Shown here one piece after another: positions 1-53,649 of a stretch of 53,649 bases of DNA. Within the stretch, counting starts at the first letter, position 1. The number at the start of each line of letters is the position of its first letter. Source of the DNA: Defluviitaleaceae bacterium (GTDB lineage Bacteria; Bacillota; Clostridia; Lachnospirales; WRAX01); assembly GCA_009781625.1 (NCBI GenBank), contig WQVI01000001.1:1-53649 (forward strand), written 5' to 3'. Both the position numbers and the translations under genes were made by a program. The notes under the pieces are model-generated. The model was not told the DNA's origin. It ran no database searches and saw only the letters and a list, made by a program, of their open reading frames with translations.

Positions 1-295
1 GATGCACGAAAAAGGCAATTCCCTAAAAAGCCGCATTGCCGAGTTAGAAAGCCTTATGGAAACTCACGAACTATCCGATATTGAGTTTGACGTTATCCGT
101 CAAGTGCTATCCAATTTCAAATCCACTTTTGATGTGATGGATGTTGAGCAGAAGCGAGAAGCCATCCGCGCGTTCGTAAAACGCATCGTTTGGGATGGAC
201 AAAATGTTAATATGTATCTTTTTGGCTCGGATGACGAAAATGGCTTAGAAATGCCGCTTGAAGAGGATGAAAAAAGTCCATCGGGAGGGAATAGC
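1..295 (+). mobile_element. Right end of a sigK-intervening (skin-like) element; only the terminal ~295 bp lie in the window
   Basis: A serine-recombinase C-terminus runs up to nt 301. SigK homology begins abruptly at ~nt 288 in another frame, and no sigK N-terminal regions lie upstream. Confidence 0.55.
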
Positions 296-301
296 AAATG
301 A
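2..301 (+). CDS. Large serine recombinase, C-terminal fragment (SpoIVCA-like); 5' end is outside the window
   Basis: Coiled-coil then tail ...EQKREAIRAFVKRIVWDGQNVNMYLFG, typical of large serine recombinase C-termini. Its position next to a split sigK supports the call. Confidence 0.6.
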   Translation: MHEKGNSLKSRIAELESLMETHELSDIEFDVIRQVLSNFKSTFDVMDVEQKREAIRAFVKRIVWDGQNVNMYLFGSDDENGLEMPLEEDEKSPSGGNSK

Positions 302-689
302 GATACGGATGCATCTGCGTGCTACGAAAAAATATAATGGAGATGTGTCGATATCGGATTCTATAGGGTGTGATAGGGAAGGTAATAGTATTACCTTAGA
401 AGATAAGTTGGCTGATGATAGCGAGGATTTGCCGAATATTGTAGATTTGAAAATTCAGGTGAAGTTTCTTTACGATAGGCTGAGGGATTCTTTGAACGAG
501 AGAGAAAGGGAAATTGTGGAGATGCGATATGGCCTGAAGAACGGCAAGGAAGTTACGCAGAGAGAGATAGGTGAAATGCTTAACATCTCTCGAAGTTATG
601 TATCACGCATAGAGAAAAAGGCGTTGGAAAAGCTGTACGGAGAATTTAAAAAGAGCGAAGATGCGGTGAAATGCCCTCAGTATTGCTGA
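288..689 (+). CDS. sigK: RNA polymerase sporulation sigma factor SigK, 3' gene segment only (regions ~2.4-4, spoIIIC-like)
   Basis: [14 protein letters not shown]...[10 protein letters not shown]...[27 protein letters not shown] aligns with remembered B. subtilis SigK CIENEILMHLRALKK...[24 protein letters not shown]. The first ~10 codons of ORF 258..689 show no SigK similarity. Confidence 0.8.
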   Translation, partial: [133 protein letters not shown]

Positions 690-696
690 GGGCATT
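670..696 (+). terminator. Stem-loop overlapping the sigK stop codon
   Basis: aatgccctcag-tattg-ctgagggcatt, a perfect 11-bp stem. The downstream T-run is weak. Confidence 0.45.
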
Positions 697-727
697 AAGT
701 TTGTAGCAAAGCTTATAGGCATTAAAC

Positions 728-756
728 TTGACAAGCCACGCTTTTTGTTTTAGTAT
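728..756 (+). promoter_or_regulatory. Sigma-A type promoter upstream of hutU
   Basis: TTGACA, 17-nt spacer, TAGTAT. Confidence 0.45.
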
Positions 757-793
757 TATCTTATATAAATAATGAACAAAAAGTCAATAAGGA

Positions 794-2791
794 GTGGTGA
801 TTATTTTGAAGATATTAGACAACAAACTGCCAAATTACCCCAAATTTGCACAGGACATACGTCGCGCACCCAGCCGTGGTTTCCGCTTGACAGAGGCACA
901 GGCCCAAACAGCCCTTAAAAACGCCTTGCGCTATGTGCCAAAAGAGCTTCACGAAACCCTGGCACCTGAATTTATGCAAGAGCTTATCACCCATGGCCGC
1001 ATTTACGCCTACCGCTATCGCCCCGAAGGCCGCATTTACGGCAAGCCCATAGACCAATACCGAGGCAAATGCCTGGAAGGCAAGGCTTTTCAAGTGATGA
1101 TAGATAATAATTTAGATTTTGACATAGCCCTTTACCCCTACGAACTTATTACATACGGCGAAACAGGTGCCGTGTGCCAAAACTGGCTGCAATACAGGCT
1201 TATCATACAATATCTGCAAGAGCTTGACCATAACAACACCCTTGTTATAGCCAGCGGCCACCCCGTTGGCCTTTTCCCATCCCATCCCGCCGCACCCCGC
1301 GTAATAGTCACCAACGGCCTAATGATAGGCATGTATGATAATCTTGATGACTTTGAAATTGCCGCCCAAATGGGCGTTGCCAGCTACGGCCAAATGACGG
1401 CCGGCGGGTGGATGTATATCGGCCCCCAAGGCATTGTCCACGGCACTTACAACACCTTGCTTAATGTGGGCCGCAAGGTAATGGGCTTTGCTGTTGATGA
1501 CGACCTTCGCGGCAAGCTATTTGTCTCCAGCGGCCTGGGCGGCATGAGCGGCGCACAGCCCAAAGCCATAGAGCTTTGCGGCGGCGTCGGCATCATTGCC
1601 GAGGTAGACCCAAGCCGCATAGAAACCCGCCTATCCCAAGGCTGGGTGCGCGATGTGTGCCAAAGCCCCGCGGCGGCTTTCGAACTTGCCCAAAAATATC
1701 TGCTGGCCCGCCAGCCCTATTCCATAGCATATCAAGGCAATATTGTGGACCTTTTACAATATGCCGTCCTAACCAACACCCACATCGACATTTTGACAGA
1801 CCAAACAAGCTGCCACAACGTCTACGACGGTGGCTATTGCCCGCAAATTACTTTTGAAGAGCGCACAAAGATGCTGGCCGAAAACCGCGAAGAATTTGTA
1901 AAGCTGGTTGACAAAACCTTGCGCCGCCACTATCAATGCATTCAGGCCCTAGCCGAGCGCGGCACCTATTTCTTCGATTACGGCAACTCCTTCCTAAAGG
2001 CCGTCTACGACACAGGCATAAAGGACATCAGCAAAAACGGCATAGACGAAAAAGATGGCTTTATCTTCCCATCATATGTGGAGCACATCCTGGGCCCGGA
2101 GCTTTTCGACTATGGCTACGGCCCCTTCCGCTGGGTGTGTCTTTCCGGCAACCCCGCCGACCTTGAAAAAACCGACGCCATGGCCGCCGCCTGTATAGAC
2201 CGCACCCGCCGCCCCGCCGACAACGACAATTACGTCTGGATAACCACAGCCGCCGAAAATAAGATGGTTGTGGGTACACTGGCACGCATTTTGTATCAAG
2301 ATGCCGAAGGCCGCACCAAAATTGCCCTAAAATTTAACGAAATGGTGCGTAACGGCGAGGTTGGCCCCATTATGTTAGGCCGCGACCATCACGATGTCTC
2401 CGGCACAGATTCGCCTTTCCGCGAAACCAGCAATATCAAGGACGGCAGCAATGTAATGGCCGATATGGCCACCCAATGCTTTGCCGGTAACGCCGCCCGG
2501 GGTATGTCCCTAATAGCCCTGCACAACGGCGGCGGCGTGGGCATAGGCAAATCTATCAATGGCGGCTTTGGCCTTGTCCTTGACGGTAGCGAGCGCGTGG
2601 ACAATATCATCAAATCCGCCATGATGTGGGATGTAATGGGCGGCATAGCCCGCCGCAACTGGGCCGGTAATGAGAACGCCATGGCTACCGCGGCAGAATA
2701 TAACGAAAAGCATGACGGCCATATAACCCTGCCCAATGTTGCTGATGATGTCCTTATTGAAACTGTCGTTCAAAGTGCCTTGCAGGCCTAG
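794..2791 (+). CDS. hutU: Urocanate hydratase
   Basis: 665 aa with urocanase-like length and motifs (GHPVGLFPSH..., GGMSGAQPKA, LHNGGGVGIG). The start may be TTG at 806, given GGAG at 791-794. Confidence 0.9.
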   Translation: MVIILKILDNKLPNYPKFAQDIRRAPSRGFRLTEAQAQTALKNALRYVPKELHETLAPEFMQELITHGRIYAYRYRPEGRIYGKPIDQYRGKCLEGKAFQVMIDNNLDFDIALYPYELITYGETGAVCQNWLQYRLIIQYLQELDHNNTLVIASGHPVGLFPSHPAAPRVIVTNGLMIGMYDNLDDFEIAAQMGVASYGQMTAGGWMYIGPQGIVHGTYNTLLNVGRKVMGFAVDDDLRGKLFVSSGLGGMSGAQPKAIELCGGVGIIAEVDPSRIETRLSQGWVRDVCQSPAAAFELAQKYLLARQPYSIAYQGNIVDLLQYAVLTNTHIDILTDQTSCHNVYDGGYCPQITFEERTKMLAENREEFVKLVDKTLRRHYQCIQALAERGTYFFDYGNSFLKAVYDTGIKDISKNGIDEKDGFIFPSYVEHILGPELFDYGYGPFRWVCLSGNPADLEKTDAMAAACIDRTRRPADNDNYVWITTAAENKMVVGTLARILYQDAEGRTKIALKFNEMVRNGEVGPIMLGRDHHDVSGTDSPFRETSNIKDGSNVMADMATQCFAGNAARGMSLIALHNGGGVGIGKSINGGFGLVLDGSERVDNIIKSAMMWDVMGGIARRNWAGNENAMATAAEYNEKHDGHITLPNVADDVLIETVVQSALQA

Positions 2792-2801
2792 AAAAGCAGA
2801 G

Positions 2802-3302
2802 ATGAGGTGTCCAATTGTGAACCAAAGCTTATTTTGGGCTACATTAGCTATTACATTTCTAGTAGTTGCTATTATAGTTGCAGCACTTCTTAATATCTTC
2901 TTTTCACCCCTTGGTTTTGATGTCGTGAGCACATTACTCTTTGCTCTTGCAGCAGGTTGGTGCCTAGCTAAATTTTGGGCAGCTACAGAAAATGAATTTA
3001 AAAGCGACAAATATTTTGAAGAGAAAATGAATAAAATGTCCAAGTCTCTTCGAGATTCTGCAAAGGATTTGAGCGAGATTCAAGCACATTTGGAAGAGCG
3101 CAAAGCAATCGCGGATAATTTGAAAGAGGAAGTGGAAGATGCAGAAGCTCTCTTAAAGATGAGCAAGCAACAGATAGACGCCATTGCCAGAAAAGTCGGA
3201 AGGCAACTGCGAAAACCTACCGGAAAAGATGTTATGTTTGTAGTGATAGGTGCGGTGTTGGGCGGTCTTATAACGATATTTGTTGCTAGTTTCATACAAT
3301 AG
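2802..3302 (+). CDS. Hypothetical membrane protein with a coiled-coil segment
   Basis: Hydrophobic helices at both ends flank a charged coiled-coil (KEEVEDAEALLKMSKQQIDAIARK). Start is taken at the first ATG after the hutU stop. Confidence 0.5.
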   Translation: MRCPIVNQSLFWATLAITFLVVAIIVAALLNIFFSPLGFDVVSTLLFALAAGWCLAKFWAATENEFKSDKYFEEKMNKMSKSLRDSAKDLSEIQAHLEERKAIADNLKEEVEDAEALLKMSKQQIDAIARKVGRQLRKPTGKDVMFVVIGAVLGGLITIFVASFIQ

Positions 3303-3350
3303 CAAGGACAACATGTGCTTGAATCAAGAGCCGACTATCTTCCATGCCTA

Positions 3351-3454
3351 TGGATTGCTTCGGCCATAGGCTGCGCTGGCTTTTAACTTGCCATTGGCCT
3401 CGCAATGGCGGTTGAATTGTCATTTTATAATGCAGTTCAAGGCCGAAACAATAC
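3351..3454 (-). repeat. Solo, shortened copy of the hairpin repeat family that forms the array at 36887-37617 (opposite orientation)
   Basis: tggattgcttcggcc...ccattggcctcgcaatgg..ggttgaatt...aggccgaaacaatac matches the reverse complement of an array unit. The ends are self-complementary. Confidence 0.6.
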
Positions 3455-3547
3455 ATAATTCGCGTATACAACGGAACATTATCCCTCAAAATAACGTCAT
3501 ATAAACGTTGCACAAAATAATCCCTAAAACCAAAAGGAGATGTTAAG

Positions 3548-4261
3548 ATGAAAAAATCAAGATTTCTAACGGTCATGTTCGCCATCCTGCTTGCGGGCGT
3601 TATCTTTGCACAGCCGTTGCAAGCCAGCGAGCCGCCCACTCTCACCGTTAGCGGCACGGGGGCCGTCTCAATTGCCCCTGACATTGCCACCGTAAACCTA
3701 GGTGTTAGCACCCAGCACGAAAACCCACAGCGCGCCCTTGCGGAAAATAGCACGCAAACTACCGCTGTTATCGCGGCTGTTCGTGCCCTTGGCATTGATG
3801 AAGACGATATTCGCACCTCAAACTTCTTCATCGACCCCGTCTTTGGCTTCGATTGGGTTGAGATAACCTCATACCGCGTTACAAACACCATCACAGTAAC
3901 CCTTCGCGATATTGACCAAATTGGCGATGTCCTAGGCGCAGGGGTTGCCGCCGGTGCCAATGTATCCCACGGTATTTCCTTTGGCGTTTCAGATTCTTCT
4001 GCCGCCTACAACCAGGCCCTTGCCCTTGCCATCGAAAACGCCCAAAGCCGTGCTAACGCAATGGCCGCAGCCCTTGGCACCCGCATTACTGGCATATCGG
4101 CCGTAGTGGAAATGGGCGGTATGCATATGCCCATGTCCCGTGCGCATTTTGGTATGCCCATGGCTATAGCCGAAATGGACGTAGCAGCAGGCGTACCAAT
4201 TGAAGCCGGCGACCTTATAGTCACCGCTAATGTACAAATTATTTTCACAATAGCTCCGTGA
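3548..4261 (+). CDS. SIMPL (DUF541) domain secreted protein
   Basis: Signal peptide MKKSRFLTVMFAILLAGVIFA, then TVSGTGAVSIAPDIATVNLGV, typical of the SIMPL/26-kDa periplasmic protein family. SD is aaaggag. Confidence 0.75.
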   Translation: MKKSRFLTVMFAILLAGVIFAQPLQASEPPTLTVSGTGAVSIAPDIATVNLGVSTQHENPQRALAENSTQTTAVIAAVRALGIDEDDIRTSNFFIDPVFGFDWVEITSYRVTNTITVTLRDIDQIGDVLGAGVAAGANVSHGISFGVSDSSAAYNQALALAIENAQSRANAMAAALGTRITGISAVVEMGGMHMPMSRAHFGMPMAIAEMDVAAGVPIEAGDLIVTANVQIIFTIAP

Positions 4262-4274
4262 CAATATCATTCAT

Positions 4275-4300
4275 AGGGGCGGGCGCTCTCGCTCGCCCTT
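4275..4300 (+). terminator. GC-rich hairpin (REP-like) after the SIMPL gene
   Basis: aggggcgggcg-ctct-cgctcgcccttt followed by aatatt. Confidence 0.4.
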
Positions 4301-4321
4301 TAATATTCAAAGGAGAAAATC

Positions 4322-5218
4322 ATGACAAAAATCATCGAATGCATCCCAAATTTCAGCGAAGGCATTAACACCGAGATAATTGAGGGACTGGCGGACATTG
4401 TGCGCAACACGCCGGGCGCCACCCTGCTGGACTATTCCGCCGACGCCAGCCACAATCGCAGCGTCTTTACCTTCGTAGGCTCTGTAGAGGCTGCCTCGGC
4501 CTGCGCCGTGACCCTGGCTAAATACGCCGCCGAAAAAATCGACCTTACAAAGCACGTAGGCGAGCACCCCCGTATGGGTGCCGTGGACGTTATCCCCTTC
4601 GTGCCAGTAAAAAACATGACAATGGACGAGGCTGTTGAAGTTGCAAAGGCCGTTGGTGAAAAAATTGCCGCAGAGGCTGGTATTCCTGTCTTTTTGTACG
4701 AGGATGCCGCCACGAAAGAAACCCGCCGCAACCTGGCCGCCGTGCGCAAAGGCCAATTTGAAGGCATGGCCGAAAAAATGACCAAAGATGCCTGGAAGCC
4801 GGACTTCGGCCCAGCCCAGCCACATCCCACCGCCGGCGTTGTGGCCGTTGGCGCGCGTATGCCGCTGATAGCCTTTAATGTCAATCTTTCCACCGATGAT
4901 GTTAACATCGCCAACAACATCGCAAAAATCGTCCGAGGCAGCTCCGGCGGCTTTAAGCATGTTAAAGGCATTGGCATCATGCTGGAAGACCGCAACATCG
5001 CCCAAGTGTCCATGAATCTCGTAAACTACGAAGGTACCCCTATTTACCGCGTGGTAGAGCTTATCCGCGTTGAGGCCGCCCGCTACGGCGTACACATCAC
5101 AGGCACAGAGCTTATAGGCTTGGCCCCTGCAAAAGCCCTGATAGATTCTGCTGAATACTATCTGCAAATAGAGAATTTCGATTATAACAAGCAAGTGCTT
5201 GAAAATCATCTACTATGA
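4322..5218 (+). CDS. ftcD: Glutamate formimidoyltransferase
   Basis: N-terminus MTKIIECIPNFSEG...DASHNRSVFTFVG is the hallmark of the formiminotransferase domain. SD is aaaggag. Confidence 0.9.
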   Translation: MTKIIECIPNFSEGINTEIIEGLADIVRNTPGATLLDYSADASHNRSVFTFVGSVEAASACAVTLAKYAAEKIDLTKHVGEHPRMGAVDVIPFVPVKNMTMDEAVEVAKAVGEKIAAEAGIPVFLYEDAATKETRRNLAAVRKGQFEGMAEKMTKDAWKPDFGPAQPHPTAGVVAVGARMPLIAFNVNLSTDDVNIANNIAKIVRGSSGGFKHVKGIGIMLEDRNIAQVSMNLVNYEGTPIYRVVELIRVEAARYGVHITGTELIGLAPAKALIDSAEYYLQIENFDYNKQVLENHLL

Positions 5219-5511
5219 AGATATTTTTCGCGATATTGGGCGGCATAATCGTCATACTAGGCGTAATGGTTTGTATCAACATGTTGATAGACCGCCAGTT
5301 TGTCCTCTTCGACTTTTGGGTAATCTTCGTTACCTTCTTCATAACCCTGCTAATTTCTGCCATCCCTTTTGGCATAGCGGCGGCGTTTGCAAGGCTGGAT
5401 AAACTGGAATACGCCAAAAGAGAGGACTATAGACTGCTGGAGCGCAAGGTCATCGCCCTGGAAAGGGCGGCTAAAGATAAAGAGCAGGAGACTAAAACCC
5501 ATGGAGACTAA
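5215..5511 (+). CDS. Small membrane protein, unknown function
   Basis: ATGA overlap with the ftcD stop. Three hydrophobic helices and a charged tail. Confidence 0.45.
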   Translation: MKIFFAILGGIIVILGVMVCINMLIDRQFVLFDFWVIFVTFFITLLISAIPFGIAAAFARLDKLEYAKREDYRLLERKVIALERAAKDKEQETKTHGD

Positions 5512-5803
5512 ATTAGCAAGAATGGCTTTATTTAGAATCCTTTTGCTTATCGCAGGCCTCATCTGCCTGGCCCTTTCCATGTATTACCTATACCAACTAA
5601 CCTTCCTGGGGCTTTGGCATGACACAAATATACGCATTCCACGGCTTATCCAATTCTTTGGCGGTGTGACTTTCATAGTCCTTGGCCGCATTTTGAAAAA
5701 TCAAGAGGACATCATCCGTTTGTTGTACGAAAGGAGAAATGATAGCGAAAATGCTGGATTTACTGATAAAGAACGCCCATCTGGCGACGCCCAAGGGCAA
5801 TAG
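5501..5803 (+). CDS. Small membrane protein, unknown function (uncertain)
   Basis: METKLARMALFRILLLIAGLICLAL... has two or three hydrophobic helices. The tail overlaps the hutI start by ~50 nt, which lowers confidence. Confidence 0.3.
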   Translation: METKLARMALFRILLLIAGLICLALSMYYLYQLTFLGLWHDTNIRIPRLIQFFGGVTFIVLGRILKNQEDIIRLLYERRNDSENAGFTDKERPSGDAQGQ

Positions 5804-6968
5804 CCCCAAAAGAGGCGCGATGATTGGACAGATATCCATAGAAAAAGACATAAACATCGGCATTGCTGACGGCAAAATTGCCTACATAGGCCATGACGCA
5901 CCCGAGGCCGCAAAGGTGCATGACGCCGAGGGCCATCTTGTAACCCCCGGCCTTGTGGACAGCCACACCCACCTAGTTTTCGGCGGCTTTCGTCAGCACG
6001 AGCTTGCGCTAAAGCTTGATGGTGCGGACTATCTGGAGATTTTGGCCGCAGGCGGCGGCATATTGTCCACCGTAAATGCCACGCGCGCAGCAGATTTTGA
6101 CGAGCTTTACGCCAAAGCGGGCGCATTTCTGGATGACATGCTGGCCCATGGCACGACAACCGTCGAGGCAAAGTCAGGCTATGGTCTTGAAACCGAAACC
6201 GAGCTTAAACAACTGAAAGTTGTGGCAAAGCTGCAACAAGAACATCCGATGGATGTTGTGTCCACTTTTATGGGCGCTCACGCCATCCCTCAAAAATACA
6301 AGCAAAACCCCGACGACTATGTAAATTTGGTGGTTGATGAAATGATACCGGCAGTCGCGCAGCAAAATTTGGCTGAATATTGCGACATCTTTTGCGAAAA
6401 AGGCGTGTTTGATATTGCGCAAAGCAGAAAGATACTCAAGGCTGCTAAAAGCGCGGGTCTTGGCATAAAAATCCATGCCAATGAAATTAATAATCTTGGC
6501 GGAGCCATGCTTGCCGCAGAAGTTGGTGCCACGTCCGCCGAGCATATGATAGCCTCTGACCAATCGGACATTGAGGCCCTAGTAAAATTTGGTATCATAG
6601 CCATCCTTTTGCCCACAACCAGTTTCTACCTCGGCAAGCCCTTTGCCCCAGCCCGTCAAATGCTTGACAGAGGCGCTATGATAGCCATCGCCAGCGACTT
6701 TAACCCCGGCAGCAGCCCCAATTTCAATTTACAGCTTTCCATGACCCTGGCCTGCCTAAAATATGGCCTAAAGCCCGCCGAAGTGCTAACGGCTGTGACG
6801 CTTAACGCCGCCTGGGCCATAGGCCGCGGTGCCACGAAGGGCACCATTGAAGAAGGCAAAGATGCCGACATAGTTATCTGGAATTGCCCTGATTTGGACT
6901 ATTTGTTCTACAGATTTGGCAATAATCAAGCAAAAACCGTGATAAAGAATGGAGAGATAATCATCTGA
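5739..6968 (+). CDS. hutI: Imidazolonepropionase
   Basis: LDLLIKNAHL...GLVDSHTHLVFGG, an amidohydrolase fold typical of HutI. The start is ATG 5739 or, more likely from family N-termini, ATG 5751. Confidence 0.9.
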   Translation: MIAKMLDLLIKNAHLATPKGNSPKRGAMIGQISIEKDINIGIADGKIAYIGHDAPEAAKVHDAEGHLVTPGLVDSHTHLVFGGFRQHELALKLDGADYLEILAAGGGILSTVNATRAADFDELYAKAGAFLDDMLAHGTTTVEAKSGYGLETETELKQLKVVAKLQQEHPMDVVSTFMGAHAIPQKYKQNPDDYVNLVVDEMIPAVAQQNLAEYCDIFCEKGVFDIAQSRKILKAAKSAGLGIKIHANEINNLGGAMLAAEVGATSAEHMIASDQSDIEALVKFGIIAILLPTTSFYLGKPFAPARQMLDRGAMIAIASDFNPGSSPNFNLQLSMTLACLKYGLKPAEVLTAVTLNAAWAIGRGATKGTIEEGKDADIVIWNCPDLDYLFYRFGNNQAKTVIKNGEIII

Positions 6969-7597
6969 TGAAACTAACCGAAATGAAACTTGCAGAATTT
7001 TGTAACGCCGTGGCTTCAAAAGAGCCGGCCCCGGGCGGCGGCTCTGTAGCCGCAATGTCGGCATCCATGGGCATTAGTCTTGTAGGCATGGTTGCAAACC
7101 TAACTATAGGCCGCAAAAAATACGCAGAGCATGAAGGCCTTATGCAGGAAATCCTGGCAGAAGCGGAAGCCCTGCGCCAAAAGCTTGTTTGCGCTATAGA
7201 TCGCGACACCGAAGCTTACAACGCTGTTTCCGCCGTATTTTCCATGCCAAAAGAAACCGACGAGGAAAAAGCAGCCCGCACAGCCGCCATGCAAACCGCG
7301 CTAAAAGCCGCAACCGAGGTGCCTCACGAGGTTATGCAGCTATGCCACGCTTCGCTAACATTGGCCCAACGCGCCGTGGGCACCAGCAACACCAATGCCG
7401 CATCAGACCTTGGCGTTGCCGCCCACAACCTGCTTGCGGGCACCCACAGCGCATGGATGAATGTGCTAATTAACCTCTCGGGCATAAAAGACGAGGCCTT
7501 TGTGGCAACAAAAAGAAGTGGCGGCGAAGAAATTATCGCCACCGCAGAAAAAGCTGCAAAATCAATAATTGCCCATGTTATGACAGAAATCAGCTAA
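6968..7597 (+). CDS. Formiminotetrahydrofolate cyclodeaminase (cyclodeaminase/cyclohydrolase family)
   Basis: LAEFCNAVASKEPAPGGGSVAAMSASMG motif. The start overlaps the hutI stop. Confidence 0.85.
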   Translation: MKLTEMKLAEFCNAVASKEPAPGGGSVAAMSASMGISLVGMVANLTIGRKKYAEHEGLMQEILAEAEALRQKLVCAIDRDTEAYNAVSAVFSMPKETDEEKAARTAAMQTALKAATEVPHEVMQLCHASLTLAQRAVGTSNTNAASDLGVAAHNLLAGTHSAWMNVLINLSGIKDEAFVATKRSGGEEIIATAEKAAKSIIAHVMTEIS

Positions 7598-7601
7598 TTG
7601 A

Positions 7602-7626
7602 AAAAGCCGCCTAAATGGCGGCTTTT
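7602..7626. terminator. Bidirectional intrinsic terminator between the hut cluster and the convergent CPBP gene
   Basis: aaaagccgcc-taaa-tggcggctttt, with A-run and T-run on either side. Confidence 0.8.
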
Positions 7627-7648
7627 GCTATGCTCATAGTATTTCAAT

Positions 7649-8311
7649 TTAAAAGAAAAATCCTGTAACAACTGGTATAAGTAAATTATGTAAGGCATGG
7701 GCAACAATCAGCGTTAGCAGGGTGCAGTGCTTAAACCTGTCCCTGCAAAGGCACCAATAGATGCCTATTATAGTTGTGACTACGATTTGAAGTGGGTTCC
7801 AATTAAGGATGTGGAACAACCCAAAAAGCACGGAAGATATAAGGATGGCAAACCACTTTGAATTGTTGATATCTTGAAGCTTTTTGAAAATATGTCCGCG
7901 GAAAATAATTTCTTCAACCAAGGCAACGCTTAGAAGAATCCGAACAAATTCCAAAACAACGGTTAGGGGGTTCATTTCTTGATGAAAGCCCATCTGGAAG
8001 CCAAATAGGCCAGGCAAAGCTATGAAAATAAACAACGAAACCGCCGCAACAGGCACACCAAGCAAAATTTGCATGGGGATATTTTCTTTGGAAAAGCCGA
8101 TGTCTCCAAGGCCCTCTTTGTCGCGGCGCATAAAGAAAATTGTGGCCGCAAGCATCGGCCACCACGCCGCAGTCATCAAAATTAGCTGCATAGCAAGGGG
8201 GAAGCCTCGCGCTATCCCATTAACCCAGCCCACAAGCAAAAGCGCAACAAGGGTAAAGACAAAAACTATGGCAACTGTAAGGATATCTCTTCTTTTATTA
8301 GATTTTGTCAC
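7649..8311 (-). CDS. CPBP family intramembrane glutamic endopeptidase (CAAX protease-like)
   Basis: Multi-pass membrane protein with EEIIFRG, FGLFH and HALHN motifs. Confidence 0.8.
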   Translation of the reverse strand: MTKSNKRRDILTVAIVFVFTLVALLLVGWVNGIARGFPLAMQLILMTAAWWPMLAATIFFMRRDKEGLGDIGFSKENIPMQILLGVPVAAVSLFIFIALPGLFGFQMGFHQEMNPLTVVLEFVRILLSVALVEEIIFRGHIFKKLQDINNSKWFAILISSVLFGLFHILNWNPLQIVVTTIIGIYWCLCRDRFKHCTLLTLIVAHALHNLLIPVVTGFFF

Positions 8312-8749
8312 TTATTTGTCCCCCTGCCTGGATAAAATCTCCATCCGCTCTTCATGGCTGACAATTTTGTCTATCTGATGCAACATCCACCCATATCCAA
8401 ACCCATCGGCAAACATGGCGTTTTTCACACCAAAATCCGGCATGTCATTTATGCCAAAAATCTCTTTGCAGCCGGCAGCGATGGCCGCATCAAAAGTCTT
8501 TTTGATATCAGGCACTGCAATGTTTAACCACATAGACTGAGGCTGTCCTTCCTGGGGCGCAAAAAGATGAAAATTAGGGTTTTCATTAAGCAAATGAAAA
8601 CGTGTGCCATATATTGTAAACACTGCCTCGCTGCCCTGGGGCCCGGCATCCGTCACTTCCACGCGCACCACGTCAAAAATCTTTTCATAAAGCTCTAATG
8701 CCTTGATAGAATCCTTCACAACCATATCAATTTCTACGCCTGTAATCAT
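8312..8749 (-). CDS. VOC/glyoxalase family protein (PhnB-like)
   Basis: ~145 aa with a VOC-like pattern. ATG at 8749 is preceded by gggggaaag. Confidence 0.6.
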   Translation of the reverse strand: MITGVEIDMVVKDSIKALELYEKIFDVVRVEVTDAGPQGSEAVFTIYGTRFHLLNENPNFHLFAPQEGQPQSMWLNIAVPDIKKTFDAAIAAGCKEIFGINDMPDFGVKNAMFADGFGYGWMLHQIDKIVSHEERMEILSRQGDK

Positions 8750-8762
8750 CACTTTCCCCCTG

Positions 8763-9212
8763 TTAATGAACAGCAAGCTTGCTCGCTGCCCTTTGCTTGT
8801 TTAAAATATAGCTGGCACTTTCGGAAAAATCGCTGGCAATTGTCTCAATCCTCTCCTCTTGCGCACGTATCTTCATGTCTAGATCCAACACCTCATTAAT
8901 GCTAAATTGCAGATGCCTTATTTTTTCTTCGTGTTTAGCACTTTCTTCTTCAAATTCGTCGGCAATACTGTCAAAAATACTTTGAAATACCTCATCGCAA
9001 GCCAGCACGTCATCAATTTGCTTTTGTTTTTCCTTGCTCATCTCCAAAAGAAACGCGTTTCTTTCATCCGAAGAGGTTGAAAGATACAGCGTTTCCTGGT
9101 TTTCGCTTATATTAAGCACAGCAACAAGTGCCCCATGCTTTTTATCCAAAATATCTTGAAGAAGGGTTAGCTTGGTTTCAAATCTCTCCTTCTCGTTAAG
9201 GCTGTAGTTCAT
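8763..9212 (-). CDS. Hypothetical helical/coiled-coil protein
   Basis: 149-aa charged helical ORF, overlapping the upstream deacetylase gene by 4 nt. Confidence 0.45.
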   Translation of the reverse strand: MNYSLNEKERFETKLTLLQDILDKKHGALVAVLNISENQETLYLSTSSDERNAFLLEMSKEKQKQIDDVLACDEVFQSIFDSIADEFEEESAKHEEKIRHLQFSINEVLDLDMKIRAQEERIETIASDFSESASYILNKQRAASKLAVH

Positions 9213-10165
9213 TGTGTTCCTCCAACACTGTGATATATGCTTCTGTATATCTCACCGGCTTGCATCGTCATGGTGTTTATCTCAAAAAGCTCTTCAACTG
9301 TCACAAAGGCAAATCCTTGTTCTATCAAAATATCTATGGCCATGATGGCCGCCTCAATAGAGCTTTCATGGATATCGTGCAAAAGCACCACGCTGCCGTC
9401 AACGGCATGGTCTACAATATGGTCTCGCACCAGGGCTGCATTTCTAAAAGACCAATCCCTGGGGTCAACACTCCATAGCACTACAGACATATCCATTTCA
9501 CGGGCAACCTCAAGCACAGCGGTATTTCGCGCGCCATAGGGCGGCCTAAGGGTTGTGGGCACTGTCCCCGTTATGGCCTCGATGCTTCGGTTTGTGCGGT
9601 ATATCTCATCAATAATTCCTTGGCGGCTTATCCTGGTAAAAAACGGATGCCCAAAAGAATGGTTGCCTATAAGATGCCCTTCTTCGTACATCCTTGCCAC
9701 AATGTGGGGGTGCCTATCTACTTCCATACCCAAAAGAAAGAAGGTTGCCCTCACATCTCTTGCATACAAAGCGTCCAGCAAAATCGGCGTTAGTGTGGGG
9801 TGGGGGCCATCGTCAAATGTGATGGCAATGTGGCCCACAAAGCTCTTTTCCTCTTCCTCAATATATCCTTCATTGATATAATTGTTATTATTTGTCGTTA
9901 TATTATTCATAGCTATCTCGGCCTCTAAATGTGTAATGATATCTACAAAAATCTTTTGCCAGTTTGGAAAATTAAAGTTGTCTACATTGGGGGATGCGGG
10001 CACCTGGATAGTTGCGGATAGCTCTTCAATATGGGTTTCTCTGGGCTTGTCTTCATTTGTTATCATTGCCGCATCAAAGTGCGCCAAAACAAATCCCTTG
10101 CCGGCACATCCCACAAAAATAGCCGAAAATATTAACATATACAGCACAATTAAAGCTTTTTTCAC
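9209..10165 (-). CDS. Polysaccharide deacetylase (NodB-domain) lipoprotein
   Basis: Lipobox LIFSAIFVGCAG. NodB motifs IAITFDDGPHP, GNHSFGHP and LLHD. Confidence 0.85.
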   Translation of the reverse strand: MKKALIVLYMLIFSAIFVGCAGKGFVLAHFDAAMITNEDKPRETHIEELSATIQVPASPNVDNFNFPNWQKIFVDIITHLEAEIAMNNITTNNNNYINEGYIEEEEKSFVGHIAITFDDGPHPTLTPILLDALYARDVRATFFLLGMEVDRHPHIVARMYEEGHLIGNHSFGHPFFTRISRQGIIDEIYRTNRSIEAITGTVPTTLRPPYGARNTAVLEVAREMDMSVVLWSVDPRDWSFRNAALVRDHIVDHAVDGSVVLLHDIHESSIEAAIMAIDILIEQGFAFVTVEELFEINTMTMQAGEIYRSIYHSVGGTQ

Positions 10166-10317
10166 AGGCAGCCCCCTAAGTTACGGTAGTATAACTATGG
10201 TTAATAAAAATATTTCCCGACACTTAATATAATTATACTGCATTCTTTTTAAATTTCAAGACCTTTTGGCAGCTATAAGAAAATTTAATATATCGTAACA
10301 TTTTTAGCATATTTCTC

Positions 10318-10346
10318 TTGACATGCGCCACCAAACATGATAATAT
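10318..10346 (+). promoter_or_regulatory. Sigma-A type promoter upstream of rpmG-secE-nusG
   Basis: TTGACA, 17-nt spacer, TAATAT. Confidence 0.5.
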
Positions 10347-10418
10347 TATCTCGTGCCAAAAATTATGGCTTTTTTTAATATGTTCTTGAAATCAATTTTA
10401 CTACAATGAGGTGGAGAA

Positions 10419-10568
10419 ATGAGAACCAAAATCACACTAGCTTGTACAGAGTGCAAACAGCGCAATTACGAAACAAAAAAAGAGCGTAAAAACCACCCTG
10501 ATAGGATGGAATTTAAAAAACATTGCAAATTTTGCAACAAGCACACACCACACAGAGAAACCAGATAA
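10419..10568 (+). CDS. rpmG: 50S ribosomal protein L33 (not in the supplied ORF track; below the size cut-off)
   Basis: Manual translation [51 protein letters not shown] is ggtggag. Canonical position before secE. Confidence 0.9.
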
Positions 10569-10571
10569 CTT

Positions 10572-10595
10572 GTAGGGGCGAACTGCGTTCGCCCG
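10572..10595 (+). repeat. REP hairpin, type 1 (GTAGGGGCGAAC-N-GTTCGCCCG)
   Basis: gtaggggcgaactgcgttcgcccg lies between rpmG and secE. It is the same motif as the copies around RAYT-1. Confidence 0.8.
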
Positions 10596-10615
10596 ATTAA
10601 AAAGGACGTGAAAAA

Positions 10616-10834
10616 ATGGAAGAAAAGAAAAAAGAAGGCCGTTTTTCAGAATGGTTTAGCGGCATCATAGGCGAATTTAAGCGCATAACCTGGCCGGACC
10701 GTAAAACCCTTGTTAAAATGACTGTTACCGTTATCATCACAAGCGGCATCTTCGGCGGCATTATTGTAGCCTACGATTTTGTTTTAGGTGCCGGATACAA
10801 CGGGCTTGTTGGGCTTGTTGACATGCTTAGATAG
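10616..10834 (+). CDS. secE: Preprotein translocase subunit SecE
   Basis: 72 aa with EFKRITWPDRKTL followed by a single TM helix. rpmG-secE-nusG synteny. Confidence 0.9.
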   Translation: MEEKKKEGRFSEWFSGIIGEFKRITWPDRKTLVKMTVTVIITSGIFGGIIVAYDFVLGAGYNGLVGLVDMLR

Positions 10835-10852
10835 AACGGAATGAGGTGAAAT

Positions 10853-11380
10853 ATGACAGAAGTTGCCCCAAGGTGGTATGTGGTACACACCTATTCCGGC
10901 TATGAAAACAAGGTAAAGGCAAATTTGGAAAAGATTATCGAAAACAGGGGTATGCAGGAGCAAATTCTTGAGGTTTCCGTCCCAATTCAAAACGTAGTTG
11001 AAGTTAAAAACGGCGTGAAGAAGACGGTGGCCAAAAAGGTTTTTCCCGGCTATGTCCTCGTTTTTATGCATATGAATGACGAAACATGGTATGTCGTGCG
11101 TAACACCCGCGGCGTTACCAGCTTTGTGGGTCCCGGCAGCAAGCCCGTGCCCCTTTCTGAAGACGAAATACGCTTCATGGGCCTTATTGAGGACCTCGAA
11201 GAGGTGATAGATCTTGACGTGGGCGATGCCGTGCGTATTACAACAGGGCCTTTTGAGGATTCTGTCGGTACGGTAACAGAAGTAAACCAAGCCCGCAAGA
11301 TGGTTGTTGTTTCTCTAACAATTTTTGGCAGAGAAACACCGGTTGAACTGGATTATATACAAATTGAAAAAATGGGTTAA
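10853..11380 (+). CDS. nusG: Transcription termination/antitermination protein NusG
   Basis: WYVVHTYSGYENKVK N-terminus and a KOW region. Synteny supports the call. Confidence 0.95.
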   Translation: MTEVAPRWYVVHTYSGYENKVKANLEKIIENRGMQEQILEVSVPIQNVVEVKNGVKKTVAKKVFPGYVLVFMHMNDETWYVVRNTRGVTSFVGPGSKPVPLSEDEIRFMGLIEDLEEVIDLDVGDAVRITTGPFEDSVGTVTEVNQARKMVVVSLTIFGRETPVELDYIQIEKMG

Positions 11381-11383
11381 TAC

Positions 11384-11412
11384 GTGGGAGGGCATGTGCC
11401 CGATATTACCAC
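11384..11412 (+). promoter_or_regulatory. Hairpin gtgggagggcatgtgcccgatattaccac upstream of rplK; candidate L1-binding autoregulatory leader
   Basis: Position immediately 5' of the rplK SD. A second copy with the same architecture precedes rplA at 14061-14089. Confidence 0.4.
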
Positions 11413-11429
11413 TTTAGGAGGAATATTTT

Positions 11430-11855
11430 ATGGCAAAAAAAGTAACAGGCTTAATTAAATTTCAAATACCTGCGGGTAAAGCCACACCGGCACCGCCTGT
11501 TGGCCCGGCACTTGGCCAACACGGCGTAAACCTGATGGGCTTTTGTAAAGAATTTAACGAGCGTACATCAAGACAAGCGGGCCTTATCATTCCCGTTGTT
11601 ATCACAGTTTACGCCGACAAAAGCTTCACCTTCATCACCAAAACACCGCCTGCGCCTGTTTTGTTGAAAAAAGCAGCGGGCTTGGAAAAAGCCAGCGGCG
11701 TGCCTAACAAAGAAAAAGTTGGCACAGTGACAGAAGCTCAAGTGAAAGAAATTGCGGAAACAAAAATGGCCGACCTTAACGCTGCCAGCCTAGAAACTGC
11801 CATGAGCATGATAAAAGGTACGGCGCGTAGCATGGGCCTTACAGTAGAAGGCTAA
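11430..11855 (+). CDS. rplK: 50S ribosomal protein L11
   Basis: [34 protein letters not shown] is canonical L11. Confidence 0.97.
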
Positions 11856-11868
11856 GGAGGAATATTTT

Positions 11869-11949
11869 ATGAAGAACTTCTTACAATTTGCAATTCCATT
11901 TGTAATTGCTTTCGTTGCGGTTATAATAATTATGCAAGTTTTGTTCTAG
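11869..11949 (+). CDS. 26-codon hydrophobic micro-ORF (MKNFLQFAIPFVIAFVAVIIIMQVLF)
   Basis: Its SD plus spacer taaggaggaatattttATG repeats the rplK SD region. Its stop lies 3 nt before the ATG of the first paralog, which has no SD of its own. Confidence 0.4.
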   Translation: MKNFLQFAIPFVIAFVAVIIIMQVLF

Positions 11950-11952
11950 ACC

Positions 11953-12717
11953 ATGCATGATGATTTGCCCACAGAAAATCAACGAGAATTGCAGCTGCTG
12001 CAAGAAAAAGCCAATAGAGCAGACCAGCTTCAAGACTTGTTGCTTAAATTAGACCGCAAGGCACAATGGCTGAGAGGGGCAACAATTGCTCTAAGCATAA
12101 TAGTCTTAATAGGCGGTCTGGCTGCGTTTCGCGCAAACCACTATAACATTGTGCTTGCGCTAAACGGCATAACAGAAACCCACCGCCTAGGCGAGGATGT
12201 CGTAGTTACATTTGATGACCGTTGGTTTGGCAATAACAACGCAATGCGCTCGATACTTTGGCAAGAAGGCGATGAGATGGGCAATTTTGTTTCGTTGCGC
12301 CAAAACAGCTTGGGCTTTTGGTTTATAGCCAGCGAATATGGGGGTGTTTGGCGTACCGCTTCCGGCGGCGGACTTGTCACATGGCCTGTCCCCCTTTGGC
12401 AATTAAACCATTTTGACGACCCGCGATACGGACGCCACCGTCATAATTGGGCGACGATTACCATTCATCAGCGACATCTCGGAACAACTACTTCGATCTC
12501 CCCTTCTTGGGATTTTGGGCGGGTTGCATACTATCACAACACCAACGCAATAGCCCTAATAGAGCTTGATCACTCTCTTTTGCCAGACGGTATAACGGCA
12601 GATATACGGCAATGGGGTTCGTTTTATGTTATACAACTGGACATTGCTATTAGAGATTTTTGGCAACCTGAAATAACGCCATTGATTGAAGATTTGGTCA
12701 GGGATTTTGTTGAATAA
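11953..12717 (+). CDS. Unknown single-pass membrane protein, paralog 1 of 3
   Basis: Charged N-terminus, TM helix ALSIIVLIGGLAAF, then a beta-rich ~190-aa ectodomain. Blocks NGITETHRLGED, YYHNTNAIALIELDHSLLP and VIQLD are shared with the next two ORFs. Confidence 0.7.
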   Translation: MHDDLPTENQRELQLLQEKANRADQLQDLLLKLDRKAQWLRGATIALSIIVLIGGLAAFRANHYNIVLALNGITETHRLGEDVVVTFDDRWFGNNNAMRSILWQEGDEMGNFVSLRQNSLGFWFIASEYGGVWRTASGGGLVTWPVPLWQLNHFDDPRYGRHRHNWATITIHQRHLGTTTSISPSWDFGRVAYYHNTNAIALIELDHSLLPDGITADIRQWGSFYVIQLDIAIRDFWQPEITPLIEDLVRDFVE

Positions 12718-12731
12718 GAAGGTCGTAAGTC

Positions 12732-13394
12732 ATGACAAATGAGCGAGATTTACAAAGGTTGAAGGACGAGGCCGAAAGAGCAGACATTCGCCAGATCGCG
12801 GTGTCTAAATTAGACCGTCAGGTACGATGGCTGAAAAGGGCAGCAATTGCCCTAAGCATAATGGTTTTAATAGGCGGGCCGGCTATGTTTCGCGCAAACC
12901 ACTACAACCTCGTGCTTTCGCTAAACGGCATAACAGAAACCTTTCGCCTGGGCGAAGATGGCACTGTCACCTATGTGGGCCACCTTTTGGGCAACCAAAA
13001 CACAACACGCCTAATATTTTCTCAGCAAGGCAATGAAATGGGCGAATTTGTCCATCTTCGCCGAAACAGTTGGGGCTTTTGGTCAGTTTCCGGCAGAACA
13101 AATTGGCAGGTTGATTCCGGTGGCATTTTAACTACAGAAGTTAACTTTGCTGCGCCAAATTATTTTGATGAACAGTGGGCAGACGTCCCAACTTGGACAT
13201 CAATTGCTTACTATCACAACACCAACGCAATTGCCCTAATTGAAATAGACCATAGCCTTTTGCCTACACATGTCACGGCAAGTCTGCGACAATGGGGCAA
13301 CCATTACATTTTACAACTGGACAATATCGGAAGCTTTCTTGTCCCTGAAATAGAACAAATGATTAACGATATAGTCAAAGATTTTGTTGAATAA
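12732..13394 (+). CDS. Unknown single-pass membrane protein, paralog 2 of 3
   Basis: Same architecture and conserved blocks. 14-nt spacer with SD-like gaagg. Confidence 0.7.
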   Translation: MTNERDLQRLKDEAERADIRQIAVSKLDRQVRWLKRAAIALSIMVLIGGPAMFRANHYNLVLSLNGITETFRLGEDGTVTYVGHLLGNQNTTRLIFSQQGNEMGEFVHLRRNSWGFWSVSGRTNWQVDSGGILTTEVNFAAPNYFDEQWADVPTWTSIAYYHNTNAIALIEIDHSLLPTHVTASLRQWGNHYILQLDNIGSFLVPEIEQMINDIVKDFVE

Positions 13395-13408
13395 GAGGGC
13401 CATAAGCC

Positions 13409-14059
13409 ATGACCCATGACGATTTGACCATAGAGAATAAGGCAGGCCATCTCCAAACTTTGGTGCTTAAATTAGACCGTCAGGCTCGATGGTTGAAAAG
13501 AGCTTTAATCGCTGTTAGTATCATTGTGCTATTGGGTGGATGGTATATGTTTCGCACCAACCATTATTATATTGCACTTGCCATAAATGGCCTTACAGAA
13601 ACCCACAGATTTGGTGACGACGGCACTGTCAACTTTGGCGGCCGCTTTCTGGGCGAGGGCAACACAGTGCGCTTTATATTTTCTCAGCGTGGCGATGACA
13701 TGGGCGAATTTGCGCGGCTTCGTCAAAACAGTTGGGGTTGGTGGTCGGTAGATCCCATATTAAATTGGCGTATAGATTCCGGTGGTATCTTAGTTACTGA
13801 GCGCATCTTTATTTCACCAAATTATTTTGAAGATGAATGGGTGGCGCGTTTTAACAGCTGGAGTTGGGCAGCATATTATCACAATGTAAATGCAACAGCT
13901 TTAATTGAGCTTGACCATAGCCTTCTGCCGGATTATGTTACGGCAACTTTGTATCAAAAGGGCAGAAGCTATGTTATACAACTGGACAATATTGCAATTT
14001 TTCAGTATTATGAGATAGAAGAAATGATAAATAATTTAGTCAGAGATTTTATTGAATAA
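13409..14059 (+). CDS. Unknown single-pass membrane protein, paralog 3 of 3
   Basis: Same architecture and conserved blocks. 14-nt spacer with agaggg. Confidence 0.7.
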   Translation: MTHDDLTIENKAGHLQTLVLKLDRQARWLKRALIAVSIIVLLGGWYMFRTNHYYIALAINGLTETHRFGDDGTVNFGGRFLGEGNTVRFIFSQRGDDMGEFARLRQNSWGWWSVDPILNWRIDSGGILVTERIFISPNYFEDEWVARFNSWSWAAYYHNVNATALIELDHSLLPDYVTATLYQKGRSYVIQLDNIAIFQYYEIEEMINNLVRDFIE

Positions 14060-14060
14060 A

Positions 14061-14089
14061 GTGGGAGGGAGTTTTCCCGCCAACACCAC
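14061..14089 (+). promoter_or_regulatory. Hairpin gtgggagggagttttcccgccaacaccac upstream of rplA; second copy of the L1-leader-like motif
   Basis: Same outer GTGG/CCAC and inner GAGGG/CCCG pairing as 11384-11412, followed by aaggaggaatttt, similar to the rplK SD region. Confidence 0.4.
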
Positions 14090-14104
14090 AAGGAGGAATT
14101 TTAA

Positions 14105-14800
14105 ATGAAAAAAGGTAAAAAGTATCGTGAAAAGGCGGCTTTGATAGACCGTATGATGCAATATGACACCGTTGATGCCATTGATTTGGTGCAAAAGGTT
14201 TCTTATGCAAAATTTGATGAAACCGTTGAGGCCCATGTGCGCCTTGGCGTAGACAGCCGCCATGCTGATCAGCAAGTACGCGGCGCGGTTGTTTTGCCCC
14301 ATGGTACGGGTAAAACCCAGCGCATCTTGGTATTTGCCAAAGGCGACAAGGCCAAAGAGGCCGAAGATGCCGGTGCCGATTTCGTTGGTGCTGAAGAGCT
14401 TATACCAAAAATCCAAAACGAAAACTGGTTTGAATATGATATTATCGTTGCAACCCCTGATATGATGGGTGTTGTAGGCCGCCTTGGTAAGATTTTGGGC
14501 CCGAAAGGCCTTATGCCTAACCCAAAATCTGGCACAGTTACCATGGACATCAAAAAAGCCGTGGACGACATCAAGGCCGGTAAAGTTGAATATCGCCTGG
14601 ACAAAACAAACATTATACACGTGCCTCTGGGCAAGGTGTCTTTCGGCACAGAAAAGCTGGTTGAAAACTTTGAAACGCTGATGTCAGCTATCATCAAAGC
14701 CAAGCCATCCGCCGCAAAGGGACAATACCTGCGCAGCGTCTCCATATCACCTACCATGGGCCCGGGAATTAAAATCAACACAGCCAAGCTTACGTCATAA
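14105..14800 (+). CDS. rplA: 50S ribosomal protein L1
   Basis: [16 protein letters not shown]...[13 protein letters not shown]...ATPDMMG is canonical L1. Confidence 0.97.
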
Positions 14801-15660
14801 TGTGCCCCCCTTTAGGTTTTTTGGGTCACAAGCACAAAATGTCTCCCGATGAGACAAGGGCGTTGGCATGTTGCGCCATTTTGGTGGTGCACAGCGAAGG
14901 TCACAAGGCAGTCATGTTACGCGACTTGCCCAAGCGCAAGGCAGATTACGCAAAGCAAGTGTTGTCGGAAAAATGGGATGTAACGGATTGGGGTAGTAGC
15001 ATAACCTTGCTGGAGAAGCTCTCTAAATCAGAGAATGACAACCCCCTTGTTTCCGAAATTTTCGGCAACATCATCGAAGCTTCCCAATACGAAATTATCC
15101 GTGGCATCTTTACGCCCCTAAAGCAGGACAGCCTTTTGGGTTTGGACATCCCAAACTATTTTGGCCACCTGTGGAAGGTCTCAACAAACAAGGCCAATAG
15201 CGACATCGCCGCCTTTATGGATTTTTTGCACGGCGCGGAAGATGCAAACAAAACCTTCCACGGCATCACGGCATCAATGTTGCTAAATCGTATAAACAGC
15301 TGCATTTCAGGCTACGAGCAAGCCATGCGCTCTCTTACCGTTTCTGGCTATACCAGAGAGGAATTGACATCTATAAGCAATTTTTCTGCTTGGGATTTAG
15401 GCCGTTGCGGCTACATCGCAAAACTGGCCGCCACCGCGGGCTTCATAGATAATGCAACAGCATATCAATATATGATGACCGTCGGAAGCAGTGCTTACAA
15501 GACATATCGAAGCTGGAGACAGTTTTTAGCGGCGTATTTTATCGGACATAGTATCATTGACGGCAATGCCAAAGGCATCGAAGCCTTTGGCGAAACCATA
15601 TCCTATCTACTAAAAGATAAAAAAAGCCCATATCAAAAATTTCCACTAAAATTTGCATAA
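14800..15660 (+). CDS. DUF1266 domain protein
   Basis: AWDLGRCGYIAKLAATAGFIDNATAYQYMM...SWRQFLAAYFIGHS resembles DUF1266. The start is either ATG overlapping the rplA TAA (14800) or ATG 14839. Confidence 0.6.
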   Translation: MCPPLGFLGHKHKMSPDETRALACCAILVVHSEGHKAVMLRDLPKRKADYAKQVLSEKWDVTDWGSSITLLEKLSKSENDNPLVSEIFGNIIEASQYEIIRGIFTPLKQDSLLGLDIPNYFGHLWKVSTNKANSDIAAFMDFLHGAEDANKTFHGITASMLLNRINSCISGYEQAMRSLTVSGYTREELTSISNFSAWDLGRCGYIAKLAATAGFIDNATAYQYMMTVGSSAYKTYRSWRQFLAAYFIGHSIIDGNAKGIEAFGETISYLLKDKKSPYQKFPLKFA

Positions 15661-15661
15661 C

Positions 15662-15687
15662 AAATGCCCCCAAACGTTGGGGGCATT
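15662..15687 (+). terminator. Intrinsic terminator after the DUF1266 gene
   Basis: aaatgccccca-aacg-ttgggggcatt followed by gtgttta. Confidence 0.7.
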
Positions 15688-15701
15688 GTGTTTATCCGTT
15701 G

Positions 15702-16079
15702 CTTATACTAATCTAAGTTATACCAATATCCCACCAAAGCAGTAGCAAAAACTTGTCTTTTTGCACCAAGGACATCGTCAGCTTCTCCTTACGTGCCCTT
15801 ATACTAATCTAAGTTAAAAATCATTGAAAGCTGCCCTGCAAAACTACTTGAATCGCTGTAGATTTCGCAGCTTGCTTTCAATGTTTTTAACGTAAGATTA
15901 GTATTAGGCACGCCGCGTCGTCGCTTCCTTGCCTTGATGCAAAAATCCTGCGTTTTTCTGTTACTGTTTTGGTGGGATATTGGTATAAAAATCATTGAAA
16001 GACTGCGCCGCGAAACGACTTGAAGCGTTGTCGCTTTCGCGGCTTGTTTTCAACGTTTTTAACGTAAGATTAGTATTAC
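15702..16079. repeat. Mosaic repeat field, order A-B-A-C1-A'-B'-C2-A'
   Basis: A (cttatactaatctaagtta) lies at 15702 and 15798; its inverted form (taacgtaagattagtatta) lies at 15888 and 16060. B (15721-15797) is an inverted copy of B' (15907-15985). C1 (15816-15888) and C2 (15986-16060) are direct copies of a ~72-nt hairpin. Confidence 0.8.
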
Positions 16080-16750
16080 TTGCTTTCAAGCTCTGCCAGA
16101 GCAGTCTCCATAAATCCAATAACTTCCTTCGTATGCGGCTCGCAATGCCCTGACGCATAAATCTCAAAATCATATTGCTTATAGGCTTCAATTATATTAC
16201 AAAAGCTTACAGTATCTTCCTGCTTCCCCCAATAATACGCCTTCCCGTCTGCCACCCCAAAGTTGTCCCCGGCGTGCAAAACCTTGTCCACAGCATCATA
16301 CACGGTGATGCTATCCTCTGTATGCCCGGGCGTATGGAAAATTGTGATGCCATCTTCCGGAAAATGCATAACGCCCTCAAACAGCAAATTTGGCGGAAAT
16401 TTGCGCACCTCGCCGGTAAAATATTGGCCAGCATCCTTAGCCCGTTGCACCTGCATATCCCAATTTTTCTCCATAAGTTCATAACAAAGCTTGTGGGCCA
16501 CTATCGTGCTGCCTTCAAGCACCCAATTGCCCCCGGTATGGTCCCAATCGTGATGGGTATTAATAACAACTATTGGCTTTGGGTCATCCCCAATATATTC
16601 CAGCATAGCATCAACACAGTCTCGCCCAATGCCGGTATCAATGATAAAATTATGCTTAACACCAAGTATAACACCCATATACACATCAGCATCGGCATTT
16701 TCCTTTGTGCAAAACAAAATATTGCGGTCACTTATTTTCTTTATCTGCAT
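16076..16750 (-). CDS. MBL-fold metallo-hydrolase
   Basis: VINTHHDWDHTGGN (HxHxDH motif), plus later HTPGHT and SGH. Confidence 0.85.
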   Translation of the reverse strand: MQIKKISDRNILFCTKENADADVYMGVILGVKHNFIIDTGIGRDCVDAMLEYIGDDPKPIVVINTHHDWDHTGGNWVLEGSTIVAHKLCYELMEKNWDMQVQRAKDAGQYFTGEVRKFPPNLLFEGVMHFPEDGITIFHTPGHTEDSITVYDAVDKVLHAGDNFGVADGKAYYWGKQEDTVSFCNIIEAYKQYDFEIYASGHCEPHTKEVIGFMETALAELESK

Positions 16751-16965
16751 AATATCCTCCTAAAAATAAAAAATCCTTTTCTGCACGGAAAAGGACCACA
16801 AGCAAAAGCAAGTATGCTTATTAATCCAACTCCATCACAAATCAAACCATAGAAAGCCATGGCCTTGCTAACTATTTGCATTGGTAAATTGGATTAATAA
16901 AAGATCGGCCCCACCCCTTTCGCTTTAGTATTCGCATTATACCATGGTATGTACCAGATAGTCAA
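16751..16965 (-). promoter_or_regulatory. Promoter, ~170-nt structured leader and intrinsic terminator upstream of the MBL gene; candidate riboswitch or attenuator of unknown class
   Basis: Minus strand reads TTGACT (16965-16960), 18-nt spacer with TGG, TATAAT (16941-16936). A long-range stem pairs ttattaatccaa with ttggattaataa (16889-16900 with 16818-29). The hairpin GGTCCTTTTCCGTGCAGAAAAGGA plus TTTTTTATTTTT (16796-16763) lies directly before the SD AGGAGG. Confidence 0.5.
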
Positions 16966-17008
16966 TAAAATTTCAAAGAATCATACAAGAAAAAATATTG
17001 CAATTGTA

Positions 17009-17037
17009 TTGCAGAAGTTGCCATGGCGTGTTACAAT
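17009..17037 (+). promoter_or_regulatory. Sigma-A type promoter upstream of uvrB
   Basis: TTGCAG, 17-nt spacer, TACAAT. Confidence 0.4.
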
Positions 17038-17072
17038 AAAGGATGGATTTTTTGCAAGGATGGTGGTGTAAC

Positions 17073-19055
17073 ATGGAAAAATTTCGTTTAATATCAGATT
17101 TTGCCCCCACAGGCGACCAGCCCGAGGCCATAGACGCCTTGGTGGCCGGCTTTGAAGGCGGCAATAAGTTTGCTACGCTGCTAGGCGTTACAGGAAGCGG
17201 CAAAACCTTCACCGTGGCCAATATTATACAGCGTCTCCAACGCCCCACCATCGTCATGGCCCATAACAAGACGCTGGCGGCGCAGCTTTACAATGAATTT
17301 AAAGAATTTTTCCCGCACAACGCCGTGGAATATTTTGTTAGTTATTATGATTATTACCAGCCCGAGGCCTATGTGCCTTCGTCTGACACATATATCGAAA
17401 AAGACAGCAGCATCAATGATGAAATTGACAAACTGCGCCACAGCGCCACAGCCGCCATCGCGGAGAGGCGCGACGTTGTCATCATCGCCTCTGTTTCCTG
17501 TATTTACGGCCTTGGCAGCCCGATAGACTATAAAAACCTAGTAATTTCCCTGCGCCCCGGCCAAATGCGCGACCGTGACGAGCTTTTGCGCCGCCTTGTG
17601 GACATACAATATAATCGAAACGACCTCAACTTCCAGCGCGGCACCTTCCGCGTGCGCGGCGATGTGGTGGTGATTTTCCCCGCAAATTCTGATGGCATGG
17701 CCTATCGCGTAGAATTTTTTGGCGATGAAATAGAGCGTATCAACGAAATCGACAGCCTTACAGGCGAAATTACCGCCGCACGCACCCATATTTCAATTTT
17801 CCCCGCGTCCCATTATGTTACAACCAAAGAAAATCTAGAGCGCGCCATTGCCGACATTGAAGAAGAGCTGGCAGGGCATATCACCTATCTAAAAGGGCAG
17901 GACAGGCTTCTGGAAGCCCAGCGCATTGCCCAGCGCACCCGTTACGACATTGAAATGATGCGCGAAATGGGCTTTTGCAGCGGCATCGAAAACTACAGCC
18001 GCCACCTCGTGGGCGGCAAAGCCGGCGACCCACCTCATACCTTGCTGGACTACTTCCCCGACGACTTTCTAATCGTCGTGGACGAAAGCCATGTCACCCT
18101 ACCCCAGTTTCGCGGCATGTACCTAGGCGATAGAAGCCGCAAAGAAACCCTGGTAGATCACGGCTTCCGCCTGCCATCCGCTATGGACAACCGCCCTCTG
18201 CGCTTTGACGAATTTGAAGGCAAAATACAGCAAATGCTATTTGTTTCCGCCACGCCATCGGTATACGAGCGTGAAAACGGCCAGCTGCTGGCAGAACAAA
18301 TTATACGCCCAACAGGCCTTGTAGACCCCATCATCGACGTGCGCCCAATAAACGGCCAAATTGACGACCTAATGAACGAAATCCGCAAAGTGACAGAAGC
18401 CGGCCGTAAAGTCCTGATAACCACTCTCACAAAACGCATGGCCGAAGACTTGACAGACTACCTTAAAACCAGCGGCATTGCCGTACGCTATCTGCATTCC
18501 GACATCAAAACCTTAGAGCGTCTGGAAATTATCCGCGACTTACGCATGGATGTTTTCGACGTCCTAGTAGGCATAAACCTTCTGCGCGAAGGGCTGGACA
18601 TACCCGAAGTAGCCCTTGTCGCTATCTTGGACGCCGACAAAGAGGGCTACCTTCGCAGCGAAACCTCCCTGGTGCAAACCGTGGGCCGCGCGGCCCGCAA
18701 CGCCGACGGCCGCGTCATCATGTACGCCGACCGCATGACAAAATCCATGCATTACGCCATCAGCGAAACCAACCGCCGCCGCAACATCCAGATGGAATAC
18801 AACGAGCGCAACGGCATAACCCCCCAAACCATCACAAAAAAGGTACACGACATCATACAAGCCACAATCTCCGTGGACGACACGAAGAAGAAAGGGCCAA
18901 AACTGGACAAAGACCCCGAAAGCATGAGCCGCGAAGAGCTTATAGCCCATATCAAAGGCATAGAAAAAGACATGAAGCAGGCCGCAATGGACTTGCATTT
19001 CGAGCGTGCGGCGCAGCTGCGCGACAAGCTGTTTAAGATGAAGAAACTGCTGTAA
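17073..19055 (+). CDS. uvrB: Excinuclease ABC subunit B
   Basis: [20 protein letters not shown]...[10 protein letters not shown] plus a C-terminal UVR domain. Start is taken at the internal ATG matching UvrB N-termini. Confidence 0.97.
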
Positions 19056-19068
19056 AAAGGAGAATATC

Positions 19069-19614
19069 ATGCTAAAATTGCAAGGAGAGAGAATATATCT
19101 GGCGGCCCTGGAGCGTGAAGACTGGAAAAAGCTCCATCTAAATATGGAATATGACTTTGATAATCCCACAGAGACAGTTGGCTTTGGTCTCTCAGTGGAG
19201 CAAGCAGAGGCGCGGTTTGAAGAGATTCAAAAGAAGGTCAAAAAAGGTATCCACGTGTACTTGGGAGTATTTTTGAATGACGGCGAAGTTATCGGCGATG
19301 TCGTGTTGCAACGTATTGACAAAACCAATCGCTCCTGCTCATTGGGAATGGGCTTTGCCAAGGCTCAGCACCGCAATACGGGCTATGGCACCGAAGCCGC
19401 AAAGCTGGCCCTAAGATATGGCTTCCACAACCTAGGCCTAGAGCGCATCTGGGCTTCCACATACGAAATTAACACATCCGCCCAAAAACTTATGGAGAAA
19501 ACCGGCTTCACCCTGGAAGGCGTACACCGCAAAGCAGTATATTTCTGTGGCAGGCGCGTTGACGAACACTATTACGGCATATTAAAAGACGAATTCGAGG
19601 CTAACAGAAAATGA
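19069..19614 (+). CDS. GNAT family N-acetyltransferase (RimJ/RimL-like)
   Basis: 181 aa with QHRNTGYGTEAAKLALRYGF, an acetyl-CoA binding-like motif. Confidence 0.75.
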   Translation: MLKLQGERIYLAALEREDWKKLHLNMEYDFDNPTETVGFGLSVEQAEARFEEIQKKVKKGIHVYLGVFLNDGEVIGDVVLQRIDKTNRSCSLGMGFAKAQHRNTGYGTEAAKLALRYGFHNLGLERIWASTYEINTSAQKLMEKTGFTLEGVHRKAVYFCGRRVDEHYYGILKDEFEANRK

Positions 19615-20144
19615 ACATACCATATCCAGGCAGCTTCGCTTTCGTGCAAATACTCGGAATAATCACCCTCATCCTATTCGTCATCTCCGTGCAGCAACGC
19701 AAAAAAGAAAATTTCCTCTTGTTCCAAATAGCCGGAACATTGTTGTTCATCTTGCAATATGTACTAACGGGCAGCTACACAGCCGCAATATTGTTTACAA
19801 TAGTCCTCATCCGCGGCCTGGTGTTTTTCTACTATAAGAAGAAAGGCCTAAAGCCATCCCGTGCAGTGTTAATCATATTTCTGACTGCCCTAGGCATTTC
19901 CACCATCATTTCGTGGCAAAACATCCTAAGCATCATGCCGCTTATAGCCACAGCCGCAAAAACCTGGGGCACCTGGCAAGACAACATGGGCCACACCCGC
20001 AAAACATCCCTGCTTGCCCAAAGCAGCATGATTATTTATAACCTATCGGCCCATATATACACAGGGGCGTTGACAGAGGCCTGCAACTTAGTATCAACCA
20101 TAATCGCCATTAAGCGATACGACTTTTACAAAGAAAAACCTTAG
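19611..20144 (+). CDS. YgjV-like inner membrane protein
   Basis: ~177 aa with 5-6 TM helices and a pattern resembling the YgjV family. Assignment is from memory only. Confidence 0.5.
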
Positions 20145-20161
20145 CGAAAGAGGGAAAACAA

Positions 20162-22996
20162 GTGTCGAAAAACAAAATTGTGATAAAGGGCGCAAGAGAA
20201 AACAATTTGAAAAACATAGATTTAGAGATACCACGGGATGCGCTGGTGGTGCTGACGGGGGTTTCGGGCAGCGGCAAAAGTAGCCTGGCCTTTGAGACGC
20301 TGTATGCCGAAGGGCAACGGCGTTATATGGAAAGCCTTTCCAGCTATGCGCGCCAATTCCTAGGGCAGATGGAAAAGCCCGATGTAGATTCGATAGAGGG
20401 CTTGTCGCCTGCCATATCCATAGACCAAAAGAGCACAAACCAAAACCCCCGCTCTACCGTAGGCACGGTTACAGAAATTTACGATTATCTGCGCCTGCTT
20501 TTCGCCCGCGTAGGCATCCCCCATTGCCCAAAATGCGGCAGGGAGATTACGAAACAAACCGTAGACCAAATTGTTGACCAAATTATGGAGCTTGCCGAGG
20601 GCACGCGCTTGCAGCTGCTGGCCCCTGTGGTGCGCGCCCGTAAAGGCGAGCATACCAAGCTACTGGACGACGCCAAACGCAGTGGCTACACCCGCGTGCG
20701 CGTAAACGGCATAGTACAAGAACTTGCCGACGAAATAAAGTTGGACAAAAACAAGCGCCACAGCATTGAAATTGTAGTGGACAGGCTTGTGGTAAAAGAT
20801 GGCGTGCAAAAGCGGCTTTCAGAATCCGTCGAGACCGTAATGGGCCTTACGGACGGCATTTTGCTCGTGGACGTTAATGGCGAGCGCGACCTCAGCTTCT
20901 CCCAAAACTTCTCCTGCCCGAACCACGGCATAAGCTTACCCGAAATAGAGCCCCGGATGTTTTCCTTTAATAATCCCCAAGGTGCCTGCCCCGAATGCAG
21001 CGGCCTTGGCTTTAAAATGGAATTTGACCCCGATTTGATAGTGCCAAATCCCGATCTTTCCATCGCCGGCGGCGCAATTGTCGCCCCCGGCTTTAACCAG
21101 GCAGGCAATTCCGGCAGTTGGGGCGGCAATGTACTGGCCCATTTGGCAAAGCATTACAACTTCAACCTCAATATCCCATTTAAGAAACTTGGGCTGGAGA
21201 CGCGCCGCATCATCCTTTACGGAAACGACGGCGAGGCCTTCCCCACACAATATAAAGGCGTGGACGGCCAGCCCAGGGTGTTTATGCACCATTGGGAAGG
21301 CATCATCCCCGCCCTTGCGCGCCGCTATAAAGAGACAGGCAGCGATTGGAGCAAGCAGCATTACGAAGGCTTTATCACCAATATCGAATGTGACGCCTGC
21401 CATGGCAAGCGTCTTCGCGAGGAGATGCTGGCAGTGACGGTGGGCGGCACAAATATCGCCGACATATCTACCATGCCTGTTGCGCGCCTTAGCCAATTTT
21501 TCAACGAGCTGCGGCTTTCCCCAATGCACACCACCATCGCAGAGCGTATCTTGAAAGAAATTAAGGCCCGCGCCGGCTTTTTGGTGGATGTTGGCCTGGA
21601 TTATTTGACGCTGGCACGCGCTGCGGGCACCCTTTCAGGCGGCGAGGCCCAGCGCATACGCCTTGCAACCCAGATAGGCAGCGGCCTTGTGGGCGTTGTG
21701 TATATTTTGGACGAGCCCAGCATAGGCCTGCACCAGCGCGACAACGACAAGCTGCTAAAGACGCTGAAACACCTGCGAGACCTGGGCAATACCCTCATCG
21801 TGGTGGAGCACGACGAGGACACCATGCGAGAAAGCGACCATATAGTGGACATCGGCCCCGGTGCTGGCGCATATGGCGGCGAGGTAGTATTTAACGGCAC
21901 CGTGGAAGATATATTAACCGCCGACACCGTAACGGGTGAGTACATGAGCGGTCGCAAGAAAATTGATGTTCCAAAGGAGCGCAGGAAGGAAAACGGCAAG
22001 AAACTGTCAATAATTGGTGCCTGCGAAAATAACCTAAAAAATGTGGATGTAGAAATTCCTCTGGGGATTTTTGTCTGCATCACCGGTGTGTCGGGCAGCG
22101 GCAAGTCCAGCCTTATCAACGAAATTTTGTACAAGCGCTTGGCGCGAGACCTTAACCGCGCGAAAATCAAGCCCGGTAAGCACGAAGACATCAGCGGACA
22201 AGAGCATCTGGATAAAATTATCAACATAGACCAAAGCCCCATAGGCCGCACGCCACGAAGTAATCCCGCCACATACACGGGCTTATTTGACCTTGTGCGC
22301 GACCTTTTTTCAGCAACGCCGGAAGCTAAGGTGCGCGGTTATCAAAAGGGACGCTTTAGCTTTAACGTAAAGGGCGGCCGCTGCGAGGCCTGCAATGGCG
22401 ACGGCATGATAAAAATTGAAATGCACTTTTTGCCCGACATCCACGTGCCTTGCGAAATTTGCCATGGCAAGCGATATAACCGCGAGACGCTGGAAGTGCG
22501 CTACAAAGACAAGAATATCGCCGACGTGCTGGACATGACTGTGGACGAAGCCCTAACATTTTTTGAGAACCTACCCCGCCTGCGCGAAAAAATACAGACG
22601 CTACACGACGTGGGTCTGTCCTATGTGAAGCTTGGCCAATCCTCCACCACCCTTTCAGGCGGCGAGGCCCAGCGCGTAAAGCTGGCCACAGAGCTTTCCC
22701 GCCGCAACACAGGCAAAACCATTTATGTGCTGGACGAGCCCACAACAGGCCTGCATATGGCTGATGTCCACAAACTGGTAGACATTTTGCAAAAACTAAC
22801 GGACGGCGGCAACACCGTCGTTGTAATAGAGCATAACCTAGACGTCATCAAAACAGCAGACTATATCATAGACTTAGGCCCAGAAGGCGGCGATGGCGGC
22901 GGCATGGTAGTAGCCAGCGGCACGCCGGAGCAAGTGGCAAAAAGCAAAAAATCCTACACAGGCCATTACCTGAAGAAGGCCCTGAAGCGCAAATAG
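20162..22996 (+). CDS. uvrA: Excinuclease ABC subunit A
   Basis: 944 aa with two ABC modules ([20 protein letters not shown] twice) and zinc-finger Cys clusters. GTG start. Confidence 0.97.
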
Positions 22997-23036
22997 GGCG
23001 GCTTGCAGACGCCCATAAATAAGGAGAACGCAGACC

Positions 23037-23690
23037 ATGGAAACCAAGCCCCTATTTTGGAACGACTGTTACACGCACGAATTTCAAGCCACTATCCTTG
23101 AAATCCGCACCAACTTCATAATCCTAAACGAAACCTACTTCTACCCCCAAGGCGGCGGACAGCCCGGCGACGTAGGCAACATCGCAGGCATCGCCATAAT
23201 CGACACAAAAAAGTCCGATGGCAAAATTCTCCATTATTTTGACGGCGAATGTAACCTCACCGCTGGCCAAACCGTGCAATGCGCCCTAGATTGGCCGCGC
23301 CGCTATACCCATATGCGCATACATGCCGCATCACATGTAATGGAATATTTCTTGCACGAGACTTGCGAAGGCCTAAAGTTTCTTAGCTCGTTTATTTCTG
23401 GCGGCAAAGATACAAGTGCATACGAAGTTGCAGAAGCCATAACGGCGGAGCATATTACCATCATAGAAGAGAAGACAAATGCTTTTATCAAAGAAAACCA
23501 CGAGATATTTTTATATGCGGATGAGGCCAAGCCAAGCTATCGTTACTGGAAATGCGGAGAAATTACCTATCCTTGTGGCGGCACGCATCCTAGAAATACA
23601 TCGGAAATTGGGGAAATAGCACTAAAAGTAAAGGGTCAAGCCAGTTTGGGCAAGCAAAAAATTGTCACCACACTAGGAGATTTGATATGA
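23037..23690 (+). CDS. Alanyl-tRNA editing protein (AlaX-like)
   Basis: HAASHVMEY and CGGTHPRNTSEIG, the editing-domain zinc motifs HxxxH and CxxxH. Confidence 0.75.
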   Translation: METKPLFWNDCYTHEFQATILEIRTNFIILNETYFYPQGGGQPGDVGNIAGIAIIDTKKSDGKILHYFDGECNLTAGQTVQCALDWPRRYTHMRIHAASHVMEYFLHETCEGLKFLSSFISGGKDTSAYEVAEAITAEHITIIEEKTNAFIKENHEIFLYADEAKPSYRYWKCGEITYPCGGTHPRNTSEIGEIALKVKGQASLGKQKIVTTLGDLI

Positions 23691-24451
23691 ACGACGATTT
23701 AAAGCTACACTATGAAGAAAATTACGAAGAAGACGGCCGCCTGCGCCGCAGCTACGGTCATTCTATTGAATTTCTAACTACGATACATTATTTTGACAAG
23801 ATTTTGCCGCCAAGCAGCCGCATTTTGGATATGTGCGCCGGTGGCGGCGAATATGCCTTCCATTTGGCAAATCGGGGCCATAAAGTCTTTGCCTGCGATT
23901 TGCTGGAAAAGCATGTCAATATCATGCGCGCCAAGCTGGATGCAAACAAACTAATCGGCATAGAAGCCGCCAATGCTCTGGATTTATCACGCTTTGATAC
24001 GGGCAGCTTTGACGTGGTGCTATGTATGGGCGCGCTGTATCATTTGTTTGACCCCACAGAGCGCGAAAAGTGCATAACAGAATCCCTGCGAGTACTCAAA
24101 AACGGCGGCATCTTCGCCTTTGCCTACATAAATCGCAACGGTGCATACATAGCCGACTTTTCCCGCGAAACCTATCCCATGGATACCTTGGCCGAAGTGA
24201 TGAAAACCGGCAAAAGCGGCGTGTTTTACGGGATGAACTTCGGCGAGGTTGATGCGCTGGTGGCCAAATTTCCAATAGAGAAAATTGCCAACATAGGCAC
24301 CAACGGCCTTCGTTATCCCTTGGCCTACAGAATAGATTCTGCTACAAATGACGAATTTGAAGCATATATGCAATACCATTTGGCTACCTGTGAAGAGCCG
24401 TCCATCATCGGCCACAGCCCTAATGGTCTGTGGCTTGGCAAAAAGTATTGA
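23687..24451 (+). CDS. Class I SAM-dependent methyltransferase
   Basis: ILDMCAGGGEYAFHLA (motif I), followed by VFACDL. Confidence 0.75.
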   Translation: MNDDLKLHYEENYEEDGRLRRSYGHSIEFLTTIHYFDKILPPSSRILDMCAGGGEYAFHLANRGHKVFACDLLEKHVNIMRAKLDANKLIGIEAANALDLSRFDTGSFDVVLCMGALYHLFDPTEREKCITESLRVLKNGGIFAFAYINRNGAYIADFSRETYPMDTLAEVMKTGKSGVFYGMNFGEVDALVAKFPIEKIANIGTNGLRYPLAYRIDSATNDEFEAYMQYHLATCEEPSIIGHSPNGLWLGKKY

Positions 24452-24466
24452 AAATAGGGGGATAAT

Positions 24467-24985
24467 ATGATATTATCAGGTTTAGAGATTGCAAAAAAGG
24501 CAGCCGAAGGCAAGGAAATTATCATACGCCCTTTTGCTCCCGAAAAAGTTGGACCAAACAGCTATGATTTGCGACTGGCAGACACATTAATTATCTACGA
24601 AGACGATATTTTGGATATGCGGCAGGCGGGCAAAACAAAAGAAATCATCATCCCCGAAGAAGGCTATGTTTTGCAGCCCGGCACCCTATATCTTGGCCGC
24701 ACTCTGGAATATACAGAAACCTACGGCTATGTGCCTATGCTTGAAGGACGCAGCAGCATGGGCCGCCTTGGCATCAGCATCCACATTACCGCGGGCTTTG
24801 GCGACGTTGGCTTTAAGGGCTTTTGGACGCTGGAGATACACTGTCTGCATCCCGTGCGCATTTACGCGGGAGAGCGCATTTGCCAGATATATTACCATAA
24901 AATCGAGGGTGACTATATACCCTATCAAGGCAAATATCAGGATAACACAGGCATACAAGCCAGCATGAAGTATAAGGATAGGTGA
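24467..24985 (+). CDS. dcd: dCTP deaminase
   Basis: MILSGLEIAKK...VGPNSYDLRL...EGRSSMGRLG and a dUTPase-like fold. Confidence 0.85.
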   Translation: MILSGLEIAKKAAEGKEIIIRPFAPEKVGPNSYDLRLADTLIIYEDDILDMRQAGKTKEIIIPEEGYVLQPGTLYLGRTLEYTETYGYVPMLEGRSSMGRLGISIHITAGFGDVGFKGFWTLEIHCLHPVRIYAGERICQIYYHKIEGDYIPYQGKYQDNTGIQASMKYKDR

Positions 24986-24991
24986 TATGCC

Positions 24992-26251
24992 ATGAAGGGC
25001 GCGAAGGTTGGCTTTTTCGCCAAAATGGTGGGTTGGATAAACAAATCGTATCCCTCTAAGAAAGAAGATGTGGTTGCACGCAAAAGCCGCTTTGAGGGCT
25101 TTTTAAACCACGGCAAAAAAGAGGGCAAAACAGGGGTGGTTATCGCCGTAAACCTTTGTGACGAGGCCCTGGACATTGTATCCGACCGCATAGCGCTGAT
25201 AAAACGTCTTGAAGCATTGGAAGAGCGCATGGCCGAAGTGGAATGCTATGCAGAGCTGACGGTCGAAGAGGCGGATAACCTAAAAGATTTGCTGGATAGC
25301 TACGCTACGTCGGCAAAAGAATCTAATGAGATAAAATACCAGCTAACAACTTTTGACAAAGACCTTGCACGCATGGAGCATCTAGGCAAAGACGCCCGGC
25401 AGGACTTGCCCGAGATAAAATTTGCAGAAGAGCGCAGGCGCATCTTCAAGCAGGATATAGACCACATCGAGGCCGAAAAAATTGCTTTGGAACACGAGGG
25501 CGAAAGGCTGAAAAACGCTGTAGACTTCATATATAAATTTTCCGTAGCCATGATAGTTTTCTTTGGCGGCCTAATGTTGATAACAGTGGCCTTGCACGTC
25601 TTTCGAGATGCACAGGTGATGCTGACACTTGCTATCCTGTTGGCCGTTGTCATCATCCTTTCGGCCATGATATATGTCCTGCGCCGCCGCCTAAAACACG
25701 AACTACACCTCAATTCCAAAAAACAGGCTCGCGCAGTAGAGCTTTTAAGCAAGAAAGGCGCCGTTTACGCCCACTTTACGAATTATCTAAATTACGAATA
25801 TAAAAGGTTTCACGTGGATGACAGCGAAATGTTGTCCGAGAATCTAACTGACTATGAAAATTACAAAAACTCCATAAAGCGGCTGGGCAATTTACAGGAT
25901 ATCATGTCTCAAGCCGAGGTGGCAATCGACCTTTTCCTCAAAGACAAAGGTATTGATATTAAATTTTCATCTATAGAAAATTTTGCCGCCACCCTAAATT
26001 TGGATGACAAAAAGCAATTTTATGAAGAGCTGTATCATGACAAAGGCCTCGTAGAAATGAGCCTTGCAGACCTTGACGCACGAAGCTCGCGAATATGGGA
26101 CACTTTGATGGACCTGCACGCCATAGGAAGTCGCGATACGGACATCATAGGCCAAATAATAGAAAGTTACACGGAAAAAGCAGAACGCATCCTTGATATG
26201 GATAGAGCCGAAGGCACTACAGCAATGGATGCGATGGAGGAAGGTCAATGA
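24992..26251 (+). CDS. Hypothetical membrane protein with coiled-coil regions
   Basis: 419 aa with two central TM helices (FSVAMIVFFGGLMLITVAL, LAILLAVVIILSAMIYVL) flanked by charged helical segments. The stop overlaps the valS start. Confidence 0.55.
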   Translation: MKGAKVGFFAKMVGWINKSYPSKKEDVVARKSRFEGFLNHGKKEGKTGVVIAVNLCDEALDIVSDRIALIKRLEALEERMAEVECYAELTVEEADNLKDLLDSYATSAKESNEIKYQLTTFDKDLARMEHLGKDARQDLPEIKFAEERRRIFKQDIDHIEAEKIALEHEGERLKNAVDFIYKFSVAMIVFFGGLMLITVALHVFRDAQVMLTLAILLAVVIILSAMIYVLRRRLKHELHLNSKKQARAVELLSKKGAVYAHFTNYLNYEYKRFHVDDSEMLSENLTDYENYKNSIKRLGNLQDIMSQAEVAIDLFLKDKGIDIKFSSIENFAATLNLDDKKQFYEELYHDKGLVEMSLADLDARSSRIWDTLMDLHAIGSRDTDIIGQIIESYTEKAERILDMDRAEGTTAMDAMEEGQ

Positions 26252-28878
26252 AAAAAGAGCTGGAAAGCAAATACAACCCAAAAACCGTTGAGGACAGGCT
26301 TTATGCCCAATGGCTTGCCCGCGGCTATTTTCACGCCGAGGTGGATGAAAGCAAAGAGCCATACACCATCATGATACCGCCGCCAAATATCACAAGTCAG
26401 CTGCATTTGGGCCACGCCTTTGAAGCGACATTAATTGACATTTTGATACGCTTCAAGCGTATGCAAGGCTATAACGCGCTGTGGATGCCTGGTACAGACC
26501 ACGCCGCCATTGCCACTGAAGTAAAAATTGTGGAAGATATGGCGAAGGATGGTGTCACAAAGTCCGACCTTGGGCGTGATGGCTTTATGGAGCGCGCATG
26601 GGAATGGTATGACAAATATGGGTCTACCATAATTAACCAACTGAAAAAAATGGGTAGTAGCTGCGACTGGGAGCGTACACGCTTTACCATGGATGAAGGC
26701 CTATCTGATGCGGTTTTGGAAGTTTTCGTGCGCCTATATGAAAAAGGCCTCATCTATCGCGGCGAAAGGCTGGTAAACTGGTGTACACAGTGTAAAACCA
26801 GCATCTCTGATGCCGAAGTGGAGCACGATGAAAAGCAGGGTGGCTTTTGGCATTTTAAATATCCCGTAAAGGACATGCCTGATACCTTCGTGCAGTTTGC
26901 AACAACCCGGCCAGAAACCATGCTTGGCGACGTTGCCATCGCCGTAAACCCTGATGACGAGCGTTATGCACACCTTATCGGCAAAACTGCCGTTATGCCT
27001 ATATTAGGCCGCGAAATGCCCATAATCGCCGACAGTTACGTAAAAACAGACTTTGGCACGGGCATGGTGAAAATTACTCCCGCCCATGATTTTAATGACT
27101 TTGAAATTGGCACGCGACACAGCCTGCCAAATATTAACATAATGAATGACGATGGTACCATCAATGAAAATGGCGGAGCCTATACAGGGCTTGACCGCTA
27201 CGCCGCCAGAAAACAGATTGTAGCCGAAATGGACGGCCTTGGGCTTTTTGTAAAAAAAGAGGATATCACACATTCTGTTGGTGCCCATGACCGTTGCCAC
27301 ACCGTGGTAGAGCCCCTTATCAAGCTTCAATGGTTTGTGGCCATGGAAACCCTTGCAAAGCCCGCGCTGGATGCCTACAAAAATAATGAGCTGCGCGTGA
27401 TACCTCCGCGTTTCGGCAAAGTCTACTCCCATTGGCTGGAAAATATTAGAGATTGGTGCATTTCGCGCCAACTGTGGTGGGGCCATCGCATCCCTGCCTA
27501 TTACTGTAACTGCGGTGAAATTGTCGTTGCAAAGTCCACACCGAATAAATGCCCAAAGTGTAGCGGCACAAACTTCACACAAGACGAAGATAGCTTGGAC
27601 ACTTGGTTTTCATCGGCGCTATGGCCATTTTCCACGCTGGGATGGCCAAAGCAAACCGAAGAGCTAAAATACTTCTACCCAACAAATGTTCTTACCTGTG
27701 GCTACGAAATCCTGTTTTTCTGGGTTATACGCATGGTGTTCTCCGGACTGGAATTTATGGGAGAGCTACCTTTCAAAGATGTCTACATTCACGGCATTAT
27801 GCGGGATGAGCAAGGGCGCAAAATGAGCAAATCTCTCGGAAACGGCATAGACCCCCTGGAGGTTATTGAAACATACGGTGCCGATGCCCTGCGCTTTTCG
27901 CTGGCTACAGGCAACAGCCCCGGTAACGACCTGCGCTTTTACACCGAAAAGGTGGAAGCCAGCCGCAACTTCCTTAACAAAATTTGGAATAGCACCCGCT
28001 TTATCATGATGAATTTGGGTGATGAGGTGCCAACAGTTGATATCACAGACCTTACAGCCGCTGATAGATGGATAGTGTCGCTGTCAAACCGCCTTGTAGC
28101 TGATGTCACCCAAAATATAGATAACTACGAGCTTGGAATGGCCGCCGATAAAGTCCATAGCTTTATGTGGGACGAATTTTGCGATTGGTATATTGAAATG
28201 GCCAAGCCACGCCTATATGGTGATGACGACGGCACGCGCAATGCCGCGCTATGGACACTGACCCATGTGCTGACATGCGGCCTAAAGCTGCTGCACCCCT
28301 TTATCCCCTTTATCACCGAGGAAGTGTATACCACTTTGGGTGCAGGCGACAGTATCATGATTTCAGAATGGCCAAAATACGAAGAAAAGTACAATTTTGC
28401 CGCCGAAGAGGCCCAGGTAGAAAGCATCAAAGAAGCCGTGCGTGCCATCCGCAATGTACGCGCCAACATGAATGTACCCCCATCGCGCCGCGCTAAAGTA
28501 TTTGTGGTGTCAGATAGCGATGCTACACGCCAGATTTTTGAAAGTGGTGCAAAATATGTTATGGCTTTGGCATCGGCGGCCGAGGTTATCGTCCAAGCTG
28601 ACAAGGCTGGCATAGAAAACAACGCCGTGTCCATCGTAGTGCCCGGTGCTGAAATTTTCATACCTTTTGCAGACTTGGTGGACATCGAGAAGGAAAAGGA
28701 AAGGCTTGCCAAAGAAGCAGACAAACTAACAAAAGAAGTAGAGCGCGTGGCAGCAAAGCTGAATAATCCCGGCTTTGTGGACAAGGCGCCGCAAAAGGTT
28801 GTTGATGAGGAGAAAGAGAAAGAGAAGAAATATAGGGAAATGCTAGCGGCAGTGGAAAAGCAATTAGCAGCTTTATAA
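26248..28878 (+). CDS. valS: Valine--tRNA ligase
   Basis: 876 aa with PPPNITSQLHLGHA (HIGH), KMSKSLGN (KMSKS) and a C-terminal coiled coil. Confidence 0.97.
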   Translation: MKKELESKYNPKTVEDRLYAQWLARGYFHAEVDESKEPYTIMIPPPNITSQLHLGHAFEATLIDILIRFKRMQGYNALWMPGTDHAAIATEVKIVEDMAKDGVTKSDLGRDGFMERAWEWYDKYGSTIINQLKKMGSSCDWERTRFTMDEGLSDAVLEVFVRLYEKGLIYRGERLVNWCTQCKTSISDAEVEHDEKQGGFWHFKYPVKDMPDTFVQFATTRPETMLGDVAIAVNPDDERYAHLIGKTAVMPILGREMPIIADSYVKTDFGTGMVKITPAHDFNDFEIGTRHSLPNINIMNDDGTINENGGAYTGLDRYAARKQIVAEMDGLGLFVKKEDITHSVGAHDRCHTVVEPLIKLQWFVAMETLAKPALDAYKNNELRVIPPRFGKVYSHWLENIRDWCISRQLWWGHRIPAYYCNCGEIVVAKSTPNKCPKCSGTNFTQDEDSLDTWFSSALWPFSTLGWPKQTEELKYFYPTNVLTCGYEILFFWVIRMVFSGLEFMGELPFKDVYIHGIMRDEQGRKMSKSLGNGIDPLEVIETYGADALRFSLATGNSPGNDLRFYTEKVEASRNFLNKIWNSTRFIMMNLGDEVPTVDITDLTAADRWIVSLSNRLVADVTQNIDNYELGMAADKVHSFMWDEFCDWYIEMAKPRLYGDDDGTRNAALWTLTHVLTCGLKLLHPFIPFITEEVYTTLGAGDSIMISEWPKYEEKYNFAAEEAQVESIKEAVRAIRNVRANMNVPPSRRAKVFVVSDSDATRQIFESGAKYVMALASAAEVIVQADKAGIENNAVSIVVPGAEIFIPFADLVDIEKEKERLAKEADKLTKEVERVAAKLNNPGFVDKAPQKVVDEEKEKEKKYREMLAAVEKQLAAL

Positions 28879-28881
28879 GTA

Positions 28882-28967
28882 ATGTCGGGTAAACCCGACT
28901 AAAAGTAACGACTACAAGTCAAACGTATGGGTTGTACCCTTCACTTCCAGTCGGGTTTACCCGACAT
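28882..28967. repeat. Palindromic intergenic element between valS and pheT
   Basis: atgtcgggtaaacccgact (28882-28900) is the exact reverse complement of agtcgggtttacccgacat (28949-28967). Each arm is also a small hairpin (gtcggg-taaa-cccgac). Confidence 0.75.
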
Positions 28968-28987
28968 CACCCATCAAGGAGGCATAT

Positions 28988-31366
28988 ATGAAAGTTCCAA
29001 TTTCTTGGCTAAAAGACTATGTTGAAATAAGCTGCGACACTGCCACGCTGGCCGACAAAATGACCATGAGCGGCAGCAAAGTCGAAGCAATAGAGCATCT
29101 GGGCGCCGACATCACCGGCGTTGTGGTGGGCAAAATCGCGAAAATAGCACCCCACCCTAATGCTGACAAGCTTGTCATCACAACCGTGGACGTAGGTGTT
29201 ACAGAGCCCGTGCAGATAGTCACAGGTGCCACCAACCTCACAGAAGGCGACTACATCCCTGTTGCCCTGCATGGCGCAAACCTGGCTGACGGCTTAAAAA
29301 TAAAGAAGGGTAAGATACGCGGCGAAGTGTCCGAAGGGATGCTGTGCTCTATTGAAGAGATGGGCTCAACCCGCGCGGATTACCCCGAGGCTCCCGAGGA
29401 CGGCATCTATATCTTTGCAGAGCCACAACCCCTTGGTGCAGATGCCCGCCCAATTTTGGGACTTTTGGACGATGTACTGGAATTTGAAATTACTTCCAAC
29501 CGCCCGGACTGCTTTTCCGTAATTGGCCTGGCCAGGGAAGCGTCTGCGACGCTTAATGTTGAATTAGGAATGATGAATTATGAATTGAAGGAAGAAGGCA
29601 GCGGTGTTGCGCGGCATTTGATTGATGTGGAGATTGCAAATGCAGAGCTTTGCCCGAGATATATCGCCCGCATTGTGCAAAATGTGAAAATTGGGCCTTC
29701 GCCCCAGTGGCTGCGTCGTCGCCTTATCGCTTGCGGCTTGCGGCCTGTTAACAACATCGTTGACATCACAAATTATGTTATGCTGGAATATGGCCAGCCC
29801 ATGCACGCCTTTGATATCGGCGCAATTGAGGGCCATATCATTGTGCGCAACGCCGAAGAGGGAGAAAAAATAACCACGCTGGATGGTGAAGAGCGCACGC
29901 TTGACGCTGATATGCTGGTAATTGCCGACACAAAAAAAGCCGTGGGCATCGCTGGCGTGATGGGTGGCGAATTTTCCAAGATAACGGATGACACAACTAC
30001 TATTTTGTTTGAATCCGCCAACTTTAGCGGCCCAAACATACGCCAAACGGCCAAGAGGCTTGGCGTGCGTACAGATTCTTCCGCTAAATACGAAAAGGGT
30101 CTGGACCCCAATTTGGCGTTGCTTTGCGTAAATCGCGCCTGTGCGCTGGTGGAAGAGCTAGCCTGCGGCGACGTTGTGCCTGAAATGGTAGACCGCTACC
30201 CAAACCCGCGCACAAAGGGCGAAGTGCCTTTTACAACAGAGCAAATTAACACCCATTTGGGCCTTAACCTTACTTGTGCAGAAATGGACGATATTTTCGC
30301 GCGGCTGGGCATAACAGTTGAAAACAATGTGGCCACGGTGCCAACCTATCGCCATGACCTTCAAATTTGGCAGGACTTGTCAGAAGAAGTGGCCCGCCTT
30401 TACGGTTACGACAATATCCCTACGGTGGTTGCATCGTCGTCCAATGTGGGCAAGAAAAGTGACACGCAAATGATGGAAGATGCTCTGGTAGACATCATGG
30501 TGACGCAGGGCTATTGCCAGGCATTGACCTATGCCTTCGAGAGCCCCAAAGTTTTTGATAAGCTACAATTTGAAGCAGATTCACCTCTACGCAATGCCGT
30601 GCGCATCACAAATCCCTTGGGCGAGGATACCAGCATAATGCGCACCACCATGCTAAATTCTATGCTAACATCCCTTGGTGCAAACTACGCCAAGCGCAAC
30701 AACGAAGCCGCACTGTTTGAGTTAGCTAAAATTTACCATCCGGTGGAGTCCCCAACGGACTTGCCTGATGAAAAAAAGATTTTGATGATAGGATATTACG
30801 GCGACGCGGGCTTTTTCCATGTGAAGGGCCTTGTGGAAGCCGTTGCAGAAAGATTCGGCATTGCCCAACAGCACTTTGCCGCCGAAAAGTCTCTGCCATT
30901 TTTCCATCCGGGCCGCTGTGGCCAGCTTTTTGCAAATGAAGAGCTTCTGGCAACCTTCGGGCAAGTACATCCCGCCGTAGCCGAAGCCTACGAAATTGGC
31001 CGCGAAGCCTATCTGGCATATTTCTACGTGGATACCCTTTTTGCCCACGCAAATATGGCCATAACATATGCCCCGCTGGCGCGCTATCCTGAAATTTCCC
31101 GCGACATCGCCATTGTGGTGGAAAATCGCATAATAAATGGCGACCTCATGGCCATCATCAAGAAAAATGGCGGCAAATATCTTCGCAGCCTCACATTGTT
31201 TGATGTTTACGAGGGCAAAAATGTCCCAGAGGACACAAAATCCATGGCTTACAGCCTTGTTTTCCGCGCTGATGACAGGACATTAACAGACGAAGAAATT
31301 GCCAAAACCATGACGAAAATTGTGACAGCATTGCAAGATGCCTACGGCGCACAGCTGCGCGGCTAA
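28988..31366 (+). CDS. pheT: Phenylalanine--tRNA ligase beta subunit
   Basis: 792 aa with MKVPISWLKDYV and a tRNA-binding domain, B3/4, B5 and FDX-ACB organisation. Confidence 0.95.
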   Translation: MKVPISWLKDYVEISCDTATLADKMTMSGSKVEAIEHLGADITGVVVGKIAKIAPHPNADKLVITTVDVGVTEPVQIVTGATNLTEGDYIPVALHGANLADGLKIKKGKIRGEVSEGMLCSIEEMGSTRADYPEAPEDGIYIFAEPQPLGADARPILGLLDDVLEFEITSNRPDCFSVIGLAREASATLNVELGMMNYELKEEGSGVARHLIDVEIANAELCPRYIARIVQNVKIGPSPQWLRRRLIACGLRPVNNIVDITNYVMLEYGQPMHAFDIGAIEGHIIVRNAEEGEKITTLDGEERTLDADMLVIADTKKAVGIAGVMGGEFSKITDDTTTILFESANFSGPNIRQTAKRLGVRTDSSAKYEKGLDPNLALLCVNRACALVEELACGDVVPEMVDRYPNPRTKGEVPFTTEQINTHLGLNLTCAEMDDIFARLGITVENNVATVPTYRHDLQIWQDLSEEVARLYGYDNIPTVVASSSNVGKKSDTQMMEDALVDIMVTQGYCQALTYAFESPKVFDKLQFEADSPLRNAVRITNPLGEDTSIMRTTMLNSMLTSLGANYAKRNNEAALFELAKIYHPVESPTDLPDEKKILMIGYYGDAGFFHVKGLVEAVAERFGIAQQHFAAEKSLPFFHPGRCGQLFANEELLATFGQVHPAVAEAYEIGREAYLAYFYVDTLFAHANMAITYAPLARYPEISRDIAIVVENRIINGDLMAIIKKNGGKYLRSLTLFDVYEGKNVPEDTKSMAYSLVFRADDRTLTDEEIAKTMTKIVTALQDAYGAQLRG

Positions 31367-31377
31367 GCCAAGGAAGA

Positions 31378-31544
31378 CTAGGGCCTGTTCCCACTATAAG
31401 AAAATGCAGATTTGCGAGGCGATTTTTCGCCAGGCAAGGAGCCGACGACGACGCGTGTCTAGAGACACGCTAGGAGAAGGCGACGCAGAATGGCGGAAAC
31501 ATCGACCGCAAATGTGCGTTTTCGTTAGTGGGAACAGGCCCTAG
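31378..31544. repeat. 167-bp MITE-like palindromic element with 19-bp perfect terminal inverted repeats
   Basis: ctagggcctgttcccacta (31378-31396) pairs with tagtgggaacaggccctag (31526-31544). Inner imperfect pairing joins gaaaatgcagatttgcg with cgcaaatgtgcgttttc. The central perfect palindrome is gcgtgtctagagacacgc. Confidence 0.75.
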
Positions 31545-31562
31545 CATATGAACTAAAAGGGT

Positions 31563-31949
31563 GTGGGGCAAATAAAATCCACTAAATTAAAAAAGCTTAT
31601 CTTCATTGCATTAGGGTTTTTCTTCGTAGGGTTAGGGGCTATCGGCATCATTATGCCCCTTTTGCCCACCACCCCCTTTATGCTTTTAGCCGCCATACTA
31701 TTTTCCAAAAGCAGCCAGCGTTTTCACAAATGGCTGCTAAAAAACCGCCTTTTCGGCCCATATATCAGGCATTACGAAAACGGCACCGGCGTGCCAAGGT
31801 CATTAAAAATAAGAACCCTTATCTTCCTTTGGGTGGGCCTTATCTCTTCCGCCATCTTGCTTAACACACCGTGGGTGTATTTTTTGCTGTTGGCAGTAGG
31901 CATTGGGGTTACAACGCATATCGTGCTAATTAAGAGAAGGGTCATTTAG
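31563..31949 (+). CDS. YbaN family (DUF454) inner membrane protein
   Basis: GLGAIGIIMPLLPTTPFMLLAAILFSKSS.RFHKWL is typical of YbaN. GTG start. Confidence 0.75.
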   Translation: MGQIKSTKLKKLIFIALGFFFVGLGAIGIIMPLLPTTPFMLLAAILFSKSSQRFHKWLLKNRLFGPYIRHYENGTGVPRSLKIRTLIFLWVGLISSAILLNTPWVYFLLLAVGIGVTTHIVLIKRRVI

Positions 31950-34013
31950 TACTTTTTGAATTTTTGATTTTGAAATTAAATAGACATCACCCATAACCTC
32001 AAGCTGCCCATCTTTTACCCGCATGGTGCTTTCTTCACATGCCACATACACGTCAATTTCCTCAGATAGAGGTATCAGATAGTTTTTGGTATGTGCTTGT
32101 TGTGCCAAAGTTTCAAGGGTGCATACAGCATGAGATTGAAGCGCGAAATTGTCAAGCCCAAGCCCGTTAAAAATTTCGGCAGGCTCTCTGTTGTTGTCGT
32201 CAATATACTTTCCATAAGCAAATTTTGCGCACATGTTCATGCCGCCGGCACTTGCCCCCATTATGACGGTGGCGCGGCTTTGCTTGATAACATCCGATAT
32301 TTCATATTCTTTTATAAAGGCATGAAGCCGGTCGCAATAGCCGCCATGCAAGAGGATGGCAGAGGCATTTGTCAGCAATTTATGCGCTTCTTCTTTGCTA
32401 ACGCGATAGTCGATAGAATGGTAATTTTCAAACACAACACCGGCAGCCTCAAACCATTTGTTTTTCGTAAAATCCAGCCATTCGTCATTTGTCTTATGTT
32501 CCGCCGGGGATGTGTAAATTATTGCAAGGGATTTTTTGTCAGGCATGTCATTGTTAAGCATCTGCCCAACCTCTTTGGGCATCGTACCATTAAACCAACC
32601 AAAATAATAATGAGTTTTTTTCATAAAGTCACCTTCCATTCGATATTCATTCTCAATTTTTTTCATCAATCCATCGTCCAGCCCCAAAAACCTGCAAATT
32701 TTCAGCGCGTCCTTTGGGATGGGGTCGTTTGCGCGGGCTTGGATGAGGCGATAATCCATAAAATCTGCGATGCGCCCAGCTGCGTGTAAATTAATATCAC
32801 CGGGCAAATTGGTAAGCCCAGAAACACGATAATACTGGGCTTTAGGTGCCGTAACACCGTCATAATGGGTGGATATCAGGCACACAGAGCCGCTTTGGGA
32901 AAGCCATGCCGCGGCAGCGCGCACAATGGCCGCCCCTTCCGCGGGATTTGTGGCGCGGGCGGGCTCGTCCAGGGCAACAAAGAGAAAATCGCGCCGCAGA
33001 CGGTCTGCAAGGGCATTAAGGCGCAAAACCTCGCCGCCAAAGCTGGATAGGCCGTGGGCAGTGTCTTGCAAATCCTGCGACACCAGAAAAATGCCGTCAA
33101 ACAGCGGTATTTCAGCCTCGTGCGCAAAGATGGGTATGCCCAGCGCGCATAGTGCCACATTTAGTGCGGCGGTTTTTATGGCCACGCTTTTGCCGCCCAT
33201 GTTTGCGCCTGTGATGATGGCAACACCCACGTCCGGCGTAAGCGTAACGGGCGTCATAACGCGGCCGCTTTGCGCCAAGGATGCCGATATCATAGGATTT
33301 GTCATGTCTCTTAGCATCACAGCAGTTTTACCAACTTTTGGCCTCACCGCCCCATGCTGCACGGCCAGCGCGGCCTTGGCCATGGCCAGGTCTAAGTCAC
33401 CCAGGCTTTCGATATTGCTGTTAAATGTCGGTAAATGTATGCGCAAACCAGCGGATAGCTCCGCCATAATGCGCATTTCCTCGGCATCTTCGGCGGCCAC
33501 AATCTCTTCCCACCGTGGCTTGTGTTCAGCGCTGTTTTTCTCGCGCCGTATAGCCGCCAACTGCGGTGAAAAACCATCCTCTATGGAAAACGGCGCAATA
33601 CGCGCCTTTTGCGGGTCTAGGATGTCCAGCGCCTTTGCCATGGGCGCAAAGGGCATGTCTACCAGACCCAATTGCGCGTCAACCTCGCTATAGGCCGCCA
33701 GAAAGCTTTCAAATGTCAGCAAAAAGCCTTTGATCTCAAATAGCTCTACCTCGTTTAGTGCTAAGCCCTCGCATTTGGCCAAAGTGCCGCGTATATTCTT
33801 GAAATGCACCATAATACCGCGCAAACCATCCAAATTCTGCCCCATCAGCTTTTCAATGTTGTCAAAACAGCGGTTTGCCGCGTCTTCTTCGCCACGCGCA
33901 AAGGGTGCTATTTGCCTAAGCTTTTCCGCACCGTAGGGCGTTGCCGGTGATAGCTGTTTCAAAACAAAATCAAGGCCGATGGCCTCTTTTTGGGCGTTGT
34001 CTAGTCCCAGCAT
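31926..34013 (-). CDS. MutS-like ATPase (MutS domain V) fused to a C-terminal peptidase S51 / class-I amidotransferase-like domain
   Basis: N-terminal ~460 aa carry ITGANMGGKSVAIKT (Walker A), FVALDEP (Walker B) and STHY. The C-terminal ~230 aa from MKKTHYYFGW carry LLHGGY and VIMGASAGGMNMC, which are S51-like. No stop codon separates the two parts. Confidence 0.7.
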   Translation of the reverse strand: MLGLDNAQKEAIGLDFVLKQLSPATPYGAEKLRQIAPFARGEEDAANRCFDNIEKLMGQNLDGLRGIMVHFKNIRGTLAKCEGLALNEVELFEIKGFLLTFESFLAAYSEVDAQLGLVDMPFAPMAKALDILDPQKARIAPFSIEDGFSPQLAAIRREKNSAEHKPRWEEIVAAEDAEEMRIMAELSAGLRIHLPTFNSNIESLGDLDLAMAKAALAVQHGAVRPKVGKTAVMLRDMTNPMISASLAQSGRVMTPVTLTPDVGVAIITGANMGGKSVAIKTAALNVALCALGIPIFAHEAEIPLFDGIFLVSQDLQDTAHGLSSFGGEVLRLNALADRLRRDFLFVALDEPARATNPAEGAAIVRAAAAWLSQSGSVCLISTHYDGVTAPKAQYYRVSGLTNLPGDINLHAAGRIADFMDYRLIQARANDPIPKDALKICRFLGLDDGLMKKIENEYRMEGDFMKKTHYYFGWFNGTMPKEVGQMLNNDMPDKKSLAIIYTSPAEHKTNDEWLDFTKNKWFEAAGVVFENYHSIDYRVSKEEAHKLLTNASAILLHGGYCDRLHAFIKEYEISDVIKQSRATVIMGASAGGMNMCAKFAYGKYIDDNNREPAEIFNGLGLDNFALQSHAVCTLETLAQQAHTKNYLIPLSEEIDVYVACEESTMRVKDGQLEVMGDVYLISKSKIQKVLNDPSLN

Positions 34014-34894
34014 AAATTTGTCCCCCCGATGTCAAAAACTGGCACAGGCAGTGCCTCACGCATCTTCTCTAGAAATTCCGCGCTATCAAAGCCATGGCCA
34101 TAGGGCGAAACAGGGTTTATCGTCACCGCAGCAAGATTTATGCGCCGCTTAACAGCCAGCGAGCCACCGCGTATGCGCACTTTCTGGGCAGTAGCAGGTG
34201 TGATAAGAATTTTCGCGGCATCATCCGCCACGATATAACAGTCGTAATTATCAGCAACTTTAGCGTCTGTCACGGCCCCCTCGATGTAAATATGCGTCAA
34301 TGACATATCCGCCTCGGGCAAGCAAAAGATATCGACTATATGCCGGGTTTGCGCGATTACACCATCCATGCTTTTGGACAACGACGCACCCGTCGCCAGC
34401 ACCACAGCATCAGCAATGCCGGGCATGGCAAGGCTTTTGCGGCCCACCGCCCCATCAACTATCACCTTGTCCGCGCCAAACCCGCGCAAATCCTTCACCA
34501 GCGAGGCAGCTTGCGCTGTGATGGACGGCCCCGCAATTTGCGCAAAGCCCGCCGACAGCGCGCGCATCACAACAATGCGGCCAAGGGGGGTGCCAATATC
34601 TGTCACGTCCAAAATTTCTTTTGTGATGTCGCACAGGCCGCGCTGTACCAGCAGCTTTTCCGCCGTGGCAATGATGCTGCCTCGCGGCACAAAAATACGC
34701 GGTTTTGGCGTACCCGTAACCGCATCAATTTCTTCACCGTCAAGGCCAATGCTCGTCAGCCCAAGGCGTACGGCGTTTTGCGCACCAAAGCCTTGTATCA
34801 AATAATTAAGCGTGGTGGTTTTACCCGCGTTTTTGGCCATACCGGCGATGGCGACGCTGCCGTATGGCATCAAGGTTTCAATCAAAGTTTTCAT
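34001..34894 (-). CDS. P-loop NTPase of unknown family
   Basis: GMAKNAGKTTTLNYL Walker A, 297 aa, overlapping the start of the MutS-like gene. Confidence 0.55.
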   Translation of the reverse strand: MKTLIETLMPYGSVAIAGMAKNAGKTTTLNYLIQGFGAQNAVRLGLTSIGLDGEEIDAVTGTPKPRIFVPRGSIIATAEKLLVQRGLCDITKEILDVTDIGTPLGRIVVMRALSAGFAQIAGPSITAQAASLVKDLRGFGADKVIVDGAVGRKSLAMPGIADAVVLATGASLSKSMDGVIAQTRHIVDIFCLPEADMSLTHIYIEGAVTDAKVADNYDCYIVADDAAKILITPATAQKVRIRGGSLAVKRRINLAAVTINPVSPYGHGFDSAEFLEKMREALPVPVFDIGGTNLCWD

Positions 34895-34949
34895 ACATCT
34901 AAGATATCACGCCGCGGGGCTGTTGTAAAGGGAGTGGTGTTAAAATAAT

Positions 34950-35038
34950 TTCAAACCACGAAAGGCACGAAAAACACGAAAGGGGCTTTGTACTTATGTG
35001 GTTTTTTCGTGTCTTTCGTGTTTTTCGTGGTTTGAAAA
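34950..35038. repeat. Long hairpin built from three CACGAAA heptads per arm
   Basis: The left arm is tttcaaaccacgaaaggcacgaaaaacacgaaagg. The right arm is ttttttcgtgtctttcgtgtttttcgtggtttgaaa. Heptads pair, and the 2-nt spacers between them do not. Confidence 0.7.
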
Positions 35039-35058
35039 AATCAATTCTGTTGCGAAAC

Positions 35059-35259
35059 TTACAAGTCCTCTGCCATTTTCTGCATCTCCAGCAAAGCACC
35101 CCTAATTTCTTCATCCTTCTCCGCCACGCTTTCGCCCTTTTCCTTGGCATCCACATAGGCTGTTACTTTAATTGCAAGCATGTGGGCTATAGCCTGCTTG
35201 CAAATCCTTCTGGCAAATGCGTAGGAATGCTCGTCAAAATTTAAATTAGTCCCCAACAA
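35059..35259 (-). CDS. Small acidic helical protein, unknown function
   Basis: 66 aa with a TTG start preceded by aaggaaggtggga. Helical, charged composition. Confidence 0.4.
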   Translation of the reverse strand: MLGTNLNFDEHSYAFARRICKQAIAHMLAIKVTAYVDAKEKGESVAEKDEEIRGALLEMQKMAEDL

Positions 35260-35283
35260 AAAAATCCCACCTTCCTTTTCGGC

Positions 35284-35312
35284 TTGACAATTAAGCCCTG
35301 GTGAGATACAAT
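35284..35312 (+). promoter_or_regulatory. Strong sigma-A type promoter whose -10 box sits in a palindrome
   Basis: TTGACA, 17-nt spacer, TACAAT. The inverted repeat GGTGAGA-tacaatat-TCTCAC spans the -10. Confidence 0.55.
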
Positions 35313-35336
35313 ATTCTCACGGGCTTTGGCTCGGCG

Positions 35337-35390
35337 GGGAATGTGTTTGTCATGGGGTTTTGTGATTGCCAGACAAACACATTCCTTTTT
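35337..35390 (+). terminator. Intrinsic terminator ~25 nt downstream of the 35284 promoter; candidate short RNA or attenuator
   Basis: ggggaatgtgtttgtc-(20 nt)-gacaaacacattcc followed by tttttgccgtgcttttt. Confidence 0.55.
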
Positions 35391-35474
35391 GCCGTGCTTT
35401 TTACGGGATAATTATATCACCACATTTATCCAAAGTCAATATTTATTTTGGTTTTAAGCTGTCGCAAAATTATA

Positions 35475-35503
35475 TAGACAAAATTTTGTCAGGCAGTTAT
35501 ACT
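35475..35503 (+). promoter_or_regulatory. Proximal promoter candidate for kal with a perfect 14-bp palindrome over the -35
   Basis: TAGACA, 17-nt spacer, TATACT. GACAAAATTTTGTC lies at 35477-35490. Confidence 0.4.
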
Positions 35504-35531
35504 AATGTTAAGAAGATAACGAGGTGAAAAT

Positions 35532-35936
35532 ATGAGCGAAAAAGCAATGATAAGGCTGCGCATGGGCCAAAATGATGCCCATTATGCAGGAAATTTGGTG
35601 GACGGTGCGCGTATGCTGGCACTTTTCGGCGATGTGGCTACAGAGCTTCTGATACGCCACGATGGCGACGAGGGGCTGTTTGTGGCCTATGATGCTGTGG
35701 AATTTCTGGCCCCTGTCTACGCGGGGGACTATATCGAGGCTACGGGCCATATCGTCCATGTGGGCAATTCTTCCCGTAAAATGGCCTTTGAGGCCCGCAA
35801 AGTGATAGCACCGGCACCCCACGCGGGCGTTACCGCCGCCGATGTGCTGCCACAGCCCATCGTGGTGTGCCGCGCCAGCGGAACATGCGTGGTGCCTAAA
35901 GATAAACAACGTTTCAGAGGTGAAGCCAATGGATAA
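35532..35936 (+). CDS. kal: 3-aminobutyryl-CoA ammonia-lyase (hotdog fold)
   Basis: [35 protein letters not shown] matches remembered Kal sequences. Lysine-fermentation gene context. Confidence 0.8.
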
Positions 35937-36750
35937 ATTAATTATAACAGCGGCTATTAGCGGCGCAGAAGTGACGAAAAACCATAACCCCGCCGTACCC
36001 TACACCGTGGCAGAGATAGGCCGCGAGGCAAAATCCGCCTATGATGCGGGCGCGGCCATCATCCATCTCCATGTGCGCCATGACGACGGCACACCAACCC
36101 AAGACGCCGCCCGCTATGCAGAATGTATCGCGGAAATTAAGCGTCTGTGCCCCGATGTGATAATACAGCCGTCAACAGGCGGTGCCGTAGGCATGAGCAA
36201 CGCCGAGCGTATGCAACCCCTAACCCTGCGCCCGGAGATGGCCACGCTGGACTGCGGCACCGTAAACTTCGGCGGCGATGACATCTTTGTAAACACCGAA
36301 AACACGATAAAAGAATTTGGCACGCAGATGATAGAGCTTGGCGTAAAGCCCGAGGTGGAAGTTTTTGACAAGGGGATGATAGACACCGCCATACGCCTGG
36401 CAAAACAAGGCTTCATCCAAACCCCCATGCATTTTAACTTTGTGATGGGCGTAACAGGCGGCATAGCAGCCACCACGCGGGATTTTGCCTATCTGGCCGA
36501 CAGCATCCCCGCCGGCAGCACCTTCACCGCCACAGGCATAGGCCGACACGAATTTCCAATGGCGACGCTGGCCATCATAGCGGGCGGCCATGCGCGCGTA
36601 GGCTTTGAGGACAATATCTATCTATCCCGCAGCGTGCTGGCAAAATCTAATGGCGAGCTTGTGGATAAGGTGGTGCGCATAGCCACAGAGCTTGGCCGCG
36701 AAATTGCGACACCCACAGAGGCGCGGGCCATTTTGGGCCTAAACCATTAG
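35929..36750 (+). CDS. kce: 3-keto-5-aminohexanoate cleavage enzyme (BKACE/DUF849)
   Basis: [17 protein letters not shown]...AAIIHLHVR. The ATG overlaps the kal stop. Confidence 0.85.
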
Positions 36751-36781
36751 AAATTTCGACAAATATCATACCTGCACAACC

Positions 36782-37732
36782 CTTGATCATCTTGAACACC
36801 CTTCTATAAACGCCGGTATCATCGGCTTTAGAAAGATGCTCATAGGGTGTTCAATGAGCATCCTTGTCTGTGTTATAAAAAAATCACTGGATTGCTTCGG
36901 ACTTGTAATGACATTTCAACTGCCACGGACATCCAGTTAGCAACGTAACGTCCAACTGTCATTGCGAGGCCAATGGTGGTTGAAAGGCCAATACAGTACA
37001 GGGCCGAAGCAATCCAGCTTACGTCAACATCAAAATTTATACTCATCGGCTAACTGGATTGCTTCGGACTTGTGCTGCATCATAATTCAACCATCGTAGT
37101 CCTCGCAATGACAATTGAACTATCACGGACATCCCTATAACAACGCAACGTCCAACTGTCATTGCGAGGCCAATGGTGGTTGAAAGGCCAATACAGTACA
37201 GGGCCGAAGCAATCCAGCTTACGTCAACATCAAAATTTATACTCATCGGCTATCTGGATTGCTTCGGACTTGTACTTCATCATAATTCAACTGTCGTAGT
37301 CCTCGCAATGACAATTGAACTATCACGGACATCCCTATAACAACGCAACGTCCAACCGTCATTGCGAGGCCAATGGTGGTTGAAAAGCCAGTGCAGTACA
37401 AGGCCGAAGCAATCCAGCTTACGTCAACATCAAAATTTACACACATCGGCTATCTGGATTGCTTCGGACTTGCACCGCATCATAATTCAACTGCCATAGT
37501 CCTCGCAATGACATTTCAACTGCCGCGGACATCCGGTAGCAACACAACCGTCCAACTGTCATTGCAAGGCCAACGGAAGTTGAAAAGCCAGTGTAGCACA
37601 GGGCCGAAGCAATCCAGCAACACATATCCATACAATTATTACACAGAGAAGGATGCTCATTGAACACCCCTTGAACATCTTTCTAAACCCCATGATACCG
37701 GCGTTTATAGAAGGGTGTTCAAGATGATCAAG
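36782..37732. repeat. 951-bp composite element: ~82-97-bp outer inverted repeats enclosing four tandem ~200-bp hairpin units
   Basis: 36782-36863 is the reverse complement of 37651-37732. Units begin with CTGGATTGCTTCGGAC at 36887, 37054, 37254 and 37454, and each ends with GGCCGAAGCAATCCAG. Confidence 0.9.
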
Positions 37733-37783
37733 AATTGTACCGGCGTAATACTTTCAAGCTAAAGATATAAGGAGATAAAGGTT

Positions 37784-38821
37784 ATGGAGAAAAAACTTTG
37801 CAAATACGGTACCAACAGGGTGATAGCGCCCCAGGGCGTGCTGCCCCAGGCGGCCCAGAAAATTGACAATGATATGACCATCCATGAAAACGAAATTTTA
37901 ATTGACGTTATCTCGCTTAATGTCGATTCTGCCTCGTTTACACAGCTTCGCGGTGAGGCAGGCGACGATGAGGGCAAGATAGCCGCCAAAATTATGGAAA
38001 TTGTGGCAGAACGTGGCAAGATGCAAAACCCCGTAACGGGCAGCGGCGGCATGTTAATTGGCCGCGTGGCGCAAATAGGCGCGGCTCTTACAGGGCGCGA
38101 TATACAGGTTGGCGACAAGATAGCCACGCTGGTTTCCCTATCGTTAACACCGCTAAAAATCAATAAAATCAACGCCATCCAGATGAATATAGATAGGGTG
38201 GACGTGGATGCACAGGCCATCCTCTTTGAAACAGGCATATACGCCAAGCTGCCCGAAGATATGAGCGAAGCCCTGGCCCTGGCCGCCCTGGACGTGGCCG
38301 GTGCCCCCGCCCAAACCGCCAAACTGGCGCGCCCGGGTGACGCCGTGCTTGTTTTAGGCGCAGGGGGAAAGTCCGGCATGATGTGCTGCTTTGAGGCCAT
38401 GCGCCGCGTTGGCCCAACGGGCAATGTCGTGGGCATGGTGCGTAGCCAAGCTGACCGTGAAAAGCTGATGGCTAACGGGCTATGCCACGACGTTATCGTA
38501 TCTGATGTAACCCAGGCCCTAGATGTGCTGGAAAAAGTGCTTGCCGCCAACAATGGGCGCGAATTTGATATTAGCATCAACTGCGTAAATGTCCCCAACA
38601 GCGAAATGGCCAGCATCCTGCCCGTGCGCGATGGCGGCACGGTGTATTTCTTCTCCATGGCCGTTAGCTTTACAAAAGCCGCGCTGGGCGCGGAAGGCGT
38701 TGGCAAGGATGTTAACATGATAGTGGGCAATGGCTACACCCGCGGCCATGCGGAAATTACACTGGCACAGCTGCGAGAAAGTGCCGCGCTACGTCAGATT
38801 TTTGAGGAAAAATATGTGTGA
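37784..38821 (+). CDS. kdd: L-erythro-3,5-diaminohexanoate dehydrogenase
   Basis: 345 aa. N-terminus KYGTNRVIAPQGVLPQAA..., NPVTGSGGML and a GAGGKSG Rossmann motif. Pathway context. Confidence 0.8.
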   Translation: MEKKLCKYGTNRVIAPQGVLPQAAQKIDNDMTIHENEILIDVISLNVDSASFTQLRGEAGDDEGKIAAKIMEIVAERGKMQNPVTGSGGMLIGRVAQIGAALTGRDIQVGDKIATLVSLSLTPLKINKINAIQMNIDRVDVDAQAILFETGIYAKLPEDMSEALALAALDVAGAPAQTAKLARPGDAVLVLGAGGKSGMMCCFEAMRRVGPTGNVVGMVRSQADREKLMANGLCHDVIVSDVTQALDVLEKVLAANNGREFDISINCVNVPNSEMASILPVRDGGTVYFFSMAVSFTKAALGAEGVGKDVNMIVGNGYTRGHAEITLAQLRESAALRQIFEEKYV

Positions 38822-38831
38822 TAATGATGCC

Positions 38832-39341
38832 ATGACGCCGCATACGGGCGAACACAGTTCGCCCCTACGAAGGCGCAAAGCAAACCGTTTAAAAGATTAC
38901 GACTATAGCCAAGCAGGTGCGTATTTTGTGACGATATGCACAAAAGACCATGCCCATTTATTTGGAAGCATCAGTAGGGGCGAACTGTGTTCGCCCGTAT
39001 GCCAAACGCATCTGTCACCAATTGGAGAAATTGTCGAATCTGAAATAGAAAAGCTTTCAGCAACTTATGATATGGCCTATGTCAATCTCTATGTCATCAT
39101 GCCAAATCATGTCCATATGATAATCGTTATTCGACATAATAACGGGCGAACACAGTTCGCCCCTACGTTGTCGCGCATCATAAAGCAATGGAAAGGGGCA
39201 ATAACAAAAAGAATTGGCCGCCCTATCTGGCAAAAATCCTTTTACGACCGTATAATCCGCAATGAAGGCGACTATCTTCGCATTGCCGAATATATAGAAA
39301 CCAACCCGGCCAAATGGCAAGAAGACGAATACTATTCGTAG
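38832..39341 (+). CDS. REP-associated tyrosine transposase (RAYT, IS200-like HUH/Y1), copy 1
   Basis: YFVTICT, HUH motif MPNHVHMII, WQKSFYDRIIRN and EYIETNP. Three type-1 REP hairpins lie in frame (38844-68, 38974-98, 39142-66) and a fourth spans the stop. The start could also be ATG 38814. Confidence 0.8.
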   Translation: MTPHTGEHSSPLRRRKANRLKDYDYSQAGAYFVTICTKDHAHLFGSISRGELCSPVCQTHLSPIGEIVESEIEKLSATYDMAYVNLYVIMPNHVHMIIVIRHNNGRTQFAPTLSRIIKQWKGAITKRIGRPIWQKSFYDRIIRNEGDYLRIAEYIETNPAKWQEDEYYS

Positions 39342-39362
39342 GGGCGAACTGCGTTCGCCCGT
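39338..39362 (+). repeat. REP hairpin type 1, overlapping the RAYT-1 stop codon
   Basis: gtaggggcgaactgcgttcgcccgt. Confidence 0.85.
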
Positions 39363-39397
39363 AACTGCGCATCCAATCAACAACAAAGGAGACCCCC

Positions 39398-40639
39398 ATG
39401 AAAAACAACATCTTCAAAAACATCCCCGCCGAAAATTGGAACAACTGGCAGTGGCATTTGCGCAATAAAATTGAGACGGTGGAAGATTTGAAAAAACTTT
39501 GTGACATCAGCGCAGCCGATGAAGTGGGCATTGCGCGCTGTCTTGAAACTTTTCGCATGGCCATCACGCCTCATTATTTTTCGCTGATAGATTTGCATGA
39601 CGAGCGCGACCCCGTGCGTGCCCAATGTGTGCCCAGCGTCTATGAAACCCATTTTGCCGGTGAAGATTTGGAAGACCCCCTGCATGAGGACGAGGATAGC
39701 CCGGCACCGGGCCTAACCCACCGCTATCCGGACCGTGCATTGCTTTTGGTAACGGACCAATGCGCCATGTATTGCCGCTTTTGCACCCGGCGGCGTTTTG
39801 CGGGACAAAAGGATGGCGCGCTGCCTATATCACAGGTGGATGCGGCCATAGACTATATCGAAAAGACGCCCGCCATCCGCGATGTGCTGCTATCCGGCGG
39901 CGATGCCATGCTGCTGCCTGATGATGCGCTAGAGCATATCCTAAAACGCCTGCGGGCCATACCCCATGTGGAGATAATCCGCTTTGGCTCGCGCCTGCCC
40001 GTGGTTTTGCCCCAACGCATCACGGATGAGCTATGCAACTTGCTGAAAAAATATCATCCCATCTGGGTTAACACCCATTTTAACCATCCGGCGGAAATTT
40101 CCCAGGCATCCATCGAAGCTTGCGAAAAGCTGGCAAATGCGGGCATACCCCTAGGCAACCAATCTGTGCTTCTGGCAGGTGTAAATGATTGCGTTCATGT
40201 CATGAAGCAGCTTGTCCAGCAGCTGGTAAAAATACGCGTGCGCCCATACTATTTGTATCAATGCGACCTTTCGCTGGGCCTGTCCCATTTCCGCACGCCT
40301 GTGGCCAAAGGTATCGAGATTATCGAAGGCCTGCGCGGTCACACCTCGGGCTATGCCGTGCCCACCTTCGTTGTAGACGCGCCCGGCGGCGGCGGCAAGA
40401 TACCCGTCATGCCTAACTATGTGGTGTCCCACGGCACACACAAGGTCATCCTGCGCAACTACGAAGGCGTCATCACCACATATACCGAGCCTGAAACCTA
40501 CCAACATACCTGCAACTGCCCTGTGTGCCGCGGAGATGAAAAGGCACAATATGAGGGACTTGCAGCGTTGATGAACAACCAAAAGCTGGCGATAGAGCCG
40601 GCAGATTTGGCCCGGCGCAGGAGGAAACATAATGGGTAA
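39398..40639 (+). CDS. kamA: Lysine 2,3-aminomutase (radical SAM)
   Basis: CAMYCRFCTRRR (CxxxCxxC), LLSGGDAMLL and a C-terminal Cys cluster CNCPVC. Confidence 0.92.
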   Translation: MKNNIFKNIPAENWNNWQWHLRNKIETVEDLKKLCDISAADEVGIARCLETFRMAITPHYFSLIDLHDERDPVRAQCVPSVYETHFAGEDLEDPLHEDEDSPAPGLTHRYPDRALLLVTDQCAMYCRFCTRRRFAGQKDGALPISQVDAAIDYIEKTPAIRDVLLSGGDAMLLPDDALEHILKRLRAIPHVEIIRFGSRLPVVLPQRITDELCNLLKKYHPIWVNTHFNHPAEISQASIEACEKLANAGIPLGNQSVLLAGVNDCVHVMKQLVQQLVKIRVRPYYLYQCDLSLGLSHFRTPVAKGIEIIEGLRGHTSGYAVPTFVVDAPGGGGKIPVMPNYVVSHGTHKVILRNYEGVITTYTEPETYQHTCNCPVCRGDEKAQYEGLAALMNNQKLAIEPADLARRRRKHNG

Positions 40640-41171
40640 TGCGCCTTCTCGTAAGCCTAACCGCTTGGAAAATCACGACTATGCACAGCCTGGCACATAT
40701 TTTATCACAATATGCTCTAAAGGCCACCAGCAACTGTTTGGCACAATTGCCTTGGGGAGCGGGCGGCAAAATGCCGCCCCTACAAGCCTCATGAAGTTGT
40801 CGCCCATAGGAAGGATAGTTGAAGCAGAAATAATGCGGCTATCCCGCACCTATGAAGGGGTTTATGTAGACTGTTATGTCGTTATGCCAAACCATGTTCA
40901 TATGATCATCGTCATCCGCAACATCCACGGGCGGCAAGATGCCTCCCCTACGATATCCCAGATGATGAATCAATGGAAAAGGGCAGCTTCTATAAAAGCA
41001 GGCTCATCTATTTGGCAAAAATCCTTTCATGACCATATAATACGCAACCAGGTTAGATATAACCTCATTGTTCAATATATAGCATGTAATCCAGAAATTT
41101 GGGAGAAGGACATTTATTTCATGGGGCCTGGACGTCCTTACATCGCCCCTTCGGACCGCCCCATTTTGTAG
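40632..41171 (+). CDS. REP-associated tyrosine transposase (RAYT), copy 2
   Basis: YFITICS, MPNHVHMII, WQKSFHDHIIRN and QYIACNP. The ATG overlaps the kamA 3' end by 8 nt. Type-2 REP hairpins lie in frame at 40759-83 and 40927-51. Confidence 0.8.
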   Translation: MGNAPSRKPNRLENHDYAQPGTYFITICSKGHQQLFGTIALGSGRQNAAPTSLMKLSPIGRIVEAEIMRLSRTYEGVYVDCYVVMPNHVHMIIVIRNIHGRQDASPTISQMMNQWKRAASIKAGSSIWQKSFHDHIIRNQVRYNLIVQYIACNPEIWEKDIYFMGPGRPYIAPSDRPIL

Positions 41172-41270
41172 GGGCGGCTTGTAGCCGCCCGTGGATAGTT
41201 AAATTTTACGTAGCATCGGAATTGCTGCTATAGACGTTGTATACCGTAGGGGCGGCTTGTAGCCGCCCGT
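41168..41270 (+). repeat. Two direct REP type-2 hairpins (41168-41192 and 41246-41270)
   Basis: Both read gtaggggcggcttgtagccgcccgt. The first overlaps the RAYT-2 stop codon. Confidence 0.85.
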
Positions 41271-41295
41271 AAACCAAAGCAAGGAGCTGATTACA

Positions 41296-42849
41296 ATCAA
41301 CCCCAAACTAAACCTAAGCCAGCACCAAATAGACCAATGCCGCAGCCACGCCAAAAACATCGCTGCTGATATGCAAAACTTCATCGCTCAGCACACCACC
41401 GTTGCCACAGAGCGCACGGTTTGCCGCCTACTGGGCATTGACGGCGTGGACGACATCGGCGTGCCCATGCCCAATGTGGTAGTGGCCCATCTGGCTGAAA
41501 ACCACCTGCTGGGCGCAGGAGCCGCCTTGATGCTGGGCAATGCCATGGCGCATCTTGGCAAAAGTCCGCAAAAAATCGCTGAGGGCATCAGCAGTGGTCA
41601 GATTCATTTGTCAAAAATACCTATGGGCGATGTGGCCGTAATCACCCAGGCCATAAACACCACTGCGGTCCAGTCCGTGGAGAAAATCCGCGCAAACCGC
41701 ATGGCCCGTGAGGATTTTTTGGCCCAACATCCGGATAGACAGGCGCCGCTGCTTTATGTCATCGTTGCCACAGGCAATATTTACGAGGACATAACACAGG
41801 CCCAAGCCGCCGTGGCTCAAGGTGCCGACATCATCGCCGTCATCCGCACCACAGGCCAAAGCCTGCTGGACTATGTGCCCTACGGCGCCACCACAGAGGG
41901 TTTTGGCGGCACCTACGCCACCCAAGAAAACTTTCGCCTGATGCGCGCCGCCCTTGACGAGGCGGGCCACGCAGCGGGCCGCTACATCCGCCTTTGCAAC
42001 TACGCCAGCGGCCTATGTATGCCCGAAATTGCCGCCATGGGCGCGTTAGAGCGTCTTGACGTAATGCTTAACGATGCCCTTTACGGCATACTTTTTCGTG
42101 ACATCAACATGAAGCGCACCATGATAGACCAATACTTTTCCCGCGTCATTAACGGCTTTGCGGGTATTATCATCAACACGGGCGAGGACAACTACCTTAC
42201 CACGGCGGATGCGGTAGAGGAAGCGCATACCGTTCTTACCAGTCAGTTTCTTAATGAGCAATTCGCACTTCTGGCGGGCCTTCCTGAAGAGCAAATGGGC
42301 CTTGGCCACGCTTTTGAAATTGCCCCCGACGTAAAAAACGGCTTTTTATACGAAATTGCCCAAGCCCAGATGGCCCGCGAGATTTTTCCCACAGCACCAC
42401 TAAAATACATGCCGCCTACAAAGTTTATGACAGGCGACATCTTTATGGGTACCGTACAAAACGCGCTGTTTAACGCCGCCACCGTGATGACGGGGCAAAA
42501 AATCCATCTTTTGGGAATGCTGACAGAAGCCATACACACGCCGTTTATGTCAGACCGCGCCCAAGCGCTGGATTCTGCTGGCTACATCGCCCATACCATG
42601 GCCGACATGGCCAATGAAATAGAATTTAAGCAAGACGGCATCATACAGCAGCGCGCCGCAGAGGTGCTGGACAAAGCCTGTGGCCTTCTGGCCACAATAG
42701 AGCAAAATAAGCTTTTTGCCACGCTAGAACAAGGCATCTTCGCGGGCATAAAGCGCGGCCGCGATGCAGGCAAGGGCCTAGATGGCGTTGTCCTCAAGGC
42801 CGAGGGTTATTTCAACCCATTTATTGACATGATGTTAGCGGGAGATTAA
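41296..42849 (+). CDS. kamD: Beta-lysine/D-lysine 5,6-aminomutase alpha subunit
   Basis: HTTVATERTVCRLLGIDGVD...LLYVIVATGNIYEDITQA...GATTEGFGGTYATQENFRLMR closely matches remembered KamD. The first ATG is at 41371, but homology (KLNLSQ...) continues upstream to an SD-positioned ATC at 41296, so the start is uncertain. Confidence 0.85.
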   Translation: MNPKLNLSQHQIDQCRSHAKNIAADMQNFIAQHTTVATERTVCRLLGIDGVDDIGVPMPNVVVAHLAENHLLGAGAALMLGNAMAHLGKSPQKIAEGISSGQIHLSKIPMGDVAVITQAINTTAVQSVEKIRANRMAREDFLAQHPDRQAPLLYVIVATGNIYEDITQAQAAVAQGADIIAVIRTTGQSLLDYVPYGATTEGFGGTYATQENFRLMRAALDEAGHAAGRYIRLCNYASGLCMPEIAAMGALERLDVMLNDALYGILFRDINMKRTMIDQYFSRVINGFAGIIINTGEDNYLTTADAVEEAHTVLTSQFLNEQFALLAGLPEEQMGLGHAFEIAPDVKNGFLYEIAQAQMAREIFPTAPLKYMPPTKFMTGDIFMGTVQNALFNAATVMTGQKIHLLGMLTEAIHTPFMSDRAQALDSAGYIAHTMADMANEIEFKQDGIIQQRAAEVLDKACGLLATIEQNKLFATLEQGIFAGIKRGRDAGKGLDGVVLKAEGYFNPFIDMMLAGD

Positions 42850-42912
42850 AAGCGATAAAATAAGACTTAGGGCCTATTACAAATACAAAATGCCTTGCCA
42901 CATGACGCTATC

Positions 42913-42937
42913 GTAGGGGCGAACTGTGTTCGCCCGT
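42913..42937 (+). repeat. REP hairpin type 1 between kamD and the GNAT gene
   Basis: gtaggggcgaactgtgttcgcccgt. Confidence 0.85.
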
Positions 42938-43387
42938 GTCCAAAGACGCACTGCAAAGGGGGAAACCAAAATAATCGAAATATTAAAGCCGGAAGACCTG
43001 GCATCATATAAAAATCTAATTGACGAATGCTTTGGCTCAAGCAACCATCTAGACAAATACAGAAAATACAGCGAAAATCAGGCATACACCATTTTCGTCA
43101 TCAAAGACGGAGACGATGTTATCGGAAGCGTCACCCAATACACCATAGACCTTTTCACTTTTCGCTTCCAGCCTTGCCTAATGGTTTTCAACGTGGCCGT
43201 AAAGCCCAGCCATCGCGGCCAAAAAATTGCGCAAAGGCTGCTACAGCATGTTATAGAAAATGCAAAGGAAGATGGCTATGGCTCTGTTTCCTTAACCTGC
43301 CTTGACGATGCATATTCGGCACATAATCTATATGAAAACCTGGGCTTCAAAAAGGCAGGCAGCGTAAAATATGATTTGTATTTTTAA
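42926..43387 (+). CDS. GNAT family N-acetyltransferase
   Basis: VAVKPSHRGQKIAQRLLQHVIENAKEDGY and NLYENLGFKK motifs. The only canonical start is GTG 42926, inside the REP. The alternative is ATA/ATC at 42971-76, behind the SD aaggggga. Confidence 0.7.
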   Translation: MFARVQRRTAKGETKIIEILKPEDLASYKNLIDECFGSSNHLDKYRKYSENQAYTIFVIKDGDDVIGSVTQYTIDLFTFRFQPCLMVFNVAVKPSHRGQKIAQRLLQHVIENAKEDGYGSVSLTCLDDAYSAHNLYENLGFKKAGSVKYDLYF

Positions 43388-43399
43388 TGGGGGACCCTA

Positions 43400-43780
43400 A
43401 TGTTTGGCATTAATTACAAATATCTCGCGGCGGCTGTAGTCCTCTTTATAGCCATGGTTATAATCGCCTTATTTTTCCAAGGCGGCTTTTTAAGAAATCA
43501 TTTCGGCGACATTCTCGTTGTAATGTTTATTGTCTGCACCATCCGCTCCATCATAAGGCCCAGGATGAAATGGCTGTGTCTAGCAGTCTTCATCTTCGCC
43601 ACTTTGGTGGAAATTGGCCAATACTTTGATCTGGTGGGCCTTCTGGGCCTTACCGGAAATGCCCTGGCCGAGACAATTATAGGCACCACCTTCGACCCTT
43701 GGGACATTTTGATGTACGCCATAGGTTGCCTCATTATGTATGTAATTGAAAGATGCAGAGACAGGAGGTACCAAATATGA
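43400..43780 (+). CDS. DUF2809 family membrane protein
   Basis: FLRNHFGDILVVMF...LVEIGQYF...GTTFDPWDILMYAIG resembles the DUF2809 pattern. Confidence 0.6.
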   Translation: MFGINYKYLAAAVVLFIAMVIIALFFQGGFLRNHFGDILVVMFIVCTIRSIIRPRMKWLCLAVFIFATLVEIGQYFDLVGLLGLTGNALAETIIGTTFDPWDILMYAIGCLIMYVIERCRDRRYQI

Positions 43781-44520
43781 ACGACCAAAACCACATCCGC
43801 CCCTATGGCGACACGATAGACGATGGCAAGGTGCAGCTTTCCTTCACCCTGCCCGTGTCCAATGACGCAAAGGGCCGCGAGGCCGCCAAAATTATGGCCA
43901 AAAAGATGGGCATGACAGACCCCGCCGTGGCACATAGCGCAGCACTTGACGCGGGCTTTAGCTTCTATGTCGTTTACGGCTCTGTGGCCCATAGCGTGGA
44001 CTATGCCGCAATACAAGTTGCGGCCCCCGTGGCGCAAGCCATGGACATGGACGAGGTGGCGCAATACATCCGCGACCATATAGGCCGCAAGGTAGTCATT
44101 ATCGGTGCGTCAACAGGCACCGACGCGCATACCGTGGGCATCGACGCCGTCATGAACATGAAAGGCTTTGCGGGCCACTACGGCCTGGAGCGTTACGACA
44201 TGATAGAGGCCCACAATCTGGGCAGCCAGGTAAGCAACGAGGACTTTATCGCAAAGGCGGTAGAGCTTAACGCCGATGTGCTGCTGGTAAGCCAAACCGT
44301 GACGCAAAAGGATGTCCATATTGATAACCTCACCCAGCTAGTAGAGATATTGGAAGCCGAAGGTCTGCGCCACAAAATCATCTTAATTTGCGGCGGCGCC
44401 CGCATAACGGCAGAGCTGGCAAAAGAACTAGGCTACGATGCGGGCTTTGGCAAGGACAGCTATGCGAAGGATGTAGCCACCTTTGCCGTGCAGGAAATGG
44501 CGCGGCGCGGGGTGAAATAA
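43777..44520 (+). CDS. kamE: Beta-lysine/D-lysine 5,6-aminomutase beta subunit (B12-binding)
   Basis: IRPYGDTIDDGKVQLSFTLP...GASTGTDAHTVGID...LLVSQTVTQKDVH matches remembered KamE. SD is aggagg, and ATGA overlaps the previous stop. Confidence 0.9.
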   Translation: MNDQNHIRPYGDTIDDGKVQLSFTLPVSNDAKGREAAKIMAKKMGMTDPAVAHSAALDAGFSFYVVYGSVAHSVDYAAIQVAAPVAQAMDMDEVAQYIRDHIGRKVVIIGASTGTDAHTVGIDAVMNMKGFAGHYGLERYDMIEAHNLGSQVSNEDFIAKAVELNADVLLVSQTVTQKDVHIDNLTQLVEILEAEGLRHKIILICGGARITAELAKELGYDAGFGKDSYAKDVATFAVQEMARRGVK

Positions 44521-44527
44521 TACAAAA

Positions 44528-44549
44528 ATGCCGCCTAGCTTGGCGGCAT
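44528..44549. terminator. Bidirectional terminator between kamE and the convergent thioesterase gene
   Basis: atgccgcc-tagctt-ggcggcat, flanked by an A-run and a T-run. Confidence 0.75.
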
Positions 44550-44552
44550 CTT

Positions 44553-45353
44553 TTATGTTTTCTTCCATATAGTGTAAATTTCTGTAGCCACTAACCCGTC
44601 CTTTTCAATAACGGCGAAAATTTCAACTTCCTCGTCGCGCTGACGCTGAAAGAGCTTTATTTCAAGCTTGTCTCCCAGCAGGGTTTCTTTTTTGTATGCC
44701 ACTTTTAGGGATTTTGCGCGATAGTTGTGGTAAATATCTTCAGGAATGTAGCAATACATCCATTCCAGATATTTTACATTGTTAACATGATTGTTAGTGT
44801 CAATATCTCGGCGGGTGGTGGTATATTCGTGGATGGACAGTGGCGCAAAATCATCATGCTTAGGCAGTGAAAAGTCCTTTTCCAACAGAAATGGAAAGTT
44901 TTCGCCGTATTTACTGCTGATATATTCGTTTGACCGTACAGGCGCTTGGTTTGTGCGGTCCAGTAATATCCAATTAGAATTGGCCGAAAGAAGGGTTTTG
45001 CCTTGGGCGCTCACGGCCTCAAAGCCGCGCTCTCCAAAATAGCCTTTAAAACGCACAGGCCATGTTGATATGTTAATTTCATCGCCTACCTTGGGATAGT
45101 TGAAGGCTTCCACTTGCCAGTGGGTTAACACCCACACCCAGTTCATTTCGTCGTAATAGTCAAAGGCACCGGGGATGGAAGATGTATGAAACATCGAAGC
45201 TTCTTGTACAAGTGCCATAAAACCCGGCAATGCCAGCGTTTTGTCAGGTAAAAGGCCGCTAAAGCCTATGCGATAATCCACATTAAATTTATTCGGATTC
45301 AGATTTTGATTTTTCGGATTTTCCATTTTCGCCCACCCGCTTTCTGTAGACAT
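44553..45353 (-). CDS. Acyl-ACP thioesterase
   Basis: Double-hotdog pattern with WVWVLTHWQVEAF...INISTWP...DTNNHVNNVKYLEWM. The start may be ATG 45326. Confidence 0.75.
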   Translation of the reverse strand: MSTESGWAKMENPKNQNLNPNKFNVDYRIGFSGLLPDKTLALPGFMALVQEASMFHTSSIPGAFDYYDEMNWVWVLTHWQVEAFNYPKVGDEINISTWPVRFKGYFGERGFEAVSAQGKTLLSANSNWILLDRTNQAPVRSNEYISSKYGENFPFLLEKDFSLPKHDDFAPLSIHEYTTTRRDIDTNNHVNNVKYLEWMYCYIPEDIYHNYRAKSLKVAYKKETLLGDKLEIKLFQRQRDEEVEIFAVIEKDGLVATEIYTIWKKT

Positions 45354-46377
45354 AAATTATTGACATTGTAACAAACAGCAGCGTAAGGCCTATCACGAGG
45401 GCCGTTATGTCCCGCAGGGCTATGATAAGAGCCACGCCGCCTGCGATAATACTGACGACGTAAAGGATTATCACCGTCTGTTTCGTAGAAAGGCCCGCAT
45501 CAATAAGCTTGTGATGCAAATGCCCTCTATCTGCCGCCATAGGCGACTTTCCGCTTAACATCCGTCTTACCACCACAAAGGCCGTGTCCAAAATAGGCAG
45601 GGCAACGGCAAAGCCCACAATGGCCACGCTTAGCAGCGCGTAGCTTTTAAACACGCCAATGATGGACGACACCGCCAGCACATACCCAAGGAAGGTGGCC
45701 CCTGTGTCCCCCATTATAACGTCGGCAGGGCTGAAATTGCGCGGCAAAAAGCCAAGACAGCTGCCCGCCAGCGTGGCCGCAAACACCACGGCAAGAGGGC
45801 TGCCCGTCATTATGCAAAGGATGGTTAAAAACAGGGCCGCGATAGACGAAACCCCTGCCGCCAGGCCATCCACGCCGTCAATAAAATTTACGGCGTTTAC
45901 GATGCCTACAATCCAGATAATAGTAATTGGTACAGACAGTGTCGTAAGCACTTCTTGGAAGGGCCAGCCGATAAATTCTATGCGTGTGCCTGTGAAGACA
46001 ACTACCAGCGCAGCTATAATTTGTACTGCCAGCTTTAGCTTGGCGTTTAAATCGTAAATATCATCCAGCATACCAAGGCCCACGATGATGAAGGCACCCA
46101 CAGCAAAGCCCGCAAATTGCAGGGTGCGCATATCGTCCATGAAGATAGCCGCAATGGCCATGGTTGCCATAAAGCCCAGCACAATGGCAATGCCGCCCAT
46201 GCGCGGTATGGGCTTTTTGTGCATCCCCCGCGGTTTTGGCTTGTCTATCGCCCCAAGCTTTATGCTCACTTTTCTTGCCCAAGGCGTCAAAACCAGGCAA
46301 ATGCCAAAGGATGCCGCAAATGTCATTATGTACAACAGCCAATCATGGGCAATATATTCGCCATTATAATACATCAC
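45289..46377 (-). CDS. Glycosyltransferase family 4 (MraY/WecA/TagO-like undecaprenyl-phosphate sugar-1-phosphate transferase)
   Basis: Multi-pass membrane protein with DDIYDL, NAVNFIDGVDGLAAG and GDTGATFLG. Confidence 0.85.
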   Translation of the reverse strand: MMYYNGEYIAHDWLLYIMTFAASFGICLVLTPWARKVSIKLGAIDKPKPRGMHKKPIPRMGGIAIVLGFMATMAIAAIFMDDMRTLQFAGFAVGAFIIVGLGMLDDIYDLNAKLKLAVQIIAALVVVFTGTRIEFIGWPFQEVLTTLSVPITIIWIVGIVNAVNFIDGVDGLAAGVSSIAALFLTILCIMTGSPLAVVFAATLAGSCLGFLPRNFSPADVIMGDTGATFLGYVLAVSSIIGVFKSYALLSVAIVGFAVALPILDTAFVVVRRMLSGKSPMAADRGHLHHKLIDAGLSTKQTVIILYVVSIIAGGVALIIALRDITALVIGLTLLFVTMSIIYVYRKRVGENGKSEKSKSESE

Positions 46378-46436
46378 TTTTCCTCGATTCTATGGGTCCA
46401 TACGCTTCAATAGCCTACGGACATAGTTAAATAGCA

Positions 46437-46865
46437 CTAATTATCTATCATGCTAATGCGCCTTGCGTGCCTCTCCTCGTGGGAAAAGCCCGTATCAAGC
46501 CAGGCATCCACAATTTCACAGGCCAGGCCCTTGCCTATAACCCTTCCGCCCATGGCAAGCATATTGGCATCGTTATGCAGCCTTGTGCTTTTGGCAGAAA
46601 AAACATCATGGCAAAGGGCGCATCTTATGCCGTTAAAGCGGTTTGCGGCAATGGAAATGCCAATGCCGGTGCCGCATATAACAATGCCTTTTTCACATTC
46701 GCCCGAGAGGATGACCTTTGCAACCATTTGGGCGTAGACGGGATAGTCGCAGGGGGCATCGCTGCCCACGCCAAAATCTTTATACGCAACGCCTCTTTGG
46801 CTTAAATGCGCCTTTATGGCTTGCATAAGCTCAAAGCCTGCGCCGTCACATCCCAATGCAATCAT
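46437..46865 (-). CDS. rpiB: Ribose-5-phosphate isomerase B
   Basis: MIALGCDGAGFELM...ICGTGIGISIAANR...HNDANMLAMGGRVIG. ATGA overlap with the upstream gene. Confidence 0.92.
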   Translation of the reverse strand: MIALGCDGAGFELMQAIKAHLSQRGVAYKDFGVGSDAPCDYPVYAQMVAKVILSGECEKGIVICGTGIGISIAANRFNGIRCALCHDVFSAKSTRLHNDANMLAMGGRVIGKGLACEIVDAWLDTGFSHEERHARRISMIDN

Positions 46866-47320
46866 AGATAGTCCTCCCATTTCAAGCTTTCAATGCACTG
46901 TTTTAGCTGTCCTGCGCAGTTTTTATACACGTCAATATCGCCGCTGAAAGGGTCTTCGATATCGCGGCCAGTGGCGCAAATATCCTTCATGGCGTAAATT
47001 TTGTCCGTAAATTCAGGATAAATGGTGCAAAGATGGCTTTTGTGGCCTGTTGTCATTGTCATGATAACATATGCATCCGCCAGGGTTGCTTCATCCGTCA
47101 TTTTGGCAATATGCCCTGAAATATCAATGCCATAGCAATTTTTCAAAGCCGTTAAAGCATTTTTTGATGCCTTTGTACCATCCGTAGCAAAAATGCCGCA
47201 CGAAGAAGCCTTTGCAGCCACAATGCCGCGTCTTTCAAACATTTTATTAGCCAATGCCGCCGCCATAGGGCTTCGGCATGTGTTGCCTGTACAAACAAAA
47301 AGCACATTTTTCATAATCAT
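46862..47320 (-). CDS. ywlE: Low-molecular-weight protein phosphatase (YwlE-like arginine/tyrosine phosphatase)
   Basis: VLFVCTGNTCRSPMAAAL (CX5R(S/T) P-loop), DPF near the C-terminus, and tsaC-ywlE-rpiB synteny as in Bacillus. Confidence 0.85.
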   Translation of the reverse strand: MIMKNVLFVCTGNTCRSPMAAALANKMFERRGIVAAKASSCGIFATDGTKASKNALTALKNCYGIDISGHIAKMTDEATLADAYVIMTMTTGHKSHLCTIYPEFTDKIYAMKDICATGRDIEDPFSGDIDVYKNCAGQLKQCIESLKWEDYL

Positions 47321-48327
47321 ACCTTCAATATATTGTAAGATGCCGCTTTTTTCAAGCGGTTCATTATAGCCACGCCAAGGCCCTCTTCGGCAACGCCTTC
47401 CACAAAAACCTCTTCCAGCCCCATTTCATCGCAAAGTCGCAGCATATCAAACAAATTTGCAGCAATGGCTTCGTGGCTGTCACCCATTATCAAAACATTT
47501 TTATGCTTGTAATAGTAAGCCGATTCTGCCGTTGCCATAATTCCAATCTTTTCGGTATCCGTTGCCAGACTTTGTATCTTTGCCCTCACCTTCTCGGCTT
47601 CGCCAACCACAACGGTCAGCTTTGCTTCGGGCGCATAATGGCGATACTTCATCCCGGGGGATTTCGGTGCTTCATCCTTTGCAGCTTCCGTCGCCATGCC
47701 GACAGGGCCGATAAGCCCCTCTATCATTTCGCGTGTAACAGACCCGGGGCGCAAAATAACGGGCGCACCATCTCCGGAGCAGTCAATTACAGTGGACTCC
47801 AGCCCCACTTCGCAAGGCCCGCCATCCAAAATCATATCAATTTTGCCGCTTAAATCCCTCAGCACATGTCCCGCGGTGGTGGGGCTTGGCCGCCCCGAAA
47901 GGTTGGCGCTGGGGGCCGCTATGGGCGTTTTAGCAAGGTCTATCAGCCTTAAAGCAATAGGGTTTTTTGGCATACGCACAGCTACAGTGTCAAGAAATGT
48001 TCCACGTGGAACATTTTTCCTCTGCAAAATTACGGTAAGGGGCCCCGGCCAAAAGGTTTGTATTAGTTTTTCGGCCATTGGCGGCACGTTTTTTGCGATG
48101 CTATCCAGCATCGCCACATCAGAAATATGCATTATCAGCGGATTGTCCGAAGGGCGGCCCTTTACGGCATAGACCTTGGCACAGGCGGCTTCGTCAAGGG
48201 CATTTGCGCCCAGGCCGTAAACTGTTTCCGTAGGAAGGGCCACAAGGCCGCCGTTTTTGATGATATCTGCCGCTTCCGCCATAGCCGCATCATTTAACGA
48301 TAAAATGCGCGCTACAATGGTTTTCAT
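47317..48327 (-). CDS. tsaC: L-threonylcarbamoyladenylate synthase (Sua5/YwlC/TsaC)
   Basis: [25 protein letters not shown] and a C-terminal Sua5 domain. The start is taken at the ATGA overlap with the upstream gene. Confidence 0.9.
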
Positions 48328-48827
48328 GCCGCCCCGCCGCAGCATTTTTTGTATTTTTTGCCGCTGCTGCATGGGCAGGGATCGTTACGGCCTATTTTTT
48401 CGCCTTCGCGCACCACGGTTGTAGCAGATTTTTGCTCTTTATACATTTTTTCGCGCTCTTCAGCAGAAAACACATTATCCCACTGGGGCAAGGCCAGAAG
48501 GTGCTTTGCATTATATTCTACCATTTTTTTGTACAGCGTTTCAAAATCTACTTTCGCGTCAATTTGGGTCTCTTCTGTAAGTTCATTCATTTCAAGCTCA
48601 ATGTCCAATGCACCAGAAATGCCGTCCAAAAAGCCTACTGCGGATTCTATTAGCACATCATATCGTGCGGCAATTTCAGCCACCGTGCCCGAAATTTCGG
48701 TGTTTTTTGTGGATAGCATGTCCTCGTAAATTTTTTGCTCTAAGGGCATATGCGTTTCCCAATATTTTTTTATCGTATTGCCCTGGGCGTCATAGGCGCG
48801 CCTTATCCAATTTTCGTATATCGTCAT
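48324..48827 (-). CDS. SEC-C motif domain protein
   Basis: C-terminal [19 protein letters not shown]. Confidence 0.7.
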
Positions 48828-48906
48828 AATTCCTCCATTTTTTACAATGCCTGTTGTTATATTTACATTTATTTTACATGAAAAGTATCTCCTTGTCCAT
48901 ATTTTT

Positions 48907-50391
48907 TTAAAGCAGCGGCGATAACAGCCGCGAAAAAGCCTCTTTCACTTTTTGCCACCAGCTTCGGTTTTGATAGGCCTCTATGGTAATTTCCGCGCTG
49001 TCTTTTAGGTCTTTGTAAAATTGTTCCAAGAAGAGGTTCGTCAGTTTATAGTCGTAGATAAAGGCGTTTATTTCAAAATTAAGTTTGAAGCTTCGTATGT
49101 CCATGTTGGTTGTGCCGACGGATGTTACAAGGTCATCAATTATCAGCATCTTGGAATGTATAAAGCCTTCGGTGTATTCATAGCACTTTACGCCGGCCTT
49201 TAGAAGTTCGCCCAGATAGGAAAGGGAGCACCATTTGACAAAGGGATGGTCGGGATGTGCAGGGATGACAATGCGCACATCTATGCCCGAAAGGGCCGCA
49301 ATTTTAAGGCTTTCAAAGATATTATCATCGGGGGCAAAATATGGGGTTTGGATGTAAATTCTCTCATTGGCCTCGGATATCATCTTGGACAGGCCATTGT
49401 AGATGTTGGGCCATTTTGTATCAGGGCCGCCTGACACAATTTGCATAAGGCAGCCATCATTGGATGGGGCCTCAATTACCGGAAAATATTTATCTCCAGC
49501 CTCTATTTTGCGCTTGGGGTCTATAAAATTCCAATCCATGATAAAATGCAGGCCCAGTTCTTTCGCGGCATCGCCGTATATGCGTATATGCAGGTCGCGC
49601 CATGGGCCAAAACGTGCAACTTCGCCCATATATTCGTCCCCTATGTTAAAGCCGCCTATATAGCCTATCGCGCCGTCAATTACACAAAGCTTACGATGGT
49701 TTTGGAAATTTGCGCGAAATAAGCGCAACCGCAAAAAAATGCCCAACTGGCCGCCGGCCTGGATGAGGGGCTTAAAAATGCGCTTTGGCGTCCTAAAATT
49801 GCCCATGCCATCCAAAAGCAGCTTCACTTCAACGCCTTCGGCGGCCTTTTCGGCCAATGCCGCTATAATTTTGCGGCCTAAATTGTCATTGCGAAAAATG
49901 TAATATTGTATGTGTATAAAGCTTTTGGCCTTTTTGATGTCATCAAAAAGGCGAGAAAACTTCGTCTCGCCATCTACCATAATGTCCACTTGATTGTTTT
50001 GTGTGAGATATCCGCCGCCTGAGGCGAAATTTAGATAAAGCAAATCTGAAATATGTTTTTCGTGCAAAACCTCTTTGAAATTGGCCACATACCTGTCTTT
50101 ATCCGGTGTACGCATGAAGGCCAGGCCGGCAATATTTTGGTTTTCTATATCTTGCAGCATGGCTTGGTTTTGATTGTATTTGTTTGCAAATATACGAAAT
50201 TTTCTGCCTTCCAGGCCTACTAGCAAATACAGGATAAAGCCGAGATAGGGCACAAGGAAAATAACCATCAGCCATGCCCATGTAACGGCAGGGCTGCGCC
50301 TTTCGGAGAAAATTACGGTGGCAGCAAAAAGTATGTTAACAAAAGGAAGGATTTGCATCATAAATGATATTATTTGTGAGAAAGTGGCCAT
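48907..50391 (-). CDS. cls: Cardiolipin synthase
   Basis: Two HKD motifs ([18 protein letters not shown]) and N-terminal TM helices. Start at ATG 50391 behind aaaggagg. The longer ORF extension only reads through REP hairpins. Confidence 0.9.
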
Positions 50392-50411
50392 TTGATGCCT
50401 CCTTTGGCTTA

Positions 50412-50510
50412 ACGGGCGGCAAAATGCCGCCCCTACTACGAACTTTTGCATCTCCTTGCAGGGCAAGGTTTTATCGGGACGGCTTGTAGGGGCGGCATTT
50501 TGCCGCCCGT
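50412..50510. repeat. Convergent REP type-2 doublet (50412-50436 inverted, 50486-50510 forward)
   Basis: acgggcggcaaaatgccgcccctac and gtaggggcggcattttgccgcccgt are exact reverse complements of each other. Confidence 0.85.
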
Positions 50511-50512
50511 AG

Positions 50513-51292
50513 CTAAAGCGCAACGATCTGCGCATCACATGGCTTGCCCAAAACAATATACGATATCTTATCAAATTTGTCCTTATTGCCGCTTACGTAA
50601 AATTCATGCTGGGGGTTTGCCTCTCCTGTTCCGGTCATGGTTTTCGCTACATTTTCCGCCAGTTTCGCCGCAGGGTCAATAATCTTAATATCCGCAGGTA
50701 TGGCAGCTTTTATGCTGTTTATCAGTAGCGGGTAATGGGTGCAGCCCAAAATGAGGGTGTCAATTTTATGGTCTGCAAAGTCTGCTAAATAAATCTTTGC
50801 TGCCGCATTTGCTACATCGTTGTCAAGCCAGCCTTCTTCAACCAGAGGCACAAAAAGCGGGCAGGCCACTGCCTTCACCGCAGCATCCGGCCGCCTTGCT
50901 TTTATGGCCTTTTCATGGGCGCGGCCAGCCACGGTGCCTGCCGTAGCCACAAGGCCTATGCGCCCCGTTTCCGTAGTTGAAAGTGCCGCCTCAACGGCCG
51001 CCTCAACCATGCCAAAAATGGGTATATCCACCATTTTGCGCACATCGTCAAAAACAGTGGCGCTGATGGTGCCGCAAGCCACCACAAGGGCTCCGATGTC
51101 TTTGCTAAGCAAAAAATCTATTATCTCTCTGGAAAATTCTATCAGTTCCTCGGGCCGCCTGTCGCCGTAAGGCGCGCGCAGACTGTCACCAAAGTATATT
51201 AGCTTGCACGAAGAGGCAGCACGCATAATTTGTCGTGCCACTGTAAGGCCGCCTACGCCGGAATCGAAAATACCAATGGGCTTATTGTTCAT
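50513..51292 (-). CDS. murI: Glutamate racemase
   Basis: IGIFDSGVGGLTV, VVACGTIS and LGCTHYP. Confidence 0.95.
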   Translation of the reverse strand: MNNKPIGIFDSGVGGLTVARQIMRAASSCKLIYFGDSLRAPYGDRRPEELIEFSREIIDFLLSKDIGALVVACGTISATVFDDVRKMVDIPIFGMVEAAVEAALSTTETGRIGLVATAGTVAGRAHEKAIKARRPDAAVKAVACPLFVPLVEEGWLDNDVANAAAKIYLADFADHKIDTLILGCTHYPLLINSIKAAIPADIKIIDPAAKLAENVAKTMTGTGEANPQHEFYVSGNKDKFDKISYIVLGKPCDAQIVAL

Positions 51293-52352
51293 TTTGCTGC
51301 TCCGTTGCTAGTTCTATTAGCTTATCAACCAATTGTGCGTCTGTCATGCCCGCTTCGCGCCAAAGCATAGGAAACATGGATATATTTGTAAAGCCGGGCA
51401 TGGTGTTAATTTCGTTAAAGATAACATCTTCGTCGTTTACAAAAAAGTCCACACGGGCAAGGCCGCGGCAGCCGGCAGTGCGGTAGATAGCAAGGGACTG
51501 CTCTCTAATCTGTTCGACAACATGGGTTGGCAAGTTTGCCGGGACAATGGTGCGCGATGTGTTGCTTGTGTATTTTGCGTCGTAGCAGTAAAATTCGGTT
51601 TCGTAGGTTATTTCGCCCACGCCGGAAGCTTGCGACGTTTCATTGCCCAGCACAGCACATTCAATTTCACGCCCCGCCATCATTTGTTCCACAATAATGC
51701 TGTCATCATGCTTCGCTGCCTCGGCCAATGCCAAAGCCAGTTCTTTTTTGTTGCGCGCCTTGCTAATACCTACAGAAGAGCCCGTGGAAGCGGGCTTTAC
51801 AAAGCATGGATATTTAAGTTCGTATCTAATTTTCTTTGCAATTTCATCAATATTATTGTCCAAATCTTTTTTATCAAAAACCAGATAGCGGGCCTGTTTT
51901 AAGCCAATTTTTTCGGCCAGCATGTTTGTGTGTATTTTGTCCATGCAAATGGCGCTGGCGGCCACACCGCTGCCCACATAGGGTATACGTGCAAGCTCTA
52001 GCAAGCCCTGTATCGTGCCATCTTCGCCGTTTCTGCCGTGCAGCACAGGAAAAACCACATCCACATGCAATATGCGAAACTTGTCACCAACAAGGCGCAA
52101 AATGCCCCGGTGGGCGGCGTCGGGGCTTAGCACCACGGGTGTTGCAAATTTTTCCCATTGCAGGTTTTTTATATTTTCTTTCGCACCATCATACAAAAAC
52201 CAACGCCCATCTTTTGTGATATAAATGGGCAGGATGAAGTATTTGTCTTCATCCATCGCGGCAATAATGTTTGCGGCAGAAAGCTTGGAAACTTCATGCT
52301 CGCCTGAAACCCCACCAAATAGCACGGCAATAACTTTTTTATCCATCAACAA
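51282..52352 (-). CDS. ddl: D-alanine--D-alanine ligase
   Basis: IAVLFGGVSGEHEVS, FPVLHGRNGEDGTIQGLLE and an ATP-grasp C-terminus EINTMPGFT. Confidence 0.95.
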   Translation of the reverse strand: MLMDKKVIAVLFGGVSGEHEVSKLSAANIIAAMDEDKYFILPIYITKDGRWFLYDGAKENIKNLQWEKFATPVVLSPDAAHRGILRLVGDKFRILHVDVVFPVLHGRNGEDGTIQGLLELARIPYVGSGVAASAICMDKIHTNMLAEKIGLKQARYLVFDKKDLDNNIDEIAKKIRYELKYPCFVKPASTGSSVGISKARNKKELALALAEAAKHDDSIIVEQMMAGREIECAVLGNETSQASGVGEITYETEFYCYDAKYTSNTSRTIVPANLPTHVVEQIREQSLAIYRTAGCRGLARVDFFVNDEDVIFNEINTMPGFTNISMFPMLWREAGMTDAQLVDKLIELATEQQNEQ

Positions 52353-52394
52353 GTCCTCACTTTGTTATATCGCTAATCCAATATATGCGGCACA

Positions 52395-53117
52395 CTAATC
52401 CTTTGAAAGTAGATTAACAATAATATTCATCTCTTTTTCATCAAGCCTGCGAAACTGGCCGGGTGCTAGGCTTGCATCCAAATTTATGCCCGCAAATGCA
52501 ACCCGCTTCAAAGAAAGCACAGAGCCGCCCAACGCCTCAAACATGCGCTTTACTTGATGAAACTTGCCTTCTTTGATAATTACCTTCGCCTCTTTTTCGC
52601 TTAAAATTTCAAGGTTTGCGGGCATAGTTTTGTAGCCATCATCTAAAGTGATACCATTTTCAAAAGCCTTTACGTCTTTTTCGCCAAGCTCTCTGTCCAC
52701 CTGCGCAATATACACCTTTTCAACATGCTTTTTAGGCGATAGGGCCCTATGGGCAAAGCCGCCGTCATTTGAAAGGATGATAAGGCCTGTGGTGTCCTTG
52801 TCCAGCCGTCCAACGGGAAAAAGGTCGTGCCATTGGTGCTTTTCGTCCAAAAGGTCGCAAACGGTCTGCTCTTCCTCGTCGTAGCTGGCAGAAATTACAC
52901 CTTCGGGCTTGTTCATCATCACATACACATATTTTTCGTATTCTATAAGTACATCTCCCACATAAATTGCAGAAGTTTCAGGGTTTACGCGCATTTGCGG
53001 GTCTGTAACCACTTCGCCGTCAACAAACACAACCTTCTGCTTCAATATGGCCTTAACCTCTTTGCGGCTGCCAAAGCCAGATTGGGAAACAAGCTTGTCT
53101 ATCCTCATCATGGGCAT
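52395..53117 (-). CDS. Pseudouridine synthase, RsuA/RluB family, with an S4 domain
   Basis: MRIDKLVSQSGFGSRKEVK (S4) and GRLDKDTTGLIILSNDG (catalytic Asp motif). Confidence 0.88.
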   Translation of the reverse strand: MPMMRIDKLVSQSGFGSRKEVKAILKQKVVFVDGEVVTDPQMRVNPETSAIYVGDVLIEYEKYVYVMMNKPEGVISASYDEEEQTVCDLLDEKHQWHDLFPVGRLDKDTTGLIILSNDGGFAHRALSPKKHVEKVYIAQVDRELGEKDVKAFENGITLDDGYKTMPANLEILSEKEAKVIIKEGKFHQVKRMFEALGGSVLSLKRVAFAGINLDASLAPGQFRRLDEKEMNIIVNLLSKD

Positions 53118-53251
53118 AAATATTGTACCTCTTTTACAATTTGCTATTGTATTGAACACACAATGGCATTATAATTATTATAACGGCTTGAAAAAATATT
53201 GCAAGGGAAAAATGATGTGGATAAAAATTTGCAAAGGGCAGGTGATTTGTT

Positions 53252-53632
53252 GTGAACAAGAATGCATATAAGCGCCTTGGCTACAGAAGTCTGCGTGAAG
53301 CACAAGTTTTATTGGATACAGGGCATCTTGAAACTACTGCGCTATTTGCCTATGAGGCCATAGGGTTTAACCTTATGCAATTTATTGAAGATAGTGGACA
53401 TAGCCTTCCTAAAGACCGTGAAATAGCAGCCCTTTACGAAATAGCCGTGACCCTTGGCGGCCTTAGCCAAAATGAAGAAGATGCCAAAATGATATCCTTG
53501 TTCAAAACCTATCGCAAGATAAATTATCCAGAAGGCTATAGAGAGCTTGACGAAAAAGAGGCTGCCGAAGCCGTAGGCTTTGCAAAAGAGCTTACACCCG
53601 CCATCAAATGGGGAAGCAATGAAATACAATAA
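53252..53632 (+). CDS. HEPN-like domain protein (tentative)
   Basis: 126-aa all-helical protein with a GTG start. The general HEPN-like layout ends in NYPEGY...EKEAAEAVGFAKEL. I could not pick out a clear Rx4-6H motif. Confidence 0.35.
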   Translation: MNKNAYKRLGYRSLREAQVLLDTGHLETTALFAYEAIGFNLMQFIEDSGHSLPKDREIAALYEIAVTLGGLSQNEEDAKMISLFKTYRKINYPEGYRELDEKEAAEAVGFAKELTPAIKWGSNEIQ

Positions 53633-53649
53633 TAAAGGAGAGAGCAAAA

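Follow-up and report, generated by a model that had tools for sequence, protein, structure and literature searches.

How REP-associated tyrosine transposases (RAYTs) recognise REPs, and why RAYTs persist, are the questions at stake here, and REPs that lie inside RAYT genes have so far been seen as a curiosity. In the closest described system, TnpA_Y1 subclass 2.4, in-frame REPs occur within tnpAREP genes at the position of the beta3/alphaC loop (Quentin, Siguier, Chandler, Fichant 2018, BMC Genomics 19:475; PMC6006769). That study treated the intragenic insertions as probably neutral and described neither pairing nor an orientation rule nor covariation. The association of one REP family with each RAYT paralog has also been published (Quentin 2018, PMC6006769; Nunvar 2010, PMC2817692). 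Searches of the literature turned up no later account of paired REPs of this kind, and a phrase search of the text of Corneloup 2021 (PMC8266576) found no phrase for intragenic REPs. Because the first report of in-frame REPs in RAYT genes dates from 2018, novelty seems limited to the paired two-site layout; specifically, what appears to be new is a fixed inverted pair of REPs, at two sites of the gene, whose members change together.

Two divergent RAYT genes and their predicted products

The window (i.e., the whole 53.6-kb stretch of DNA that we analysed) contains two paralogous genes, RAYT-1 and RAYT-2, whose products are predicted to be HUH/Y1 single-strand DNA nucleases of the RAYT/TnpAREP type (Table 1). 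Both proteins carry the HUH strand motif MPNHVHMII, and the catalytic tyrosine motif reads EYIETNP in RAYT-1 and QYIACNP in RAYT-2. In an alignment of 35 sequences, H92, H94, N157 and P158 are invariant and Y153 is nearly so. An AF2 model of RAYT-1 (pLDDT 85) gave 4er8_A as its best Foldseek match (E 7.7e-8), followed by ISDra2/IS608 TnpA, and a profile search against the PDB also returned 4er8 (2e-11). A GTAG-binding segment is predicted by alignment only (IWQKSFYDRIIRN, compared with IWQPRFWEHAIRN in E. coli). In this alignment, the positions of E. coli W94, Q95 and R104 keep W, Q and R, while W99 is replaced by Y, E100 by D, and H101 is matched by R or H. The RAYTs are accompanied by a cognate family of GTAG-tagged REPs, found in and at the genes and dispersed in the window. 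Pfam Y1_Tnp matched RAYT-1 at 7e-5 and RAYT-2 at 0.023, and the NCBIfam model REP_Tyr_transpos (NF047646) scored them at 65.2 and 55.3 bits, respectively, both below its cutoff of 80; the two proteins are divergent members and not equivalogs of the group that NF047646 models.

RAYT-2 is publicly annotated as a hypothetical protein (MCL2375798.1), and the public call of RAYT-1 (P0001, 137 aa) begins at GTG 38926. We consider a start at ATG 38814 or 38832 very likely, because a conserved N-terminal motif (RK.NRL..YDYS) lies upstream of every later start codon. ATG 38814 has an SD sequence upstream (GAGGA, 38804-08), and the gene begun there overlaps the upstream stop codon (38819-21). Only with one of these two starts does the REP at 38844-68 lie inside the RAYT-1 reading frame.

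REP hairpins in and beside each gene

The initial annotation had placed eight hairpins in and beside the two genes. All eight are present at the coordinates it gave, and the peptides it quoted over them are correct on translation (Table 1). Seven of the eight fold stably, with an 8-bp stem, a 3-nt loop, energies of -8.8 to -11.3 kcal/mol and z scores of -3.3 or lower. The frame GTAG-GGG...CCC-G is common to all of them, which identifies the elements as GTAG-tagged REPs. Six matches to the type-1 pattern (GGGCGAAC-N3-GTTCGCCC) occur in the window where 0 are expected, and seven matches to the type-2 pattern (GGGCGGC-N5-GCCGCCC, two mismatches allowed) occur where 0.34 are expected. Among the gene-linked elements, type 1 is found only in or at RAYT-1 (4/4) and type 2 only in or at RAYT-2 (4/4), a segregation with a chance probability of ~0.006; both types are also dispersed in the window. 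The type-2 REPs attributed to RAYT-2 are all where they had been placed, but the copy at 40927-51 is degenerate, and what had been described as one type is really two sub-variants: GGGCGGCA/TTT (the internal RAYT-2 copy at 40761 and the dispersed pair at 50414/50486) and GGGCGGCT/TGT (the two RAYT-2-flanking copies at 41168 and 41246).

Table 1 Coordinates of the two RAYT genes and of the REPs in, beside and away from them in the window
Feature	Position	Strand	Details
RAYT-1 gene, predicted HUH/Y1 nuclease, REP-associated tyrosine transposase-like	38814..39341	+	HUH codons 39108-39116; catalytic Tyr codon 39291-39293
Type-1 REP, N-terminal extension of RAYT-1	38844..38868	GTAG foot on -	peptide GEHSSPL; -8.8 kcal/mol, z -4.6
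Type-1 REP, site 1 of RAYT-1	38974..38998	+ (GTAG foot on coding strand)	peptide RGELCSPV; -9.7 kcal/mol, z -5.2
Type-1 REP, site 2 of RAYT-1	39142..39166	- (GTAG foot on template strand)	peptide GRTQFAPT; -8.9 kcal/mol, z -3.8
Type-1 REP ending RAYT-1	39338..39362	+	TAG of GTAG is the stop codon (39339-41); -9.7 kcal/mol
RAYT-2 gene, paralog 51% identical to RAYT-1	40632..41171	+	HUH codons 40893-40901; Tyr codon 41076-41078
Type-2 REP (GGGCGGCA/TTT), site 1 of RAYT-2	40759..40783	-	peptide GRQNAAPT; -11.3 kcal/mol, z -3.3
Degenerate type-2 REP, site 2 of RAYT-2	40927..40951	-	peptide GRQDASPT; one stem mismatch; -5.2 kcal/mol, z -0.85, stability not significant
Type-2 REP (GGGCGGCT/TGT) ending RAYT-2	41168..41192	+	TAG of GTAG is the stop codon; -10.8 kcal/mol
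Second flanking type-2 REP (GGGCGGCT/TGT), downstream of RAYT-2	41246..41270	+	-11.3 kcal/mol
Dispersed type-1 REP, intergenic	10572..10594	+	
Dispersed type-1 REP, 64 nt 3' of kamD-like gene	42913..42935	+	
Dispersed inverted doublet of type-2 REPs (GGGCGGCA/TTT), REPIN-like	50414..50508		50414-36 on -, 50486-508 on +

Both genes carry REPs at two homologous positions (hereafter site 1 and site 2). The homology of position claimed in the initial annotation stands, but it does not extend to orientation: at site 1 the GTAG foot is on the coding strand in RAYT-1, which is the family norm, and on the template strand in RAYT-2, which is an exception. In RAYT-1, the copies at the two sites are reverse complements of each other along 25 nt, and the one at site 2 lies 143 nt downstream of the one at site 1.

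The two sites lie in loops of the protein

Whether the inserts fall in loops, a question raised along with the initial annotation, is answered by the AF2 model. Site 1 is the tip of a beta-hairpin (44-48/56-60) that precedes helix A, and site 2 (residues 100-111) is the loop between the HUH strand (92-99) and helix C (112-127); alignment with 4ER8 likewise puts site 2 directly before helix C. Both sites are lower-confidence stretches of the modelled chain. In REP-free homologs and in Bacteroidota and Chloroflexi outgroups, site 1 is a tight turn (FGxIxxGxMxLxxxG) that is 7-8 aa shorter, which bears out an earlier estimate of about 8 extra residues, and the site-2 loop is 3-6 aa shorter. Shorter loops are also found in relatives with relic loops. 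Sequence and model comparisons thus support the view that the hairpins are in-frame insertions at homologous loop positions. Since site 2 adjoins helix C, which enters the REP minor groove in E. coli TnpAREP, the peptide encoded there may not be functionally inert.

The inverted pair is a family-wide layout

The RAYT family comprises 38,373 representative clusters at E <= 1e-3. Our family scan covered 80 genome loci and 83 homologous genes from other genomes; REPs were searched for throughout the window and, at the other loci, in the gene and in flanks of up to 10 kb per side. The clade to which the window RAYTs belong is centred on Clostridia (Oscillospiraceae, Acutalibacteraceae, Defluviitaleaceae). 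Among the complete or near-complete genomes with such genes are those of Ruminococcus flavefaciens SAb67, Fumia xinanensis NSJ-33, Fonticella tunisiensis, Geosporobacter subterraneus and Gemmiger formicilis DFI.6.10, the last with two paralogs ~1.1 kb from each other. A GTAGG-anchored element occupies site 1 in 61/83 genes and site 2 in 72/83, and 61/83 genes have one at each site. Perfect hairpins of at least 8 bp were found in 46% of the windows at site 1 and in 56% of those at site 2, compared with 3.3% of random 100-nt windows (an unselected comparison). Of 258 REP-like hairpins, 108 lie in RAYT genes, which make up 3.7% of the bases. Copy number within the loops varies (e.g., three tandem copies in locus L078), and roughly one family member in four is missing one hairpin or both, its catalytic motifs being intact.

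Orientation is nearly fixed (~45 genes versus 2 exceptions), with the GTAG foot on the coding strand at site 1 and on the template strand at site 2. The single-foot REPs of the pair lie 140-170 nt apart, and their GGG...CCC stem foot is invariant or nearly so; this Clostridia-centred clade has no double-foot REP. The two copies also change in concert. Within a gene, site 1 and the reverse-complemented site 2 have a mean identity of 0.85 (median 0.92), whereas the value between genes is 0.54, and inverted repeats of at least 18 nt are present in 36/84 genes but in only 5/600 cross-gene controls. REP type tracks protein relatedness across the family, and the initial claim that each paralog has its own REP variant inside and beside the gene holds well beyond the window.

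Two candidate generalisations were rejected. Internal REPs are not far more conserved than the gene around them, as REP identity tracks core nucleotide identity in an unbiased comparison; hand-picked pairs, with 92-100% identity in the REP versus 53-69% in the rest of the gene, are misleading because they were chosen for sharing a REP. Nor is a stop codon supplied by GTAG a family trait, since only 3/85 genes have one. The TAG of GTAG serves as the stop in 8/72 dispersed copies near the 3' end of a gene, and a GTAG-derived stop arises generally, as a by-product, when REPs land at the ends of genes.

DNA, not peptide, is conserved

Reading frames over the hairpins are mostly fixed ('VG..' at site 1 and '..PT' at site 2), and they differ by clade (RGELCSP versus VGANCVRP; ..APT versus ..PPLQ). 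Six of the eight stem pairs covary (the variable base pairs are those at stem positions 6-8), with 45 cells changed on both sides, a count that is partly circular because the rows were picked for perfect hairpins. The differing frames and the compensated stem changes indicate that the conserved object is the DNA and not the peptide. The earlier concern that these residues might be an ancestral protein feature is not borne out, as they are not conserved as protein: the frame differs by clade and the stems vary by compensated pairs.

It is most improbable that the segments represent conserved protein motifs with fortuitously palindromic coding DNA, or that they are matches produced by chance or by assembly artefact. 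A motif G-R-x-x-x-A-P-T at site 2 is nearly invariant in the closest homologs, and its P-T could cap helix C. However, clades differ in the frame in which they read one and the same stretch of DNA, the peptides vary exactly as base pairing dictates, and identical elements lie in intergenic DNA; the reading-frame and covariation data rule out a conserved protein motif. Against chance stand the very low numbers of expected matches for both types (given above), and against artefact stands the recurrence of the pattern in dozens of independent assemblies, including isolate genomes.

External copies and the direction of copying

A gene's own locus is 13-fold richer than other loci in external copies of the internal REP, and a same-stem external copy was found in the flanks (up to 10 kb on each side) of only 18/55 genes. 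In the window, the doublet at 50414-50508 is identical in stem and loop to the internal RAYT-2 copy, and the REP at 42913 has stem and loop in common with RAYT-1 copies. This sharing, together with the switching of REP type along with protein lineage, would fit internal copies that act as master templates, seeding and refreshing the dispersed REP family of each paralog. We nevertheless judge this improbable. REPs that flank the gene or are dispersed, with none inside it, occur in outgroups and in several members of the family, GTAG REPs exist beside RAYTs that have no internal copies (e.g., in E. coli; PMC3479197), and 149 of the 154 matches to the exact 24-nt type-1 REP in metagenomes lie outside RAYT genes. 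Within the window, the 143-nt spacer between the two RAYT-1 copies is never co-mobilised, and the data would suit copying in either direction. The initial annotation had raised the gene as the evolutionary source of the REPs; as a general origin this is unlikely, given the outgroups and members with external REPs only and the extragenic metagenome matches. Sites 1 and 2 of RAYT-1 do constitute inverted REPs, as in a REPIN, but we rejected the internal pair as a mobile REPIN because no 14-mer of the spacer recurs in the window.

Probable resident REPs kept current, or possible selected sites

The most likely reading, which we hold with moderate confidence, is that these are resident cognate REPs in permissive loops that are kept current by REP turnover. 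In the Clostridia-centred clade a REP would have been gained at each of two places, site 1 and site 2, and the two-site layout would then have been inherited with the gene. The protein would tolerate any hairpin-encoded peptide while the DNA retained the hairpin, and the two copies would change jointly and keep pace with the paralog's dispersed REP family. The simplest mechanism would be turnover in which the current REP variant repeatedly overwrites the internal copies, either because the RAYT cuts and rejoins single-stranded DNA at GTAG-footed hairpins or because the inverted copies repair each other by template switching or gene conversion. The sequence anatomy, the family-wide position and orientation, the concert of the copies within a gene, the constraint on DNA and not on peptide, and the location in loops are all observed, whereas we infer the action of the RAYT on its internal copies and the process that keeps them matched. 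Enzyme and substrate would thereby be physically linked, with one recognisable hairpin per gene strand. External copies that could supply the overwriting were not seen everywhere, as a Ruminococcus flavefaciens pair (GGAACGCCG) is confined to the inside of two genes among 205 loci. The strict position and orientation and the mostly fixed frames are also tighter than random re-insertion would give, which counts against turnover; they may reflect selection on the elements themselves.

Such selection is the basis of a second explanation, which we regard as possible but doubtful: the internal REPs would be selected cis-acting sites, not tolerated passengers, and the RAYT would bind the hairpins of its own gene strands or mRNA. 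Binding could limit the enzyme's own expression, load it in cis at a replication fork or protect the gene. Position, orientation and, mostly, frame are conserved across proteins that are 35-60% identical, copies within a gene remain matched to each other, and some pairs persist where no external copies are detectable nearby. A Bacteroidota RAYT clade also presents one GTAG foot per strand, by way of a single double-foot palindrome (GTAGAGACAAGGcatgCCTTGTCTCTAC) in the beta3/alphaC loop, and both window RAYTs terminate in a REP immediately after the stop codon. Liang, Rudd and Deutscher are said to have found in 2015 that a REP close to a stop codon lowers translation in E. coli. Against selection, the members that lack one or both hairpins keep their catalytic motifs, RAYT-2 has a decayed site-2 copy and a flipped site-1 copy, and REPs diverge between homologs about as fast as the rest of the gene. 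We put forward only tentatively that in-frame REPs are a selected, self-encoded substrate, with one GTAG-footed cognate hairpin on each strand of the enzyme's own gene, in the form of two inverted single-foot REPs. The Bacteroidota/cyanobacterial clade would do likewise with one double-foot palindrome. In cis, the enzyme would load or anchor at these sites, be autoregulated through them as an operator, or use them as a master copy.

If the substrate is indeed self-encoded, each RAYT gene reports its own DNA specificity, and the family is a ready set of enzyme-hairpin pairs from which REP recognition by RAYTs could be worked out. Provided that the two internal copies are a dependable record of the cognate REP, the gene by itself would reveal the specificity, and covariation between residues (e.g., in helix C) and hairpin bases could be followed over thousands of genes even where no whole genome is at hand. 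A further use of the strict inverted-pair layout is as a testable handle on RAYT action in cis on its own gene. If the copies are only tolerated passengers, our results extend the 2018 description to a large Clostridia-centred clade and carry a warning for annotation, as such genes are often unnamed or truncated at the hairpins.

Comparison with known systems

The window clade shares several features with subclass 2.4 (PMC6006769), a likeness that we judged by features. In both, REPs inside the gene keep the frame and occupy the variable beta3/alphaC loop, which lies between HuH and Y; the foot of the REP stem consists of three G-C pairs; and there is a conserved N-terminal motif without a C-terminal extension. 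The window clade differs in having another fixed site, located at the tip of the beta-hairpin that precedes helix A, in carrying single-foot REPs as an inverted pair that changes together, and in being centred on Clostridia, whereas subclass 2.4 belongs to Cyanobacteria and Bacteroidetes. We reproduced the intragenic REP in Spirosoma and Runella (where GTAGAGACAAGGcatgCCTTGTCTCTAC encodes the peptide VETRHALSL), and no cyanobacterial examples were found in the plasmid collection. Proteins of Spirosoma sp. KNUC1025 and Fulvitalea that are 33-37% identical to RAYT-1 have no hairpin; Bacteroidota relatives of both carry the 2.4-type insertion.

E. coli TnpAREP and its REPtron (Ton-Hoang 2012; Messing 2012, 4ER8, PMC3479197) share with the window RAYTs the HUH and Tyr motifs (4ER8 being the best structural and HMM match), a GTAG-footed hairpin as the type of substrate, and the clustering of REPs at the gene; the W-Q...[FY]-x-[DE]-[HR]..R segment aligns with the GTAG-binding residues (by alignment only). 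Unlike the window REPs, those of E. coli are longer, imperfect and gene-flanking only, and unlike the window RAYTs, E. coli TnpAREP has no hairpin extension at site 1 and ends in a C-terminal tail that is regulatory. In Pseudomonas and enterobacteria, the REPIN-RAYT systems (Bertels & Rainey 2011; Nunvar 2010, PMC2817692) resemble the window in that each REP family goes with a single RAYT, a genome holds several paralogs, every one of them paired with a REP of its own, and REPs form inverted doublets (compare the dispersed doublet at 50414-50508). The internal pair of RAYT-1 differs from a REPIN in that the 143 nt between its copies are coding sequence and recur nowhere else in the window.

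TnpA of IS200/IS605 elements (IS608, ISDra2) has the same Y1 HUH fold as the window RAYTs and the same logic of recognising a hairpin and a 5' tetranucleotide on single-stranded DNA, but its hairpins lie outside the ORF, in the same orientation, and bound a unit that moves with the gene. Finally, intragenic GTAG/CGTC REPs (Di Nocera 2013, PMC3733652) and Rickettsia RPEs are, like the window elements, short palindromes tolerated in frame in surface loops. Those repeats are scattered over unrelated genes, whereas here the host is the repeat's own enzyme and the sites are conserved family-wide.

RAYT-1 and RAYT-2 are HUH/Y1 proteins encoded among lysine-fermentation genes

Both small ORFs are HUH/Y1 proteins. 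Pfam Y1_Tnp matches RAYT-1 at 7e-5, and the NCBIfam model 'REP-associated tyrosine transposase' gives 65 bits for RAYT-1 and 55 bits for RAYT-2, both below its curated cutoff of 80. The AlphaFold model of RAYT-1 (pLDDT 85) best matched E. coli TnpAREP bound to REP (4er8_A, E 7.7e-8), followed by IS200/IS605 transposases, and a family profile matched 4ER8 at 2e-11. These ORFs lie in a lysine-fermentation operon of a Defluviitaleaceae metagenome-assembled genome (MAG); the dehydrogenase-like gene ahead of RAYT-1 is read as kdd from this context.

Genes of the lysine-fermentation region, in operon order
Feature	Position	Remark
Dehydrogenase-like gene	37784-38821	weak ADH_zinc_N match
RAYT-1	38814-39341 (+)	
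Lysine 2,3-aminomutase	39398-40639	between RAYT-1 and RAYT-2
RAYT-2	40632-41171 (+)	
Lysine 5,6-aminomutase alpha subunit	41371-42849	after RAYT-2

The RAYT-1 ATG (38814), with the SD sequence GAGGA upstream, overlaps the TGA of the preceding gene (38819-21), and the RAYT-2 ATG (40632), with GGAGG upstream, likewise overlaps a TAA (40637-39). These overlaps suggest that both genes are co-transcribed and translationally coupled with the catabolic genes. RAYT-1 (38832-39341) seems to have been mis-called in public data: its 169-aa product is absent from the protein collection searched, and the near-identical protein P0001 is a 137-aa call from GTG 38926 with the conserved N-terminal motif cut off. 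The annotation of RAYT-2 goes no further than hypothetical protein.

Each RAYT gene in the window carries its own REP variant

Every hairpin listed in the initial annotation was found in the window, where the two REP patterns gave 6 and 7 matches compared with chance expectations of 0 and 0.34. The frame GTAG-GGG...CCC-G is common to all elements and marks them as GTAG-tagged REPs. Upon folding, seven of the eight formed hairpins with an 8-bp stem and a 3-nt loop (-8.8 to -11.3 kcal/mol, z <= -3.3), while the RAYT-2 copy at 40927-51 (site 2, see below) has a stem mismatch and its fold stability is not significant. The pairing of REP variant with paralog also held, as type-1 copies in or at a RAYT gene all belong to RAYT-1 and type-2 copies all to RAYT-2 (chance p ~0.006). 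'Type 2' consists of two sub-variants, and the RAYT-2 copy at site 1 (40759-83) is oriented opposite to its RAYT-1 counterpart (38974-98). Further copies of both types are scattered through the window, most of them directly downstream of genes.

Both RAYT genes stop at the TAG within the GTAG of their terminal REP (39338-41 and 41168-71), and ORF 20162-22996 takes its stop from a degenerate, ATAG-footed REP (22993-96). Across the family, GTAG supplies the stop in 3 of 85 RAYT genes; among dispersed type-1 REPs near a gene 3' end in metagenome loci (L084-L203), 8 of 72 supply the gene's stop via TAG. A third GTAG-like palindrome, TAGGGGCGGGCGCTCTCGCTCGCCC (4274-4298), directly follows the stop of ORF 3548-4261 and may represent a further REP type, one that has no RAYT in the window.

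Internal REPs occupy two sites in inverted orientation across the family

A word-indexed search returned 2954 RAYT-1 homologs and a full profile search of the RAYT family 38,373 representative clusters; DNA was analyzed in 80 loci fetched from reference genomes. Of 83 genes, 61 had a GTAGG-anchored element at site 1 (before helix A), 72 had one at site 2 (the loop from the HUH strand to helix C), and 61 had both. A perfect hairpin of at least 8 bp was seen in 46% of the windows at site 1 and 56% of those at site 2, compared with 3.3% of random windows. The orientation is nearly invariant: site 1 has its GTAG foot on the coding strand, site 2 on the template strand.

Stems vary widely between genes (e.g., GGGCGAAC, GGGCGACC, GGGCGCAC, GGGCGGCA, GGGCGCTT, GGGAGGGG, GGGACGATG and GGAACGCCG). 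Within a gene, site 1 and the reverse complement of site 2 had a mean identity of 0.85 (median 0.92), with loops matching too, versus 0.54 between genes, and inverted repeats of at least 18 nt were present in 36 of 84 genes versus 5 of 600 cross-gene controls. REP type tracks protein relatedness: stems were shared at site 2 in >80% and at site 1 in about half of pairs with >70% amino-acid identity, and in almost no pairs below 50%.

A second locus with paralog-specific internal REPs was found in Gemmiger formicilis (L030), where two RAYT paralogs ~1.1 kb apart (10001-10474 and 11565-12050) carry separate internal inverted pairs, GGCGGGGTG versus GGG[TC]CGATG. Near-identical GRTQFAPT-type RAYTs occur in MAGs attributed to very different phyla (Betaproteobacteria, Zoogloeaceae, Desulfuromonadales, Defluviitaleaceae and Lachnospiraceae) whose samples are similar and apparently of termite-gut origin; horizontal transfer or erroneous binning could account for this spread.

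Sequence change of the internal REPs

In the first alignment, site 1 reads RGELCSP or VGANCVRP, which are one DNA in two reading frames, and the site-2 peptide GRTQFAPT is encoded by the reverse complement of the site-1 DNA. The commonest readings are 'VG...' (GTA GGG) at site 1 and '...PT' (CCT ACN) at site 2; in RAYT-1 the same DNA is read in another frame as RGELCSP, and a different clade has the other-frame readings ..PPLQ or ..PLR. Among rows with perfect hairpins, stem positions 6-8 vary by compensated changes only. Six of eight stem pairs covary, with both-side changes in 45 cells versus 11 in shuffles, a comparison that is descriptive because rows were picked for perfect hairpins. Judged from these alignments, the constraint on the internal REPs is on DNA and not on peptide. 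A protein motif or chance was excluded.

An initial comparison in which internal REPs seemed far more conserved than the gene was discarded as biased, because its pairs had been picked for a shared REP. In an unbiased comparison, REP divergence between homologs was similar to overall nucleotide divergence, and thus REPs change over time, often by whole-type switches. The robust signal is the co-change of the internal copies, with perfect pairing kept.

Internal REPs are insertions in two loops

The segment between LFG and LSPIG had been thought ~8 residues longer than usual, and relatives bear this out: several family members and outgroups, including three (33-37% identical) from Bacteroidota and Chloroflexi, have a tight site-1 turn (FGxIxxGxMxLxxxG) that is 7-8 residues shorter, together with a site-2 loop 3-6 residues shorter. 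The suggestion that the gene is the source of REPs is weakened by these outgroups, which are REP-free, and by family members and other RAYTs (e.g., E. coli) with REPs outside the gene only; we consider this origin improbable.

The initial annotation had also raised surface loops as the location of the inserts. The RAYT-1 model places site 1 at the tip of a beta-hairpin formed by strands 44-48 and 56-60, and site 2 in the loop (residues 100-111) leading from the HUH strand to helix 112-127; both are lower-confidence stretches. Helix 112-127 aligns with helix C of E. coli TnpAREP, which lies in the REP minor groove (PMC3479197). The site-2 peptide therefore adjoins the DNA-binding helix, and its inertness should not be assumed.

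Some genes have lost the hairpin and kept the extra loop (e.g., L074, AEAATGCS versus VGAATCRP in a close relative). Three tandem REP-encoded units (GPSxTPAPTRExGT) occupy site 2 in the homolog-bearing locus L078 (10001-10600), two RGELxSP units occupy site 1 in the homologous protein P0091, and P0070 is likewise listed with extra REP-encoded units, indicating that the loops tolerate variable copy number.

REPs are dispersed and enriched around RAYT genes

In metagenomes, the exact 24-nt type-1 REP occurs at least 154 times on 120 contigs, and of the 154 matches listed 149 fall outside RAYT genes, for the most part between genes or shortly past a gene's 3' end. A gene's own locus is 13-fold enriched in external copies of its internal REP, and RAYT genes hold 108 of 258 REP-like hairpins in 3.7% of bases. 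A same-stem external copy was found for 18 of 55 genes (flanks up to 10 kb), and the R. flavefaciens pair had no copy outside its two genes among 205 loci. Dense REP arrays flank RAYT genes without internal hairpins at L045, with >20 copies of GGGCGATT/GGGCGGTT around the RAYT (1-2221; 6846-8634), and at L032 (Synergistaceae; 2457-10978), with at least three REP types within 10 kb.

The best-supported reading, which we hold to be somewhat favored, is that cognate REPs reside in two permissive loops, where REP turnover keeps them up to date and matched. REPs would have been acquired at both loops in an ancestor of the clade. Turnover could proceed in either of two ways: the RAYT cuts and rejoins single-stranded DNA at GTAG-footed hairpins, or the inverted copies undergo template-switch or gene-conversion repair with each other. 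Either way, enzyme and substrate would stay linked. The main alternative is that the internal REPs are selected for a function in cis (autoregulation, loading, or gene protection), for which the strict position and orientation argue; however, many intact genes have lost the hairpin, RAYT-2 partly so, and we regard such a function as possible but rather unlikely. What makes the finding most useful is that the DNA specificity of each RAYT may be recorded in its own gene.

Comparison with known intragenic REPs

Quentin et al. 2018 described intragenic REPs that keep the reading frame of tnpAREP genes; most lie in the beta3/alphaC loop, between HuH and Y. The authors considered the insertions probably neutral and reported an own REP family per tnpAREP (PMC6006769). 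A case of this type was reproduced in Spirosoma and Runella, where GTAGAGACAAGGcatgCCTTGTCTCTAC, a double-foot palindrome, encodes the beta3/alphaC-loop peptide VETRHALSL. The 28-nt GTAGAGACAAGGcatgCCTTGTCTCTAC is identical in the RAYT-like genes of Spirosoma pollinicola and Runella slithyformis (L204 and L205, each ~10305-10336), and VETRHALSL variants recur in most longer Bacteroidota homologs listed. These Spirosoma and Runella genes have no site-1 insertion. The double-foot palindrome and the two-site pair each give one GTAG-footed hairpin per gene strand, a parallel solution that also speaks for a cis function. The literature searched yielded no report of a second fixed site, of a rule for orientation, or of two internal copies that change in concert. 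The initial observation is correct and reaches well beyond the window: in-gene REPs are of a known kind, to which this clade adds a two-site, inverted and co-changing arrangement.
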